Origin: Acidobacteriota bacterium
GTDB taxonomy: Bacteria > Acidobacteriota > CAIWXX01
Direction of reading: 5' to 3'
NCBI GenBank assembly: GCA_040755995.1
Contig: JBFMAF010000024.1
Location: 288,001-352,000, forward strand
Length of the DNA: 64,000 nt
In this document: positions 1 to 64,000 of the stretch, one piece after another
Layout: every line of letters begins with the position of its first letter
Numbering within the stretch: position 1 is the stretch's first letter
Notes under the pieces: model-generated
Databases searched by the model: none
What the model saw: only the letters and a program-made list of their open reading frames with translations
Told to the model about the DNA's origin: nothing
Translations under genes and position numbers: made by a program

Positions 1-1
1 G

Positions 2-1594
2 GCCGCCGTGCAAGAGCCACTCCTCCGGAAGGCTCAAGCAGAAGTCGACGAGGCCGGCGTCTAGGAACGGCATTCTCCCCTCGATGCTGAAGTGCATCAT
101 CAGCCTGTCTTCCTTGACGAGGAGGTCGCCGGACAGGTAGGTGAGGAAGTCCGCGACCAGAGCCTCGTGCAGCGTGGGGTGATGAGGAAGCCGGCGCAGA
201 ATCGAGCCCTGGAGCTCCTCGGGACTCATGGCGGCCCGTTCGATCGCCGGCGATGAGAAGAGATCCAGAAGGATGCTCTCCCCGATCGGCCTCAGCGTCG
301 CCAGATAGCGGTTCTGCGCCGACTCGGACAGGCTCCGCAGGAAGCGCCGGGCGAGAAGGATCTCTTCGAGAAAGGAGGTCCTTCTGGTCGCGGGAAGCAG
401 ACCCAGGCATGCGTGTGCAGATCGGATCAGGAACCCGGGCACCCAGCGAACGTGGTGCCGCAGTCGTTCGAGGTGATACTTGCGATACCCCGCGAGCACA
501 TCATCGGCGCCGGTGCCCGTGAGCACCACCTTGACCTGTTCGGAGGCGATCTTCGCCAGGTAGTAAGTGGGGATCGCCGAAGCGTCGGCGAACGGTTCGT
601 CAAAGACCGTCGTCAAGAGCGGCAGCACCGACTTGGCGTCTGGTGTGACGTCATACGACCGATGGTTGGTCCTGAAGCGGGATGCCACCGCCTCCGCATG
701 CGGCCTCTCGTCGTACTGGCCCATGCCAGGGAAACCTATCGAAAACGTCCGTATGTTGCGGAACCCCAGCTCGTCCATGGCCGCCACAAGGCACGAGCTG
801 TCGAGGCCACCGCTGAGGAACACTCCAAGCTCCACGTCGCTCCTGCAGTGCACCCGCACCGCATCGCTCAGCTTCGCCGCGAATTCGTGCTCGACTTCGA
901 TTGGATGACCTGGCACGGGCGGCGCGGTCCAGAACGGCCGGATCACGACCGTGCCTTCGCGCCACCGCAGACAGGTGCCCTGTTCCAGCTTCCGGACCCC
1001 CTGATAGATAGTGCGATCATGAGGCACGTAGCCGAGGTCGAAGAATTGAAATGTGGACTGAAGGTCGAGCGCGAGCGCGGGAAGAAGCACGCGCAGGGCC
1101 TTCAGCTCGGAGGCGAACAGGAGCGTGCCGCCGCCGGCTGCGTAGTAGAGCGGCTTCATCCCGGCGCGATCGCGGGCCAGCACGAGCTCGCGCCGATCTT
1201 CGTCCCAGATTGCGATCGCGAACATGCCGTCGAGACGCGCGAAGCAGTCGCCACCGAGCTCCTCGTACAGGTGGACGACGGCCTCCGTGTCGCTGCTGCT
1301 CCTGAACGCGTGCCTGCCTTCCAGCTCTCGCCGGATCTCGACGTAGTTGTAGATCTCGCCGTTGAAGACCACGTGAACGGTACCGGTCTCGTTTGCCAAC
1401 GGCTGCCTGGCGGCCGGGCTCAGATCGATGATCGAGAGCCGGCGATGATAGACGCGGACGCGACAGTCCGCCAGGTCCCGGCCGATTGAGCCGCAGTCAT
1501 CCGGGCCGCGATGCCGCAGACAGAGCGAAGCCCGCTCGAACGCCTCCTCAGACGGCAGCGCTCCAATCGAAACGGCGCCCACGATGCCACACAA
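2..1594 (-). CDS. asnB: Asparagine synthase (glutamine-hydrolysing) family amidotransferase, 3' end runs off the window
   Basis: TTG start after GAGG gives the N-terminal MCGIVG (Ntn Cys). Reverse translation shows RRLSIIDL, NGEIYN, RLDGMFA, RDRAGMKP, LSGGLDSS and SIEGRMPF motifs. Absent from the ORF track because there is no stop in the window. Confidence 0.9.
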   Translation of the reverse strand, partial: MCGIVGAVSIGALPSEEAFERASLCLRHRGPDDCGSIGRDLADCRVRVYHRRLSIIDLSPAARQPLANETGTVHVVFNGEIYNYVEIRRELEGRHAFRSSSDTEAVVHLYEELGGDCFARLDGMFAIAIWDEDRRELVLARDRAGMKPLYYAAGGGTLLFASELKALRVLLPALALDLQSTFQFFDLGYVPHDRTIYQGVRKLEQGTCLRWREGTVVIRPFWTAPPVPGHPIEVEHEFAAKLSDAVRVHCRSDVELGVFLSGGLDSSCLVAAMDELGFRNIRTFSIGFPGMGQYDERPHAEAVASRFRTNHRSYDVTPDAKSVLPLLTTVFDEPFADASAIPTYYLAKIASEQVKVVLTGTGADDVLAGYRKYHLERLRHHVRWVPGFLIRSAHACLGLLPATRRTSFLEEILLARRFLRSLSESAQNRYLATLRPIGESILLDLFSSPAIERAAMSPEELQGSILRRLPHHPTLHEALVADFLTYLSGDLLVKEDRLMMHFSIEGRMPFLDAGLVDFCLSLPEEWLLHGG

Positions 1595-1723
1595 GTCAGT
1601 CCTCGCCCCAGCCCTGCTCTTGTGCAGCCGCTTCCGTCGAAGTCACAAGCCGAGTCTAAGCCCCGGCTCGCGCACGTGTCAACGTTCAGACGCAGATCTC
1701 CGCGTCGACCCCCTCGGCCCGTT

Positions 1724-1752
1724 TTGACCTTGGAATATGCCTGAGCTATGAT
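1724..1752 (+). promoter_or_regulatory. Putative sigma70 promoter for the response regulator at 1803
   Basis: TTGACC-N17-TATGAT. Confidence 0.6.
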
Positions 1753-1802
1753 TGACGGTCGTTCGAACGTTACACACTGGTTCTGGCGGAGGGTGATTCT
1801 CA

Positions 1803-2174
1803 ATGCCGAAGATCCTGCTGGTCGAAGATAATGAGATGAACCGGGACATGCTCTCGCGGCGCTTGATGCGGAAGGGCTATGAGGTCGTCATGGCCGTCGA
1901 TGGAGCGCAGGGAGTCGCCATGGCGCAATCAGAACTGCCGTCGCTCATTCTCATGGACATGAGCCTGCCGGAAGTGGATGGGTGGGAGGCATCTCGGCGA
2001 CTGAAGGCCAAGGCCGAGACACAAGCTATCCCTATCATCGCGTTGACTGCGCACGCGATGTCCGGCGACCGGGAGAAGGCGCTCGAAGCCGGATGCGATG
2101 ACTACGACACCAAGCCGATCGAGATGCCGCGGTTGTTGGGCAAGATCGAGGCGCTGCTGAACCAGCGCGCGTAG
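1803..2174 (+). CDS. Single-domain response regulator (DivK-like)
   Basis: KILLVEDN, ILMDMSLP, ALTAHAM, TKPI; GGAGG RBS. Confidence 0.92.
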   Translation: MPKILLVEDNEMNRDMLSRRLMRKGYEVVMAVDGAQGVAMAQSELPSLILMDMSLPEVDGWEASRRLKAKAETQAIPIIALTAHAMSGDREKALEAGCDDYDTKPIEMPRLLGKIEALLNQRA

Positions 2175-2256
2175 TTTGCGGGACCGCTGATCGGGCTGTC
2201 GCGATCGACGTCGTAATCGATGCGACGCGGTCACGCCAACGAACCCGATCCCCGGG

Positions 2257-2362
2257 GTCGGCATCGGCATCTATTCGTTCGGTTCCTGCCAAAGTGTGGT
2301 CGTCGCGTGGGCCATCTCGATTCCGGCTCCGGAACGGAACCGATCCCGATGCCGATTCCGAC
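2257..2362. repeat. Imperfect inverted repeat built from hexamer units
   Basis: GTCGGCATCGGCATC..TCGGTTCC pairs with GGAACCGATCCCGATGCCGATTCCGAC. Confidence 0.6.
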
Positions 2363-2468
2363 ACACGTGCCGATCCGCGGAGGGAGGCAGCGGCTCTTGA
2401 TGTCGGGCGAGTGCAGGAGTATTCTCTCCTCAGCCCGGAATTTCAGACTGGGCCTGAGGGAGGTGTCC

Positions 2469-3716
2469 GTGGCCGAGTCCAGTTCACGCGCGAAGCGTGC
2501 CCAGGCGCTGGCCCAGATTCGACGATCCGTCCGTGAATCCGGTCCGCGCCTCACGCAGCTCCTGGACCAGCTCGATGCCGCCAGGTTGGAGCTGCGCAGG
2601 GCCGCCCACTCGCTCGTCGGCAAGGCACCAATGGCGGGTCTGGAAATGGTCGGGAAGCTGGCGGCCGAACTGGAGGGCACGCTCGCTGCGCCGGAGCCGT
2701 GGGCCGGTATGCGGGACACGGCGGCACACCTCGTGGCTGCCGCCTCGGTCGTGAACGAAGAAGCCCCCGAAACGGGTGTCGCCGCAGAGCCGGGGGCGAT
2801 CAGCGATACGCCACCGAAGCCGCCCGAGGGAATCCTCGTGGCGATGGACGATGACGCGGATCTTCTGCAGCTCATCCAGGCGGCCTTTCAGGCATCAGGC
2901 TGGGAAGTGCGGACCGCCAGCACGGTCGCGCAATTGGACGCCGTGCTCGCGTCGAAGACCCCCAGTGGAATCATCCTCGACGTTGAGATGCCTGAAGTGA
3001 GCGGCTTCGATCTCTTCCTCCGCCTGCGCGAGAGGCCTGAATTGAAAGAGATCCCCGTGATGTTTCTCACATCGAGGGCGGATCCAAAGGATGTGATGGC
3101 TGGACTCGGCATGGGATCCGATGACTACCTGGTGAAGCCGATACAAATGGAGGAGCTGGTGGGCAGGGTCGTGAATCGCGTGGAGAATCTGGCCATGCTT
3201 CGCCGTCAGGCCCGGCGCGACATGTTGACCGGCCTCGCCAACCGGCGCGCCATGGAGGAAGAGCTGCTTGCCTTCTCGGCCAGACACCGGAGACATTCGG
3301 AGCCGATGGCGGTCGCCATGCTGGACATGGATCACTTCAAACGCATCAACGACACGTTCGGGCACGCGGTCGGCGATGTCGTACTGAAGGAGACGGCTCA
3401 CCGCCTGGCGACGGGGATGCGACAGTCGGACCTGTGCGGACGATGGGGCGGCGAGGAGTTCCTTGTGCTTTTTCCATACACGCCTCTCGAGCCGGCCGTG
3501 GAAGTGATCGATCGTCTCAGGCGCGACGTCGGCAGGGAACCAATGAAGGTGTCGGAGACACTGAACCTCACGGTAACGTTTTCGGCGGGGGTGGCTGCCG
3601 GGGTTCCCGGGGATGAGAATGCGCGGCAGCTGGTAGAGGCGGCCGACGTGGCATGTTACAGGGCGAAGCAACTCGGCCGGAATCGAGTGGTCTCGGCTGC
3701 AGACAGCCCCGAGTGA
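2469..3716 (+). CDS. Hpt-REC-GGDEF diguanylate cyclase
   Basis: RRAAHSLVG (Hpt-like), receiver with ILDVEMP, DMLTGLANRR, RQSD I-site, GGEEF. Start chosen at the GTG after GGAGG; the ORF is open from 2220. Confidence 0.88.
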   Translation: MAESSSRAKRAQALAQIRRSVRESGPRLTQLLDQLDAARLELRRAAHSLVGKAPMAGLEMVGKLAAELEGTLAAPEPWAGMRDTAAHLVAAASVVNEEAPETGVAAEPGAISDTPPKPPEGILVAMDDDADLLQLIQAAFQASGWEVRTASTVAQLDAVLASKTPSGIILDVEMPEVSGFDLFLRLRERPELKEIPVMFLTSRADPKDVMAGLGMGSDDYLVKPIQMEELVGRVVNRVENLAMLRRQARRDMLTGLANRRAMEEELLAFSARHRRHSEPMAVAMLDMDHFKRINDTFGHAVGDVVLKETAHRLATGMRQSDLCGRWGGEEFLVLFPYTPLEPAVEVIDRLRRDVGREPMKVSETLNLTVTFSAGVAAGVPGDENARQLVEAADVACYRAKQLGRNRVVSAADSPE

Positions 3717-3793
3717 CACCGAGATGGTGGGCGCGAGTCGAATCCGTAGAGCCGGCGTGCGCCGCGGCGCCGTCCTCTGATGGAGCTTGCGTC

Positions 3794-4186
3794 ATGAAGC
3801 TCCGAGTGCTCCTGGCAGACGACGATGCCGATCTGCGGTTTCTGACTGCCTGCACTTTGGAAGACGAAGGGTGGGAGGTGACAGGTGTTCCGAACGGAAG
3901 GGAGGCGATCGAGCGGCTTCGCCAGGGGGCATTCGATCTGGTCATCCTGGATGCCCAGATGCCCGTGATGGACGGATTCGAGGCTTACGAACTGATCAGG
4001 CAGGACGCGCTGTTCAGCGCGATCCCTATAATGTTCCTCACCGCTCAATCGACACTCGCGCAACTCGCCGAGCTAGGGGCCGGTCTGGCCGGTCACATCA
4101 AGAAGCCGTACGACGTCGATACGCTGGCTCGCCAGATCGAGGCGCTGCTCCAGAAGGCTCGACCCGGGCCTGACTCGCCCGGCTAG
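3794..4186 (+). CDS. Single-domain response regulator
   Basis: RVLLADDD, ILDAQMP, FLTA, KP. Confidence 0.85.
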   Translation: MKLRVLLADDDADLRFLTACTLEDEGWEVTGVPNGREAIERLRQGAFDLVILDAQMPVMDGFEAYELIRQDALFSAIPIMFLTAQSTLAQLAELGAGLAGHIKKPYDVDTLARQIEALLQKARPGPDSPG

Positions 4187-5283
4187 CTGTCCGTCCCGGC
4201 GCCCCGGGCAGCAAGAGGCAGCCTGAACCAGAAGCAGGCGCCTCCGCTCTCGTTATTCTTCACACCGATATCGCCGCCGTGGAGATCGACGAGCTGCTTG
4301 CTGATGGCCAGTCCCAGTCCACTGCTCCTCTCGCCGCCGGTGGGCTTGTTGCTGAGGCGGGCGTACTTCGTGAACACCTTCTTCATGTCCTCATCGGTGA
4401 GCCCCGGTCCAGTATCGCTAACCTCGATCCTCGCGTACGCACCATCCATGCGCGTCCTGACCGTGGCTCGGGATCCCGGCGGGCAGAACTTGATAGCGTT
4501 GCCAACCAGATTCTGCACGACCTGAGAAAGGCGAGGGCCATCGGCATCTGTGGGCGGCAGAGACGGATCGAGGTCCAGAGAGAGTGTGATCTCCTTCTCG
4601 GCCGCAGATTGGGCGTTAGCCTTCACCGCCTCCTCTGCCATCTGGTTGAGATCCGTCGCAGTCAATGCGAGAGTCAGCCGTCCATCCTGAAGGGCATGGA
4701 AATCCAGGAAATCCTCGATCATCCGCTGCATCCGGGCCGCACCGCGCGAGATGAGGCCGACCATCTGGAAGGCATCCTCGGTCATGACCGAACCGGGGGG
4801 GACCATCTTCTTGAGCATCTTGGCGCTGCCGAGCACGATTGTGAGCGGGTTCTGGAGGTCGTGGCTCGCGATCTTCATGAAATCGTCCTTCAACTGAGCC
4901 AGCCGCCTCAGCGAGAGCTGCGTCTCCACGCGCGCCATCACGACCGGGAAATCCAGGGGCTTGGTGGCATAGTCGTTGGCGCCGTCCTGAAATCCGGCAA
5001 CGACGTCTTCGCTGCGATCCTTCGCCGTCACCATGATGACCGGAAGATCCACGGGCGACTGTGTCTGCCTGATAATCTTGAGGACTTCGATCCCGCTCAT
5101 CCCAGGCATCATCACGTCCAGCAGAATCAAATCGAACTTCTGTTCGTGGGCCATCTCGATTGCCTGCGGCCCGTCTTCCGCCAGGGTCACCACACACCCC
5201 CGGCGTTCGAGCCTGCGGCGCAGGAGGTCTCGGTTGGCTTCGTCGTCATCGACTACGAGAATATGGCCTTTCAGCGGTTTCAT
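4183..5283 (-). CDS. Hybrid sensor kinase REC-HisKA-HATPase
   Basis: N-terminal receiver; SHDLQNPL H-box; NLVGNAIKF, DTGPG, GLGLAI. Confidence 0.92.
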   Translation of the reverse strand: MKPLKGHILVVDDDEANRDLLRRRLERRGCVVTLAEDGPQAIEMAHEQKFDLILLDVMMPGMSGIEVLKIIRQTQSPVDLPVIMVTAKDRSEDVVAGFQDGANDYATKPLDFPVVMARVETQLSLRRLAQLKDDFMKIASHDLQNPLTIVLGSAKMLKKMVPPGSVMTEDAFQMVGLISRGAARMQRMIEDFLDFHALQDGRLTLALTATDLNQMAEEAVKANAQSAAEKEITLSLDLDPSLPPTDADGPRLSQVVQNLVGNAIKFCPPGSRATVRTRMDGAYARIEVSDTGPGLTDEDMKKVFTKYARLSNKPTGGERSSGLGLAISKQLVDLHGGDIGVKNNESGGACFWFRLPLAARGAGTDS

Positions 5284-5326
5284 CGACGTCTATCCCCGCA
5301 ACAGGCGCGCCAACATCTTGCCTTCG

Positions 5327-5355
5327 AAATTACCCGGTTCAACCCCGTATGTCAA
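5327..5355 (-). promoter_or_regulatory. Putative sigma70 promoter for the hybrid kinase
   Basis: TTGACA-N17-TAATTT on the minus strand. Confidence 0.4.
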
Positions 5356-5473
5356 ACCAGGTGTGAACCTGGACCATTGAACGGCGGTGCCGCCACAAGG
5401 GAGCGGGAGATCAGTCCATTGTTCCCGGCGGCAAATGGGTGCTATGTTGCGCGTACAGGAGGAGCCGGTTCCC

Positions 5474-5686
5474 ATGCACTACATCGTGAGCGAGCAAGGC
5501 GATTTCGGCCAGGTAGCCAGGTTGGACTGGCTGCATCATCGCAGGGCGGTCGGGCGAGTCAGCTGCCTTCCTCGGCATGACGACGCTCACCCGGCCCCGT
5601 CAGCCGCACTGTCGCGACGGGCCGTCCGTGTGTTAGCATTCGCCGTCGATCGCCTACGTGCGAAAGTAGATGCCTATGAAACCTGA
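5474..5686 (+). CDS. Possible small hypothetical protein (70 aa)
   Basis: AGGAGG upstream of ATG in an otherwise empty 450-bp gap; no recognisable motif. Confidence 0.25.
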   Translation: MHYIVSEQGDFGQVARLDWLHHRRAVGRVSCLPRHDDAHPAPSAALSRRAVRVLAFAVDRLRAKVDAYET

Positions 5687-5742
5687 GGAGCGAGGCCGTC
5701 AGCCGGGGATCATCTGCCCTTCGAGTAGCAGGTAGAAGAGAA

Positions 5743-6624
5743 ATGCGGGCTCTGATTCTGGGCGTAACGGGCATGCTGGGACACCGGCTCTGGCTGGCCT
5801 TCCAGCGGCGCTTCGAGACGTGGGGAACGCTGAGGGGGGATTACGCAGGCATGACTCACCGCGAGCTGTTCGACCCGGCCCGGCTGGCCGAGCGCGTGCG
5901 CGCGGACGAGATTGGCACGGTGGAGCGCGCTCTGCTGGAGGTCCGGCCCGACGTGGTGATCAATTGCATAGGGGCCTTGAAACAGAGGGCGTCTGGGAGG
6001 GACCCGGTTGCGAGCATCTCGCTCAATGCCCTGTTCCCGCACCTGCTGGCGAATCTTTGCCAACGCGGCTGCATTCGCCTCATCCACATCAGCACGGACT
6101 GCGTATTCTCCGGCCGAAAGGGCATGTACCGCGAAACGGATCCGGCCGACGCCGAGGACCTATACGGCAGGACGAAGCTGCTCGGCGAGCTGAGCGGCCC
6201 GGGGTGCCTTACGCTTCGCACCTCTTTCATAGGGCGGGAGCTCGGCACTGCCCATGGCCTGCTGGAATGGTTTCTGTCCAACAGTGGAGGCCGGGTGCCA
6301 GGCTACCGGCGCGGTGTCTTCTCCGGGTTCACCACGCAGGCGTTCGCAGAGATTCTCTGCGAAGTGGTGGATAGGCATCGCGAAATCGCCGGTTTGTACC
6401 ACGTGTCTTCCGAGCCGATCAGCAAGTTCGAGCTGCTCCACATGGTCCGTCGGGCGCTGAACGTGGACATCGAAATTGAGCCCGATGACTCAGTCCAATA
6501 TGACCGGAGCCTGGACGGCACGCGCTTCCGGCAGACGGTTGGCATGAATCTGCCCAGTTGGTCTGATATGATGGCAGACCTGATGAACGAACCAGCGGAC
6601 TACTATCGGTCGAGGCAAGGTTGA
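5743..6624 (+). CDS. RmlD-like NAD(P)-dependent 4-reductase (QnlA/WbvR-like)
   Basis: GVTGMLG, ISTDCVFSG, YGRTK. Confidence 0.85.
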   Translation: MRALILGVTGMLGHRLWLAFQRRFETWGTLRGDYAGMTHRELFDPARLAERVRADEIGTVERALLEVRPDVVINCIGALKQRASGRDPVASISLNALFPHLLANLCQRGCIRLIHISTDCVFSGRKGMYRETDPADAEDLYGRTKLLGELSGPGCLTLRTSFIGRELGTAHGLLEWFLSNSGGRVPGYRRGVFSGFTTQAFAEILCEVVDRHREIAGLYHVSSEPISKFELLHMVRRALNVDIEIEPDDSVQYDRSLDGTRFRQTVGMNLPSWSDMMADLMNEPADYYRSRQG

Positions 6625-6625
6625 C

Positions 6626-7672
6626 GTGTTCCTCGACGGAAAGCGAGTTCTCGTAACCGGAGGCACCGGCTCGCTCGGGCGCGCACTCGTGCGGCGCCTG
6701 CTCGACGGTGCGTCGGGGAGACCGGAGTTCGTGGCGGTGTTCTCGCGCGACGAAGCGAAGCAGCAAGACATGCGCCTCGACTACCTCAGGCGCATCGCGG
6801 CCACAGACGACATCGTATACCGGCACTCGCACGACAAGCTGAGATTCCAGATCGGCGACATCCGCGACTACGCGTCGGTCGTCCGTGCCTTGCGCGACGC
6901 GGACGTAGTGATTCACGCGGCGGCTCTCAAGCAGGTGCCCGTCTGCGAGTATTTCCCGGCCGAAGCCGTACACACCAATGTGCTTGGCGCTCAGAACCTG
7001 GTCAGGGCGGTCCGCGAGCAACAGGCGAAGGTGCAGGTCGTCGTCGGAGTCTCCACGGACAAGGCATGCAAGCCGATCAACGTCATGGGGATGACGAAGG
7101 CACTGATGGAACGCATCCTCGTCGAAGCCAATGCCAGCGTCTCGGGAACCCGCTTCGTGGCAGTCCGCTACGGAAACGTCATCGGCTCGCGAGGGTCCGT
7201 CATACCGCTCTTTCTCCAACAGATCGCCTCGGGCGGACCCGTGACGGTGACGCTCCGGGAGATGACCCGATTCTTCATCAGCATGGACCGGGCCGTGGAC
7301 ACCGTATTCGCGGCGTTGCTGACCGCGCGGCCCGGCGAGACGATCGTACCGAAACTCCCGTCGGCCCGAGTCCTGGACGTTGCGGCGGCGTTGATGGATG
7401 GGCGGGAGGTGCCGATCGTATTCACCGGCATCCGGCCGGGCGAGAAGGTGCATGAGATCCTGGTCTCGCAGGAGGAGTCGTATCGCACGGCCGAGCGCGA
7501 CGGCTATTACGTGATCTCGCCGATGCTTCCGGAGCTCGCGCCGGGAGCAGTCGAGAATCGGATTCCGTCTCAGGAGTACTCCTCCGCCTGCGGCACGCTC
7601 GATCTCAGCGCCGTTCGCGAGCTGATTCTGACCCAAGCCGCTCGGAGCAGCACCAAAGGAGACGTAGGATGA
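6626..7672 (+). CDS. UDP-GlcNAc 4,6-dehydratase/epimerase (FnlA/CapE-like)
   Basis: TGGTGSLG, FSRDEAKQ, HAAALKQVP, STDKA, RYGNV, GIRPGEK. Confidence 0.88.
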   Translation: MFLDGKRVLVTGGTGSLGRALVRRLLDGASGRPEFVAVFSRDEAKQQDMRLDYLRRIAATDDIVYRHSHDKLRFQIGDIRDYASVVRALRDADVVIHAAALKQVPVCEYFPAEAVHTNVLGAQNLVRAVREQQAKVQVVVGVSTDKACKPINVMGMTKALMERILVEANASVSGTRFVAVRYGNVIGSRGSVIPLFLQQIASGGPVTVTLREMTRFFISMDRAVDTVFAALLTARPGETIVPKLPSARVLDVAAALMDGREVPIVFTGIRPGEKVHEILVSQEESYRTAERDGYYVISPMLPELAPGAVENRIPSQEYSSACGTLDLSAVRELILTQAARSSTKGDVG

Positions 7673-8775
7673 AGGTAATGACCCTTTTCGGGACGCGGCC
7701 CGAAATCATCCGCCTGAGCCAGGTCATCAGGCAGCTAGATCGTCTCTGCGAGCACACCGTGCTGCACACCGGGCAGAATCACGATCCTCTACTCAGCGAC
7801 ATCTTCTTCGAGGAGCTAGCCCTGCGCCGTCCCGACGTCCATCTCGGGATTCGGGCGGCCTCCGCGGCGGATCAGATCGGCCAGATAGTGGCGAAGGCGG
7901 GGGAGGTGCTGGAACGGGTCGCGCCGGACCGGCTGCTGATTCTCGGAGACACCAACAGCGGGCTGGCGGCCATTCCGGCGGCTCGCCTGGGGATCCCCGT
8001 GTACCACATGGAGGCCGGGAACCGCTGCTACGACGCGCGCGTCCCGGAAGAGGTCAACCGTCGAATCATCGACCACTGCAGCGCAGTGCTCATGCCCTAC
8101 ACCCACCGAAGCAAGGAAAACCTGCTGCGGGAGGGGATCGAGCGTGACCGGATCTTCGTAGTAGGCAACCCGATCTTCGAGGTGCTGAGCGGGTTCATGG
8201 AGAAGATTCAGGCGAGCGACATCACGGAGCGGCTTGGGCTGGAGCGTCGCGGGTACTTCCTTGCGACGATGCACCGGTCGGAGAACGTGGACAATCCTCA
8301 ACGGCTCGCGCTGCTGCTGGACGGTCTCTCACGGGTTGCCGAGAGCTACAAGCAGCCGGTGCTCATGAGCGTTCATCCGCACACCGCAGACCAGCTCGAG
8401 CGGCACACCCTGCACCCGCTCTCCAGCCGCGTGCTCCTGATCCGTCCGCTCGGGTTCCTCGATTTCGTGCGACTGGAGAGAGGAGCGCGGGCGGTCCTCT
8501 CGGATAGCGGTACGGTGCAGGAGGAGTGCGCGATTCTGAGCGTACCCAACGTGACCATACGCGATGTGACGGAGAGGCCCGAGACCATCGAATGCGGGGC
8601 AACGATCGTGAGCGGGGCGGAACCCGCTGACATTCTCCGCAGGACCGAGCTGGCCCTCGCTCTGCCAGCCGCTTGGTCGCCACCGCCCGAATACATAGTG
8701 CCCAATGTGTCCGCCGCCGTGACAAAGGTCGTCCTGGGCCACCAGGGTACGACACGTCAGCTGAAGAGCTTCTGA
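7669..8775 (+). CDS. UDP-N-acetylhexosamine 2-epimerase (FnlC/QnlB/WecB family)
   Basis: GTRPEIIR, GDTNS, HMEAGNR, PEEVNR, DSGTVQEE, TERPE. Confidence 0.9.
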   Translation: MKVMTLFGTRPEIIRLSQVIRQLDRLCEHTVLHTGQNHDPLLSDIFFEELALRRPDVHLGIRAASAADQIGQIVAKAGEVLERVAPDRLLILGDTNSGLAAIPAARLGIPVYHMEAGNRCYDARVPEEVNRRIIDHCSAVLMPYTHRSKENLLREGIERDRIFVVGNPIFEVLSGFMEKIQASDITERLGLERRGYFLATMHRSENVDNPQRLALLLDGLSRVAESYKQPVLMSVHPHTADQLERHTLHPLSSRVLLIRPLGFLDFVRLERGARAVLSDSGTVQEECAILSVPNVTIRDVTERPETIECGATIVSGAEPADILRRTELALALPAAWSPPPEYIVPNVSAAVTKVVLGHQGTTRQLKSF

Positions 8776-8808
8776 GGGGAACTGCTGCTCCCGGCACGAC
8801 CCCATCGG

Positions 8809-10071
8809 ATGATGCGAATCCTGGTTCTGTCGCAGTACTACAGACCCGAACCGATTGCGAAGCCGCCTGAACTGGCGGAGGCTTTGCAGGGGCGCGGCCA
8901 CCGGGTCTCCGCTCTCACCAGCTTCCCGAACTACCCGAGCGGCAAATTGCACTCCGGATACCGCCTGAAGCTCATGCAGCGTGAGGTGATCGCCGGCATC
9001 CCCGTGCTGCGAGCATTGACGTTCCCGTACCACGGCCGCCGCGCATCCGGCCGAATTCTCAACTACGCCTCCTTCGCGCTGTTCGCAACCCTGGTAGGGT
9101 TTGTTGCGCCCCCCTGTGACATCATCTATGTATGGCACCCGCCGCTCACGATCGGAATAGCAGCCTGGCTTGTAGCGCGGTTCCGGCGCGTCCCGTTCGT
9201 CTACGACGTGCAGGACATTTGGCCCGAGAGCGTGACACTGTCCGGAGTGGTCCGGCCGGGTAGCTGGCTGCTGTCCACGATGTCCGCGCTCGAGAGATTC
9301 GTGTACGCTCGCGCCGATCATCTGATCGTGGTGACCGAAGGGGCGCGTCAGAACTTGATCACCAAAGGAGTTCCGGCCACGAAGGTGTCTGTGCTTCCGC
9401 ACTGGGTGGACGATCGGCTGTTCGATGCTGTCGGCCGGGAGCAGGTGCGGCTGGTGCGGGAAACCTACGCGTGGGGCTCGCGGTTTGTCGCGCTCTTCGC
9501 CGGGAATATCGGTTTGCTGCAAGGCCTGGAAACACTGGTTCGAGCTGCCGCCGAGCTGCCACCTGATGCCGGTGTGCTCCTGGTGCTGGTCGGCGATGGC
9601 ACCGACAAGAGCCGTCTCGAGAAACTTGCCATCGAGATCGGGGCGACGGATCGGGTCCAGTTCATCGAGCAACAGCCGCCCGACAGAATGCCTGCGCTCA
9701 TGGCCGCGGCGGATGTTCTGCTGGTTCATCTCAAGCGGTCTGCGATGTCCCACCACGTCATTCCCACCAAGACACTCGCCTACATGGCGGCTGGGAAGCC
9801 GCTGCTGATGGCCATGGAGGGCGCCGCTGCAGATCTCGCCAGAGCCTCGGGCGCCGGCACGCCAGTTCCACCGGAGGAGCCGGGTGCACTCGCAAGGGCT
9901 ATGCTCGCGTTGAGATCGATGGACGCAGGGGAGCGAGAAGCGATGGGATCCCGAGGGCGGGAGTACGTGAGGGTGCACCTGTCCCGGGACAAGGTCGTTC
10001 CTCAATACGAGGCGCTGTTCCAGCGCATGGTCGATGCGCGCGCCGACCGTAGCTCTTCGCGGCATCCGTGA
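8809..10071 (+). CDS. GT4 glycosyltransferase (WbuB-like)
   Basis: FPNYPSG, DVQDIWPE, AGNIGLLQGL, IPTK..YMAAGKP. Confidence 0.88.
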   Translation: MMRILVLSQYYRPEPIAKPPELAEALQGRGHRVSALTSFPNYPSGKLHSGYRLKLMQREVIAGIPVLRALTFPYHGRRASGRILNYASFALFATLVGFVAPPCDIIYVWHPPLTIGIAAWLVARFRRVPFVYDVQDIWPESVTLSGVVRPGSWLLSTMSALERFVYARADHLIVVTEGARQNLITKGVPATKVSVLPHWVDDRLFDAVGREQVRLVRETYAWGSRFVALFAGNIGLLQGLETLVRAAAELPPDAGVLLVLVGDGTDKSRLEKLAIEIGATDRVQFIEQQPPDRMPALMAAADVLLVHLKRSAMSHHVIPTKTLAYMAAGKPLLMAMEGAAADLARASGAGTPVPPEEPGALARAMLALRSMDAGEREAMGSRGREYVRVHLSRDKVVPQYEALFQRMVDARADRSSSRHP

Positions 10072-10206
10072 TAGACTCGAACGGAGCAGATGCCGTGATG
10101 CGCATACACGGAGAGCGGGAAGTGGCACCGCGCGGTTCTGCGCGTCTCCTCCTCACGGCCGCTCCGCGTCCGTTGCGAAACGCCCCGCTTTCGCTCGGAT
10201 CAAGCC

Positions 10207-11277
10207 ATGCTGAGCGTTGAGATGTGGACCTGGCTTTGCGCGGGGATCGTCGTTGCCGGTCTCTGTTGGGCCGGCGTGTTGAATCTGCGAAACTGGGCTG
10301 GTCGCCGGGGCATCTGGGATATCCCGAATGAACGGAGCGCCCATGCGCGGCCGGTGCCGACGGCCGGCGGCGCAGTCCTCGTTGCGGTCGTCTTGCCCGC
10401 ATTCCTCCTGCTCTCCAGCCTCACGGACGAGTGCCTGCCGCGTGCGGTAGTCTATGCCACGGGCGCCGCGCTTGTGGCCGCAGTGAGCCTGCTGGATGAC
10501 TTGCGCGGGCTCCCTGTCTGGCCTCGCCTGGTCGCTTACACCATCGCATCCGTCGCGGCAGCGCGCGGAGTAGGCTCGCTGGATACGGCCGTCTCAGCCC
10601 TGGGCGGCGCTGCCGCGCCGCAATGGGTGTCGCTGGTGATCACCGTGTTCTGGATCCTCGGCATGACCAATGCCTTCAACTTCATGGACGGCATCGATGG
10701 GATCGCGGCAAGCCAGGCAGTGCTGGCCGGGCTGACCTGGTGCGTCCTGGGCTGGTGGGAGGGTTTGATAGGAGTGGGAGGGCTCGGCTGTCTCGTCGCT
10801 TCCGCGTGTCTCACGTTCCTCCTGCACAACTGGTCTCCGGCCAGGATCTTCCTGGGCGACGTCGGCAGCACCTTCCTGGGCTACACTTTCGGCGTGATCA
10901 CGGTGATGGCGGCCGCGCGGAATGGCGTGTATGCCTTGGCCGGCGTGATGGCCGTCTGGCCGTTTCTCTTCGACACGATCTTCACGTTCTGCCGGCGTCT
11001 GTTTCGCGGTGAGAACGTATTCCGGGCGCACCGCAGTCATCTCTACCAGCGGCTGGTCCTCACGGGGCTTTCGCAGAAGGCGGTTGTTCTGATCTACGTC
11101 GCACTGGCCCTGCTCGGTTCGGGCCTTGCGTTCGCATGCGTGCCCACCTCTCGCCTTCCAATGCTGATCGCCGGGGTTGCGATTCCTATGGCCGCGTTAG
11201 GCCTTTGGCTGGCCGTGATCCTCCGAGAACGGAGATGCATTCGCTCTGGCGCGGATCAGAGGGCTGGGCTAGAATAG
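10207..11277 (+). CDS. Polyprenyl-phosphate HexNAc-1-phosphate transferase (MraY/WecA/WbpL family)
   Basis: DIPNERSAH, LLDD, NAFNFMDGIDG, IFLGDVGS, HRSHLYQ; multiple TM helices. Confidence 0.9.
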   Translation: MLSVEMWTWLCAGIVVAGLCWAGVLNLRNWAGRRGIWDIPNERSAHARPVPTAGGAVLVAVVLPAFLLLSSLTDECLPRAVVYATGAALVAAVSLLDDLRGLPVWPRLVAYTIASVAAARGVGSLDTAVSALGGAAAPQWVSLVITVFWILGMTNAFNFMDGIDGIAASQAVLAGLTWCVLGWWEGLIGVGGLGCLVASACLTFLLHNWSPARIFLGDVGSTFLGYTFGVITVMAAARNGVYALAGVMAVWPFLFDTIFTFCRRLFRGENVFRAHRSHLYQRLVLTGLSQKAVVLIYVALALLGSGLAFACVPTSRLPMLIAGVAIPMAALGLWLAVILRERRCIRSGADQRAGLE

Positions 11278-11395
11278 CACCCCTGGGGTATGAGTTCCTG
11301 CGACAAGACCATGTCACGGTCGGACGACTGCGGCGCAGTGAATGGACCGTGCCTGCATCGCATCCGTCGCGACGGACGGAAAGGAGGGTGATCCT

Positions 11396-12334
11396 TTGTC
11401 GATCACATTGTACTGGCTGCAGAACGGGGGCTGCGGAGGTGACACGCATTCGTTTCTCAACGTAGATCCTCTGGATGCAACGACACTACTGGAGCTGCTC
11501 GGGGTAGACGTCCTCTGGCATCCGGCGCTGTCCAACGGAAGCGCGAACGTGCATCAACGGATCCTCGACCAGCTGCTCTCCGGTCGACAGCCTCTTGATG
11601 TGCTGTGCCTGGAGGGCTCGATTCTGCGAGGACCCGGCGGCACCGGAATGTACGACCTGATGTTCGGGAAGCCCAAGAAAGATCTGCTGGCAGCGCTCGC
11701 GCAAAAGGCGCGCTTCGTGGTAGCAATCGGCACTTGCGCAAGCTTCGGCGGTGTGGGGGCCGAGCATGAGGTCGAGGCCGTGGGGATGCAGTTCCTCAGG
11801 ACAGCGAAGGGCGGGTTCATGGGCGAGGAGTTCAGGGCCGGCAGCGGGCTCCCCGTTATCAACCTGCCGGGATGTCCATGCCATCCCTCCGTGGTTGCGG
11901 GGGCCCTGTCCGCGTTGGTCGCGGGGACGCCGCTGGATCTCGATCAGTACCAGCGCCCTCTCGATTGGTACGGCATCATGGTCCACCAGGGCTGTACCCG
12001 CAACGAATACCACGAGTACAGAGTGGAGGAGGTGGAGTTCGGAGAGAAGGGGTGTTTGTTCTTCCACAGAGGCTGCCACGGGCCGCTCGCACAAGGCCCC
12101 TGCAACAAGCTTCTCTGGAACGGACATTCATCCAAGACCCGCGTCGGCGTGCCCTGCCAGGGGTGCACTCGACCGGATTTCCCGCAACGATACGCATTCT
12201 TCCAGACTCGCAATATCGAAGGCATACCGATCGAGCTTCCGGACGGAATCGGCCGCGCGCACTACCTGGCCTACAAAGGAATGGCCGCGGCGGCGGCACC
12301 GCAACGCTTACGTGACCGCACCACCAATATTTGA
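11396..12334 (+). CDS. Sensory-type [NiFe]-hydrogenase small subunit (HupU/HoxB-like)
   Basis: WLQNGGCGGD, GTCASFGG, NLPGCP, HQGCTRNEY, GCHGP, CQGC; no Tat signal; HupU-like C-terminal tail. TTG start after AAGGAGG. Confidence 0.9.
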   Translation: MSITLYWLQNGGCGGDTHSFLNVDPLDATTLLELLGVDVLWHPALSNGSANVHQRILDQLLSGRQPLDVLCLEGSILRGPGGTGMYDLMFGKPKKDLLAALAQKARFVVAIGTCASFGGVGAEHEVEAVGMQFLRTAKGGFMGEEFRAGSGLPVINLPGCPCHPSVVAGALSALVAGTPLDLDQYQRPLDWYGIMVHQGCTRNEYHEYRVEEVEFGEKGCLFFHRGCHGPLAQGPCNKLLWNGHSSKTRVGVPCQGCTRPDFPQRYAFFQTRNIEGIPIELPDGIGRAHYLAYKGMAAAAAPQRLRDRTTNI

Positions 12335-12352
12335 GACGCGGAGACGCGGAGA
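12333..12352 (+). repeat. Short octamer tandem repeat (GAGACGCG x2.5)
   Basis: Same unit as the array at 23020; overlaps the stop codon of the small subunit. Confidence 0.55.
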
Positions 12353-12423
12353 TGAAAAGATGATGCAGGAGTGCCGGCTGCGAGCTCGAACGCTGAGACG
12401 GATCCCAGAAAGGCTGAGTTGAC

Positions 12424-13974
12424 ATGTCCAAAGACATCCGGTTGCACGTTCCGCTGAATCGTGTGGAGGGAGATCTAGATATAAAGGTTGACCTCAGGGA
12501 CGGGAGGGTCGCGGACGCCTGGAGCTCGGGCACGATGTACCGAGGCTTCGAGAACATCCTGGTCGGACGAGCACCGCTGGATGGGCTGGTGATCTCGCCG
12601 CGCATCTGCGGCATCTGTACGACGGCGCACCTGACGGTGGCGGCTCGCGCCCTGGACAAGATCGCCGGCACGACAGTGCCGGACAACGCCAGGAGGCTCA
12701 GGAACGTTACGCTCATGGCAGAGCACATACAGAGTGACATCCGCCACGCGTTCCTTCTATTCGCCCCGGACTTCGCCAACCCTGCCCACGCCTCGCAGGC
12801 GCTTCACGCAGAAGCCGTGCGGCGCTACGAGCCATTCAAGGGGCGGGCCGCGATCGAGACGATCAAGGAGACCAAGCGCGTGATCGAGATCATCGGGATA
12901 CTCGGCGGCCAATGGCCTCACTCGTCGTTCATGGTCCCGGGAGGTGTGGTCGGCGTGCCGGCAACTTCGGATCTTCTCCAGTGCCGGCAGATCCTGGCGT
13001 TGTACCGGCAATGGTACGAGCAGCGGGTGCTGGGATGCCGAATCGAACGATGGCAGGCCGTGCATAACCTGGAGACGCTTGAGGCCTGGCTGGATGAATG
13101 CGATTCTCACCGGGCGAGCGAGCTCGGATTCTTTCTCCGATTCGGAAGAGCGGTCGGGCTGGACACGGTCGGCAGGGGCCACGGCAACTACGTCTGCTTC
13201 GGTTCTCTCGAGCTCCCCGAGGAAACGAGCGTGAGGCCCGGTGGAGGCCCGGCTGCGGGAAATCTGTTGCAACCGGCAGGTTTCGCTCGCGGGACTGTCG
13301 TCGAATCATTCGATCAGGCGAAGATTTCGGAGCACGTCGCTCACTCGTGGTTCCGCGACTACGGCGGAGGGCGCCACCCGTCGGCAGGGGAGACCAATCC
13401 GTATGCCACCGGCAGCGAGAGTCATCGCTACTCGTGGGCCAAGGCGCCTCGCTACGACGGCGCCCCGGCCGAAACCGGCCCGCTCGCCGAAATGATCATT
13501 GCAGGCCACCCCCTGATCAGCGACTGGGTGGGAAGGCTGGGCCCGAGCGCGCTCGTGAGGGAGCTGGCGCGCCTGATCAGACCGACAACCTTGATGCCCG
13601 CCATGGACACCTGGATCGCAGAGATGTTGTCGAGCGACGGAGAGTACTACCGGCGGCACGAGGAGATCGAACACGGCGAGGGATGCGGCCTGGGCGAGGC
13701 CGCCCGAGGCGCCCTGGGACACTGGGTCACCATCCGCGATGGGAAAATCGATCACTACCAGATCATCACCCCCACCGCCTGGAACGGATCGCCAAGGGAC
13801 TCGAACGGGATACGAGGTCCCTGGGAGGAGGCGCTGATCGGAACGCCGGTCCGCGATCCCGAGAACCCGGTGGAGCTCGGGCATGTGGTCCGCTCTTTCG
13901 ACCCCTGCCTGGTCTGCACAGTCCACACTGTCTCCTGCCGCAGAGACGCTGCGCAGCTGCTTGCGAGGATCTGA
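12424..13974 (+). CDS. Sensory-type [NiFe]-hydrogenase large subunit (group 2b/2c-like)
   Basis: NRVEGD, RGFE, L1 PRICGIC, L2 SFDPCLVCTVH. Confidence 0.92.
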   Translation: MSKDIRLHVPLNRVEGDLDIKVDLRDGRVADAWSSGTMYRGFENILVGRAPLDGLVISPRICGICTTAHLTVAARALDKIAGTTVPDNARRLRNVTLMAEHIQSDIRHAFLLFAPDFANPAHASQALHAEAVRRYEPFKGRAAIETIKETKRVIEIIGILGGQWPHSSFMVPGGVVGVPATSDLLQCRQILALYRQWYEQRVLGCRIERWQAVHNLETLEAWLDECDSHRASELGFFLRFGRAVGLDTVGRGHGNYVCFGSLELPEETSVRPGGGPAAGNLLQPAGFARGTVVESFDQAKISEHVAHSWFRDYGGGRHPSAGETNPYATGSESHRYSWAKAPRYDGAPAETGPLAEMIIAGHPLISDWVGRLGPSALVRELARLIRPTTLMPAMDTWIAEMLSSDGEYYRRHEEIEHGEGCGLGEAARGALGHWVTIRDGKIDHYQIITPTAWNGSPRDSNGIRGPWEEALIGTPVRDPENPVELGHVVRSFDPCLVCTVHTVSCRRDAAQLLARI

Positions 13975-14007
13975 TGGGCCCGGAGCGGAACGGGCGAGGG
14001 TAGCCAT

Positions 14008-16683
<2,676 letters not shown>

Positions 16684-16700
16684 GCGAGCGCGCATCGGAT

Positions 16701-16864
16701 CGTTGCCGTTGCCGTGGTCGTTTCCGTCGCCGTCGCCGTGGTGGTCGCCGTTCCGGTCGCCGTTGGTCTGATCGCTGGACTCAAGGTGTGAGATGGGCAT
16801 ACGTTGGCCTCCCACGCATACGCCCACGCCTATGCCTACGGCTACGGCGACGTCAACGGCAACG
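16701..16864. repeat. Hexamer-unit inverted repeat
   Basis: Left arm CGTTGCCGTTGCCGTGGTCG.. and right arm ..ACGGCGACGTCAACGGCAACG are complementary and both have 6-nt periodicity. Confidence 0.7.
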
Positions 16865-16958
16865 CACTCAGACAAGACCAGTCAACCCTGGCAGGAGTAG
16901 CGCCGTCTGCGTGCGAGGTTCCTAGATGGAGGTGATGCACCCTGACCCGGGCCCGCAT

Positions 16959-16987
16959 TTGAAACTGCGGCTGCCGGTGGCTATGAT
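16959..16987 (+). promoter_or_regulatory. Putative sigma70 promoter for the 7TM kinase
   Basis: TTGAAA-N17-TATGAT. Confidence 0.6.
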
Positions 16988-17005
16988 TGCGCAGAGGGGC
17001 CCCCG

Positions 17006-19381
17006 GTGAACCCGTTCTCGATCCTGGCTCTATTCGCGTTCATGGTCTCCGTGTATCTGGGGGTCCACGTCTTCAGGCTGGATTCCAAGTCGCGGGTGAA
17101 CCGCACATTCCTCGCCCTCTGCCTCAGCTTCGCCGCTTGGGCGTTCCCATATGCATTCGTTTACGCCGAGACGGACCGGGAGCTCATCTGGTTCTACTAC
17201 CGTCTCTCATCTCTGGGCTGGGTCACGCTCGCCAGCTTCGCTCTGCACTTCTTGCTTCTGCTCTCGAAGCACGAGAGGCTGTTCGCCAGGCCTTGGATCT
17301 ACGCGGTCATCTACCTGCCGCCGGTTCTTTTCCTCTACCGCGTGTGGTCCGGCGTTCTACTTGCCTCGGATTTCCACCAGGGCCCGATGGGAACCGTGGA
17401 AATCCACGGCAGCCAGACGCTCTGGTATCGTGCGTTCAGCATCTATTATCTTGCGTATCTATTGGCGGGCTTCGCGTGCGTATGGATGTATGGGCGGCGG
17501 AGCCGGATCGAGAAGGTGCGCAGGCAGGCTGGCATCGTGGCCTACTCGGGTTTGATCACAGTCGCCGTGTGCACCTTGACGAATGTCACCCTGCCCGCCC
17601 TCGGTATCCCGCTGGTACCCGCCATTGCGCCGGTGCTGCTCCTGATCTGGCTCTTCTCCATCTGGTATGCCATCGTCAAGTACAGCTTCCTGAGCATCTC
17701 ACTCGAAGTCGCCATCGATGAAATCGTCTCCAAGATCAAGGATATGGTGCTGCTGGTGAATCCGGAGGGGAGAATCGTCAAGGCGAATCGGCAGACAGAA
17801 GTCCTGCTCGGACACTCAGCGCAGGAGCTGGTGGGGGAGACGTTGGATATCCTGTTCCATCCGGGAGAGGGCCTGGACCACGGCCTACTGGATCTAGAGA
17901 AGGCCGCAGGTGCGGCCAGGTACAGCGAATGCGAATGCCGCGCCAGGTCCGGTGAGACAGTACCCATCGGCCTCTCCGTGGCCGCGGTCAGAGACGACAG
18001 CGACAACCACATAGGGGCCGTCGTGGTCGGCCAGGACCTGCGACCGACAAGGCAGTTGCAGCGCGAGATCGCAGACCGGAGAGCCGCGGAGGAGGCTGTC
18101 AAGCGGCAGAACGAGTACCTGAGCGCGCTGCACGAAACCACGCTCGGATTGATCAGCCGCTTGGACTTGACGGAGCTCTTGGAGGACGTGATACAAAGGG
18201 CGGGCACACTCATGGGGACCGGGCACGGGTTCATCTATCTGCTCGATCCCGGCGAAGACGAGATCAGGATGCACGTGGGCACCGGCCCTCTCGCCGCAGA
18301 GGTGGGCACACGGGTGAAGCGCGGCGAGGGGCTCGGCGGGCATGTCTGGGAGTCGGGCGAAGCGCTGGTCGTCGATGACTATAGATCCTGGCCGGGGCGA
18401 ATCCGTGGGTACGATCTGTCCGATCTCCGCTCCTCCATCGGCCTGCCGCTCAAGTCCGGCGATTCAGTGGTCGGCGTGATCGGCCTCGCGTACACGAGCG
18501 AGGAACGGAGATTTGGCCCGAACGAGATCGAGACCCTGGAACGGTTCGCCCGGCTGGCTTCGATCGCTATCGAAAACGCCCGGCTGTACGCGGCACTGCA
18601 ACGGGAATTGGCGGAGAGGCGGCTGGCGGAGGAGCGCGCTGAGGGGGCCAACCGCGCAAAGAGCACCTTCCTCGCCAACATGAGCCACGAGCTCCGTACG
18701 CCCCTGAATCACATCATCGGCTTCAGCGAGCTGCTTCAGGAGAACGCCCGGGAGAGCGGACACGACGGGGATCTTCCAGATCTTCAGATGATCCAGGCCG
18801 CGGGCAGACGGCTTCTCGATATCATCAACGACATACTCGACCTGTCCAAGATCGAGGCGGGAAGGATGCAGCTTGAGCTCGAACCCTTCGACGTGGCCGC
18901 GGCGGTACGGGACATCGTCGACGCAGTCCAGCCGCTGGCGGCCAGGAATTCCAACACACTCAAGGTGCGATGCGACGAGAACGCAGGCACCATGCTCGCC
19001 GATCCCGCCAAAGTGCGCCGCGCCCTGTTCAACATCCTGAGCAATGCCGCCAAGTTCACCGACCACGGCACCATCTCGCTCGACGTGCGGCGGCACGCCG
19101 TCGGCGGGACGGATTGTGTGGCCTTCGAGGTGCGGGACACAGGCGTCGGGATCGCTCCGGAGGCGATGGACCGGCTGTTCGTCCCGTTCACACAGGCGGA
19201 TTCGTCGGCCACGAGGAAATTCGGAGGAACAGGGCTCGGACTGGCCATATCCCGCCTCTTCTGCCGTATGATGGGCGGCGATATCGGAGTCGTCAGCCAG
19301 GTGGGCCGGGGATCGACTTTCACCATCCGCCTACCCGCCCGCGTTCCTGGGACGGTAGCCGGCACGGATGCGATAGAATAG
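17006..19381 (+). CDS. Membrane histidine kinase (N-terminal 7TM-like)-PAS-GAF-HisKA-HATPase
   Basis: About seven hydrophobic helices, [27 protein letters not shown]. Confidence 0.9.
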
Positions 19382-19460
19382 ACGCCTGGTGCGGGGCTGG
19401 CGACGGCCCGCCGGCCGGCGACCGAAATGCACGCAGATTGTGTGAAAGAAAGGAACGCTG

Positions 19461-20729
19461 ATGGTCTTGGAGAAGAGTGAATCACTGTACAAGCGAGCCT
19501 GTTCCGTGATCCCAGGCGGGGTGAACAGCCCAGTGCGGGCGTTCCGCGCGGTGGGCGGCCACCCCATCTACTTCGCATCGGGCAGCGGATCAGGTTTCGT
19601 GGACGTGGACGGGAACCCGTACGTGGACTTCTGCATGTCATGGGGCCCGCTGATTCTCGGGCATGCTCACCCGGCCGTGATCAAAGCGGTGATCGATGCC
19701 GCCGGCGAGGGACTGTCATTCGGCGCCTGTCACGAGCGGGAGGTATTGATGGCCGAGGCCATCCTGCGCGCATTTCCTGAGTACGAGATGGTACGCGTGG
19801 TCAGCTCGGGAACCGAAGCCGTGATGAGCGCCATCCGCCTGGCGCGAGGCGGCACTGGACGGCCCTATATTCTGAAATTCGACGGGTGCTACCACGGCCA
19901 CTCCGACGGGTTGCTCGTTCGCGCCGGATCCGGCCTGGCCACCCAGTCGATCGCAACCAGCGCCGGCGTGCCCGATGAGATCGCATCTACCACCCTGGTG
20001 GCTCCGCTGGACGACGAAGAAACGCTCGACACAATCTTCCGCACCCACGGCGATCGGATCGCCGCCGCGATCATCGAACCGCTCCCGGCCAACGCGGGGT
20101 TGCTGGAACAACGCCCGGAGCTCCTCGCGCGCCTGCGCGAGCTGACGTTGAGCCATGGGACGCTGCTGATCTTCGATGAGGTGATCAGCGGTCTCCGGTT
20201 CAAGTTCGGCGGCTACGGCCAGATGGTCGGCATCTGCCCGGACATCGTGACCCTGGGGAAGATCATCGGTGGAGGGATGCCGGTCGGTGCCGTGGTTTCC
20301 TATGCGAGCCTGATGGACCATTTCGCGCCGACCGGCAAGGTCTATCAGGCAGGCACGCTCTCGGGGAACCCGCTCTCATTGGCCGCGGGGCTGGCGACCA
20401 TCGGGCTACTCGAGCGAGGAAGCGTCTACTCCAGGCTGGATGCCCTGGGTCTGGAGCTGGAAGTGAATCTGGCTGCTGCCAAGATTCCGGGCTTCCGTCG
20501 GATCGGATCGGTCTTCTGGCTTTATCTCGATTCCGAGCCCCCGCCTCGCCATCCGCGCGGTGTCAGCGAGCGGGCCGTGGAGCGGTTCAACCTCATCCAC
20601 CGTCGGCTGTTGCTTCGCGGCTACTACATGCCGCCCTCAGCCTGGGAAGTCGGCTTTTTGTCCACGGCCCATACCAGCGAGCAGATCCGCGGGTTTGCGA
20701 GCGCCCTGGCTGAGTGCCTGTCTGCCTAG
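19461..20729 (+). CDS. hemL: Glutamate-1-semialdehyde 2,1-aminomutase
   Basis: PGGVNSPVRAF, SWGPLILGH, GCYHGHSD, GKIIGGG, YQAGTLSGNP. Confidence 0.95.
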   Translation: MVLEKSESLYKRACSVIPGGVNSPVRAFRAVGGHPIYFASGSGSGFVDVDGNPYVDFCMSWGPLILGHAHPAVIKAVIDAAGEGLSFGACHEREVLMAEAILRAFPEYEMVRVVSSGTEAVMSAIRLARGGTGRPYILKFDGCYHGHSDGLLVRAGSGLATQSIATSAGVPDEIASTTLVAPLDDEETLDTIFRTHGDRIAAAIIEPLPANAGLLEQRPELLARLRELTLSHGTLLIFDEVISGLRFKFGGYGQMVGICPDIVTLGKIIGGGMPVGAVVSYASLMDHFAPTGKVYQAGTLSGNPLSLAAGLATIGLLERGSVYSRLDALGLELEVNLAAAKIPGFRRIGSVFWLYLDSEPPPRHPRGVSERAVERFNLIHRRLLLRGYYMPPSAWEVGFLSTAHTSEQIRGFASALAECLSA

Positions 20730-20806
20730 ACCACCGGAGAGGAAGGCATGTTGCGATTGAGTCAAGCGACTGGAGCGGGTCCTCATCAATACACGGAAGC
20801 CGTCCG

Positions 20807-20837
20807 CTCTCTACTCTCCACTCTCCACTCTCTACTC
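20807..20837 (+). repeat. Heptamer tandem repeat CTCTC(C/T)A x4
   Basis: ctctcta ctctcca ctctcca ctctcta. Confidence 0.8.
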
Positions 20838-20895
20838 GAGGCGCGGCCGGCTCGGTCCCACTTGCGTCAGCGGTCCGACGCCGCGCTTCGCTAAA

Positions 20896-22062
20896 ATGGG
20901 CTGGTTGGCTGCGATCAAGTCGGCGCTGCGTTCCGGTGGCGAGCTGCGCCACCATCTGGTGTTCGGCATCAGCCTGGCGACGCTGCTGGTGCTCGGCACA
21001 TGGTGGGCGATTTTCCTTCGTCGCAGCGTGAACGACATCTACCGTCTGCAGCTCGACCAGGTTGTGCTCGAGGGACGGCTGCTCGCGATGGAGCTCCAGG
21101 TGCGGGGAGATACGCGCCTACCGCCCGGGAGCGAATTCGAAGTGTCCAGGGACTCACCAGGCTCACCGCGTCCGATGCAGGTCTCGCTGGCACCGCGGTG
21201 GTCGGATCTGGTGGTCAGCCCTCGAGCCGAGCTGGTCCAGCATCTCGATCACAGGCACAGAATGAAGGTGATTCAGGTGAGCGGGGAGAGTTCTCTCCTG
21301 ATGATACTCATCCTGATCTCCATCTTCATGTTGTACCACGTGGTGCTCGTGGAGGGGCGCGTGCGGCGCAGCATGGAGAACTTTCTGAGCACAGTGACGC
21401 ACGAGCTCAAGAGCCCGATAGCCGGCATGAAAGCGCTGCTCCAGACGCTGGCGTCGCGTCCGGTCTCGGACGAGAAGCGCCGGCAGATCCTCGAGCTGGG
21501 CCTGCGCGAATCTGCGCGGCTGCAGCATCTGGTCGAGAACGTGCTTGCGGCCCATCGCCTGGACCGCAAGGGGATGCCGATCAAGCTGCAGCCTGTCGAC
21601 CTGCGTCCGGCAATCGAGAGGAGGCTCGAAACGAGGCGGCAGATCTTTCCGGCTGTGAGGGACGCCTTGAGCCTGGAGTGCCCCGAGAGCGTGACCGTCA
21701 CGGCCGATCCCGAGGCGCTTGGCATCATCCTCGACAACCTGCTCGACAACGCCGTCAAGTACTCGCCCCATGACCCGCAGATCCAAATCAGCGTGCGCGC
21801 GGACGGAGGCAGAGCCGTCGTCACGGTGAAGGACTACGGAATCGGTATCGAGCCCGACGAGATCGGGAACATCTTCGGGCGCTTCTATCGCGCGACACAG
21901 AGCGACGTCAAGGCGATCAAGGGCACGGGGCTGGGGCTCTTCATCGCACGCAACCTGGCTGCCGCAATCGGGGGCGAGCTGACCGCATCCAGCGAGGGAC
22001 GCGGGCATGGGAGCACTTTCACGCTGATGCTTCGTTCGTGGACGGGCCCGCACGACCGATGA
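20896..22062 (+). CDS. Two-TM sensor histidine kinase
   Basis: Two TM helices, THELKSP, NLLDNAVKY, DYGIGI, GTGLGL. Confidence 0.9.
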   Translation: MGWLAAIKSALRSGGELRHHLVFGISLATLLVLGTWWAIFLRRSVNDIYRLQLDQVVLEGRLLAMELQVRGDTRLPPGSEFEVSRDSPGSPRPMQVSLAPRWSDLVVSPRAELVQHLDHRHRMKVIQVSGESSLLMILILISIFMLYHVVLVEGRVRRSMENFLSTVTHELKSPIAGMKALLQTLASRPVSDEKRRQILELGLRESARLQHLVENVLAAHRLDRKGMPIKLQPVDLRPAIERRLETRRQIFPAVRDALSLECPESVTVTADPEALGIILDNLLDNAVKYSPHDPQIQISVRADGGRAVVTVKDYGIGIEPDEIGNIFGRFYRATQSDVKAIKGTGLGLFIARNLAAAIGGELTASSEGRGHGSTFTLMLRSWTGPHDR

Positions 22063-22113
22063 GAATTCGGTTGCAGGATGAAGTATCATGATCTTGGTGA
22101 CAGGAGGAAGACG

Positions 22114-22176
22114 ATGCGGATGAGCGATATCCCCGAACTCGAGAAGCTGGACGCCTCATTGACAACTGTCAACTGA
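22114..22176 (+). pseudogene. Possible truncated addiction-module antitoxin remnant (20 codons)
   Basis: AGGAGG RBS then MRMSDIPELEKL, which from memory resembles the N-terminus of TIGR02574-type proteins; the frame ends inside a heptamer repeat. Confidence 0.35.
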
Positions 22177-22187
22177 CAACCGTCAAC
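22160..22187 (+). repeat. Heptamer tandem repeat (T/C)G(A/T)CAAC x4
   Basis: tgacaac tgtcaac tgacaac cgtcaac. Confidence 0.75.
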
Positions 22188-23002
22188 TATCTTTCATACG
22201 TCCATGCGTCGGTCGCGTACTTGGCGGCCTCGATCGACCTGATGATACCGATCTCCTCGGCCGACCACGGACGCTCCTCGAGCTCGATCCCGAACACCGA
22301 TCTGAATGCGGCGGCGAAGACGCGATCGAGGCGAGGCGGGGTGATGCCGCCGAGTATGCAGGTGATCGGGACGACCCGGCTGTCCAGCGTTGCGGCGTCG
22401 CTGCGGGTGCAACGCGCCAGCACACGCGCATCGAAGTCGACGAGAATCGAACCGTGCTGCAGAAACCGGTCGCGACTGCGCCATTGGGCGGACCCGGCGA
22501 TTTTTCTACATTTGTAGAGAATCTCCGAATGCCCGGCATCGAGGAAGCAGGGATCGTTCCGGCAGTACGCACCTGACCTCATTCGCGGGGCCAGCTCCGT
22601 CGGGATGCCGATGCGTTCGAAGCCGGCCATCAATGCGGCGCTGACCCGACGATATGGGCCGTATGGGGACGGGTCATCCAGCAACTGAGGGTGACTTGAT
22701 GCAATGCTGTAGGTGATCTCCGCGTCGTGCAGCACGGCCTGGCCTCCCGTGGGCCGCCGCACGACGGCGATGCCTGCTCGACGGCAGGCATCGAGGTCGG
22801 CGGCCGATGCCGCGGCCTGGGACTTGCCGAGGGACAGCGTCGGCTGCGACCACGCGTAGAACCTTAGAATGGTCGCCGGCACGGCAGCCACCAAGTGCAG
22901 CATGGCCTCGTCGGCCGCCATGTTGAACGCACCGGGGAGGGGGCCGTCGAGCACCAGCCGCCATGGCGAGAATGGGGGTCCGACGGGCTCATGATGGGTC
23001 AT
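22187..23002 (-). CDS. Lipoate-protein ligase A family / octanoyltransferase (LipM-like)
   Basis: NMAADEA, PTLSLG, RRPTGGQAVLH, KIAGSAQ, LQHGSI. Confidence 0.9.
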   Translation of the reverse strand: MTHHEPVGPPFSPWRLVLDGPLPGAFNMAADEAMLHLVAAVPATILRFYAWSQPTLSLGKSQAAASAADLDACRRAGIAVVRRPTGGQAVLHDAEITYSIASSHPQLLDDPSPYGPYRRVSAALMAGFERIGIPTELAPRMRSGAYCRNDPCFLDAGHSEILYKCRKIAGSAQWRSRDRFLQHGSILVDFDARVLARCTRSDAATLDSRVVPITCILGGITPPRLDRVFAAAFRSVFGIELEERPWSAEEIGIIRSIEAAKYATDAWTYER

Positions 23003-23019
23003 TGGGTGCTCTCAGGGGG

Positions 23020-23139
23020 CAGACGCGGAGACGCGGAGAGGGGGAGAAACGGAGAAACGGAGAAACGGAGAAACGGAGAAACGTGAACACGGAGAGACGG
23101 AGACGCGTAGAGCGCCAGACGCGGGGACGCGGTGACACG
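23020..23139 (+). repeat. Degenerate octamer tandem array (15 units, GAGA(A/C)(A/G)CG-like)
   Basis: Strict 8-nt period, including five perfect GAGAAACG units. Confidence 0.9.
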
Positions 23140-23264
23140 GAGAAGAAACCATTTCGCGGCTCCGACCGCGGTGCCCAGTTTGTGTTATCTCGACCTTCGC
23201 CTGTCGACCCGAGGTTGCGCCGGCGCGGCCCTGACAGGCCTGGTGTACCCCAGGCTCGGCCTTG

Positions 23265-23486
23265 CTATGCTTCTGGTGTACCGGCTGGTGGTGCGGGTGC
23301 CTGGTCCTTGCCCCGCTTCGGTCCTGTGAACTTCTCGTAGAATTCGGTCAGGAACCTGGTGACGGCGTCGGTCGTGTCAGTAACATGCCGGCGCACCTTT
23401 TCGTTCTTAGCGACCAGCACCGCGGTGCCGACGATCAATGCCGACTTGAACAGCAATCCGCCAAGCTTGGAATGTCCGACGATCAT
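23265..23486 (-). CDS. Small hypothetical protein
   Basis: GGAGGAGG RBS; hydrophobic N-terminus; last gene of the M48-TPR run. Confidence 0.6.
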   Translation of the reverse strand: MIVGHSKLGGLLFKSALIVGTAVLVAKNEKVRRHVTDTTDAVTRFLTEFYEKFTGPKRGKDQAPAPPAGTPEA

Positions 23487-23510
23487 GAATCCTCCTCCCG
23501 TCTCAATACA

Positions 23511-24203
23511 TCACACATTATGTGCCGAACGCTGTGCCGCTTCAAGAAGCTTGACCTCGGGCAGGGTGGGGTCGAGCATGGAGGCGATCTGAAGATGGGT
23601 GAGGGCATCGTATGGTTGGCCCTGCCGCAACAGGGAGGCTCCGAGCATCGCATGGGCCTCGGCGTCGACAGGAGTTGTCTCGATGCCCACGAGGAGCTCT
23701 CGCGCGGCCGACTTGTGGCGTCTCTTGCGGTACCAGATCTTGCCCAGCAGTGTGCGTGTCAGTCCCGCCTCGGCCGCCTTCAGGCTCGCCGTGGCGGCCT
23801 CGAAGCTCGATTTCAATGCGGCCGACCGCGCAGCCGCCTTCGACTCGGTGCATGCGGTGCAATAGGCCACTAGCGCCCGCAGGAGAAGTGTGTGGGCGTG
23901 GTCTGCGGGCAGCCGATCGAGCACGGGAGTCAACTTGGGCGCCATAGCAGGCTCTTCAGCCAGTATCTCGTAAAGCGAAGATACGGATTCGGAGTGACCG
24001 GGGTCGAGCTCCAGAACGGCGGCGAACTGTTCCAGGGCTCTGTCGTTGCGCCCCTGGAAGTGAGCACTACGCGCTTCCTGCGCCCGTTGCGCCGCTTCGT
24101 TGATCTCGCGGATCTGCCGGGCCTTTCGCACGATCTTCTCTTCGAGCTGGGCGGCCTTGTCGCGGAGGAACCCGGCGATGCGGCTGATCGAATCACGCGG
24201 CAC
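23511..24203 (-). CDS. Tetratricopeptide repeat protein
   Basis: TPR-like helices (VLELDPGH, LLGKIWY, AHAMLGASL); overlaps the upstream gene. Confidence 0.7.
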   Translation of the reverse strand: MPRDSISRIAGFLRDKAAQLEEKIVRKARQIREINEAAQRAQEARSAHFQGRNDRALEQFAAVLELDPGHSESVSSLYEILAEEPAMAPKLTPVLDRLPADHAHTLLLRALVAYCTACTESKAAARSAALKSSFEAATASLKAAEAGLTRTLLGKIWYRKRRHKSAARELLVGIETTPVDAEAHAMLGASLLRQGQPYDALTHLQIASMLDPTLPEVKLLEAAQRSAHNV

Positions 24204-25029
24204 GCTGTCGCCTCCACGCGAGCAGCTCCTTCGTCCGCTGCCGGCTCGCGAATCTGATCAACTCCCGCACGCGATGAGGACCGAACGGGTGCGTGATCTG
24301 CTCTGCCATGAGCATCATGCCCGCCTTCGAGAGAAGCTCGGCCCGATCGAGCTCGTCGGCCTGCTTGAGAAACTCGGCCATGTTCACTTGCGAAGCGAGT
24401 GTCTGCGAGCCGGCCGAGAGAAGCAGCTCCGCCTTGACTGCCGCGGTGATGTCGGCGCACAGGCAGTATCCCAGGGCGTCGCAGGAGTACTCGCAGGCCC
24501 TGACGTACCGCATCAAGAGGGTCTTGGCGGAGAGAGCGAGCGGGATTCTGAGGAGATCCGGGAGCTGCGCGAGCAGGCTGGTGGCCTGTCCGAACAGCAG
24601 CATCATGAGGATGCGGTAGAGCCGGTGGTTGCTCTTGATGTGGCCCAACTCGTGGCCGATGATCGAGCTCATCTGCTCGGACGTGGCGGTGTCGAGGAGC
24701 GATGAGTGGAGCACGATGAAGGTCTCTTCGTCCGCCTGCAGCCCGTTGGTGTATGCATTCATCACGGGGTGGTTGCTCACGTAGATGGTCGGGGGTTCGA
24801 TTCCCAGCAAGCGGCAGTGGCTGGTCAGAGTAGCGTGCAAAACGGGGAACTGCTTTCTCGCGACGCGGACCATTTTCCCGAGCTTGAAGCCCTTGAGCAG
24901 CTTGTGCTGGACGCTGTCGATAGCGGAGATCAGTTTGACGACGATCGGGTGCTGCGACACCCTGGCAAAGGTGCTGGCCTCCTCGGCGTGCCGGTAGTCC
25001 TCGATGTCGATGATCTGCTTGTCAGGCAT
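24193..25029 (-). CDS. M48 family metallopeptidase
   Basis: MNAYT, GHELGH, EYSCD, THP. Confidence 0.88.
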   Translation of the reverse strand: MPDKQIIDIEDYRHAEEASTFARVSQHPIVVKLISAIDSVQHKLLKGFKLGKMVRVARKQFPVLHATLTSHCRLLGIEPPTIYVSNHPVMNAYTNGLQADEETFIVLHSSLLDTATSEQMSSIIGHELGHIKSNHRLYRILMMLLFGQATSLLAQLPDLLRIPLALSAKTLLMRYVRACEYSCDALGYCLCADITAAVKAELLLSAGSQTLASQVNMAEFLKQADELDRAELLSKAGMMLMAEQITHPFGPHRVRELIRFASRQRTKELLAWRRQRAA

Positions 25030-25099
25030 GAAACCCTAATGAGGCGGGGCCTCAGACCGATGAAGCATGACCCCATGCTCCGTACCCAGGCCGAAGGCC

Positions 25100-25152
25100 G
25101 GTACCTGTGCCCGCACGCGCACCCGGTCGGAGGCGGATACGGGTACGGGTAC
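25100..25152. repeat. Hexamer-unit imperfect inverted repeat
   Basis: GTACCTGTGCCCGCAC.. opposite GGATACGGGTACGGGTAC. Confidence 0.45.
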
Positions 25153-25222
25153 AGATTCAGGCCCGTGAAATGCGGCTCGAAAGCCTCTGCTCATTCGCGC
25201 CATGCTCTACGCCTCCGGCTGC

Positions 25223-26626
25223 CTAGTCGTCCTCTGGCGGCTCGGATGGTTCGCCCTTGGCTGGCCGGATCTGGTACTGCTCCATCTTCTTGTACAGATT
25301 CGAGCGGGGGACGTCGATCTGGTTTGCTGTTTGAGATATGTTCCAATCGTTCTCGCGGAGGCGGGTGAGGATGAAGTGTTTCTCGCAGAGGTCGCGGTAT
25401 TCTCTCAGAGTGCGCGCGCCGGACACGTCCAGGATTCCGCGCGAGTTCGGCGGGGCCTTCTGGATCACCCCTTGCAGCATCAGGTCATCGGGGCCGATGC
25501 TGTCACCATCGCTCATGATCAAGAGCCGCTCGACCAGGTTTCTCAGCTCGCGGACGTTTCCGCGCCAGGGCATGGTGCGCATCGTCTGAATCGCATCCGG
25601 ATGAAAGCTCTTGTTTCGAAGGCTGTTCTCCTGGATGTACATCTGCCGAAAATGCTCCACCAGCGGCGGGATGTCATCGGGGCGCTCCCGCAGCGGCGGG
25701 CTCTGGATCGGGATCACGTTGAGCCTGAAATACAGGTCCTCGCGGAAACGGCCGGCCGTGATTTCGGCTTCGATCTCCTTGTTGGTCGCTGCGATGACCC
25801 TGACGTCGATCTTGATTATGCGATTCGCACCGATTCGCTCGATCTCCCCCTCCTGCAGCGCCCGGAGCACCTTTGCCTGCGTCTTCAGGCTCATGTCGCC
25901 GATCTCGTCCAGGAAGATCGTCCCGCCGCTCGCCTGCTCGAACTTCCCGATCTGTTTCTCGAAGGCTCCCGTGAACGAGCCCTTCTCGTGGCCGAACAGC
26001 TCGCTCTCGATCAGCTCCTCCGGTATCGCCGCGCAGTTCACCTGGACAAACGGTTCGGACCTTCGGGTGCTGAGCCGATGGATCTGTCGCGCCACCAGCT
26101 CCTTGCCCGTCCCACTCTCGCCGCGAATCAGGACTGTGGCGTGGGTAGGCGCCGCCTTCTGAATCGTCTCCAGCAGGCGCCGCATAGGGGCGCTCTCGCC
26201 CACGATCCGATATCGATTCTCTTCACGCAATCTGAACCGGCGGTTCTCCCGGGCGAGGCTCGAATGCGACAGCGCGTTGCGGACGGTCAGCAGCAGCTTG
26301 TCACGCTCGAGGGGCTTCTCGAGGAAGTCGAAGGCGCCCTGCTTTGTCGCCTCGACGGCCGTCGACACGGTGCCGTGCCCGGAGATCATGATCACCTCGG
26401 GGGGCTCCGGCGAGGCCACGATTCTCGGCAGAAGCTCCATGCCATCTACCTGCGGCATCTTGATGTCCAGCAGAACGATGTCAGGACGCTCCTCGTCGAT
26501 CATCCGCAGCCCCTCGCCGGCGTCCCGGGCTCCGACGAATACGTATCCCTCGTACTCCAGCACCATCTTCAGCGTGTCTCGAATGCCTTCGTCGTCGTCA
26601 ATCACCAGAATGCGCGGTTTCCCCAT
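25223..26626 (-). CDS. Sigma54-dependent response regulator (NtrC/NtrX family)
   Basis: REC, GESGTGKE, GSFTGA, FLDEI, WRGNVREL, Fis-type HTH. Confidence 0.93.
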   Translation of the reverse strand: MGKPRILVIDDDEGIRDTLKMVLEYEGYVFVGARDAGEGLRMIDEERPDIVLLDIKMPQVDGMELLPRIVASPEPPEVIMISGHGTVSTAVEATKQGAFDFLEKPLERDKLLLTVRNALSHSSLARENRRFRLREENRYRIVGESAPMRRLLETIQKAAPTHATVLIRGESGTGKELVARQIHRLSTRRSEPFVQVNCAAIPEELIESELFGHEKGSFTGAFEKQIGKFEQASGGTIFLDEIGDMSLKTQAKVLRALQEGEIERIGANRIIKIDVRVIAATNKEIEAEITAGRFREDLYFRLNVIPIQSPPLRERPDDIPPLVEHFRQMYIQENSLRNKSFHPDAIQTMRTMPWRGNVRELRNLVERLLIMSDGDSIGPDDLMLQGVIQKAPPNSRGILDVSGARTLREYRDLCEKHFILTRLRENDWNISQTANQIDVPRSNLYKKMEQYQIRPAKGEPSEPPEDD

Positions 26627-26907
26627 CAGACCGGTCACCTTTCTTGCGAGCGCAGCGGGAATGAGGGGCCGAGGACTGACTCACACACCCACGGCTCGAA
26701 CACCCCTCATGCCAGCTCCAACCGTACCATGCTCACCAGCACACTTTCAAGCGGAGGCGGGATGAGGTAGCATTAATGTCCTGGGGGGATGTTGAGAAGC
26801 CGGTTTCGCTCTGCTTGCCTGAACCAGGGGGCGTGCCCAGGGAGCGTTCGGCACCAGGCGAGGAGGCGGCCCGGCATTCCGATCGACACCCGGCTAGTCA
26901 CGACTGG

Positions 26908-29649
26908 ATGAAGCAAATGGAAACGGGTCCATCACGCACTCCGATCTTCGTGTTCGATATCTGGGGATGCCGCGGCTCGCGCAATCTGGAGCCGGGGTCG
27001 TCGCGACTGGGCACGCGGACGCCCTGCTACTCCGTCCTCGGCAGGGAAGAGCTCCTCGTTTTCGACGCGGGCCGCGGACTCGCCGCGCTCGGCATCGCGA
27101 TGAAGCAGGGCGTCCGGTATCAGAACGTCTCGCATATTCACCTGCTAGTGAGCCACGCTCACATGGATCACTGGGAGGGGCTCAAGGATGTCGACTGGTT
27201 CTGGCTGAAGGACCGGCCCCTGGAAGTGACGCTCCATGGGCCGTCGGAAGCAGTCGAGGCCGCTCGCGCGGCATTCGCTCATCCGTCCTACGTTCCGCTG
27301 GAACAACTGGCCTCCGGCACCAACGTGCGCTTCGACGTGGATGCTCTGAAGGCCGGAGATGAGCGCGATCTCGGTTCGTTCCGCCTCAAGACGGCGGCTC
27401 TCAACCATTACAGCGGCAGCGGCCCCACCAAACGCATGCTGGACGCACTGGGATTCCGCGCTGAAGGGAAGGATGGGCCCGTCGTTTCCTATGTCTCGGA
27501 TCACGAGCCATCGCCCAGCCATGCCGCGGATGAGGCCCGGCTGGTGACGGGCGCCTCGCTCATCGTGCTCGACGCTCACTATGCGAACATCTCCGAGCAT
27601 TCATACGGACACGGGTCGATCGAGTACGCAGCGCGGATCGCGCGCTCGTATCCGGACACCCTGGTCATGGCCAGCCACATCGGCTCGCTTCTGAGCGACG
27701 AGTCCATCATCGAGTCGGTCCTCCGCCACGCCCAGGGCGTCGCCAATTTCCGGCTCTCGCGCGAGGGGGATTCGTATTTCTGGAACTGGCGGGAGCAGAA
27801 GTTCATCACGCACGGACAGCCCCCAGCCGTCTCCGTCGGATCAGACGGCACACCGAGGCGGCCTTTCCCGAAGGGCGGTCTCGCGACGCCGGAAGACCTC
27901 CATATCCTCAGGCACGAGCTGAAGACCCCGATCAATCAGATCATGGGCTATTCGGAGCTCATCGAGGAGGAGATGGAGGACAAGGGCGAATCATCGTACA
28001 CCGCCGACCTGCGGAAGATCCACAAGGCCTCCCAGCAGCTGCTATACCTGGTCGATCAGATCCAGCTGCCTGACTCGGCCCCCGGCGCGCCGCCGCCGGT
28101 TCCGCAGCATTCAACCGGACTGGAACAGGCGACAGCCGAGATCGGGACCGACGACGAAGCCGCTGTCGCTCTTCCGGCGGATTACGATCAGAATGGAGCA
28201 CCTGGCGAGCACGTGCTTGTGGTCGACGACAACGAGCTGAACCTTGACATGCTGTCGCGACGGCTGAAGGGGCGGGGCTACCGCGTCTCGGTTGCGAGCG
28301 ACGGGCAGCAGGCGTTCGAGAAGGTGAATGCGGACCGGTTCGACGCGATCCTCCTGGATATAATGATGCCCGGCATCAGCGGGCTTGACGTGCTGAAGGC
28401 GCTGCGCAAGACGTATACTCCGGCCGACCTGCCGGTCATCATGGCCACGGCGAGGGATCAGAGCGAGGACATCGTGGAGGCGCTGAAGCTCGGCGCAAAC
28501 GACTACGTCACCAAGCCGCTCGATTTTCCCGTCGTCGTGGCGCGCCTCCGAACCCACCTCTCGCTGAAGAAGGCCAGGGATCGTGTGAACCGCCTGGTGG
28601 AAGGGTTGGAGGTCAGGAATCGATTCATACGAAAAACGTTCGGGCGGTATCTGAGCGACGACGTGGTAGCGAGTCTGCTGGAGAGTCCGGAGGGGCTCAA
28701 GCTTGGCGGCGACCGCCGCGTTGTGACCATGCTCATGGCCGACCTCCGAGGCTTCACCTCGATGACGCATGGGATGAACCCCGAGCTGGTCATGAGAGTC
28801 CTCAACAACTACCTGGGGACCATGGCGCACGTCATCACCAAGCATCGAGGGACAATTGACGAGTTCCTCGGCGACGGCATTCTGGCGCTGTTCGGGGCGC
28901 CGATTCAGGCTGAGGACGACCCGCGGCGCGCCCTCGCATGTGCGCTCGAAATGCAGGTGGCGATCGAGGCGGTGAATGAACACAATGCGGCCGAGGGGCT
29001 GCCGTCGATCGACATGGGCGTCGCACTGAACACGGGCGAGGTCGTCGTTGGCAACATCGGATCAGAGACGCGGGCCAAGTACGGAGTGGTGGGTAGCCAG
29101 GTGAACCTGAGCGGGCGAATCGAGTCGTTCACAGTCGGCGGCCAGATTCTGATGACTGACGCCACACTGCAGGCGGCCGGCCGTGACGTGCACGTGGGGA
29201 AGGCGCTGGCGCTGAACGCGAAGGGCTTCAAGGAACCAGTGCGCGTCTACGAGCTCGTGGGACTCGGCGCGCCTTACAACATCTTCCTCCCGCAGCGGAA
29301 GGACGCGCCGGTCCAGCTCTCGCAGGAGATCCCCGTTCTTTGCTGGGTGCTGAGCGACAAGCTGATCGACACGGATGTATTCGAGGGGTTCATTACCGCA
29401 TTGTCGCCCAGGGGTGGTGAGATGCGGTCTCTGGCCAGCCTGGAGCCTATGACCAACCTCAAGCTCCGCTTTGCCGGTGATCGTGAGAAGGTGCTCGATT
29501 CCGATATCTACGTCAAGGTGACATGTGCCGACGAGACGGCCCACGAACGGCTGAGCTTCCGCTTTACTTCGGCGCGGCCCGATGTGCTCGAATATATCCG
29601 GCAGCTTCGCGAGAACAACGGCCGGTTGCCTGGGGAGCCAGCACGCTAA
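26908..29649 (+). CDS. MBL-fold hydrolase - DHp - REC - class III (Cya2-type) cyclase fusion with C-terminal beta domain
   Basis: WGCRGS, SHAHMDH; RHELKTP with no HATPase; receiver LLDIMMP; ADLRGFT, IDEFLGDG, KYGVVGSQVNLSGRIE. Start uncertain (open from 26776). Confidence 0.88.
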   Translation: MKQMETGPSRTPIFVFDIWGCRGSRNLEPGSSRLGTRTPCYSVLGREELLVFDAGRGLAALGIAMKQGVRYQNVSHIHLLVSHAHMDHWEGLKDVDWFWLKDRPLEVTLHGPSEAVEAARAAFAHPSYVPLEQLASGTNVRFDVDALKAGDERDLGSFRLKTAALNHYSGSGPTKRMLDALGFRAEGKDGPVVSYVSDHEPSPSHAADEARLVTGASLIVLDAHYANISEHSYGHGSIEYAARIARSYPDTLVMASHIGSLLSDESIIESVLRHAQGVANFRLSREGDSYFWNWREQKFITHGQPPAVSVGSDGTPRRPFPKGGLATPEDLHILRHELKTPINQIMGYSELIEEEMEDKGESSYTADLRKIHKASQQLLYLVDQIQLPDSAPGAPPPVPQHSTGLEQATAEIGTDDEAAVALPADYDQNGAPGEHVLVVDDNELNLDMLSRRLKGRGYRVSVASDGQQAFEKVNADRFDAILLDIMMPGISGLDVLKALRKTYTPADLPVIMATARDQSEDIVEALKLGANDYVTKPLDFPVVVARLRTHLSLKKARDRVNRLVEGLEVRNRFIRKTFGRYLSDDVVASLLESPEGLKLGGDRRVVTMLMADLRGFTSMTHGMNPELVMRVLNNYLGTMAHVITKHRGTIDEFLGDGILALFGAPIQAEDDPRRALACALEMQVAIEAVNEHNAAEGLPSIDMGVALNTGEVVVGNIGSETRAKYGVVGSQVNLSGRIESFTVGGQILMTDATLQAAGRDVHVGKALALNAKGFKEPVRVYELVGLGAPYNIFLPQRKDAPVQLSQEIPVLCWVLSDKLIDTDVFEGFITALSPRGGEMRSLASLEPMTNLKLRFAGDREKVLDSDIYVKVTCADETAHERLSFRFTSARPDVLEYIRQLRENNGRLPGEPAR

Positions 29650-29894
29650 CTCAGTTCATGCGACAGTTGGACGAAGCGGTCGACGGTCGTCGGCTCAGGT
29701 TCGCGGGTGCAGAGGCGATGCAGTCGGATTGCGGCCGTCTCGGACACCAGGCAATCGATTGGCGATCTGTGGTATCCTAGAGGCCGAGCTTCGAAACGAT
29801 CAAGTGAAGGAGTCACTCATTATCACGTCCGCGCTCCCGTGACGTGGGACATCCATCGGCCGATGAGATGAGATCGGCAGGGAGGAAGAAAGAC

Positions 29895-31973
29895 ATGGAA
29901 TCCGTGACACTCGACGATGCCCGGCGCAACGACGTGGTGGCGGCGCTCGGGAAATGCCCGCTCTTCCGCGCGCTCAAGGCTGAGCACTTCCCTCAGATTA
30001 TCAACATTGGTGAGCTCTACCAGTATGATCCGGAGGAGGTGATCATACGGCAGGGAGATCCCTCTGATTCGTTCTTCGTGATTGTGGATGGTGAGGTATC
30101 CGTGAGAGATGCCAAGCCCGACGGCGAGTACATAGAGCTCGGGCGAATGCCCGCGAAGAGCAGCGTCGGCGAGATCGGCCTGTTGTTGGATGAGCCTCGG
30201 ACTGCCACCGTGGTGGCCACTCAGCAGGCGGTGGTGTTGAAGTTCGGCGCGAAGGCCTTCCATGTCATGTTCCAGAAGATCCCGGATTTCGGCGTGGGGG
30301 TTAGCCGCGGGCTGGCCCACCGGCTGGAGCAGGTATCGGGCCGTCGCGTAGCGCTGCCCGAGTACGACACGACGAAGCCGAGGCCCCCGGTCGACGTGCT
30401 CAGCCTGCTCCCCAGGGAGCTGTGCCAGCGCCATCGCATCCTCCCGCTGCAGGTCGATGGGAGTATCGTCACGATGGGGTTCGTGGATGAGCCCAGCACG
30501 CAGGTGATGACCGCCGTTCGCGACCAGCTCGCCAGCATGGACATCAGACCCATGCACATCAACCTCGAGTTCTACAACAAGATCATGCAGAGCTACGTCG
30601 GGCTGGAAGGCTGGGGAGCGCCAGCCGAGGCTGCCCCCGAGGCGCCCCCAGCTGCACGACCTCAATCCAAGTCGCCTCGGCTGGATGGTCTGTTGGAGAG
30701 GGTGGTGGCGGAAGGCGCATCGGATTTGCACGTGTCCGCCGGCCACAAGCCTCACTGGCGCATAGAAGGCGACATGCAGACGATCGTGGACCTACCGGTG
30801 CTTGGCGAGAACGAGGTCTTCGAGCTGCTCCAGCCGGTAATGGAACACAGGCATCTGGACGAGTTCGCGGAGAGAATGGACGCGGACTTCGCCTACGCGG
30901 TGCCCGGCCTCGCCCGTTTCCGCGTCAACATGTACAAGGACAACCACGGGGTCGGTGCGGCTTTCCGTCTGATTCCGTCCAAGGTTCTCACACTCGATCA
31001 GCTCGGCCTCCCCGCAGTCCTCAAGAACTTCTGCGAGGTTCCCAAGGGGCTGATCCTGGTGACGGGTCCGACCGGCTGCGGGAAGTCCACAACCCTGGCC
31101 GCGATGATAGACCACATCATCAAGACGCGCAAGGCACACATCGTGACGCTGGAGGACCCGATCGAGTTCGTTCATCAGAGCGATGCCTGCCTGATCAACC
31201 AGCGCGAGATCGGGGGTCAGGTGCAGAGCTTCGGCAGAGGCTTGCGCGCCGCGCTGCGCGAGGACCCGGACATAGTTCTACTGGGCGAGATGCGGGATGC
31301 AGAGACGATCGCATTGGCGCTCGAGACCGCCAACACGGGCCACCTTGTGCTGGCCACGTTGCACACAAACACAGCCATCACGGCGCTCGACCGGATCATC
31401 GACTCGTTCCCCGGCGACCAGCAACCCCAGATTCAGAGCACGCTCGGGGATGTGTTGAGAGGCGTCGTCGCGCAGATGCTCGTCAAGAAGATCGGCGGAG
31501 GCCGCATGGCCGTGTGCGAGGTCATGGTCGTGAACTACGCCATACAGAACCTCGTCCGCGAGAAGAAGACTCAACAGATCCCCAGCGTCATGCAGACGGC
31601 CAGGGGCATAGGGATGGCACTGCTCAACGACGAGCTTGCGAAGCTGGTGGAGGATCGGAAGATCGAGATGCAGGAGGCCATGAGCAAGGCCATCGACAAG
31701 GACGATCTCAACCGGCGCTTCCGGAGCGGCCTGACGCTCGCCGAGGACCCACCCACCTTCGAGCGGGTCCGGATCATCGCTGTGAGGCCGTCGACTCCGG
31801 CCTCCGAGGCCGGGCTGCATCGCGGAGACTACATCGTGGAATTCGCCGGGAAGCCGACCAAGGAGTACACGGTGGACGAGATTCGAGCCGCCTTCCGCAT
31901 CGATATGCAGCACCAGCTCGGCATCCAGAGGGGTGACAAGCGCCTCAAGATTGTCATGGACATGCGCAAGTAA
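29895..31973 (+). CDS. pilT: PilT-family retraction ATPase with N-terminal cNMP-binding and T2SSE_N-like domains and C-terminal PDZ
   Basis: IIRQGD..GEIGLL..PRTATV; LLPRELCQRHRILPL; ASDLH, RFRVN, GPTGCGKST, EDPIE, GEMRD, TLHT, AIQNLVRE; PASEAGLHRGD. Confidence 0.88.
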   Translation: MESVTLDDARRNDVVAALGKCPLFRALKAEHFPQIINIGELYQYDPEEVIIRQGDPSDSFFVIVDGEVSVRDAKPDGEYIELGRMPAKSSVGEIGLLLDEPRTATVVATQQAVVLKFGAKAFHVMFQKIPDFGVGVSRGLAHRLEQVSGRRVALPEYDTTKPRPPVDVLSLLPRELCQRHRILPLQVDGSIVTMGFVDEPSTQVMTAVRDQLASMDIRPMHINLEFYNKIMQSYVGLEGWGAPAEAAPEAPPAARPQSKSPRLDGLLERVVAEGASDLHVSAGHKPHWRIEGDMQTIVDLPVLGENEVFELLQPVMEHRHLDEFAERMDADFAYAVPGLARFRVNMYKDNHGVGAAFRLIPSKVLTLDQLGLPAVLKNFCEVPKGLILVTGPTGCGKSTTLAAMIDHIIKTRKAHIVTLEDPIEFVHQSDACLINQREIGGQVQSFGRGLRAALREDPDIVLLGEMRDAETIALALETANTGHLVLATLHTNTAITALDRIIDSFPGDQQPQIQSTLGDVLRGVVAQMLVKKIGGGRMAVCEVMVVNYAIQNLVREKKTQQIPSVMQTARGIGMALLNDELAKLVEDRKIEMQEAMSKAIDKDDLNRRFRSGLTLAEDPPTFERVRIIAVRPSTPASEAGLHRGDYIVEFAGKPTKEYTVDEIRAAFRIDMQHQLGIQRGDKRLKIVMDMRK

Positions 31974-32007
31974 CTGCTGCGGGCGGCAGGCGAGACGGGG
32001 GTAGGAG

Positions 32008-32664
32008 ATGACCAAGAGATCGTTCTTGTCGAAGGGCGCAGTGCTGTGGGAATTCGGCGATCTAGCCCGCAGCATCGCCGTGGTCGAACAGGGCAAGCTG
32101 GGCATCCGAACGGAGAAAGGGGACGTCATCGGCGTCGTCCTGCCGAAGATGATACTCGGCGAGACCGCCATCTTCACGCTCGATGGGCAGGCGCCGCGCC
32201 GAACGGCGACAGCGTTTGCGATGGAGGACTACACGCAGGTGACCGAATACCCCGTGCTAGTAGTGAAGGGCATGGTGGAGTCCGGCAATCTCGCGATCAT
32301 CTCCCAGATCCTGAAGACGCTTACGGGCCAGGTGAGTCGAATCTGCCTGGTCCTGTCAGGGGCTAACAGGGATCGCCCGGTGATACGTTCGACGATGCAG
32401 GGACTGCTGACGGGCATCGTTCACTCGGCGAAGGAGCTCGGCACCATCACCACCTGGGACGACTTCTTCCGCGCCTTCCGATTCCTGTCGATATTCAGGG
32501 ACGAGCTGGGCAGGCTCTGCGGGGACTTCATGCCCGGCGCAGCGGTGCAGTCGGAGACGCTCGACAAGCTGTCGACTACCATCAAAGAGATGTTCGGCGG
32601 CGATGACAGCATCGTCTTGCAGTTGGAGCAGTTCGTCGATGCATCTCGGGAGAAGGAGACATAG
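32008..32664 (+). CDS. Cyclic-nucleotide-binding domain protein without an obvious HTH
   Basis: LWEFGD, VEQGKL, LGETAIF..RRTATA; helical C-terminus; AGGAG RBS. Confidence 0.75.
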   Translation: MTKRSFLSKGAVLWEFGDLARSIAVVEQGKLGIRTEKGDVIGVVLPKMILGETAIFTLDGQAPRRTATAFAMEDYTQVTEYPVLVVKGMVESGNLAIISQILKTLTGQVSRICLVLSGANRDRPVIRSTMQGLLTGIVHSAKELGTITTWDDFFRAFRFLSIFRDELGRLCGDFMPGAAVQSETLDKLSTTIKEMFGGDDSIVLQLEQFVDASREKET

Positions 32665-32764
32665 AGCAGAGACCTGCCCCGCGATGACTGCCCATTTCTC
32701 TGGGAGGACTGCGGCGGCGCGGGCCAAGGTGTCCGACGCCTCAGCCTCCGCCGCCGGCGGGTCA

Positions 32765-33484
32765 TCACGACTTCAACCTTATCGTGAACCTGCAGCCCTT
32801 CCCCGCCAGGTTGCGCCATTCAATGCTGGCGCCGCATAGGCGGCAGATCTTTGCGACGATTGTGAGGCCAAGCCCGGTCCCCTGTGTCGAGGTGGAGAAG
32901 AATGGGCGCAGTATTCTGGAGGCGTTCTCCGCCGGGATGCCTGGGCCCTCGTCGTCCACATGCAGCAAGACCCCGTTGTCCTGTGCCTGCCAAGAGACCA
33001 TGACCGTGGAACCGGGAGGCGAGAAGCGAATCGCGTTCGAGAGGAGCTCCTCGACCACGGTGCGCAGATGCTCCCGGTTGCAGGTGACTCGGACGGGTTC
33101 CCCAGAGACCAGGACCAATGACACGTTCCCCCCGCGTGCCTCATGCAGAACACAACGGAGGCCGGTTGCGACTACCTCGGAGATGTCGAGGGAGCTGGGT
33201 CGAAGCGGCTCGATCTTGACGAACCGCTGCATGTCCCTGACCGCTCCGTCGATTCTAGCCACCGCCGCGAGGATGCTCGTAACATAGTCGAGAATCTCCC
33301 CCTGCGGCTTGATGAGATGCTGGACAAGCTGCGCTCCAGACTTGATCGTGGCCAACGGATTGCGGATTTCGTGTGCCAAGCGCAAGACCATCTCGCCCAG
33401 ATCGTCGGCTGTGAACTCCTCGGACCCGGGTGTCAGTGCATCGTCAAGTCGGGCCGATGCATCGGGACCGTTCCTACCAGGCAT
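32765..33484 (-). CDS. Sensor-less histidine kinase (HisKA-HATPase)
   Basis: AHEIRNPL, SNAIRF, DEGPGI, PFFST, GTGLGL. Confidence 0.88.
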   Translation of the reverse strand: MPGRNGPDASARLDDALTPGSEEFTADDLGEMVLRLAHEIRNPLATIKSGAQLVQHLIKPQGEILDYVTSILAAVARIDGAVRDMQRFVKIEPLRPSSLDISEVVATGLRCVLHEARGGNVSLVLVSGEPVRVTCNREHLRTVVEELLSNAIRFSPPGSTVMVSWQAQDNGVLLHVDDEGPGIPAENASRILRPFFSTSTQGTGLGLTIVAKICRLCGASIEWRNLAGKGCRFTIRLKS

Positions 33485-33628
33485 CCGGCAGCCACCCTTC
33501 TGTCGCCCGCCCGGCCATCCACGAGCTGGAGGCTGCCTCGCCGCGGGGCCACCTGCACGGTGGAATCTCCGCGGCCAGACCGACGTTGCCTGAGAGGAAT
33601 TGGACGGCCCCGGGTTGCGAAAGGGCGC

Positions 33629-35257
33629 TCACTTCGGAGCCTCTCCCGGCTGGGCTTGCCCCGGCGGCGGCGCGGAAACCCTGTCCAGCACCTCCCTCAC
33701 CCTACGCGCCAGCTCCCCGAGCTTGAAAGGTTTCGTCAAGGCCCCCCCCACTCTCTCATCGATGAGATCCGCTTGCTCGATCCCGTGCTCATATCCGGAC
33801 ATGTACAGGAAGTGGGTCTGGGGCGACAAGGACATGGCACGGGAACGAAGCTCGCGCCCCCCCATCTGAGGCATGACAACGTCGGTTATCACAAGTTGCA
33901 CCGGGGCTCGTGAGGAGCCAAGTATCTCCAGAGCCTCACGTCCGTTGCGAGCAACCGTCACCTGGTAGCCGAGGAAGGACAAGGTCTTCTGCAAGATCCA
34001 CCGAAGCTCCGGCTGATCCTCGACAACCAGTATCGACTCCTGCCCGCCTCGGGTCTTCTCATCGTGCAGGTCGCACTCGATCTCCTGAATCCTCTCCTCA
34101 GTCGGAGGAAGATACACGAAGAGGCTGGAGCCTCCACCGAGAGCACTGGTCGCATCAACCATCCCCTTGTGCTGCTTCACAATCGTATAGACCGTCGCGA
34201 GTCCCAGGCCCGTTCCGCCCGCGGCCAGCTTGGTCGTGAAGAAAGGCCTGAACACCCTTCCCAGGGTGTCTTGATCCATCCCGATGCCTGTGTCCTGGAC
34301 GGCGATTCTCACGTAGCGCCCAGGTCTTCCCCACGGGTGGGTCGCGAGAAAGGCTTCTGTGATTGCCACATGTTCCGTCGAGATGGTGATGATTCCCGTG
34401 TCGGGTATTGCGTCATTGGCGTTGGCGCACAGATTCAAGATCACCTGCTCCATCTGTCCCCTGTCGGCGACTACCGTCGCGGCCTGAGAACATAGCGCGA
34501 GCCGGACCTCGATGCTTTCACGGATGAGCCTGCGAAGCATCGGCTGCATTTCCAGAATCATGGAATTCAGGTCGATCACAGCGTCCTGGCGCTCGCGGGG
34601 CCTTGCGAATGCGAGGAGTCCGCGGATGAGCTCCCTCGCCCGCTCGGCCGCACGGATGATGACACGGGTCTCTTCCAGGCCCGATTGATCAGGGGCGAAG
34701 CGGGCGCCGACTATCTCGCTCGCTCCCAGAATCACCGTGATGAGGTTGTTGAAGTCGTGTGCAACGCTGCCCGCCAAGCGGCCGAGCGTCTCCATCCTCT
34801 GCGCCAGGCGCACCTGTTCTTGCATCTGGAACCGGTCAGTGACATCCGAGTAAATCGACGCGTATCCCACCGGCTGACCGACGCCATCCTGTAAGGGCAG
34901 GGCGACGATGTGATGGCTGAACTCCTTGCCGTCGGTCCGACGACCGCTCACCAGGCCCCGCCAGACCTGGCCCCGCGCGAGACATTCGCGCGGCCGCTGG
35001 CACGGTTCAGCGAGACCCTCATCCCTGAACAAGAGGTGATCCTTGCCCATCACCTCCTCCGGGGACGAGGCCACCATCCGCAAGTAAGCCTCGTTCGCAT
35101 ATCGCGTCCTGCCTGCGGTGTCAGTGATCACGACCCCCTCTGCCAGCTGGTCGAGCACGTTCAGCAGTGCGCTGCGATCCGCACCCCGGACGGAAGCTGT
35201 CCTCGCCACCTCTCTGGGCCCCCTTTCCAATGCGGGCTGCACTGCCTCGTCGTTCAT
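33629..35257 (-). CDS. PAS hybrid histidine kinase (CckA-like PAS-HisKA-HATPase-REC)
   Basis: AHDFNNL, NANDA, PFFTTK, GTGLGL, ITDVVMP; start uncertain (open from 35548). Confidence 0.9.
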   Translation of the reverse strand: MNDEAVQPALERGPREVARTASVRGADRSALLNVLDQLAEGVVITDTAGRTRYANEAYLRMVASSPEEVMGKDHLLFRDEGLAEPCQRPRECLARGQVWRGLVSGRRTDGKEFSHHIVALPLQDGVGQPVGYASIYSDVTDRFQMQEQVRLAQRMETLGRLAGSVAHDFNNLITVILGASEIVGARFAPDQSGLEETRVIIRAAERARELIRGLLAFARPRERQDAVIDLNSMILEMQPMLRRLIRESIEVRLALCSQAATVVADRGQMEQVILNLCANANDAIPDTGIITISTEHVAITEAFLATHPWGRPGRYVRIAVQDTGIGMDQDTLGRVFRPFFTTKLAAGGTGLGLATVYTIVKQHKGMVDATSALGGGSSLFVYLPPTEERIQEIECDLHDEKTRGGQESILVVEDQPELRWILQKTLSFLGYQVTVARNGREALEILGSSRAPVQLVITDVVMPQMGGRELRSRAMSLSPQTHFLYMSGYEHGIEQADLIDERVGGALTKPFKLGELARRVREVLDRVSAPPPGQAQPGEAPK

Positions 35258-35865
35258 ACTCTTCCCGTTTTCATGGGCTAACAGGATACCTTCAGTATCC
35301 ATCCCGCTACGTGCCGCGCGGCGGACTCGCTCGTCTGCCACGACGACCCGCCCTCCCGGAGGCGGGTTCCTCTCGGTTGCCCCAATGCCCCGGCCGGCAT
35401 GGCTGGACCGCTCGATGCGGTACCCCGGCCGCATCCTGTGTACCGCTGCATTCCCGCTGTCCACAGGTCGGCGGCACCCGTCAGCATGGTCCATCCCTGT
35501 TAATATGAGCCAGCGCGAGGATGACTGTAGTCGGACGAAAGCCCTCATGTGCCATATGGCAGAGTCCTACCCGATTGGCGCCCTGAGGGCACGCCCTGCG
35601 TCGGCCCGGCCGCGCACGGTGTGCTCTTGCCGAACGAGCCAGTCTTCAGTCGCATCCAACAATTCTCCCTCAACTAAGGATGATTTGGCCAGAAGGGCCC
35701 ATCTTGCGCGGTAATGTGGATTTTTTTTCGGCGGATGAAACCGGGACAGTGCTCATGAACAACCGGGCATACCCGTGACACCGAGACCAGGTGCGTGAAT
35801 GACGGGTGCGCGGAGGGCTTCAGACTCGTGAATTGTGATATCATGTGCGGCAGATCACGTGAGAC

Positions 35866-37182
35866 ATGGCCCTCTGTCTAGTAGTCGAAGACGACCCGGA
35901 CGAGAGCCGGGTGCTGGCAGGAGCGCTTCGCGCGGGTGGTCATCAGGTCCTGTGCGCGAGGGACGGCCGCTCGGCCTCGGAGATCTGCCATCTCCACCGA
36001 CCCGAGCTCGTACTTCTGGATCTGGGCCTGCCTGATATTGACGGGATGAGCCTGATCCCGACCCTGATCCGGCTTTCCCCATTCAGTCGGGTGGTGGTGC
36101 TCACCGGGCTTGACAGCGTCCGGGCTTCCGTCGCGGCTCTGCGCGCTGGCGCCCGTCACTACCTGGTGAAGCCATGGGACCTCGAGGAGCTCCTGCTGAT
36201 CGTCGAGAGGGAGTCGCGCAGTGTCGACTCGAACGAGGTGTGTGCCAGGGAGCGGGTTGGATCCGTCTTCTGGGGCACGCACCCCGCGATGACACGCCTG
36301 AGGCGGCAGCTGGAGAAGTTGTCCGGGGCTCCGACCACCCCGGTTTTCATAGAGGGTGAGACGGGGAGCGGCAAGGAGGTCATAGCGAGGGAGCTGCACC
36401 GGCTGACTGCTGATGCCAAGGAATTCCTCGCGCTAAACTGCGCGGCGATACCAGGTGAGCTTCTGGAGAGCGAGCTGTTCGGGCACGAGCGCGGCGCATT
36501 CACCGGCGCCGAGATGCGACGCAGAGGATTGGTGGAGCTCGCACGTGACGGCACGCTCTTCCTTGACGAGGTATCGGAGACGCCCCCTTCACTGCAGGCG
36601 AAGCTCCTTCGTTTCCTCCAGGATCATCGATTCAGGAGGGTAGGCGGTGAGGTGGAGCTCTCGGCTCCGAGTCGGGTTGTCGCAGCCACTCACCGCGATG
36701 TCGATGCGCTGGTGCAGGAGGGCAGATTCAGAAACGACCTGTTCTACCGGCTGGCTGTCGTGCGCCTGAAAGTCCCTCCCCTCTGTGCACGTCGCGACGA
36801 TCTCCTCCCACTCGCCTACTTCCTCATCCAGACGATTGCCCGAACCCTTGGGCGAGCACCTCGCCAGCTGACTCCCTCTGCCGAGCAGGCCGTATTAGAC
36901 CATGACTGGCCCGGCAACGTGCGAGAGCTCAAGAACCGCCTCGAGCGAGCAACGGTTCTCGGGGAGGGTGAGTACATCCAGCACGAAGACCTCGACCTTC
37001 CAGGGAGTCCGCCGCGAGCGACGCAGCGCCCTGCTGCCGGCAAGACAACCGAGCAGCTCAGCAGGGTGCTGGAGGCGGAGCGCTGGAACATCTCCAAGGC
37101 CGCGAGGCGCCTGGGCGTAGAGCGGCACTGGCTCCGGTATCGCCTGAAGAAAATGGGGCTCAGCAGGCCGGTCGATCGGTAG
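35866..37182 (+). CDS. Sigma54-dependent response regulator
   Basis: REC, GETGSGKE, GAFTGA, WPGNVREL, HTH. Confidence 0.93.
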   Translation: MALCLVVEDDPDESRVLAGALRAGGHQVLCARDGRSASEICHLHRPELVLLDLGLPDIDGMSLIPTLIRLSPFSRVVVLTGLDSVRASVAALRAGARHYLVKPWDLEELLLIVERESRSVDSNEVCARERVGSVFWGTHPAMTRLRRQLEKLSGAPTTPVFIEGETGSGKEVIARELHRLTADAKEFLALNCAAIPGELLESELFGHERGAFTGAEMRRRGLVELARDGTLFLDEVSETPPSLQAKLLRFLQDHRFRRVGGEVELSAPSRVVAATHRDVDALVQEGRFRNDLFYRLAVVRLKVPPLCARRDDLLPLAYFLIQTIARTLGRAPRQLTPSAEQAVLDHDWPGNVRELKNRLERATVLGEGEYIQHEDLDLPGSPPRATQRPAAGKTTEQLSRVLEAERWNISKAARRLGVERHWLRYRLKKMGLSRPVDR

Positions 37183-37256
37183 CCACTTTCTCCAGTTCCC
37201 CCGGCCGGATTCTCCAATTGCTCCACTAGCCGCCTGAGAAATCCTGGATGTCGATC

Positions 37257-37271
37257 TGGCATCCGGCATGC
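37257..37271 (+). promoter_or_regulatory. Putative sigma54 -24/-12 promoter
   Basis: TGGCATCCGGCATGC = GG-N10-GC, between a sigma54 activator gene and the next CDS. Confidence 0.55.
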
Positions 37272-37284
37272 AGGGGGTGCGTGC

Positions 37285-38493
37285 GTGACCCGAGTGCTGA
37301 TCGTGGATGACGAGGCGGAGCTGGTCCGCAACATCGCCAACTACCTTGGGTCCTTCGGCGACGAGTTCAGGGTCTCCACGGCTCTTACCGGCGAGGACGC
37401 GTTGTTGATTCTGAAGCGCGGCTCCGTGGACGTCCTGGTGACAGATGTGAGGCTCCCTGCGATGGATGGACTCGATCTCCTCCGGCGCACGATGGACCTG
37501 AGCCCCAACACCAGGGTGCTTGTGATGACGGCGTTCGCTTCCCCTGATCTGCGAAGCCTGGCGCTCCGAGAAGGAGCTCAGAGATTCATCGAGAAACCGC
37601 TGGATCTCGACGATCTTCGCAAAGCCGTCCATGAGGCCATGGACCTCGGTCGGGGTTGGACAGGACAGGTGGGTCACCTCGACATGTTCGACGTCGCGCA
37701 GATCATGGCCCTGAGCAGGAAGGACAGGACGATCCAGGTTTCGTGCCAGCGCGAGAAAGGGGTCCTGCGCTTCGCTGAGGGGTCGCTGCTGCACGCCTCC
37801 GTAGGCGATCTCGAAGGTGTCAAAGCCTTCTACCGCATGGTGGATTGGGTCGGCGGGAGATTCGAAGAAATCGAAGGTGATGCCGCCGCGAGGTACCAGT
37901 GTAACGTGGATCTTCCGCTGACACACCTCCTGATGGAGGCTGCACGACTTCGAGATGAGCAACACGGCTCCCGGAGGCGGCCTGGAGCCGAGGAGGGATT
38001 GCGCGGCACCGGCCAGGAGGTGCGTACGCTACTCCAGGAGCTGGAATCTGCGCCGGTCGCGGTGGCCGGTGACTCTCATATACCAGAAAAGGAGGAACGA
38101 CCGATGGCGCTCAAGGATCATTTCAACGAGTTGGCCGCAGTCGAGGGGTTCAGGGGTCTCGCAGTGTTCTCGCCCAACGGGGAGATGCTCGATGGTATCG
38201 TATCCGGCAAGTTCGACATCAAGGCGGCCGGGATGTTCGCGAACAACGCTCTTCTGAACGCGCAGAAGGCGACGGACCAGATGGGAGTAGGGCGAGGCAA
38301 CCTGATGCAGATCCGTGCCCCGCAGGCGGTGGTGATCATGCGGTGCCTCAACGAGGCGCCGGAGTTCTCCCAGACCGTGCCGGGGAAGGCACACTTCCAC
38401 ACAGTAGTCGTCTTGGACCCGGAGGGGAACACGGGGCTTGCGTCAATGCTACTGGACAAGACCGTGACCAAGATGACGGCAGAGCTTCGCTAG
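37285..38493 (+). CDS. REC - DUF4388(PATAN)-like - roadblock/LC7-like protein
   Basis: Receiver; GWTGQV..LDMFDVAQI..GVLRF.EG..LHA..LTHLLMEAAR..DE; C-terminal VEGFRGLAVFSPNGE. Confidence 0.75.
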   Translation: MTRVLIVDDEAELVRNIANYLGSFGDEFRVSTALTGEDALLILKRGSVDVLVTDVRLPAMDGLDLLRRTMDLSPNTRVLVMTAFASPDLRSLALREGAQRFIEKPLDLDDLRKAVHEAMDLGRGWTGQVGHLDMFDVAQIMALSRKDRTIQVSCQREKGVLRFAEGSLLHASVGDLEGVKAFYRMVDWVGGRFEEIEGDAAARYQCNVDLPLTHLLMEAARLRDEQHGSRRRPGAEEGLRGTGQEVRTLLQELESAPVAVAGDSHIPEKEERPMALKDHFNELAAVEGFRGLAVFSPNGEMLDGIVSGKFDIKAAGMFANNALLNAQKATDQMGVGRGNLMQIRAPQAVVIMRCLNEAPEFSQTVPGKAHFHTVVVLDPEGNTGLASMLLDKTVTKMTAELR

Positions 38494-38509
38494 CTGGGCC
38501 ACGCGATTG

Positions 38510-38540
38510 CGGGCGATCCCCACGTGACGGGGATCGCCCG
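38510..38540 (+). terminator. Perfect 12-bp hairpin after the stop codon (no U tract)
   Basis: CGGGCGATCCCC-acgtgac-GGGGATCGCCCG. Confidence 0.5.
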
Positions 38541-38789
38541 GGGGGCCCATCGGTCCCCACGGCTCGAGACCTGCACCGGAAGCCCAAGGGAGAGATCCCC
38601 GGCCAATGCAGACGCCTGCTTTCTTGCCGTATGACCCCACGCATGCGCGGGCGGCAGGTCGTGACGTTGTAGTGTGGGTGGGTCGTGTGCTTGCGAAGGC
38701 GCAGACAACCTGCTAGATTTGTCGTCAGTCAGGCGTGCAGGCGGGACCGCCCGCCGAATCAGACTCTCGATGTCTACGGAGGAGGATTC

Positions 38790-39899
38790 ATGATGAGACG
38801 GATGACTGCCGTCGTGGCCGCGATTCTCGCATTCTCATGTTGGGTCGAGGTCATCGGGGCGGCTGAGGAGGTCGCGGAGCAGTGGGTGTCTCCTGAGGAG
38901 ATCGCCAGGGCTGCGAGCCACTGGACACGGGAAAGGCTCTTGGATGCCAAGCCGATGACCATGCTCAGGTCTGACCGGTCCGTTCGACCCCGGGATGCAG
39001 GCGTTCCGCCTTCGACCAATGGAAACCTGCGTTTCGCGCCTGAGACTCTGCCGGAAGACTCGGTGCTGCTCAACCCGACCGACGGAGACCTGCTCGCCAT
39101 CTCCGGCGCTCTCGTGCCGGACGATCCCGGTTCACCGACGAAGAGCATCCCCGCGCCGATGCGCATCGAAGGAGCGGGCTACGACTATCCACCACCCCAG
39201 ACGACCTTCTACGTTCTGACCTCCTTGTACTCTGTGCATCCCTACTGCACCATAGGGAAGGTCGCATTCGAGACAGGAGGAGAGGGAGCGGTCTGCTCCG
39301 GGTCCTCCATCGGAGGCCGTGCGGTGCTCACCGCCGGCCATTGCATCTGCTCCGAGGGACAGTGGCATACCGACTGGATCTTCATCCCAGCTTACAGGAA
39401 TGGCACGGCCCCGTACGGCGTCTGGCCGGCCTTCTACAAGACTGCATTCACTTCCTGGCTCAACGACGGATACCATTGCAGGGACGTCGCGTTCGCGGCC
39501 GTAGTGGATCAGGGCGGCAAGAAATTGTCCAAGAAGGTGGGCGCACTGGGGATCGCGTGGGACCCGACCACGAAGTACACCGACCGGCTGTATCATTGGA
39601 ACGTGTTCGGCTACCCTGCGGCTGACCCCTTCGACGGGTACTGGCTCGTCGAGACACAGGCGTCTTACGCCGAGACCGACAACGATCCGGACTGCACCCC
39701 GGATGAGAATGGGATCGGGGGAATACAGACCGGCGGCTCCAGCGGTGGGCCCTGGATTCTGGACTTCACGCCGGGTGGAGGCGGCAACTACGCGAACAGC
39801 GTGAACAGCTATCACTATACAAGCCAGCCCTATGAGAAGTACGGCCCGTATTTCGACAAGGAAGTCAAGAAACTGCGAGACGCCGCCGTCAAGAAGTAG
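38790..39899 (+). CDS. Secreted trypsin-like (V8/glutamyl endopeptidase-like) serine protease
   Basis: Signal peptide, CSG, LTAGHC, GGSSGGPW; GGAGG RBS. Confidence 0.88.
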   Translation: MMRRMTAVVAAILAFSCWVEVIGAAEEVAEQWVSPEEIARAASHWTRERLLDAKPMTMLRSDRSVRPRDAGVPPSTNGNLRFAPETLPEDSVLLNPTDGDLLAISGALVPDDPGSPTKSIPAPMRIEGAGYDYPPPQTTFYVLTSLYSVHPYCTIGKVAFETGGEGAVCSGSSIGGRAVLTAGHCICSEGQWHTDWIFIPAYRNGTAPYGVWPAFYKTAFTSWLNDGYHCRDVAFAAVVDQGGKKLSKKVGALGIAWDPTTKYTDRLYHWNVFGYPAADPFDGYWLVETQASYAETDNDPDCTPDENGIGGIQTGGSSGGPWILDFTPGGGGNYANSVNSYHYTSQPYEKYGPYFDKEVKKLRDAAVKK

Positions 39900-40003
39900 A
39901 GGACCATCGATTGGGCATGGGATCTTGTCTTCACCTGTGACTCTCGACGTGAGCCCAGTAGCTCGCAGGTCGGAGGCGTGCCCCTTGCGCTCTCAGGCGT
40001 GAA

Positions 40004-41197
40004 ATGAGACCGCCGGCGTATCTCGGACTCGTGCTCCTCCTCAACGCTTTCGCGCTCGTTCCGGCCTCTGGAGGCCCCTCTCCTCAGGACGACGAGGTCG
40101 TTGCCGTCGCCGCGGGCCGCAAGATCACGCAGAAGGACCTGGAGGAGAGGATCAGCAACCTGCCTGACGGCTATCGCGAGGTCTTCGAAACACCGGACGG
40201 CCGGGCCCGCCTGGCCAGGGAGCTGGCCAGAATCGAAGTCTTCTCTCAGGAAGCTGTCAAGATCGGGCTTGACAAAGACCCGGGACTCCAAACGCGTCTC
40301 TCCGAGCTCACCAAGGCCGTTCTGGCAGCCGAGTATGCGAGGGCCAAGATCTCCTCGCGTGTGAGCGTCAGCGAGGAGGAGGCGCGCGCCTACTATGGGA
40401 AGAATCGGGAAGAGTACAGCAACCCGGAGAGGATCTATGCACCGAAGATCTTCGTGCGAGTGCTCGATAGCGACTCGTTCGAGGCAGTGACACAGAAGAG
40501 GGAGAGGGCGGAGAGAGCGAGGAGATTCCTCATGGAAGGAGCGGACTTTCGGAAGACGGCATGGGAGCTCTCGGACGAGCAGCCGGATGCTCAACCCGAC
40601 TACTATGCACGCGGAAGGCTTGTGCCCGAGATCGAGCCGATCGTGTTCGCGCTCAACAAGGGGGAAGTAAGCCCAGTCATGAAGGTGCGCGACGGCTTCG
40701 TGGTATACAAGATCGAAGATCGGATACCCCCGAGTGTCAAGCCGTTCGACGATGTGAAGAGCGAGATCGTCCAGCAGTTGCGTGAGGAGAGGCTGCAGGA
40801 AATGTTCGAGGCGGCCGAGCGCGCGCTGTTCGACAAGTATCAGGTCGTCTTCTCCCCCGGGATCGGTCCGCTGCGCAGGAATCCAAAGGAACAGTCGATC
40901 GCCGTGGGCAAGATTTCGATGGTCGTCCTCGCTGCCCCTGACTCGGCGGCAAAGGGCGTCATCGCAACGCTGCTGATCGAGGGATCGTGGGATGGCGGGG
41001 CCGTTGAGCAGATAGCGATAGCGCTCAGGGCCGACACGACGATCGCGCGCCAGGCCGGATCGGAGGAGCTGCATGCCCGGCTCGATGACCTCCGAGCGGG
41101 TCAGTTCGTGAGGGCGCGCTGCGCTGGACGCGTCGAGCTGTCGAGCCCGTCACGCGGCGAAGCCAAGAGCCTCGTCATCCTGGAACGGCAAGACTGA
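40004..41197 (+). CDS. Parvulin-type peptidyl-prolyl isomerase (PrsA/SurA/PpiD-like)
   Basis: Signal peptide, VVAVAAGRKIT, LVPEIE...FAL..GEVSPV, KPFDDVK. Confidence 0.8.
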   Translation: MRPPAYLGLVLLLNAFALVPASGGPSPQDDEVVAVAAGRKITQKDLEERISNLPDGYREVFETPDGRARLARELARIEVFSQEAVKIGLDKDPGLQTRLSELTKAVLAAEYARAKISSRVSVSEEEARAYYGKNREEYSNPERIYAPKIFVRVLDSDSFEAVTQKRERAERARRFLMEGADFRKTAWELSDEQPDAQPDYYARGRLVPEIEPIVFALNKGEVSPVMKVRDGFVVYKIEDRIPPSVKPFDDVKSEIVQQLREERLQEMFEAAERALFDKYQVVFSPGIGPLRRNPKEQSIAVGKISMVVLAAPDSAAKGVIATLLIEGSWDGGAVEQIAIALRADTTIARQAGSEELHARLDDLRAGQFVRARCAGRVELSSPSRGEAKSLVILERQD

Positions 41198-41271
41198 GCC
41201 TGGTGAAGGCTGGCTCGGCATAGGCTACCAGTCCGTGCTCAGCCGGTGCCGGCCAGGCGGTCTTGTGCCGG

Positions 41272-44200
41272 TCAATGCCCTGAGGTGCCGGCCCGTGCGA
41301 CCTGCTCCAGATACGGCTGGAGCTCGCGCCGGAGGTTGGAATTCAACTCGATCGCTCGTTCCAGCGCCTCCCGCGCTTGCGTCGCCGCCTCTGCCTTCGC
41401 GCCAGGAGTGGCCGCAGATCGGGCCCGGAGCAGGTACAGGAAGCCACGGACGGCATGCGCACGAGCGCAGGCGGGGTTGACTGCGATGGCCCTCTCGGCG
41501 ACTTCCAACCCTCGCTGCAGCGCGTGCGTGGCCTTGTCCGCGCGGGCAGTGGAGGATTCGGCACGCCATCGATACGTCTCGGCCAGCCCGGCCAAAGCAT
41601 CGGTGTTCCGATCGTTGTATCGGATGGCCTCACCAAACGCCCGCTCAGCTTCGACGAGCTCCCGCTCCGCGGGTCGATCAAGGCTGATCGCCCATTGCAC
41701 CTTGAGCAGATGGAGCTCACCGGCGAGAGTATGAGTCTCTGAGGAAGTCGGGTCGATCGCGATCGCCTTCTCCAGTATTGGGGCGGTCGGTGCGAGGCCG
41801 CCGAGTGGTGACCTGTTCTGATCGATTGCGTATCGGGCCTCGATCAGCGCTGCCCGCATCGTGAGGTGCATGCATCCGAGCTCCTCGCCGAAGTCGTCGA
41901 ACACCCTCTGAAGAGACTCCCTGGCCTGGCGGAGTACGCCGGACGGGTCGCGTCCATGGCAGACGTCAAACTGCGCGAGCACCATCCGCGTATGGGCGAG
42001 ATTCAGCAGGGGCAAGTAGACGTCAGAGTGCACCTTCAATGCCTGGTCGAGCGCATGGATGGCATCGGCTGCCGTCTTGGTTGGGTCCCTGCCTGTTTCC
42101 AATTCCCACCTCGCCATCAGCCCACACACCGACCCGAGGTTTCCGAGGGAGTAAGCATGATTTGGGTTGATTTCCAGCGCCTTCTTGTAGGCATCGATCG
42201 ACCGCGAGAAGGAGTCGGAAGGGTCCATTCCTGAATCCATCTCATACATGGCGAGGTCGAAGTAGATGATGCCCATGTTGTTGAAGCCCGAAACGAAGCG
42301 CGGGTTGATCTCCACGGCCTTGCGATAGCAGGCTATGCCCGCCTGGAATGACTTCCGTGGATCCATGCCGCGCCGCATCTCGAACTCGCCAATGTCCAGG
42401 TACGCGATGCCCATGCGCTTGTAGGCGTCAGGGTTCATGGCGTCAATCGCAGCCGCCTTCGTGAAGCTGTCGATGGCCCGATTGAGCGTCTCCCGCGGGT
42501 CCACTCCGGTCTCCTTTTCGATCACTCCGCGGAGGCCGTATGCGACTCCCATGTCAAGGTACGGCTTGTCATTCTGCGAATCGAGCGCGAGAGAACGACT
42601 GGCAGCCTCGACAGCCCTGTCGAACTCATCGAGTGCAGGCTGAGCCCCTGCGCCATGCATCATCAGGTACTCTCCGTGGAGCCAATGCGCCTCGGCCATC
42701 GCGCCGTGCGCCTCGGCGCTCTTCGGGTCCGCCTGCAGCATCCGGTTGACTGCCGAGGTCACCCGTTCGAAGTACGGAGTCGGATCGCCGCCGATCTCGT
42801 ACAAGAGAAGCCTCATCGTGGTCACGTGGAGCGCGCACAGCTGCTGGTACGTATCCGGGTCGCTCTCGCCGACGGAGGCGGCCAGCTGGTAGGCGGCCTC
42901 GGCGAGATCGTATTCCGCGCGAGCCGCCTCGTACTCGCCTCGATCCTGCTTCTCGCTGCCCATCGCCCGATGAACGTCGCCCTCGAGTATCGACGCCTCG
43001 TACAACCACACTGCAGCCTCTCTGGCTGCGCGCGCCCTCCGCAGGGCGGGTTCGTACTGCTTCTCATAAAACGCGACAAGCCCCTTCACATAATCGGGCG
43101 ATTCTGTGCCCACGTCTCGCACCCGACGCAGATGCTCGATCGCCGGGTCCCGGAACGCCTTCTCGATCTCCAGGCGCTTCGCCCCTCTTGCATCCCTGTC
43201 CGTGATCCGCTCGATCTGCTCGAGCTGCTTCAGGTACAGCGCGCCCAATGTCCGGCCGAGCGCCATGGCAACGGAATCGTCCTGGAAGCCGGCGGCCCAG
43301 GCCTTTTCCAGATGTTCCCGCGCGGACTCGTACTTGCCAAGCGCGAGGTATCCGCGGCCCAGGGCGTAGTGGCCGGGGCCATACCCGGCGTCCCCCACAC
43401 GCTCCATCTGTTCCTCGATCGCCATCATTCGCCTCTTCAGCAGATCCATCTCGTTGCGGATGTTGTGGAGCGGCGCCATGTGGGCGAATCGCATGATCGC
43501 CTCGATTTCCTTGATCTCCAGACCGAACCTCTGCGCCAGGATGGCCTCTGAACGTGCGAGCCACCGGGATCGAATTCCGTAACCACCCAGGACCATCACC
43601 GCGACGAGCGCCAAGGTGCTGACCGCGAATACAGCCTTGTTCTTCTTGGCCCTCTTGTAGAGCTTGTACCCCCAGGTCGCAGCGCGCGCCTCCACCGGTT
43701 CACCATCCAGATACCGCTGCAAGTCATCGGCCAGAGCGCGCGCGGAGTCGTAGCGCCTGTGTATCTCCTTTTCCAGGCACTTCATCACGATCGTGTCGAG
43801 GTCCACCGGAATCCCAGGGTTGATCTTGCGCGAGGCAAGCGGCTCCTCGTTGATGACCTTCAACAGCAGGGCCGTGGCGCTCGGCGCCTCGAACGGCACC
43901 CGTCCGGTGAGCATCTCGTACATGGTTGCGCCGAGGCTGTACACGTCCGTGCGGCGATCGAGCCGCTCCAGCTGGCCAAGCGCCTGCTCCGGGGCCATGT
44001 ATGCGGGCGTTCCCAGGACCGCTCCCGTCACCGTCTCTCCGTGAGCCTGCACATCCCGGGCTAGCCCGAAGTCCATCACATAGGGCGCCCATCGCCCCTC
44101 GTCGATTCTGGCCACCATCACGTTGCTCGGCTTGATATCCCGATGGATCAGGCCGATGCGATGAGCCGCGTGCAACCCTTGCGCCACCTGCTGGATTGCC

Positions 44201-44781
44201 CGCAGCTTCTGCTCCAGGTTCATCTCCGCCGCGGCATCCTTCAGCGTGCGACCCTCGATGTACTGCATCGCAATGTAGAGCTGCCCCTGCACCTCGCCCA
44301 CTTCGTACACCTTGCAGACATGTTCGTGCTCCACGCGCGCCTGCGCCTGTGCCTCCTGGAGGAAGCGCCGGGCCAACTCGGGATTGTCCTGCAAGATAAA
44401 CTTGAGCGCCACCGGCCGTTTCAGCCGGCGATCATACGCCTTGTACACACGTCCCATGCCGCCCTGGCCGAGGAAGTCGACGAACTCGTACCGGTCCCAC
44501 CCTCGAACCGGTGCGCCGGGGAATGCCTTCGCCGGGCCCTCCGGTGATGTCCACGGTGTAGTCGGCGGCGACGGTGTCTCCGGCCCCTCGACCAGTGTCT
44601 CTCCGGAGGAGATGCCAGCTCCACCGGCCGGCGTCGGGTCGACCGTGAGGGCCTCAGGCGCTGGCCGCGGAGTGTGCACCGGAGGGAGATCTTCGGTTAG
44701 GTCGGCGCGTGGCGCGCCGGCCCCGACACCTGGTCCGCCATGCTGCTCGACCAGACCCTCGTGTCGTTTCGGTTTATCCAT
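41272..44781 (-). CDS. Hanks-type Ser/Thr protein kinase with TM helix and long TPR C-terminus
   Basis: GQGGMG, VALK, HRDIKPSN, DFGLA, YMAPE, DVYSLG; TM; TPR repeats. Start moved from 45273 to avoid overlap with the divergent gene. Confidence 0.9.
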   Translation of the reverse strand: MDKPKRHEGLVEQHGGPGVGAGAPRADLTEDLPPVHTPRPAPEALTVDPTPAGGAGISSGETLVEGPETPSPPTTPWTSPEGPAKAFPGAPVRGWDRYEFVDFLGQGGMGRVYKAYDRRLKRPVALKFILQDNPELARRFLQEAQAQARVEHEHVCKVYEVGEVQGQLYIAMQYIEGRTLKDAAAEMNLEQKLRAIQQVAQGLHAAHRIGLIHRDIKPSNVMVARIDEGRWAPYVMDFGLARDVQAHGETVTGAVLGTPAYMAPEQALGQLERLDRRTDVYSLGATMYEMLTGRVPFEAPSATALLLKVINEEPLASRKINPGIPVDLDTIVMKCLEKEIHRRYDSARALADDLQRYLDGEPVEARAATWGYKLYKRAKKNKAVFAVSTLALVAVMVLGGYGIRSRWLARSEAILAQRFGLEIKEIEAIMRFAHMAPLHNIRNEMDLLKRRMMAIEEQMERVGDAGYGPGHYALGRGYLALGKYESAREHLEKAWAAGFQDDSVAMALGRTLGALYLKQLEQIERITDRDARGAKRLEIEKAFRDPAIEHLRRVRDVGTESPDYVKGLVAFYEKQYEPALRRARAAREAAVWLYEASILEGDVHRAMGSEKQDRGEYEAARAEYDLAEAAYQLAASVGESDPDTYQQLCALHVTTMRLLLYEIGGDPTPYFERVTSAVNRMLQADPKSAEAHGAMAEAHWLHGEYLMMHGAGAQPALDEFDRAVEAASRSLALDSQNDKPYLDMGVAYGLRGVIEKETGVDPRETLNRAIDSFTKAAAIDAMNPDAYKRMGIAYLDIGEFEMRRGMDPRKSFQAGIACYRKAVEINPRFVSGFNNMGIIYFDLAMYEMDSGMDPSDSFSRSIDAYKKALEINPNHAYSLGNLGSVCGLMARWELETGRDPTKTAADAIHALDQALKVHSDVYLPLLNLAHTRMVLAQFDVCHGRDPSGVLRQARESLQRVFDDFGEELGCMHLTMRAALIEARYAIDQNRSPLGGLAPTAPILEKAIAIDPTSSETHTLAGELHLLKVQWAISLDRPAERELVEAERAFGEAIRYNDRNTDALAGLAETYRWRAESSTARADKATHALQRGLEVAERAIAVNPACARAHAVRGFLYLLRARSAATPGAKAEAATQAREALERAIELNSNLRRELQPYLEQVARAGTSGH

Positions 44782-44907
44782 TTCTTGTCGGGTGAACTCG
44801 GAAGCCACTATGAGAAGTGCACGTGGATATGATAGTTTTAAGATTGCGAAAAGGGAAGGGGACTTCCCATGGTGCGTGCTGCAAACCGACGTGAACGTTG
44901 AGTGCCG

Positions 44908-46491
44908 ATGCCATATCTGATCCTCAATCCAGGGACCTCTAACGAGCAATCCTTCCAGCTCAAGACCGGGGCGAACACCATCGGCAGGGACATGGAGAAC
45001 GACATCGTCATCCTGCAGACGACATTGTCGCGCCGCCACGCCCGGATCGATGTGACTGCCGACCGAGTATTCGTCACGGACCTGCAGAGCCGCAACGGGA
45101 CGTTCGTGAACGACGTCAAGATCGATCAGAGGGAGGTTCGCAACGGGGATCTCATCCGCTGCGGCAGCTCTGTGATGAGGTTCACCGAGGGGCAGCGGAT
45201 CGAGAAGGAGCTCAAGTCCACAGGGGCATCCTCGCTGGGCGAGCTGCTGATCAAGGACTCGATCGACATCCACGGCACCGTCCTGAGGCTGAAGCAGAAG
45301 GACGAGACCAGCCGGAGCGTCGACATGCTGCGCGTCCTTCTCAAGGTGAGCGAGCTCCTCTCATCTCCCGAGAACATCGACACGATCCTGGGTAGCACCC
45401 TGGACCTCTTGTTCGCGATCGTGGACGTCGATCGCGGAGCGATCTACCTGCTCGACGACAAGACCGGCGACCTGATTCCTGCCGCGGTGAAGCTGGCGCC
45501 CGGGCTCGACCCGAACCGGCCGTTCTCCAGCCGGCACATCCTCAACCATGTGCTCGAGAAGGGGATTGGTGTCCTGAGCTCCGATGCGGTGGTCGACACG
45601 CGTTTCGCCGGGGCTGCCTCGATTCTGGATCAGTCGATACATTCCTCCATGTGCGTCCCTCTCAAGTGCCGCGACAAGACCACAGGCGTTCTGTACGTGG
45701 ACAATCTCATCCGTTCGGACCTGTTCGCCGAAGCGGATCTGGAGTTCCTCAGCGGCTTTGCAAATCAGGCGGCCGTCGCCATCGAGAACTCCCGGTTGTA
45801 CCGGAGAATCGAAGAGGATGCTATCGCTCGCAATCGCCTTCTTCGCTTCTTTCCCCGCGCGGTCATCAACAAGCTGATGGAATCCAAGGATCTCGGCCTG
45901 GGCTCAGTCGACGCAGACGTCACGATCCTGTTCTCCGACATATGCAGTTTTACAGAGACCTCCTCGACGATGGAGCCACGACAGGTAGTTGATCTTCTGA
46001 ACGACTACTTCCCTGTGATGGCCGAGATCGTGTTCCGCCACGGCGGCACGCTGGAGAAGTACATCGGAGACGCTTTGATGGCTATCTGGGGAGCGCCGTT
46101 TCAGGATCCCGAGGACGCTGATCGCGCCCTGGGGGCGGCCATCGAGATGCAGCACGCGCTGAGGCAGCTCAACCGGAAATTGGTGGAGTGCGGAAGGGTC
46201 GAGATACACATCCACATCGGCTTGAACAGCGGCACGGTGGCCGCGGGCAACATCGGCTCGGCAGACTACATCCAGTATGCCGCCATAGGAGATGCTACCA
46301 ACGTGGCGAGCCGAGTCTGCTCGGCGGCTCAGAGGGACGAAGTGCTCGTTTCCCAGGAGACGTACGCCAAGCTGACGAACAAGTCACTGCCCTTCGAGTC
46401 CCTTCCGCCTACGATGGTGAAGGGCAAAGACAAGCCGCTCCAGCTCCATCGCATCCGATGGGATCTCGTGCCGAAGGTGAGCAGCCAATGA
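44908..46491 (+). CDS. FHA-GAF-class III adenylate cyclase
   Basis: IGR, SRRHA, SRNGTFVN (FHA); GAF; FSDI, EKYIGDA, IGDATNVASR. Confidence 0.92.
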   Translation: MPYLILNPGTSNEQSFQLKTGANTIGRDMENDIVILQTTLSRRHARIDVTADRVFVTDLQSRNGTFVNDVKIDQREVRNGDLIRCGSSVMRFTEGQRIEKELKSTGASSLGELLIKDSIDIHGTVLRLKQKDETSRSVDMLRVLLKVSELLSSPENIDTILGSTLDLLFAIVDVDRGAIYLLDDKTGDLIPAAVKLAPGLDPNRPFSSRHILNHVLEKGIGVLSSDAVVDTRFAGAASILDQSIHSSMCVPLKCRDKTTGVLYVDNLIRSDLFAEADLEFLSGFANQAAVAIENSRLYRRIEEDAIARNRLLRFFPRAVINKLMESKDLGLGSVDADVTILFSDICSFTETSSTMEPRQVVDLLNDYFPVMAEIVFRHGGTLEKYIGDALMAIWGAPFQDPEDADRALGAAIEMQHALRQLNRKLVECGRVEIHIHIGLNSGTVAAGNIGSADYIQYAAIGDATNVASRVCSAAQRDEVLVSQETYAKLTNKSLPFESLPPTMVKGKDKPLQLHRIRWDLVPKVSSQ

Positions 46492-47507
46492 GACTGCGTG
46501 CGCTGCTGCTGGTGTCCTGTCTTGCGGCGTCCCGTCTCGTCTCGGCGGCAGACGCCGAGGTGAAGCTGGAGGGGTACGCCGAGTGGCGCAATGGCCCGGT
46601 TCTTCTGGTCGATGGCCAGCGGGTCGAGGCCGCGCCGGGAATGAAGTTCAAAGGACAGGCCCCCGCGAAGGACTTCGGCACCATCCCGTTGGGGTACGAA
46701 GTGAAGGTCAAGGGTACCCGCCGTCCCGACGGTGTCGTAGTGGCGAAGGAGGTCGAGGCCAAGCCGAACGGATCCGCGATGTTCGAGCGTGAGGTCCTTT
46801 CAGCGACCGATGAGCTGGAGGCGAGCTGGGTGAAGGCCGGGAAGGTATTCGAGCCGCTGGCGAACGGCTCGGAGGAGGTGATCGGGCGGCTTCACTCGAC
46901 GGGTCCCGATGTCGATCGGGTCCGGACGATTGTCGGGAGGGTGACGCCTCCGCATCGCGACCCGGCGCAGTTCCGCGTGTACGTGGTCGACAACGCAGAA
47001 TGGAACGCATTCGCCTGCGCCAATGGAATGATCGTAGTGCACAGCCAGCTCCTGGCCGATATGAACGACGATGATCTGGGGATCATCATGGGGCACGAGC
47101 TGGTGCACGTGACGCACGAGCACACGCGCCGCCAGTTCAAGAGTGCCATGTGGATTCAGCTGGTCGGGCTCGGTGTCTTGGCAGGCAGCCAGGCGATCGA
47201 CGACAAGAAGGCGCGCGCCATCGTGGACCTGGCAGCCGTGTTCAGCCTCATGGCCTGGAAGAACGGCTACAGCCGCGAACACGAGGACCAGGCGGACCGC
47301 GTGGGCATCCGCTACGCCCATGAAGGCGGCTACGACGTCCGCCGCGGCCCCGATCTGTGGATGCGCTTCGCGAAGAAATACGGCGACCAGAATCGCGCCG
47401 TCAACTTCTTCTTCGGCGATCATTCGGTCTCCGCCGCCCGCGCGAAGAACATCCAGCGGGAGATCGCACTGAACTACAGCGCACCGGCCGTGCGGCCGGC
47501 TCCTTGA
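46488..47507 (+). CDS. Secreted M48 family metalloprotease with N-terminal beta (DUF5666-like) domain
   Basis: Signal peptide, WNAFA, GHELVH, YSREHEDQAD; ATGA overlap with the cyclase stop. Confidence 0.85.
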   Translation: MRLRALLLVSCLAASRLVSAADAEVKLEGYAEWRNGPVLLVDGQRVEAAPGMKFKGQAPAKDFGTIPLGYEVKVKGTRRPDGVVVAKEVEAKPNGSAMFEREVLSATDELEASWVKAGKVFEPLANGSEEVIGRLHSTGPDVDRVRTIVGRVTPPHRDPAQFRVYVVDNAEWNAFACANGMIVVHSQLLADMNDDDLGIIMGHELVHVTHEHTRRQFKSAMWIQLVGLGVLAGSQAIDDKKARAIVDLAAVFSLMAWKNGYSREHEDQADRVGIRYAHEGGYDVRRGPDLWMRFAKKYGDQNRAVNFFFGDHSVSAARAKNIQREIALNYSAPAVRPAP

Positions 47508-47678
47508 CTTCGTCGGTCTGCCTGGTCCGGCTCGTCAGACTCCGAGGTCCAAGGCGACCGCGACAGCCTCGTCGAGCTGCTCGATCTTCACGGGCGAAAG
47601 CGCCCCGACGTAGTTCACGGGGCCGCTCAGAACAGGCGCCCGAGTTATCTACAGCTGTAGTACCTTCGTCGGTGGCAG

Positions 47679-48974
47679 CTACTGTCCGGCGGCCGTCTTC
47701 CTCGCCTGTGCACGACTCACGAAGGTCAGTGCAGCGGCGGCCAGCAGAAGGCCGGCGGCGAGGTAGAACGACGTGTTCGCAATGCGGGCGTTGAGGCTGC
47801 CGTCGGCCATCCTGGCCGCGTCCTGGATCCTACCGTTGGCATACGACAGAATCAGTCCGCCGAACCCCCACGCCGTGAAGAGGATGCCGTAGTTGAGGCC
47901 GAGGCTCTTGAGCCCGAAGTAGTCCTTGCTGGCCGCGGGAAAGAGCGCCAGATTCGCCCCGTAGTTCGCTCCGGCGATCAGGATGATCGGGAGAAGCAGG
48001 TACGGGTTTCTTCTTACGACGATCAGGAGACAGATCATGACCGCCTGAAGGACGAACACTACGAGCATGGTCGACTGCCTTCCGATCCTGTCCGACAGCG
48101 TTCCGGCGAGGATTCGACCCCCGGCGTTGCCTACCGCCAGCACGACAACCGCCCAGAAGGCATACTCGCCCAGGGCCGCGACGCCCAGGTTCTTCGCGGT
48201 GCTGATGATCATCAGCCCCACACCTGCGCCGCAGAAGAACATGATCCACAGCATCCAGAAGTGTGCGGTGCCCACCATGGCAGTCCAGGCCGCGTCGGTT
48301 GAACCTGAGGCGGCCGCATGCGCGCCGGACGCTGGCAGGGCACCGGCCGTCGCCGGGACGTAGCCGGGTGGCGGGTTCTTGAGAAGCTGCGCGAAGAGCA
48401 CAACCGCGACCAGGAAGAGGATTCCGAAGACCATCATCGTCGACGAGATGCCCATCTCGCGCACACCGCCCCTCTCTGTTGCGAATGCACGCAGCAGGGA
48501 GTTGGCCAGGGGCGCTGCGTAGACCGACGCCAGCCCGAATCCCGCCACGACGATCCCGGCGATCGTACCGGTCTTGGAAGGAGGGAACCACTTGACCGCA
48601 GGAGGTGTAGCCGATGCGTAGCCGAAGCCGATGCCGATGCCCCCGAGGACTCCGAAGCCGACCACGAATCCGGAGAGTGAGGAGCCCGCCATGCCAGCCA
48701 CCATGCAGCCTCCGCCGATGAAGAGACCGCCGATCGATGCCACCCACCTCGGCCCGATACGGTCCTGCAGCCGGCCGGCGGGGATCATCGAGAGCGAGAA
48801 GATAAGGACCGCGACGGAGTAGGGGAGGGCTTTGTCAGCCTGGCTCCACCCCCACGACGCCGGAATCGCTCCGGAGATGACGCTCCACGTGTACAACACG
48901 CCGAACGCCAGATTCATCCCAGTGGCGGCCGCGGTGACACGCCAACCGAGGTTTCTGGTTTCGATGCTGTCCAT
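47679..48974 (-). CDS. MFS transporter, oxalate/formate antiporter (OFA) family
   Basis: GVLYTWS, GRLQDRIGPR, VKWFP, NAGGRI..G.LSDRIGR, NYGILFTAWG. Confidence 0.88.
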   Translation of the reverse strand: MDSIETRNLGWRVTAAATGMNLAFGVLYTWSVISGAIPASWGWSQADKALPYSVAVLIFSLSMIPAGRLQDRIGPRWVASIGGLFIGGGCMVAGMAGSSLSGFVVGFGVLGGIGIGFGYASATPPAVKWFPPSKTGTIAGIVVAGFGLASVYAAPLANSLLRAFATERGGVREMGISSTMMVFGILFLVAVVLFAQLLKNPPPGYVPATAGALPASGAHAAASGSTDAAWTAMVGTAHFWMLWIMFFCGAGVGLMIISTAKNLGVAALGEYAFWAVVVLAVGNAGGRILAGTLSDRIGRQSTMLVVFVLQAVMICLLIVVRRNPYLLLPIILIAGANYGANLALFPAASKDYFGLKSLGLNYGILFTAWGFGGLILSYANGRIQDAARMADGSLNARIANTSFYLAAGLLLAAAALTFVSRAQARKTAAGQ

Positions 48975-49097
48975 GCCTCACCTTCTCTTCTGATGGGCGG
49001 AGCGGCGGGTGATGAGCTCGCGGCACAGGGGATCAGGTTGCCATAGGCGCACAGCGTGCGGCAGTCCCTTGGCCCTTTCGCCTTTCCCCCTTTCCCA

Positions 49098-50345
49098 CTA
49101 TTGACCGAACTTCGCGATGAGCTCTTTCTTGCCTTTTCCGAGGATGTCGTACTTCTTTCCGACCTTCACAAAGGCCTCGATGGCCGCATCGAGATGGCGT
49201 TTCTCGTGGGCCGCTGAGAGCTGCGTGCGTATTCGCGCCTGCCCTTTGGGGACGACCGGGAAGAAGAACCCGACTGCGTAGATGCCCTCGCTGAAAAGAT
49301 CCCGCGCGACGTCCTGGGCCAGCTTCGCGTTGTACAACATGACCGGCACGATCGGGCTCTCCCCTTCTTTCAGATCAAACCCGGCATCGGTCAGAAGCTT
49401 TCTCCAGTAGTTCGTGTTCCACTCCAGCTTGTCGCGCCGCTCGGTCGTCCGCGAGACGAGGTCCATGACCTTGAGTGCTCCAGCGACGATCACCGGCGCC
49501 ACCGTGTTGGAGAACAGGTATGGGCGGGCTCTCTGGCGGCAGAGCTCAACCAGCTCCTTGCGTCCGCTGACGCAGCCGCCGGAGGCTCCGCCGAGCGCCT
49601 TGCCAAGAGTCGTCGTGATGACATCTATCTTGCCCACGACTCCGCAGTGCTCATGCGTGCCGCGCCCGGTCTTGCCCATGAACCCCGACGCGTGGGAGTC
49701 GTCGACGAAGACCATGGCATCGTACTTCTCGGCCAGAGCGACGATCTCGTCGAGCTTCGCTACGTCGCCGTCCATGGAAAACACTCCGTCGGTGATGATC
49801 AACCGGTAGCGCTTATCCTGGTGCTCTTCGAGCTTCTCTTGAAGATGCACCATGTCGGAATGCTTGTAGCTGTCCTGCATGGCCTTGCACAGTCGCATGC
49901 CGTCGATGATCGAGGCGTGCACCAGCCTGTCCGCGATCATCACATCCTGATCGCCCAGGATCGCCTCGAACACTCCGGCGTTGGCATCCATGCAGGATGG
50001 GAACAGCAGCGTGTCCTCCGTCCCCAGAAACGCGGTCAGCCTGGCCTCGAGCTGGCGGTGGATGTCCTGCGTGCCGCAGATGAAGCGGACCGACGACATG
50101 CCGTAGCCGCGGTAGTCGAGCCCATCATGCGCCGCCTTGACCACATCCGGATGACTCGACAGCCCGAGGTAGTTGTTCGCGCACATGTTGATGACCTTCT
50201 TGGTCGAGGACCCGACGGGGAACTCGACCTCGATCTCCGCGCCCTGCGGCGCGTGTATGTAGCGCTCCTCTTTGAAGAGACCGGCGTCCTTCAGTCCCGC
50301 CAGTTCGCCCTGATACGTCGTTCGAGCCTTGTCGCTGTATGCCAC
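49098..50345 (-). CDS. kbl: Glycine C-acetyltransferase-like alpha-oxoamine synthase (copy 2)
   Basis: [50 protein letters not shown]. Confidence 0.88.
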   Translation of the reverse strand: MAYSDKARTTYQGELAGLKDAGLFKEERYIHAPQGAEIEVEFPVGSSTKKVINMCANNYLGLSSHPDVVKAAHDGLDYRGYGMSSVRFICGTQDIHRQLEARLTAFLGTEDTLLFPSCMDANAGVFEAILGDQDVMIADRLVHASIIDGMRLCKAMQDSYKHSDMVHLQEKLEEHQDKRYRLIITDGVFSMDGDVAKLDEIVALAEKYDAMVFVDDSHASGFMGKTGRGTHEHCGVVGKIDVITTTLGKALGGASGGCVSGRKELVELCRQRARPYLFSNTVAPVIVAGALKVMDLVSRTTERRDKLEWNTNYWRKLLTDAGFDLKEGESPIVPVMLYNAKLAQDVARDLFSEGIYAVGFFFPVVPKGQARIRTQLSAAHEKRHLDAAIEAFVKVGKKYDILGKGKKELIAKFGQ

Positions 50346-50395
50346 GATGACCTCCTGTTTGTGGCGCCGTTTCCGGCGTGCCTGCGCCTGGGCCT

Positions 50396-50647
50396 CTAGG
50401 CCTTCCGGGATCGTTCGACCAGGGCCACGATGCGGTTCACGGAGTCAAACGCCTCCGGCGTCGCGTCGGCATCCGGTATCTGGACGCCGCACTTCTTCTC
50501 GAGGAATCGCTTGAGGGACACCATCGAGAACGAATCGACGATGCCGCCCGAGATCAGCGGGGTGTCCTCGGTGATCTCTCGATCGTCATCTTCCTCCAGG
50601 TACTCCCGCTTCACATAGTCCAGAACCATCTGCTTGATGTTCTCCAT
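50396..50647 (-). CDS. Acyl carrier protein
   Basis: 83 aa, acidic, GGIVDSFS phosphopantetheine motif; AGGAGG RBS. Confidence 0.88.
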   Translation of the reverse strand: MENIKQMVLDYVKREYLEEDDDREITEDTPLISGGIVDSFSMVSLKRFLEKKCGVQIPDADATPEAFDSVNRIVALVERSRKA

Positions 50648-50707
50648 CTGTGCTCCTCCTTGCTTCCCTCCCGACAGGGAGCTTCATGAATCCGTCCCTC
50701 AACAGGC

Positions 50708-52408
50708 TTAGTCGTTCTCCAAAGTCGACGTGTCCCCGATGGGTTCGCCCCACTCCTTCGCGCGCAGCATGCGCCGCATGATCTTGCCGCTCCGAGTCTT
50801 CGGCAGAGACGCCACGAACTCGATCTCCTGCGGCATCGCCAGCGGCGACAGCTTCTTCCGGATGAAGTTCATGATATCGAGCTCGAGATCGTCGTTCGGC
50901 TGATTGCCGGGCTTCAGAGCCACGAATGCCTTGACCACCTCCATGTTCACCGCGTCGGGCTTCCCGACGGCGGCCGATTCGGCCACGGCGGGATGCTCCA
51001 GCAGCGCCGACTCGATCTCGAACGGCCCAACCAGGTGCCCCCCCGTGTTGATGACATCGTCGTCACGGCCGACGAACCAGAAGTAGCCGTCGGCGTCAAT
51101 GCTGGCTCTGTCTCCCGTGAGATACCATCCGTTCTTGAACTTGCCGTCATACACCTGCTGGTTGTTCCAATACGTCCGGAACATGGATGGCCAACCCGGC
51201 CGCAGGCCGATCAGGCCTACGGTGCCCGCCTTGGCGACGGGCTCGAACGTCCTCGGATCCAGCACGGTCGCCGTGATGCCCGGGAAGGGCTTGCCCATCG
51301 AGCCCGCCTTGATCGGCATCCCCGGCACGTTGGTGATCACGATGCTGCCGGTCTCAGTCTGCCAGTAGGTGTCGTGGAACGGAAGCCCGTAGGCCTCTCT
51401 GGACCAGTGTACGGCCTCGGCATTCAGCGGTTCTCCCACGCAGCAGAGATGGCGGAGCGACGAGAGATCGAACCTCTTCGCGAGCTCCACACCCTCCTTC
51501 ATCAGAAGCCGTATGGCCGTCGGAGCGCTGTACCAGACGGTCACCCTGTATTTCTCCAGGAACTTGTACCAACGTTCGGCATTGAATCCGGCATCCAGCA
51601 CCGCCTGTGTTGCGCCGTTGGCCCACGGACCGATGATACCGTAAGACGTGCCGGTCACCCATCCCGGGTCCGCGTTGCACCAGTAAATGTCGGCCGGCTG
51701 AATGTCCAGCACCCACTTGGTCGTCAGGTATTGCGAGATCAGTGAGTAGTGCACGTGCAGCGCGCCCTTCGGCTGCCCGGTGGTGCCGGAGGTGTAGTGC
51801 AACACCGACGGCGTCTCGGCCGTCGACGGATATGCCTCGAAACTCTCCACACGCGGCGCCTTCTCCATGTCAAACGCGACCTCGCGTTCCTTAAGCGGCG
51901 CGCCTTCGGCGTCAACCACGACGATGTGCCGGAGCGCCGGCAGCTGCTCCCGTATCCTCCGCACCTTCGAGACGTGCTTCCTCTGCGTGAGAATCACCGA
52001 GGTCTTCGCACTGTCCAGGCGCGTGAAGAGGGACTCCTCGCCGAACGCGGAGAACAGAGGCTGCGCAATGCCGCCCATCTTCAGTACGCCCAGGAACGAG
52101 AAATACAGCTCCGGTATACGCTCCATGAAGATGCAGATCCGCTCCCCGGGACGAATCCCCATGCCGACCAGGTAATGCGCAATCGTATTCGTCAGGACGC
52201 GCATGTCGTCAAACGTGTAGGTCTTCGCCTTGCCGAAGAAATCCTCCCAGAGCAGCGCGATCTTGGAGCCGTTTCCCTGCTCGCAGATCCTGTCGCTGCA
52301 GTACCAGCCGATATTGATCTTGGCGTCCTTGCAGTAGCCGAGCTCCCGTTCCGAGAATGACCAATCAAAACCCCTTAACCGTTCTTCGCGCGATTCGATG
52401 TTGCTCAT
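50708..52408 (-). CDS. acsA: Acetate-CoA ligase-like AMP-forming acyl ligase
   Basis: YTSGTTGQPKG, ADPGWVTG, WQTETG, GRDDD, LPKTRSGKIMRR. Confidence 0.88.
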   Translation of the reverse strand: MSNIESREERLRGFDWSFSERELGYCKDAKINIGWYCSDRICEQGNGSKIALLWEDFFGKAKTYTFDDMRVLTNTIAHYLVGMGIRPGERICIFMERIPELYFSFLGVLKMGGIAQPLFSAFGEESLFTRLDSAKTSVILTQRKHVSKVRRIREQLPALRHIVVVDAEGAPLKEREVAFDMEKAPRVESFEAYPSTAETPSVLHYTSGTTGQPKGALHVHYSLISQYLTTKWVLDIQPADIYWCNADPGWVTGTSYGIIGPWANGATQAVLDAGFNAERWYKFLEKYRVTVWYSAPTAIRLLMKEGVELAKRFDLSSLRHLCCVGEPLNAEAVHWSREAYGLPFHDTYWQTETGSIVITNVPGMPIKAGSMGKPFPGITATVLDPRTFEPVAKAGTVGLIGLRPGWPSMFRTYWNNQQVYDGKFKNGWYLTGDRASIDADGYFWFVGRDDDVINTGGHLVGPFEIESALLEHPAVAESAAVGKPDAVNMEVVKAFVALKPGNQPNDDLELDIMNFIRKKLSPLAMPQEIEFVASLPKTRSGKIMRRMLRAKEWGEPIGDTSTLEND

Positions 52409-52593
52409 CCGGTGATCTCCTTACTTGCCTTGCGAGCGCCTCAGCATGTACGACTCTCCGTGCCGCCACGCATCAGCCTGCCCTCGGGCACCGATATCGG
52501 TGACCCGGCAGATGCCAGCAAGCCTTCCAGCGGATCGGCTCGTCTGCCGCGAAGCAGCAAACCAGCCATCGCCGGTCTCCAGTTCACCGGCGC

Positions 52594-52622
52594 AGTATCG
52601 CATTGGAGATGCAGGCTGTCAA
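52594..52622 (-). promoter_or_regulatory. Putative sigma70 promoter of acs-ACP-kbl
   Basis: TTGACA-N17-GATACT on the minus strand. Confidence 0.6.
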
Positions 52623-52678
52623 ACCGTGGCAGCGGCTCCGGCTCCGACGTACCCGCGGGAGGCCTCGCCCCGCCACCC

Positions 52679-53884
52679 TCAGCCCTTGACCACGCCGTAG
52701 GCCCGGCCGACCTTTGCGAACGCCTCGATCGCGCGATCGAGCTGCTCGCGAGTATGCCCGGCCGATAGCTGGACCCGTATTCTCGCCTGGCCCTTCGGGA
52801 CCACCGGGTAGCTGAATCCCACCACATAGATCCCCTCCGCCAGAAGATCGCGGGCGATGTCCTGGGCGAGGCGCGCGTCGCCGAGCATGATCGGCACGAT
52901 CGGATGCACGCCCTGCATGATTTGGAATCCGGCCGCCGCCATGCGCTCGCGGAAGTACTTCGTGTTCGTCATGAGACGGTCGCGGAGGTGCGTGGAGTGG
53001 GAGAGGAGATCGAGAACGGCGAGGGAGGCTCCGACGATGACCGGCGACAGCGTATTGGAGAAGAGGTATGGCCGCGATCGTTGTCGCAGCAGCTCGATGA
53101 GGGGCTGGCGCCCCGAGGTGAAGCCGCCCGCCCCGCCTCCGAGCGCTTTCCCCAGTGTCGAGGTGATCAGATCCACGCGGCCCATCACGCCGCAGTGCTC
53201 GGGCGTGCCGCGGCCGGTTCGACCCATGAAGCCAGTTGCATGCGAATCGTCGACCATGACGATGGCTTCGTATTCCTCGGCCAGGTCGCAGATCCGGTCT
53301 AGCCTGGCGATGAAGCCGTCCATCGAAAAGACCCCGTCGGTGGCGATCAGCCGTATGCGGCGGTTCTGGGTCGCCTGCAGAAGCTGCTCGAGCTCCTCCA
53401 TGTCCCCGTTCGCGTATCGGTGTCGTTCGGCCTTGCACAGGCGGATTCCGTCGATGATCGAAGCATGGTTGAGCGCATCCGATATGATCGCATCCTCGCC
53501 GCCCAGCAGAGCCTCGAACAGCCCGCCGTTGGCGTCGAAGCAGGACGAATAGAGGATCGTGTCATCCGTGCCGAGAAACATCGAGATGCGTTGTTCCAGC
53601 TGCCTGTGGATGTCCTGAGTGCCGCAGATGAAGCGAACCGACGAGAGCCCGAATCCGCGGCTGTCCAGGGCAGCCTGAGCCGCGCGGACGATGTCCGGAT
53701 GAGACGAGAGGCCGAGGTAGTTGTTCGCGCACAGATTGATGACCGTGTCGGCCGCCTCGCCGTGCTGCACTCGTATCTCTGCCCCTTGTGGAGAGACAAT
53801 GGTACGCTCCGTCTTGCGCAACCCCGATTCCTGGATCTCCTTCAGGGCCGTGCCATAGATCCCCCGGGTCCGCCTGTTCAGCAT
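52679..53884 (-). CDS. kbl: Glycine C-acetyltransferase (copy 1)
   Basis: [57 protein letters not shown]. Confidence 0.92.
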
Positions 53885-54047
53885 CCTGGCCTCCTCACGC
53901 GCGTCGTTCTGCCCCGGCATTCGTAGCCGCGACTGTGCACCAGCAAGTCAGGCTCATTCTAGCACAGGGCGGGGCCGCACTGGCTGCGTTGGCGCGCGTC
54001 TGTTATTGCAGACGGCCGATCGATTCCGCTAGAATCGAGCAACTACG

Positions 54048-54467
54048 ATGGGACACGTTGTTCGCTTCGGAATCGCCATGGATTCCGATCTCCTGGCCAC
54101 CTTCGACGCGGCCATCGCGCGGCGCGGGTACGGGAATCGGTCGGAGGCGATCCGAGACCTCGTGCGGGACAGTCTCGTCGCTGCGGGCTGGTCCGGTGGA
54201 CGCCGGAAGTCAGTCGGTGTGATCACGCTGGTCTACGAGCACGAGACCCGAGACCTGGACCGCGTGCTCACGGCCCTACAGCATCGCAACTATCGTGCGA
54301 TCACCTCCGCGCTTCACGTCCATCTCGACCGGCACCATTGCCTGGAGGTGCTGGTGGTGCGCGCGAGCGCGGCGCGCATCAAGAAGATCGCCGATCTCTT
54401 GATCTCCACCAAAGGGGTCAAACACGGTACGCTGTCGGCGACGACAACCGGAGAGGGTATCCCTTAG
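54048..54467 (+). CDS. nikR: Nickel-responsive regulator
   Basis: RFGIAM, NRSEAIRDL (RHH); LQH..HVH...HCLE nickel site. Confidence 0.93.
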   Translation: MGHVVRFGIAMDSDLLATFDAAIARRGYGNRSEAIRDLVRDSLVAAGWSGGRRKSVGVITLVYEHETRDLDRVLTALQHRNYRAITSALHVHLDRHHCLEVLVVRASAARIKKIADLLISTKGVKHGTLSATTTGEGIP

Positions 54468-54514
54468 CGTGACCGATTCGGGCCCCGGCTCGCCGGCTCT
54501 CGGGAAGGACCGCC

Positions 54515-54817
54515 TCAGGGCTGAACGGCTTCGAGCTGTTTCAGGAACTGGTCGTACTGCAGGGCCTGCCAGCTCTCGGCGCTCAGAGCACCTTCGATCC
54601 TCGATATGATCGACACCTTGTGAGCCGTCTCCACGTCTGGTGCTTCGTAGATGTCCATGAAGTCGTAGGGGCCGAGGATCGCATAGTGCGCCAGCCACTT
54701 GACATCCGGGCAGCACGTTTTCACCTTAGTGAGCCAGTCCTTGCCCATCGCACGACGCGCCTTGGCATCGTGCAGAGCGGCAGGCGCAAGCCGAGTCATG
54801 AGTACGAATGTCGGCAT
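54515..54817 (-). CDS. GYD domain protein
   Basis: YAILGPYDFMDIYEAPD; AGGAGG RBS. Confidence 0.85.
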   Translation of the reverse strand: MPTFVLMTRLAPAALHDAKARRAMGKDWLTKVKTCCPDVKWLAHYAILGPYDFMDIYEAPDVETAHKVSIISRIEGALSAESWQALQYDQFLKQLEAVQP

Positions 54818-54876
54818 GACCAAACCTCCTCTTCTTGAGACCGAGTCGTTCCCAGAGATCGTGGGGTTCACAGCTC

Positions 54877-54905
54877 ATTTTCATAGGTTACAGGGGAACT
54901 GTCAA
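54877..54905 (-). promoter_or_regulatory. Putative sigma70 promoter of the GYD gene
   Basis: TTGACA-N17-GAAAAT on the minus strand. Confidence 0.55.
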
Positions 54906-55056
54906 GGACAAAGGCTGGTCCGCCAGTTCGGGCGCGCTACCACTGCACGTTCAGCACGCCGGTGAGGCGATCAGCCGGCCCTGCGTGGCAGAGTCTGCTT
55001 GTTCGTGGTAGACTCCCGTGCACATGAAGAACACGCGAGAGTAAGGCGGCGATGGC

Positions 55057-55135
55057 AATGTGGAATGCGGAATGCGTAGTATGCCATCGGACCTGCAGTG
55101 CCTGACAGTCCGATGTCGAATGCGGAGTGCGGAAT
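55057..55135 (+). repeat. Heptamer repeats (GGAATGC-like) in two clusters
   Basis: aatgtgg aatgcgg aatgcg ... aatgcgg agtgcgg aat. Confidence 0.65.
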
Positions 55136-55229
55136 CTGCCGTGCGGACACTCACGGTGCCAGACCACTGCATGCCGGAGGACGGTGGCGGGGCTCGCGGC
55201 AGGCAGGACGACGAGGAGCGGGAGGTAAT

Positions 55230-56201
55230 ATGCGAAGAGTGGCCCTTATTCCATTGTTGATCATTCTCGCGACTGCTGCGTGCGGCAACGACCGTGATAA
55301 GGGGCTGATCGTCGCGTCGGGGCACGTCGAAGCAACTGACGTGCGGATATCGACGAAGGTCGTAGGCACGGTGGAGTGGTTTCCAGTCGAGGAAGGGGAC
55401 AACGTGTCGGCAGGCCAGGAGCTCGCGCGGCTGGACACGGTAGACGCGCGGCTGGCGCTGGATGTCGCACGGGCCGAGCGGAACCAGGCCGAAGCGGATC
55501 TGCGAATGAAGGTTACGGGCGAGCGCGAGGAGGACATCAAGGAGGCGGCGGCGATGGTCGCTCGCGCCGAGGCCGATCTGGACGGCGCACAGAAGGACCT
55601 GGACCGCATGGAGGGGCTTCTCGACTCCGGCTCCGGCACCCAGAAGTCCCGCGACGACGCACGGACCCGCCGTGACATCGCCGCGTCGGCTCTCGAAGCA
55701 GCCCGCGAACGATTGAGGAAGTTGAAGAGCGGAAGCCGGCCGGAGATCATCGATGCGGCACGGGCGCGGTTGAGCGCCGCGGAGGCCCGCATCGCACAGC
55801 TCGAACAGCAGATCAAGGACGCCGCCATCCGGTGCCCCGTCAACGGGGTGGTCACGGAGAAGCTGGTGGAGCAGGGCGAGCTGCTGTCGCCGGGTACAGC
55901 TATGGTGGTGGTCACCAATCTCACGGAGCCGTGGCTGACGGTCTACATCAGCGAGACGGACCTGGGTCGAGTGCGGATCGGGCAGGATGTAGACGTAGTG
56001 ACCGACGACGGTCAGGCTCGCAAGGGGCGAGTGACCTACATCGCGTCGAAGGCCGAGTTCACTCCGAAGAACGTCCAGACCCGCGATGAGCGCGTCAAGC
56101 TCGTATACAAGCTCAAAATCGGCATCGAGAACGCCGACGGTCTCTTCAAGCCCGGCATGCCTGCCGAGGCGCGGATGAGTGCAGTCGTGGCGGACCGATG
56201 A
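55230..56201 (+). CDS. HlyD family membrane-fusion lipoprotein
   Basis: TAAC lipobox, ASGHVEA, AEFTPKNVQT, KPGMPA; GGAGG RBS. Confidence 0.92.
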   Translation: MRRVALIPLLIILATAACGNDRDKGLIVASGHVEATDVRISTKVVGTVEWFPVEEGDNVSAGQELARLDTVDARLALDVARAERNQAEADLRMKVTGEREEDIKEAAAMVARAEADLDGAQKDLDRMEGLLDSGSGTQKSRDDARTRRDIAASALEAARERLRKLKSGSRPEIIDAARARLSAAEARIAQLEQQIKDAAIRCPVNGVVTEKLVEQGELLSPGTAMVVVTNLTEPWLTVYISETDLGRVRIGQDVDVVTDDGQARKGRVTYIASKAEFTPKNVQTRDERVKLVYKLKIGIENADGLFKPGMPAEARMSAVVADR

Positions 56202-57172
56202 CCGGAAACCCGATGGTCGTCCTCGACGGCGTAGCGAAGAGCTACGCCGGCACGGCGGCCGTCCGCTCGGTCAGCTTCACGGTACACCCACGAGAAATGC
56301 TCGGCTTGATCGGGCCGGACGGTGCGGGCAAGACCACGACACTCCGGATGGTCCTCGGATTGCTCCGGCCCGATGCCGGCACCGTCCGGACGTGCGGGCT
56401 GGATCCGGCCCGCCAGCCCCGAGCGCTTTCGAAGAGAGTCGGTTACCTGTCTCAAAGGTTCTCGCTGTACGGCGATCTCTCGGTCGACGAGAACATCGCC
56501 TTCTTCGCGGAGATACACGGCGTGGGCGGGTGGAAGCCGCGGCGCGACGAGCTGCTCGATTTGGTCCGCATGACGCCTTTCCGTACCCGCCTGGCTGAGC
56601 GGCTTTCGGGCGGAATGAAGCAGAAGCTGGCTCTTGCCTGCACACTGGTCCACACGCCGGAGCTGCTCGTTCTGGACGAGCCCACCACGGGCGTAGACCC
56701 GGTATCGAGGCGTGATTTCTGGAAGCTCCTCTCGCGACTCCAGCAGGATGGCCTGACCATACTCATGACAACCCCTTACCTCGACGAAGCCGAACGGTGC
56801 CAACGCGTGGCTCTGATCGATCGTGGCCGCGTGCTCGTGGTGGATGCACCTGGGACGCTGCGAGATCAGGCCGCCGGCGCGATGATCGAGCTGCTGGCCC
56901 GGCCGAAGCGCCGGGCGCTGGAGATCCTGCGGGCCGTACCTGACGTGGCAGACATTCAGGCCTTTGGCGAACGGCTTCACGTCGCGCTGGCCCCGCGGCC
57001 GGCCGGTGAGACCGCCCATATCGCCGCATCGGGTCTGGCCGATCGGTTGCGGTCAGAAGGTGTTGAAGTGGAGCTGGCGCGGGCGGTCCCCCATTCACTC
57101 GAAGACATATTCATCGCGCGGGTGCGCGCGGCCGAACCGGCTGCGGCCCCGCCGGAGGAGATCACGCGATGA
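56198..57172 (+). CDS. ABC transporter ATP-binding protein
   Basis: GPDGAGKT, LSGGM, LDEPT. Confidence 0.95.
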   Translation: MTGNPMVVLDGVAKSYAGTAAVRSVSFTVHPREMLGLIGPDGAGKTTTLRMVLGLLRPDAGTVRTCGLDPARQPRALSKRVGYLSQRFSLYGDLSVDENIAFFAEIHGVGGWKPRRDELLDLVRMTPFRTRLAERLSGGMKQKLALACTLVHTPELLVLDEPTTGVDPVSRRDFWKLLSRLQQDGLTILMTTPYLDEAERCQRVALIDRGRVLVVDAPGTLRDQAAGAMIELLARPKRRALEILRAVPDVADIQAFGERLHVALAPRPAGETAHIAASGLADRLRSEGVEVELARAVPHSLEDIFIARVRAAEPAAAPPEEITR

Positions 57173-58515
57173 TTGCTCAAGCCTTCTTTCTCCTGTCGCT
57201 GGCGGTGCCGGCCTCCTCGCACGCTTCGGCGCAGACGCAGCCTGCGGCCGCGCAGCCGGGCCCTGCTGAGCTGCGACTGACGCTGGCGGAGGCTCTCGCT
57301 ATGGCCAGGGACGCCTCGCCTCGGCTGGCGCAACTGCAGGCGCTGTACTCAGCCTCGGATGCCGGCGTACACAGGGCCGGTGCCAACCGGCTCCCGCAGG
57401 TGGATCTGAGCGCTGGCTACACACGGTACTCGCACGTTCCCGAGTTCTCGGTTCCGATCCCCGGGCGGGGCACGCAGACGATCTTCCCGGACCTGCCCGA
57501 CAACTACAGAGCGCGCCTCGGCGTCTGGATGCCGCTATACACAGGCGGGCGCCTTGCGAGCCTTTCCGACGCGGCGAAGATGGACAGGGAGGCATCCGAG
57601 CGAGACGTCGTCACTGGAACGATCGACCTGGTTTATGAAACAAACGTCGCCTACTGGTCGCTCGTCACTGCGCGCGAGAGCGAGCGGGTGCTCAACGAAG
57701 CGCTAGCCGCCTACGAGTCGCATCTCGAAGACGCGCAGAACCGCCAGAGATTCGGCCTGGCCGCAAGCAACGAGGTGCTGGCGGTGCAGGTGGAGCGGGA
57801 CCAGGCCGAGCTGGCCCGGCTGGACGCCGGCAACGCGGCCGAGATCGCGAATGCAACCCTGGTGAGGCTTCTGGGTGTGGCGACGGGCACCCGAGTCGAT
57901 GCTGCAGAGCCTCTCGATCAGCCGCAGGCCGGTCCGATCGGCCTCGAAGACGCGATTGCCGAAGCGTTGGCCACACGGCCGGAACGAGCCGCGCTGAAGT
58001 CGCGCATCGTCGCTGCGGAGGCCATGGTGCGTGTGGAACGGTCTGCGCGGCTCCCGCAGGTGAGTGCCGTGGCCGGTTATGACTACGCGAATCCGAACCG
58101 CCGCATCATGCCGATGGCGGATGAATGGAAGGCCACCTGGGACGTGTCGTTCAACGTCGCGCTTTCGGTGTTCGACAGCGGACGCACCAGCGCCTCGATG
58201 GACCGCGCATCGGCTCAACTTGAGGCCCTCAAGCAGCAACTCGAAGAGCTCGATCGCCGGATCGAGCTGAACGTGACTTCGGCGCTGCTCGACCTCGAGA
58301 GCGCGCATGCGGCCTTGGCGGTGGCGGATCGAAACCTCGACGCCGCCCGAGAGAACCGGCGTGTCTCGGCCGACCGGTATCGCGAGGGGGTGAGCCCGTC
58401 CTCGGAGCTGCTCGACGCAGAGGTGGCGCTGCAGCAGGTCGGCCTGCAGCGAACCCGCGCGCTGGCGCGGATACGGCAATCCACCGCGGGGTTGGAGCGC
58501 GCGATCGGGAGATGA
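57169..58515 (+). CDS. TolC family outer-membrane efflux protein
   Basis: Signal peptide, LTLAEAL, RLPQV twice, helical repeats. Confidence 0.9.
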   Translation: MIAQAFFLLSLAVPASSHASAQTQPAAAQPGPAELRLTLAEALAMARDASPRLAQLQALYSASDAGVHRAGANRLPQVDLSAGYTRYSHVPEFSVPIPGRGTQTIFPDLPDNYRARLGVWMPLYTGGRLASLSDAAKMDREASERDVVTGTIDLVYETNVAYWSLVTARESERVLNEALAAYESHLEDAQNRQRFGLAASNEVLAVQVERDQAELARLDAGNAAEIANATLVRLLGVATGTRVDAAEPLDQPQAGPIGLEDAIAEALATRPERAALKSRIVAAEAMVRVERSARLPQVSAVAGYDYANPNRRIMPMADEWKATWDVSFNVALSVFDSGRTSASMDRASAQLEALKQQLEELDRRIELNVTSALLDLESAHAALAVADRNLDAARENRRVSADRYREGVSPSSELLDAEVALQQVGLQRTRALARIRQSTAGLERAIGR

Positions 58516-58518
58516 CAC

Positions 58519-59550
58519 TTGGCCCCGGCAGTCACGATCAGCAGATTGACGAAGCGTTTCGGAGCGTTCACGGCCGTCGACGATCTATCGCTCACCGTCA
58601 GCGAGGGAGAGGTTTTTGGGTTTCTAGGTAGCAACGGGGCGGGCAAGTCCACCGCCATTCGAATGCTCTGTGGTCTGCTGGCTCCCACCTGGGGCTCCGC
58701 CCGCGTGCTGGGCTTCGACATCGTCAGACAATCGGAGGACATCAAGCGCAACATCGGTTACATGAGCCAGCGATTCAGCCTCTACGAGGACCTGACCGTG
58801 GCGCAGAACTTGAGGTTTTTCGGGGGAGTATATGGGCTGCGCGGCAGCGCGCTGCAGAGCCGGGTGCGCTGGGCGCTCGAGATGGCCGGACTGGAAGGCA
58901 AGGAGGATCTCGTCACGGGCCAGCTCGCCGGAGGCTGGAAGCAGAGGCTGGCGCTGGCATGTTCGGTGCTTCATCAACCCCGGATCGTCTTTCTGGACGA
59001 GCCCACGGGCGGTGTCGACCCGATCTCGCGCCGCTCATTCTGGAACCTGATCGATGAAATGGCCGGCCGCGGCGTCACCGTGTTCGTAACGACACACTAT
59101 CTCGACGAGGCCGAGCACTGCGACCGGCTGGCGTTGATGCACGCGGGAAAGCTGGTCGCGCTGGGTACCGTCGCTGAGCTGAAAGAGGTATTCGCCGAGC
59201 GGGCAGTGGTCGAGGTCGGCTGCCCGAGGATCATCGAGGCGCTCGACGAGCTCGGCAAAGAGAGCTGGGTCCTGGAGGCATCTGTGTTCGGTACGCGGAT
59301 CCACCTCGTGGTGGACGCCTACGAGGCGGGACGGGCGCGGGTCCTCGATCTCCTCGCACGAGCAGGCAACGTGCCGGCACAGGTGGAGCGGATTGTGCCG
59401 TCGCTCGAGGACGTGTTCATTCACCATATCGAGATGCGCGGTGACACGGAGAATCGGAGAACCGGGGAATCGGGGAAACGGGGAAACGGAGAATCGGAGA
59501 ATCGGAGAACCGGAGATGAGCAAGAGGGTGAGGGGGCTCTGACGCGGTGA
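58519..59550 (+). CDS. ABC transporter ATP-binding protein
   Basis: GSNGAGKST, LAGGW, LDEPT, PSLEDVFI. Confidence 0.93.
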   Translation: MAPAVTISRLTKRFGAFTAVDDLSLTVSEGEVFGFLGSNGAGKSTAIRMLCGLLAPTWGSARVLGFDIVRQSEDIKRNIGYMSQRFSLYEDLTVAQNLRFFGGVYGLRGSALQSRVRWALEMAGLEGKEDLVTGQLAGGWKQRLALACSVLHQPRIVFLDEPTGGVDPISRRSFWNLIDEMAGRGVTVFVTTHYLDEAEHCDRLALMHAGKLVALGTVAELKEVFAERAVVEVGCPRIIEALDELGKESWVLEASVFGTRIHLVVDAYEAGRARVLDLLARAGNVPAQVERIVPSLEDVFIHHIEMRGDTENRRTGESGKRGNGESENRRTGDEQEGEGALTR

Positions 59551-59578
59551 CACGGAGACAGCGGGAAACGGAGAGCGG
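59441..59578 (+). repeat. Degenerate octamer tandem array (G(A/G)GAA(T/C/A)CG)
   Basis: 8-nt period; shares GTGACACG-GAGA with the 23020 array. Confidence 0.85.
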
Positions 59579-59596
59579 GTAGGGGATATCGAGGCG

Positions 59597-60718
59597 ATGC
59601 GCAAGACGTGGGCCGTCGCACTGAAGGAGCTGCGGCAGGCTTTTCGAGACCCGTTGAGCCTTGGGATGCTCATCGCCCTTCCCACGTTCATCCTCCTGCT
59701 CTATGGCTATGCGTTGAACTTCGACGTCAAGCACGTGGCGCTTGCAGTGCAGGACCGGGACAAGAGCCAGGAGAGCCGCGATCTTGTGGCCTCATTCGTC
59801 AACACGCCCTACTTCGACCTGGCAGCGGATCTCGATGCCGGTGCGGACTTCGCGAGGCTCACGGAGAGCAGGCGAGCCAGGGCCATACTCGTGATACCGG
59901 AGGGGTTCTCGAGGGAGCTCGCGGCCGGCAGGACCGCCGATGTGCAGATGATACTGGATGGAGCCGATGCCAACACAGCATCGATCGTGCTGAGCTATGC
60001 CACGGCGATTGTCGCGGATGCCAATGTGCGAATCCTGCGCGCTGCCATGGGAAGCACGGCCGGCACGATCGTGCCTATCGACTACCAGCCACGCGTGTGG
60101 TACAACCCCGAGCTCAAGTCGACGCACTTTCTGGTGCCCGGGCTGATCGGCTTCATTCTGATGTTGACGGCGGTCGTGTCCACCGCCCTGTCGATAGCGC
60201 GAGAAAAAGAGCGGGGCACGATGGAACAGCTCCGGGTGGCGCCGCTCGGCTCGGGACACCTGCTCTTCGGCAAGACCCTCCCTTATCTCGGGATCTCGGC
60301 AATCGCAACCGTGTTGATCCTCGTGGCGGCGCGGATTCTCTTCGGCGTCGTAATCCGCGGACCGTACCTCGATCTGGCGATCGCAACCTTCCTCTATCTC
60401 GTGGATGGGCTGCTGTTCGGCCTGTTTATTTCGAGCGTGAGCCACACCCAGGCGATGGCATTCCAGGCCGGCACGGTCACATCTATGCTTCCCGCGATTC
60501 TGCTTTCCGGATTCGTGTTTCCGATCCGCTCGATGCCGGAGGTTTTGCAGTACGTGACCTACCTTGTCCCAGCCCGGTACTACCTCGTGATCCTGCGCGG
60601 GATCATCCTGAAGGGAGCCGGCCTGGGGCAGTTCGTCCGCGAGCTGGCGCTGCTGACCGTCTATGGTGTGGTCGTCTTTGCGTTGGCTTCGGTCCTGAGA
60701 CGGCGTAAGGAGGCGTGA
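59597..60718 (+). CDS. ABC-2 type permease (YbhS-like)
   Basis: KELRQ, YNP, REKERGTMEQL, TM helices. Confidence 0.92.
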   Translation: MRKTWAVALKELRQAFRDPLSLGMLIALPTFILLLYGYALNFDVKHVALAVQDRDKSQESRDLVASFVNTPYFDLAADLDAGADFARLTESRRARAILVIPEGFSRELAAGRTADVQMILDGADANTASIVLSYATAIVADANVRILRAAMGSTAGTIVPIDYQPRVWYNPELKSTHFLVPGLIGFILMLTAVVSTALSIAREKERGTMEQLRVAPLGSGHLLFGKTLPYLGISAIATVLILVAARILFGVVIRGPYLDLAIATFLYLVDGLLFGLFISSVSHTQAMAFQAGTVTSMLPAILLSGFVFPIRSMPEVLQYVTYLVPARYYLVILRGIILKGAGLGQFVRELALLTVYGVVVFALASVLRRRKEA

Positions 60719-60719
60719 G

Positions 60720-61901
60720 GTGTACGTGCTCTTCCGGGTCATACAGAAGGAGTTCCTCCAGATACGCAGGGACAGGCGCATGATCCCGATGATCCTGGTC
60801 GGACCTCTGATTCAGCTCATCGCATTCGGCTATGCGGCCAACACCGACGTCGTCGACATCCCGACGGTCCTCGTGGATCAGGATCGTACGCAGGCAAGCC
60901 GCGAGCTGGTCGATCGGTTCGTCGGCTCGGGCTACTTCGATGTCGTAGGCGCCGAGGACACGGTCCAGGGCGTCGAAAAGTGGCTCGTGGGCGGCGATGC
61001 TCTGGTGGCCCTGGTCATCGGCGAGGGGTACGGTGATGCACTGGCGTCGGGCGAGACCGCCCACATTCAGCTGATCGCCGACGGCAGCGACTCGAACTCG
61101 GCCGTGGTCGGCACCGGCTACGCGGCGCGCATCGTCACGCAGAAGGGGAGCGAGGCGCTGCAGGAGGCGCTGGCCCGCCGGACGCCGTTGGCGGCCGTAA
61201 AGGGCGCCGCCCTGCTCGTCCCGTCCAGCCCGTCCGTGAGATTGCCTCCGGCGGGCCGGATCGAGCTGATCCCGCGGATCTGGTACAACCCGGATCTCAA
61301 GAGCCGCTGGTTCTACGTGCCTGCCGTCCTGGCCATGGTGTTGATGCTCACAACCATGATCCTCTCGTCAATGGGTGTGGTGCGAGAGAAGGAGATCGGC
61401 ACGATGGAACAGCTCATCGTGACGCCGATCAAGGCGTGGCAGCTGATCGTCGGGAAGCTGCTCCCCTTCGCCATCATCGGGCTCGTCATTCTTCACCTTG
61501 TGACGGCGCTGGCGGTGTGGCACTTCGGAGTGCCGTTCAGGGGCTCCCTGATCCTGCTGGTGCTGCTCACGGCGCTCTTCCTCACGAACACACTCGGCCT
61601 GGGCCTCCTGATGTCCACTCTGGTGCGCACGCAGCAGCAGGCGATGATGGGATCGGTCTTCGCGCTGATGATTCCGATGATCTATCTCTCGGGCCTCATC
61701 TTCCCGATCGAGAACATGCCCACGGCGATCCAGTACGTCACCTATGCGATTCCCCTGCGCTACTACGCCGTGATCATCCGCGGCATATTCCTCAAGGGCG
61801 CTGGCATCGCAGTGCTATGGCCGCAAGCCGTCGCCATGGCCCTGATGGGCATCGGTTTCCTGGCGCTGGCCTCGGTTCGCTTCAGGAAGCGGCTGGACTG
61901 A
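60720..61901 (+). CDS. ABC-2 type permease (YbhR-like)
   Basis: KEFLQ, YNP, REKEIGTMEQL, TM helices. Confidence 0.92.
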   Translation: MYVLFRVIQKEFLQIRRDRRMIPMILVGPLIQLIAFGYAANTDVVDIPTVLVDQDRTQASRELVDRFVGSGYFDVVGAEDTVQGVEKWLVGGDALVALVIGEGYGDALASGETAHIQLIADGSDSNSAVVGTGYAARIVTQKGSEALQEALARRTPLAAVKGAALLVPSSPSVRLPPAGRIELIPRIWYNPDLKSRWFYVPAVLAMVLMLTTMILSSMGVVREKEIGTMEQLIVTPIKAWQLIVGKLLPFAIIGLVILHLVTALAVWHFGVPFRGSLILLVLLTALFLTNTLGLGLLMSTLVRTQQQAMMGSVFALMIPMIYLSGLIFPIENMPTAIQYVTYAIPLRYYAVIIRGIFLKGAGIAVLWPQAVAMALMGIGFLALASVRFRKRLD

Positions 61902-61938
61902 GCCGGCGCCTTCGGGTCCGCTTGCCGGGCACGCCCGT

Positions 61939-62718
61939 CTACCCGCGCTCCTCCTTCTCCGCCGTCACACGATTGAACATTGCGTACAGCTGCTTGAAGT
62001 GCTGGAGGCTTTCGCAGATCAGGGGCTCGAGACTCGGCAGATCCGCCTTGTTCACCGTGACGTTGGCGCCGTGCAGGAAGGCGGTGTTGGCATCGCCTGT
62101 TCTGAGGGTTGAGGAGATCAAGACGACGAGCGTCTGCCGGCGCTGGACCGGTTTCTGCCCGTTGATCTTCGCGATGATCTTGATGCCGCCCTCGGGATCA
62201 TCCGGGAATGCCTGGCCCACAGTGATCAGCTGGTAGGTCCCCGACGACACCTCCTGGATCGCATCGGCGGCGCTCCGTGCCACTTCCACCGAGTATCCCA
62301 GGCGGCTCAGGACCCGCGAGATCCCATCGACCTGGCCCTGATCATCGTCGCAGATCAGGGCCCTCTTCGCGCCGTACTCGCGGCCGGAGTCTTCGGCGGC
62401 AAGGGCGGTTTCGGCCGGGTCGAGGTCGCGTCCGAAGAGAGCCCTCACGGAGTCCAGGATCTCCTTTTTCGTCGCCGCCAGCTCGCGCCTGACATACGCC
62501 TGAACGGCGGGCGAGATCTCGTCTCCTGGTGGCGAAGCCGCCTGGCCCGAGGCAGCCGGGACATGCGGGCTCGACGGAGGCGCGGCCGTCCTGGTCGCAT
62601 CCTTTTGCACAGTGACGATCTTCCCGCAGTTCGGGCAGGGCGTCCGGAAGACGCCGGTGGGCGCTTTCGCATCATCGATCTGGATCAGGTTCTTGCAGTC
62701 GGGACAGCTCACTCTCAT
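61939..62718 (-). CDS. Zinc-ribbon (MJ0042-like) plus pseudo-receiver protein
   Basis: CPDC..CPNC; receiver-like ALICDDD with no phosphoacceptor Asp. Confidence 0.75.
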   Translation of the reverse strand: MRVSCPDCKNLIQIDDAKAPTGVFRTPCPNCGKIVTVQKDATRTAAPPSSPHVPAASGQAASPPGDEISPAVQAYVRRELAATKKEILDSVRALFGRDLDPAETALAAEDSGREYGAKRALICDDDQGQVDGISRVLSRLGYSVEVARSAADAIQEVSSGTYQLITVGQAFPDDPEGGIKIIAKINGQKPVQRRQTLVVLISSTLRTGDANTAFLHGANVTVNKADLPSLEPLICESLQHFKQLYAMFNRVTAEKEERG

Positions 62719-62729
62719 GACGTCCTCCG

Positions 62730-63974
62730 CTACTCCAGCCAGTCCGGCTTGTTCTCCACCCGAGTCGGGCCGGGGCCCGTCCGTGCCTTGGGCGGTGGGC
62801 TTGCGGCCGGCGCCGGAGCGGGACTCGGCGGCGGTTGCTCCACTTCAGCGCCCGGAGCAAGCTGATCGATCGCAGCGTCCGACCCCAGCCCCTGGAACGC
62901 GAGCGCAAGGTTGCCGGGATTGGTGGCGTAGCTCAACGCCACCTGCTCCTCGATTATCCCCGCCTGCACCATCCTCTCCAGCTCGCTGTCGAACGCCTGC
63001 ATGCCGTCGAGATGCCCGTCGTTCATCGCATCCACCAGGGAACGCCCCTCCGACTCCCCCCTGACGATGTACTCGCGCGTGCGCAGCGTCGACCTCAGAA
63101 TCTCGATCGCGGCGACCCGCCCGCCGCCTCTCTTGGGAACCAGGCGCTGGGAGATGACCCACTTGAACGTCTGCGCGAACCGCGTGCGGATCTGCTGCTC
63201 CTCGTTCGTCGGGAAGATGCCGATGATGCGGGCGATCGTCTTGGAAGCGTCGATCGTGTGGAGCGTGCTAAGAACGAGATGGCCCGTCTCGGCGGCCTCC
63301 AACGCAATCTCCGTGGTCTCGGCGTCCCGCATCTCGCCCACAAGCACTACTTTGGGCGCCTGCCTCAACGCCGCGCGCAGCGCCAGCGAGAAGGTCGTGG
63401 TGTCCGTGCCAAGCTCGCGCTGGTTCACAGTCGACTTCTTGTGCTGGTGAAGGTACTCGATCGGATCCTCGATGGTCACGATATGGTACGCGTGTTTTTC
63501 ATTGATGTCGTTGATGATGGCCGCCAATGTCGTCGACTTCCCGCTGCCGGTCGGGCCCGTCACAAGCACGATCCCGTTCTTCTCCTCAGCCACGGCGTAC
63601 AGAGCCTTGGGCAATCCCATCTGGGCAATCGACGGCACGCCCGAGGGAATCACGCGCATCACGATCGCGAACGTACCACGCTGCAAGAACACGTTCACGC
63701 GAAAGCGCGTCACGCCGGGTATGCTATAAGACAGGTCGGTTGAACCCGTATGGACCAGTTTCCGCATGGTCTCCTGATCCTGTCCCATCAGACTGAGCGC
63801 GATCATCTCGGTCTGATACGGGCTGAGCCTCTCCATCCCCTTGATCGGCACGGACACCAGCTCGCCGCTCACCTCCACCTGCGGCGGCCTGCCGACCGAG
63901 AAGTTCAAGTCGGATATGCCCTCGCGCATGCGAAGCATCGATTCGAAGATCCGGTTTACCTCCACCTTGTTCAT
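62730..63974 (-). CDS. pilT: PilT/PilU family twitching-motility ATPase
   Basis: ISDL, RFRVN, GPTGSGKST, EDPIE, GEMRD, STLHT, SQRL. Confidence 0.9.
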   Translation of the reverse strand: MNKVEVNRIFESMLRMREGISDLNFSVGRPPQVEVSGELVSVPIKGMERLSPYQTEMIALSLMGQDQETMRKLVHTGSTDLSYSIPGVTRFRVNVFLQRGTFAIVMRVIPSGVPSIAQMGLPKALYAVAEEKNGIVLVTGPTGSGKSTTLAAIINDINEKHAYHIVTIEDPIEYLHQHKKSTVNQRELGTDTTTFSLALRAALRQAPKVVLVGEMRDAETTEIALEAAETGHLVLSTLHTIDASKTIARIIGIFPTNEEQQIRTRFAQTFKWVISQRLVPKRGGGRVAAIEILRSTLRTREYIVRGESEGRSLVDAMNDGHLDGMQAFDSELERMVQAGIIEEQVALSYATNPGNLALAFQGLGSDAAIDQLAPGAEVEQPPPSPAPAPAASPPPKARTGPGPTRVENKPDWLE

Positions 63975-64000
63975 GGTGTGCCCCCAGTGCTCCAACGAGA

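What the first reader, a model, noticed from the sequence alone, without database searches (positions are those of the whole stretch)
29895..31973. Chimeric PilT: cNMP-binding + PilB-type N1 subdomain + PilT core + PDZ
Seen: the core has retraction-ATPase hallmarks (AIQNLVRE resembling AIRNLIRE, and no tetracysteine motif). It is preceded by a T2SSE_N-like segment (LLPRELCQRHRILPL) typical of PilB/GspE extension ATPases. The RLG c-di-GMP motif is absent and a cNMP-binding domain sits in its place. A PDZ-like tail follows. Inference: the sensor was swapped from c-di-GMP to cNMP, and the PDZ docks a partner.
Basis: partly seen in the sequence, partly recalled or inferred. Interest (0 to 1): 0.85.

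Follow-up and report, generated by a model that had tools for sequence, protein, structure and literature searches.

The report
cNMP-sensing PilT motor with PDZ tail
This gene encodes a pilus-retraction-type motor ATPase fused to a cyclic-nucleotide sensor domain, a docking subdomain otherwise seen in pilus-extension motors and a PDZ tail; because it lies next to a guanylate-cyclase-type gene it is predicted to let cGMP (or cAMP) act directly on pilus retraction, a link I found in no paper.

Summary
Window 29895..31973 (+) is one intact 692-aa gene. It has a cNMP-binding domain with an intact phosphate-binding cassette. Next comes the C-terminal (N1E-like) subdomain of an MshEN/GSPII domain, without the c-di-GMP motif. 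A disordered linker leads to a complete PilT-family core (TIGR01420, 438.8 bits, cut-off 319.1) and a C-terminal PDZ domain.

It is not a one-off chimera. At least 120 full-length homologs (55-65% identity) share the four domains. A wider three-domain family without PDZ also exists. This scan met the family before in other genomes (e1-1510179, e1-972023).

The genome has a canonical pilB-pilT-pilC cluster elsewhere, so this is an accessory paralog.

The gene upstream encodes a one-chain MBL-HisKA-REC-cyclase. Its catalytic domain is Cya2-like and keeps the Glu that makes Cya2 a guanylate cyclase. The gene 34 nt downstream encodes a second cNMP-binding protein.

Best reading: a cNMP-gated (here probably cGMP-gated) retraction-type motor. 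The 'swap from c-di-GMP' is not shown as an evolutionary event, and the PDZ partner is unknown. The cyclase adjacency was not found in other loci. Six literature searches found no paper on this fusion. I rate it a new variant of a known kind, of moderate to high interest.

The parts
29895..31973 (+). Whole gene: 692-aa cNMP-binding / MshEN-C (N1E-like) / PilT core / PDZ protein (P0002)
   Evidence: ORF, RBS; HMMs; family of full-length homologs
29895..30338 (+). Cyclic-nucleotide-binding domain (residues 1-148; Pfam match 43-127 = 30021-30275), followed by conserved hinge and C-helices
   Evidence: E 1.8e-18. (58-67 bits to PKA-R and PKG CNB domains). (beta-barrel plus helices 119-148, pLDDT 80-92)
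30168..30212 (+). Phosphate-binding cassette GEIGLLLDEPRTATV (residues 92-106)
   Evidence: position. (G92, E93, R102, A104 invariant in 44 sequences). (43 homologs: G 43, E 42, R 38, T/S 37, A 41)
30372..30599 (+). MshEN/GSPII C-terminal subdomain (GspE-N1E-like), residues 160-235, with no c-di-GMP motif
   Evidence: MshEN, profile 9-68 of 90. (motif absent). (domain model pLDDT 84.3; top folds MshE 5HTL, PilB-N 7LKO, PilF GSPII, XpsE-N, EpsE-N1)
30600..30674 (+). Ala/Pro-rich, poorly conserved, predicted disordered linker (residues 236-260)
   Evidence: pLDDT below 50 at 236-255. (gappy, unconserved columns). (sequence)
30681..31706 (+). PilT-family motor core (residues 263-604): Walker A 31065-31091, Asp box 31146-31169, Walker B 31269-31298, His box 31335-31367, AIQNLVRE 31539-31562
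   Evidence: TIGR01420, 438.8 bits. (3JVU, 353 bits). (Foldseek, PilT 3JVU, E 4.6e-30). (motif positions). (catalytic residues invariant)
31728..31964 (+). C-terminal PDZ domain (residues 612-690), preceded by the invariant RRFRSG junction (31713-31730)
   Evidence: PDZ_6 in 44 of 44. (DegP PDZ1 E 1.1e-5, HhoA 8.7e-5). (b-b-a-b-a-b-b, pLDDT 81-90)
26776..29649 (+). Upstream neighbour, 245 nt before the gene: one-chain metallo-beta-lactamase-fold + HisKA + receiver + Cya2-type class III cyclase. The database gene call starts at 26917
   Evidence: Pfam. (235 bits to Cya2 2W01; Glu kept in tidEflGDG). (Cya2 is a guanylate cyclase and E488K makes it an adenylate cyclase).. (910-aa call)
32008..32664 (+). 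Downstream neighbour, 34 nt after the stop: 218-aa protein with a cNMP-binding barrel (PBC ...GETAIF...RRTATA) and a C-terminal part of about 130 aa with no family match
   Evidence: only cNMP_binding, E 2.6e-9. (Atlas cluster of 156 members, commonest Acidobacteriota; a lead only)

Best explanation
The gene encodes an accessory PilT-family hexameric motor ATPase that is predicted to be switched by a cyclic nucleotide, in this genome probably cGMP made by the neighbouring Cya2-type cyclase.

Shown by calls or by the sequence itself:
- There are four domains in one intact reading frame.
- The cNMP phosphate-binding cassette is intact and conserved.
- The second domain has the fold of the MshEN/N1E docking subdomain but lacks the c-di-GMP four-helix bundle.
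- All PilT catalytic motifs are present.
- The tail is a PDZ domain.
- A canonical pilB-pilT-pilC cluster and pilM lie elsewhere in the genome.
- The flanking genes encode a REC-coupled cyclase with the guanylate-cyclase Glu and a second cNMP-binding protein.

Inferred mechanism:
1. A phosphorelay activates the cyclase.
2. The nucleotide binds the N-terminal sensor and repositions its conserved C-helix.
3. This would free or engage the adjacent N1E-like subdomain. In GspE that subdomain binds GspL, and in X. citri PilB it binds PilZ.
4. The subdomain is tethered by a flexible linker of about 25 residues. The motor would therefore be recruited to, or released from, the type IVa pilus platform, or relieved of auto-inhibition.
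5. The PDZ tail would hold a partner's C-terminal peptide, for localisation or for coupling.
6. Net effect: post-translational control of pilus retraction by a cyclic mononucleotide.
For: Domain calls: (44 of 44 members carry all four domains).

PilT identity:
- TIGR01420 scored 438.8 bits against a cut-off of 319.1.
- PDB phmmer: PilT 3JVU 353 bits, PilU 234, GspE about 131, PilB about 105.
- Foldseek on the full model: P. aeruginosa PilT first, E 4.6e-30.
- In the tree, the cNMP-PilT clade (14 four-domain and 5 three-domain rows, SH-aLRT 99*) lies inside the PilT side, split 100* from PilB-like ATPases.

Active motor: the Walker A Lys, the Asp-box and Walker B Glu residues and the His-box His residues are invariant in 44 sequences.

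Sensor under selection: across 43 homologs the cassette keeps G 43, E 42, R 38, T/S 37 and A 41.

Docking fold: the domain model has pLDDT 84.3. All 12 hits at E<=0.001 are MshE, PilB-N (in complex with PilZ) or PilF GSPII domains. XpsE-N, GspE-GspL and EpsE-N1/EpsL follow.

Linker: disordered and unconserved.

Cyclase:
- Its catalytic domain scores 235 bits to Cya2 (2W01) with Glu at the E488 place, while the engineered adenylate-cyclase form 6FHT has Lys there.
- Passages of PMC5995499 state that Cya2 is a guanylate cyclase and that E488K switches it.
- Only 2 of the genome's 5 class III cyclases are of this E..G type; 3 are K..T.

Clustering: the genome has 5 cyclase and 14 cNMP-binding matches in 7.7 Mb. 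One cyclase with two cNMP-binding genes within 3.3 kb has a chance of roughly 3e-4. This is my own rough arithmetic, not a tool result.

Pilus machine present: PilB-like, PilT and PilC lie together on C28, and PilM on C55.
Against: - No experiment or expression data exist for this gene.
- The cyclase adjacency is not conserved where I could look. The 5 three-domain relatives in the same phylum have unrelated neighbours and no adjacent cyclase.
- In two of those genomes (G023, G009) the best cyclase match is of the adenylate type, K..T.
- None of the 66 cyclase homologs shares a longest-contig length with any of the 120 listed four-domain proteins, apart from the window's own contig. This is a proxy only.
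- The two same-family genomes gave no match to the N-terminal sensor part with this query.
- cGMP against cAMP cannot be read from the cassette. The 'RTA' argument rests on recalled knowledge and is weak.
- A disordered linker means that allostery through the backbone is unlikely, so the gating mode (docking or auto-inhibition) is conjecture.
- The full-length model has pTM 0.42, so it gives no confident inter-domain packing.
- The gap of 245 nt between the cyclase gene and this gene shows no clear promoter or terminator, so co-transcription is open.
Confidence: 0.55

Rival explanations
1. Same architecture and logic, but the physiological ligand is cAMP and not cGMP. The link to the neighbouring Cya2-type cyclase would then be coincidental or secondary.
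For: Three of the genome's 5 class III cyclases carry the adenylate-type Lys (K..T), one of them 14 kb downstream in the window. In the genomes G023 and G009, which hold three-domain relatives, the best match to the cyclase domain is K..T. The adjacency to a Cya2-type cyclase was not found in other loci. The closest solved CNB domains by sequence are PKA regulatory subunits.
Against: The immediately adjacent cyclase keeps the Glu that defines Cya2 as a guanylate cyclase. Three cNMP genes in a row are unlikely by chance. PKG CNB domains score almost as well as PKA ones.
Confidence: 0.25
2. The protein is not a retraction motor of the type IVa pilus. It would be a PilT-derived ATPase working on another filament or machine, or acting mainly as a signalling or scaffold protein, as some PilB and PilT paralogs are thought to do.
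For: The genome has 5 PilT-family paralogs over the cut-off and a canonical pilT beside pilB and pilC elsewhere. This gene lies among two-component and sigma-54 regulator genes, not pilus genes. The family branches away from the genome's canonical PilT.
Against: The core is full-length PilT with every catalytic motif and an AIRNLIRE-like motif invariant in the family. Only two T2SSF-type platform genes are found in the genome, PilC and one T2SS-like gene. The added N1E-like subdomain is a module known only from pilus and T2SS ATPases.
Confidence: 0.2
3. One reading: an ancestral c-di-GMP-sensing MshEN-ATPase had its four-helix c-di-GMP module replaced by a cNMP-binding domain (a sensor swap).
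For: The retained subdomain is exactly the C-terminal half of MshEN, and the cNMP domain sits where the four-helix bundle would be. The Atlas lists a cluster of PilT-family proteins of about 546 aa with MshEN (162 members, commonest Actinomycetota) that aligns structurally to residues 174-611. This is a lead that I did not examine.
Against: I saw no relative with both a PilT core and the 24-residue motifs. The sister clade has an unrelated N-extension with no Pfam match (4 of 4). All 40 of 40 sampled carriers of the N-terminal module have a PilT-type core and none a PilB-type core. Independent acquisition of an N1E-like subdomain together with a CNB domain explains the data equally well.
Confidence: 0.15
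4. The cNMP-binding domain is a degenerate fold that no longer binds nucleotide and serves only as a protein-interaction or dimerisation module.
For: Some family members have lost the cassette Arg (5 of 43). The metagenome homolog L034 has His there.
Against: This copy and all 44 of the four-domain alignment keep G92, E93, R102 and A104. The domain scores 66.7 bits against a cut-off of 27.5.
Confidence: 0.07

Closest known systems
PilT, the type IVa pilus retraction ATPase (P. aeruginosa PilT, PDB 3JVU/3JVV; Geobacter PilT4, 6OJX; Aquifex PilT, 2EWV)
   Same: Residues 263-604 align end to end (353 bits, 45% identity in Foldseek). Walker A and B, the Asp and His boxes and an AIRNLIRE-like motif are present. 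There is no Zn tetracysteine.
   Different: Canonical PilT is about 345 aa with no sensor. This protein adds about 260 residues in front (cNMP sensor, N1E-like subdomain, linker) and about 85 behind (PDZ). It is an extra paralog beside the canonical pilT.
MshE / PilB / PilF extension ATPases with MshEN (GSPII) domains that bind c-di-GMP (PDB 5HTL, 8PDK; passages of PMC11731258 and PMC11656802)
   Same: A second-messenger sensor at the N-terminus of a PilT/VirB11-class motor. [quoted passage not shown]
   Different: The four-helix bundle with the two 24-residue motifs is absent. The messenger would be a cyclic mononucleotide bound by a CNB fold. The motor is retraction-type and not extension-type.
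GspE N1E-GspL (PDB 4PHT, 2BH1) and X. citri PilB-N-PilZ (7LKO) docking complexes
   Same: Same small alpha/beta subdomain, attached to the motor by a flexible linker. In these systems it is a protein-docking module.
   Different: No partner is known here. A test with the genome's PilM gave no verdict (see Tried and rejected).
Cya2 of Synechocystis (PDB 2W01), a bacterial guanylate cyclase. This is the neighbour's relative, not the gene's own.
   Same: The upstream gene's catalytic domain scores 235 bits and keeps Glu at the E488 position.
   Different: Cya2 is CHASE2-regulated and membrane-bound (passage in PMC5995499). The neighbour is soluble, with MBL-fold, HisKA and receiver domains.
Known cyclic-nucleotide control of type IV pili: cAMP-Vfr/CRP transcription control, Pil-Chp (review PMC11656802, passages)
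   Same: A cyclic mononucleotide linked to pilus function.
   Different: In the known cases the nucleotide acts through a transcription factor. Here the receptor domain is part of the motor itself.

Membership tests
PilT/PilU family type IVa pilus ATPase (TIGR01420) | Full-length match to the family model above its curated cut-off | tested here: met
   438.8 bits against a cut-off of 319.1, positions 2-343 of 343. 33 of 40 other carriers of the N-terminal module are also above the cut-off, and 40 of 40 have it as their only strong hit.
PilT/PilU family type IVa pilus ATPase (TIGR01420) | Walker A, Asp box, Walker B and His box intact | tested here: met
   GPTGCGKST 391-399, TLEDPIEF 418-425, DIVLLGEMRD 459-468, TGHLVLATLHT 481-491. 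The key residues are invariant in 44 sequences.
PilT/PilU family type IVa pilus ATPase (TIGR01420) | AIRNLIRE-type motif of PilT (motif recalled from the literature, not from a call) | tested here: met
   AIQNLVRE at 549-556. A549, R555 and E556 are invariant, and N552 and L553 are at least 90% conserved.
PilT/PilU family type IVa pilus ATPase (TIGR01420) | Branches with PilT and not with extension ATPases | tested here: met
   A 100* split separates it from the genome's 3 PilB/GspE-like cores. PDB scores: PilT 353, PilU 234, PilB about 105 bits. No named PilT or PilU reference sequences were in the tree.
PilT/PilU family type IVa pilus ATPase (TIGR01420) | Powers pilus retraction | not testable with these tools
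   Needs genetics and microscopy.
PilB/GspE extension ATPases | Family models above cut-off; tetracysteine Zn site | tested here: not met
   TIGR02538 scored 135.1 bits against 675.65, and TIGR02533 scored 157.7 against 630.25. There is no CxxC in the protein or in 0 of 44 relatives.
MshEN c-di-GMP receptor domain | Two tandem 24-residue (R/K/L)LGxx... motifs forming a four-helix bundle (consensus as printed in PMC11731258) | tested here: not met
   No motif in P0002 and 0 of 44 family members. The genome's own PilB has two motifs, at positions 8 and 37.
MshEN c-di-GMP receptor domain | C-terminal alpha/beta subdomain | tested here: met
   Pfam MshEN, profile positions 9-68 of 90. Foldseek top hits 5HTL, 7LKO, 9G1W and 8PDK.
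Cyclic-nucleotide-binding (CAP/PKA-type) domain | Pfam PF00027 above cut-off and phosphate-binding cassette G-E...R-[TS]-A | tested here: met
   66.7 bits against 27.5. GEIGLLLDEPRTATV at 92-106. Conservation counts.
Cyclic-nucleotide-binding (CAP/PKA-type) domain | Binds cAMP or cGMP | not testable with these tools
   Needs a binding assay.
PDZ domain | HMM match and similarity to solved PDZ domains | tested here: met
   PDZ_6 27.4 against 27 and PDZ_2 27.7 against 27. 44 of 44 relatives match PDZ_6, best E 1e-13. DegP PDZ1 E 1.1e-5 and HhoA 8.7e-5. The secondary-structure order fits.
PDZ domain | Binds a C-terminal peptide of a partner | not tested
   No candidate partner was identified.
Cya2-type guanylate cyclase (upstream neighbour) | Glu at the substrate-specifying position (E488 of Cya2) | tested here: met
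   tidEflGDG aligned to tidEfmGDG of 2W01. The E488K construct 6FHT has K at that place. Passages of PMC5995499. The second position is Gly (kyGvvG), as in 2W01.
Cya2-type guanylate cyclase (upstream neighbour) | Makes cGMP | not testable with these tools
   Needs an enzyme assay.

The most novel reading that the evidence does not exclude
A self-contained cGMP circuit acts on a pilus motor without any transcription step. A phosphorelay-gated Cya2-type guanylate cyclase, carrying its own metallo-beta-lactamase-fold hydrolase domain, makes cGMP. The cGMP binds the sensor built into a PilT retraction motor and a small second receptor encoded just downstream. This switches the motor's docking to the pilus base through its N1E-like subdomain and PDZ tail. 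It would be the first second-messenger receptor found on a retraction ATPase and one of very few bacterial cGMP effectors.
Probability: 0.3. Interest if true: 0.75.

Novelty: new variant of a known kind. Interest (0 to 1): 0.55.

Why it matters
In the systems described in the review I read (passages of PMC11656802), second messengers reach type IV pili in two ways. They act through the extension motor (c-di-GMP on MshE, PilB or PilF) or through transcription (cAMP-Vfr). How retraction is regulated is much less clear.

A widespread, conserved family in which a cyclic-mononucleotide sensor is fused to the retraction-type motor offers a directly testable case of messenger-gated retraction. In this genome it also offers a candidate effector for bacterial cGMP, for which few receptors are known (recalled, not from a call).

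The family is abundant in soil Acidobacteriota and, by the Atlas lead, in Myxococcota. It may therefore bear on surface behaviour of common soil bacteria. Its modular build (sensor, docking subdomain, flexible linker, motor, PDZ) is also a natural system for asking how PilT-class motors are recruited to the pilus platform.

Tried and rejected
- **Metagenome scan with alignment A1:** the patterns chosen were generic PilT motifs, so 79 of 80 loci were ordinary PilTs. The 'long' matches were adjacent pilB-pilT genes. Only L034 is a family member: three domains, 39% identity, His in place of the cassette Arg. The gene neighbourhood of four-domain homologs could therefore not be examined, and the tool that fetches encoding contigs is closed.
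- **Contig-length proxy for co-location of cyclase and four-domain homologs:** only the window's own contig is shared. This is weak evidence.
- **Complex prediction of the genome's PilM (alignment A2) with residues 150-240:** no verdict (score 0.00). It counts neither for nor against binding.
- **The look-up of sequencing runs:** none was listed, and no RNA holder was listed.
- **Sigma-70 promoter and terminator scan of 26500-33000 and a sigma-54 consensus scan (54 matches, 57 expected):** nothing usable, and nothing in the 29650-29894 gap.
- **MBL-fold part of the cyclase protein against PDB sequences:** no match at E<=0.01, so the idea that it is a cNMP phosphodiesterase stays untested.
- **The listing of cluster members on 10 representatives:** gave no organism names.
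- **The same-family genome G001:** its contig holds only an MBL-HisKA-REC homolog covering residues 20-611, which says nothing about synteny.
- **Horizontal transfer into this lineage:** considered and dropped. RpoB places the genome with Acidobacteria-labelled MAGs, and the named four-domain homologs are Vicinamibacteria MAGs of the same phylum. The patchy distribution does not need transfer.
- **Literature searches:** no paper in the searchable library describes a cNMP-binding-PilT fusion. Subscription journals and supplements were not covered.
Full report
**1. The observation**

Window 29895..31973 (+) is a single open frame of 692 codons. The ATG at 29895 has a GGAGG 8-12 nt upstream.

Pfam finds four domains:
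- cNMP_binding at 43-127, E 1.8e-18;
- MshEN at 160-219, 29.4 bits (cut-off 23.1), covering only profile positions 9-68 of 90;
- T2SSE at 263-588;
- PDZ_6 and PDZ_2 at 618-686, just over their cut-offs.

NCBIfam gives TIGR01420 (PilT/PilU family) at 438.8 bits against a cut-off of 319.1. The PilB and GspE equivalogs fall far below theirs. There is no CxxC and no c-di-GMP motif, whereas the genome's own PilB shows two motifs in tandem. The motif consensus and the two-subdomain anatomy of MshEN are as printed in passages of PMC11731258.

**2. A family, not a chimera**

The 90%-clustered protein database returned at least 120 full-length relatives at 55-65% identity and 98-100% coverage, 683-717 aa long. 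All carry precomputed cNMP_binding, T2SSE and at least one PDZ family. Those that are named are called 'PilT/PilU family' from Vicinamibacteria MAGs. In a 44-sequence alignment, 44 of 44 match T2SSE, cNMP_binding, MshEN and PDZ_6.

I also searched the N-terminal 262 residues against 1.84 billion cluster representatives. This gave 78 proteins at E<=1e-30, many of them 590-650 aa long and aligned from residue 1. Of 38 such proteins scanned with Pfam:
- 38 have cNMP_binding;
- 37 have T2SSE;
- 34 have MshEN;
- 0 have PDZ.

Together with five loci from the same phylum, 40 of 40 have TIGR01420 as their only strong NCBIfam hit, and 33 of 40 are above the cut-off. So a broad three-domain family exists, and the PDZ tail marks one subclade.

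The Atlas lists three 'cNMP/MshEN/T2SSE' clusters of 169, 115 and 57 members, commonest in Myxococcota (scores 0.82-0.88, so these are leads only). Earlier notes of this scan describe the same family in two other genomes.

**3. Distribution near the window's genome**

RpoB's nearest named relatives are 'Acidobacteria bacterium' (88%) and 'Terriglobia bacterium' (74%) MAGs.
- Among 41 relatives, only G023 and G009 match from the N-terminus, and both stop near residue 610.
- Among 401 genomes sampled from the phylum, 6 including the window's own reach E<=1e-140. The other five are 604-618 aa proteins without PDZ.
- The two same-family genomes gave core-only matches with this query.

The family is therefore patchy among the genomes searched.

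**4. Phylogeny of the core**

I built a quick IQ-TREE of 41 cores. It held 14 four-domain rows, 5 three-domain rows, 15 best hits from relatives, 4 own PilT paralogs and 3 own PilB/GspE-like cores; one weak own paralog was dropped.
- All PilT-type cores fall on one side of a 100* branch.
- The four-domain and three-domain forms make one clade (99*).
- That clade is sister (95*) to 12 PilTs from relatives that carry a different N-extension of about 120 aa. This extension has no Pfam match in 4 of 4 scanned.
- The genome's canonical PilT lies outside this grouping.

One of these rows (L022) comes from the unpublished genome G025. No named PilT or PilU references were available for the tree. The PilT-over-PilU call therefore rests on the PDB scores of 353 against 234 bits and on Foldseek ranks.

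**5. Structure**

The full-length AlphaFold2 model has mean pLDDT 78.8 and pTM 0.42. It shows five folded units with low-confidence stretches at 148-152, 236-255 and 535-545. Domain folds are therefore trustworthy, but their mutual packing is not. Foldseek puts P. aeruginosa PilT first.

A separate model of residues 150-262 has pLDDT 84.3. All twelve of its hits at E<=0.001 are MshE-N (5HTL, rmsd 1.8 A over 81 columns), X. citri PilB-N bound to PilZ (7LKO and related entries) or PilF GSPII domains. XpsE-N, GspE-GspL and EpsE-N1/EpsL follow. This confirms the 'PilB-type N1 subdomain' and shows that in known systems it is a docking module.

The PDZ tail's best PDB sequence matches are the PDZ domains of DegP, HhoA, carboxy-terminal proteases and NHERF1.

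**6. Genomic context**

The genome has 5 PilT-family paralogs over the cut-off. One lies between a PilB with c-di-GMP motifs and PilC on contig C28. PilM and PilN are on C55. The gene studied here is thus an accessory paralog in a genome with a complete pilus machine.

It lies in a block of signalling genes:
- a sigma-54 activator on the minus strand at 25223-26638 (the 522-aa plus-strand ORF over it is a shadow frame);
- the MBL-HisKA-REC-cyclase gene;
- this gene;
- a 218-aa cNMP-binding protein gene 34 nt downstream;
- two histidine kinase genes, another sigma-54 activator gene and a REC-DUF4388 gene.

**7. The neighbouring cyclase**

Its catalytic domain scores 235 bits against Synechocystis Cya2 (2W01). 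It has Glu where the engineered adenylate-cyclase form 6FHT has Lys. Passages of PMC5995499 state that Cya2 is a guanylate cyclase and that the single E488K change switches its substrate.

Of the genome's five class III cyclases, three have Lys (K..T) and two have E..G. The second E..G enzyme is a REC-GGDEF-REC-cyclase on C9. This tests and supports the lead in the earlier first-reader notes that the neighbour is of the cGMP type.

**8. Limits of the cGMP link**

- In the five three-domain loci the neighbours are unrelated and no cyclase is adjacent.
- In G023 and G009 the best cyclase match is K..T.
- The 66 cyclase homologs share no longest-contig length with the 120 listed four-domain proteins, except for the window's own contig.

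The module may therefore be specific to this lineage, and other family members may listen to cAMP. Within this genome, one cyclase and two of the 14 cNMP-binding genes within 3.3 kb is improbable by chance, about 3e-4 by my rough arithmetic.

**9. Mechanism**

Shown by calls or by the sequence:
- an intact and conserved nucleotide cassette;
- an intact motor;
- a docking-type subdomain without the c-di-GMP site;
- a flexible linker;
- a PDZ domain;
- a guanylate-cyclase-type neighbour.

Inferred:
- Nucleotide binding moves the strongly conserved C-helix (GLAHRL, residues 139-144; G139, L140, A141 and R143 invariant) next to the N1E-like subdomain.
- This changes the docking of that subdomain to the pilus platform or to the motor ring.
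- The PDZ tail binds a partner's tail.
- Retraction is thereby gated after translation.

The review passages read describe cAMP acting on pili through Vfr-dependent transcription and c-di-GMP acting on the N1 domain of extension motors. A sensor on a retraction-type motor would be a different entry point.

**10. Verdict**

The evolutionary 'swap' is unproven and the PDZ partner is unknown. Six full-text searches found no paper on this fusion. That is not proof of absence, because subscription journals are not covered. I class the finding as a new variant of a known kind.

Noticed in passing
window 26776 (or 26917)..29649 (+): One polypeptide joins a metallo-beta-lactamase-fold domain (HAHMDH motif), a HisKA domain without a kinase ATPase domain, a receiver domain and a Cya2-type (E..G) cyclase. 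Eight full-length homologs at 48-55% identity exist, plus many HisKA-REC-cyclase forms of about 580 aa. Whether the MBL part hydrolyses cNMP is untested; it has no PDB sequence match.
   Followed up: partly
window 32008..32664 (+): A 218-aa protein has a short cNMP-binding barrel with an intact-looking cassette (RRTATA) and a C-terminal part of about 130 aa with no family match. It starts 34 nt after the PilT-like gene. The Atlas puts it in a 156-member cluster commonest in Acidobacteriota.
   Followed up: partly
window 62730..63995 (-) and 61939..62718 (-): A second, divergent PilT-family paralog (TIGR01420, 398 bits) lies at the window's end. It is followed by a gene for a zinc-ribbon plus receiver-domain protein.
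   Followed up: partly
window 44902..46491 (+): An FHA-GAF-class III cyclase of the adenylate type (Lys at the specificity position), next to a 1333-aa Ser/Thr kinase with TPR repeats (41272..45273, -).
   Followed up: partly
G000:C9:15053-17887 (L119:7053-9887, -): A 944-aa REC-GGDEF-REC-cyclase with the E..G (Cya2-type) signature. One protein could therefore make both c-di-GMP and cGMP. It lies beside a 1569-aa hybrid histidine kinase.
   Followed up: partly
G000:C45:59106-61733 (+): Two tandem genes encode PilB-like proteins with an N-terminal Cys-rich (zinc-ribbon-like) segment and one MshEN c-di-GMP motif each. The first appears to have a degenerate Walker A region.
   Followed up: no
Loci L016-L026 and L030 (relatives' genomes; L022 is from the unpublished G025): The sister clade of the cNMP-PilT family consists of PilTs with an N-terminal extension of about 120 aa. 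The extension has no Pfam match and by eye resembles a degenerate copy of the PilT N-domain. It was seen in 12 rows from 11 genomes of the phylum but not in the window's genome.
   Followed up: partly
window 25202..26770 (+): This 522-aa ORF has no family match and an Arg/Leu/His-rich translation. It is the antisense shadow of a sigma-54-dependent response regulator gene on the minus strand (25223..26638).
   Followed up: yes
Atlas clusters, no coordinates: Other PilT fusions are listed as sizeable clusters: HEAT-repeat-PilT (74 members, Myxococcota), receiver-PilT (59 members, Actinomycetota) and MshEN-PilT (162 members, Actinomycetota). Sensor or adaptor add-ons to retraction-type motors therefore seem to be a general, little-studied theme.
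   Followed up: no
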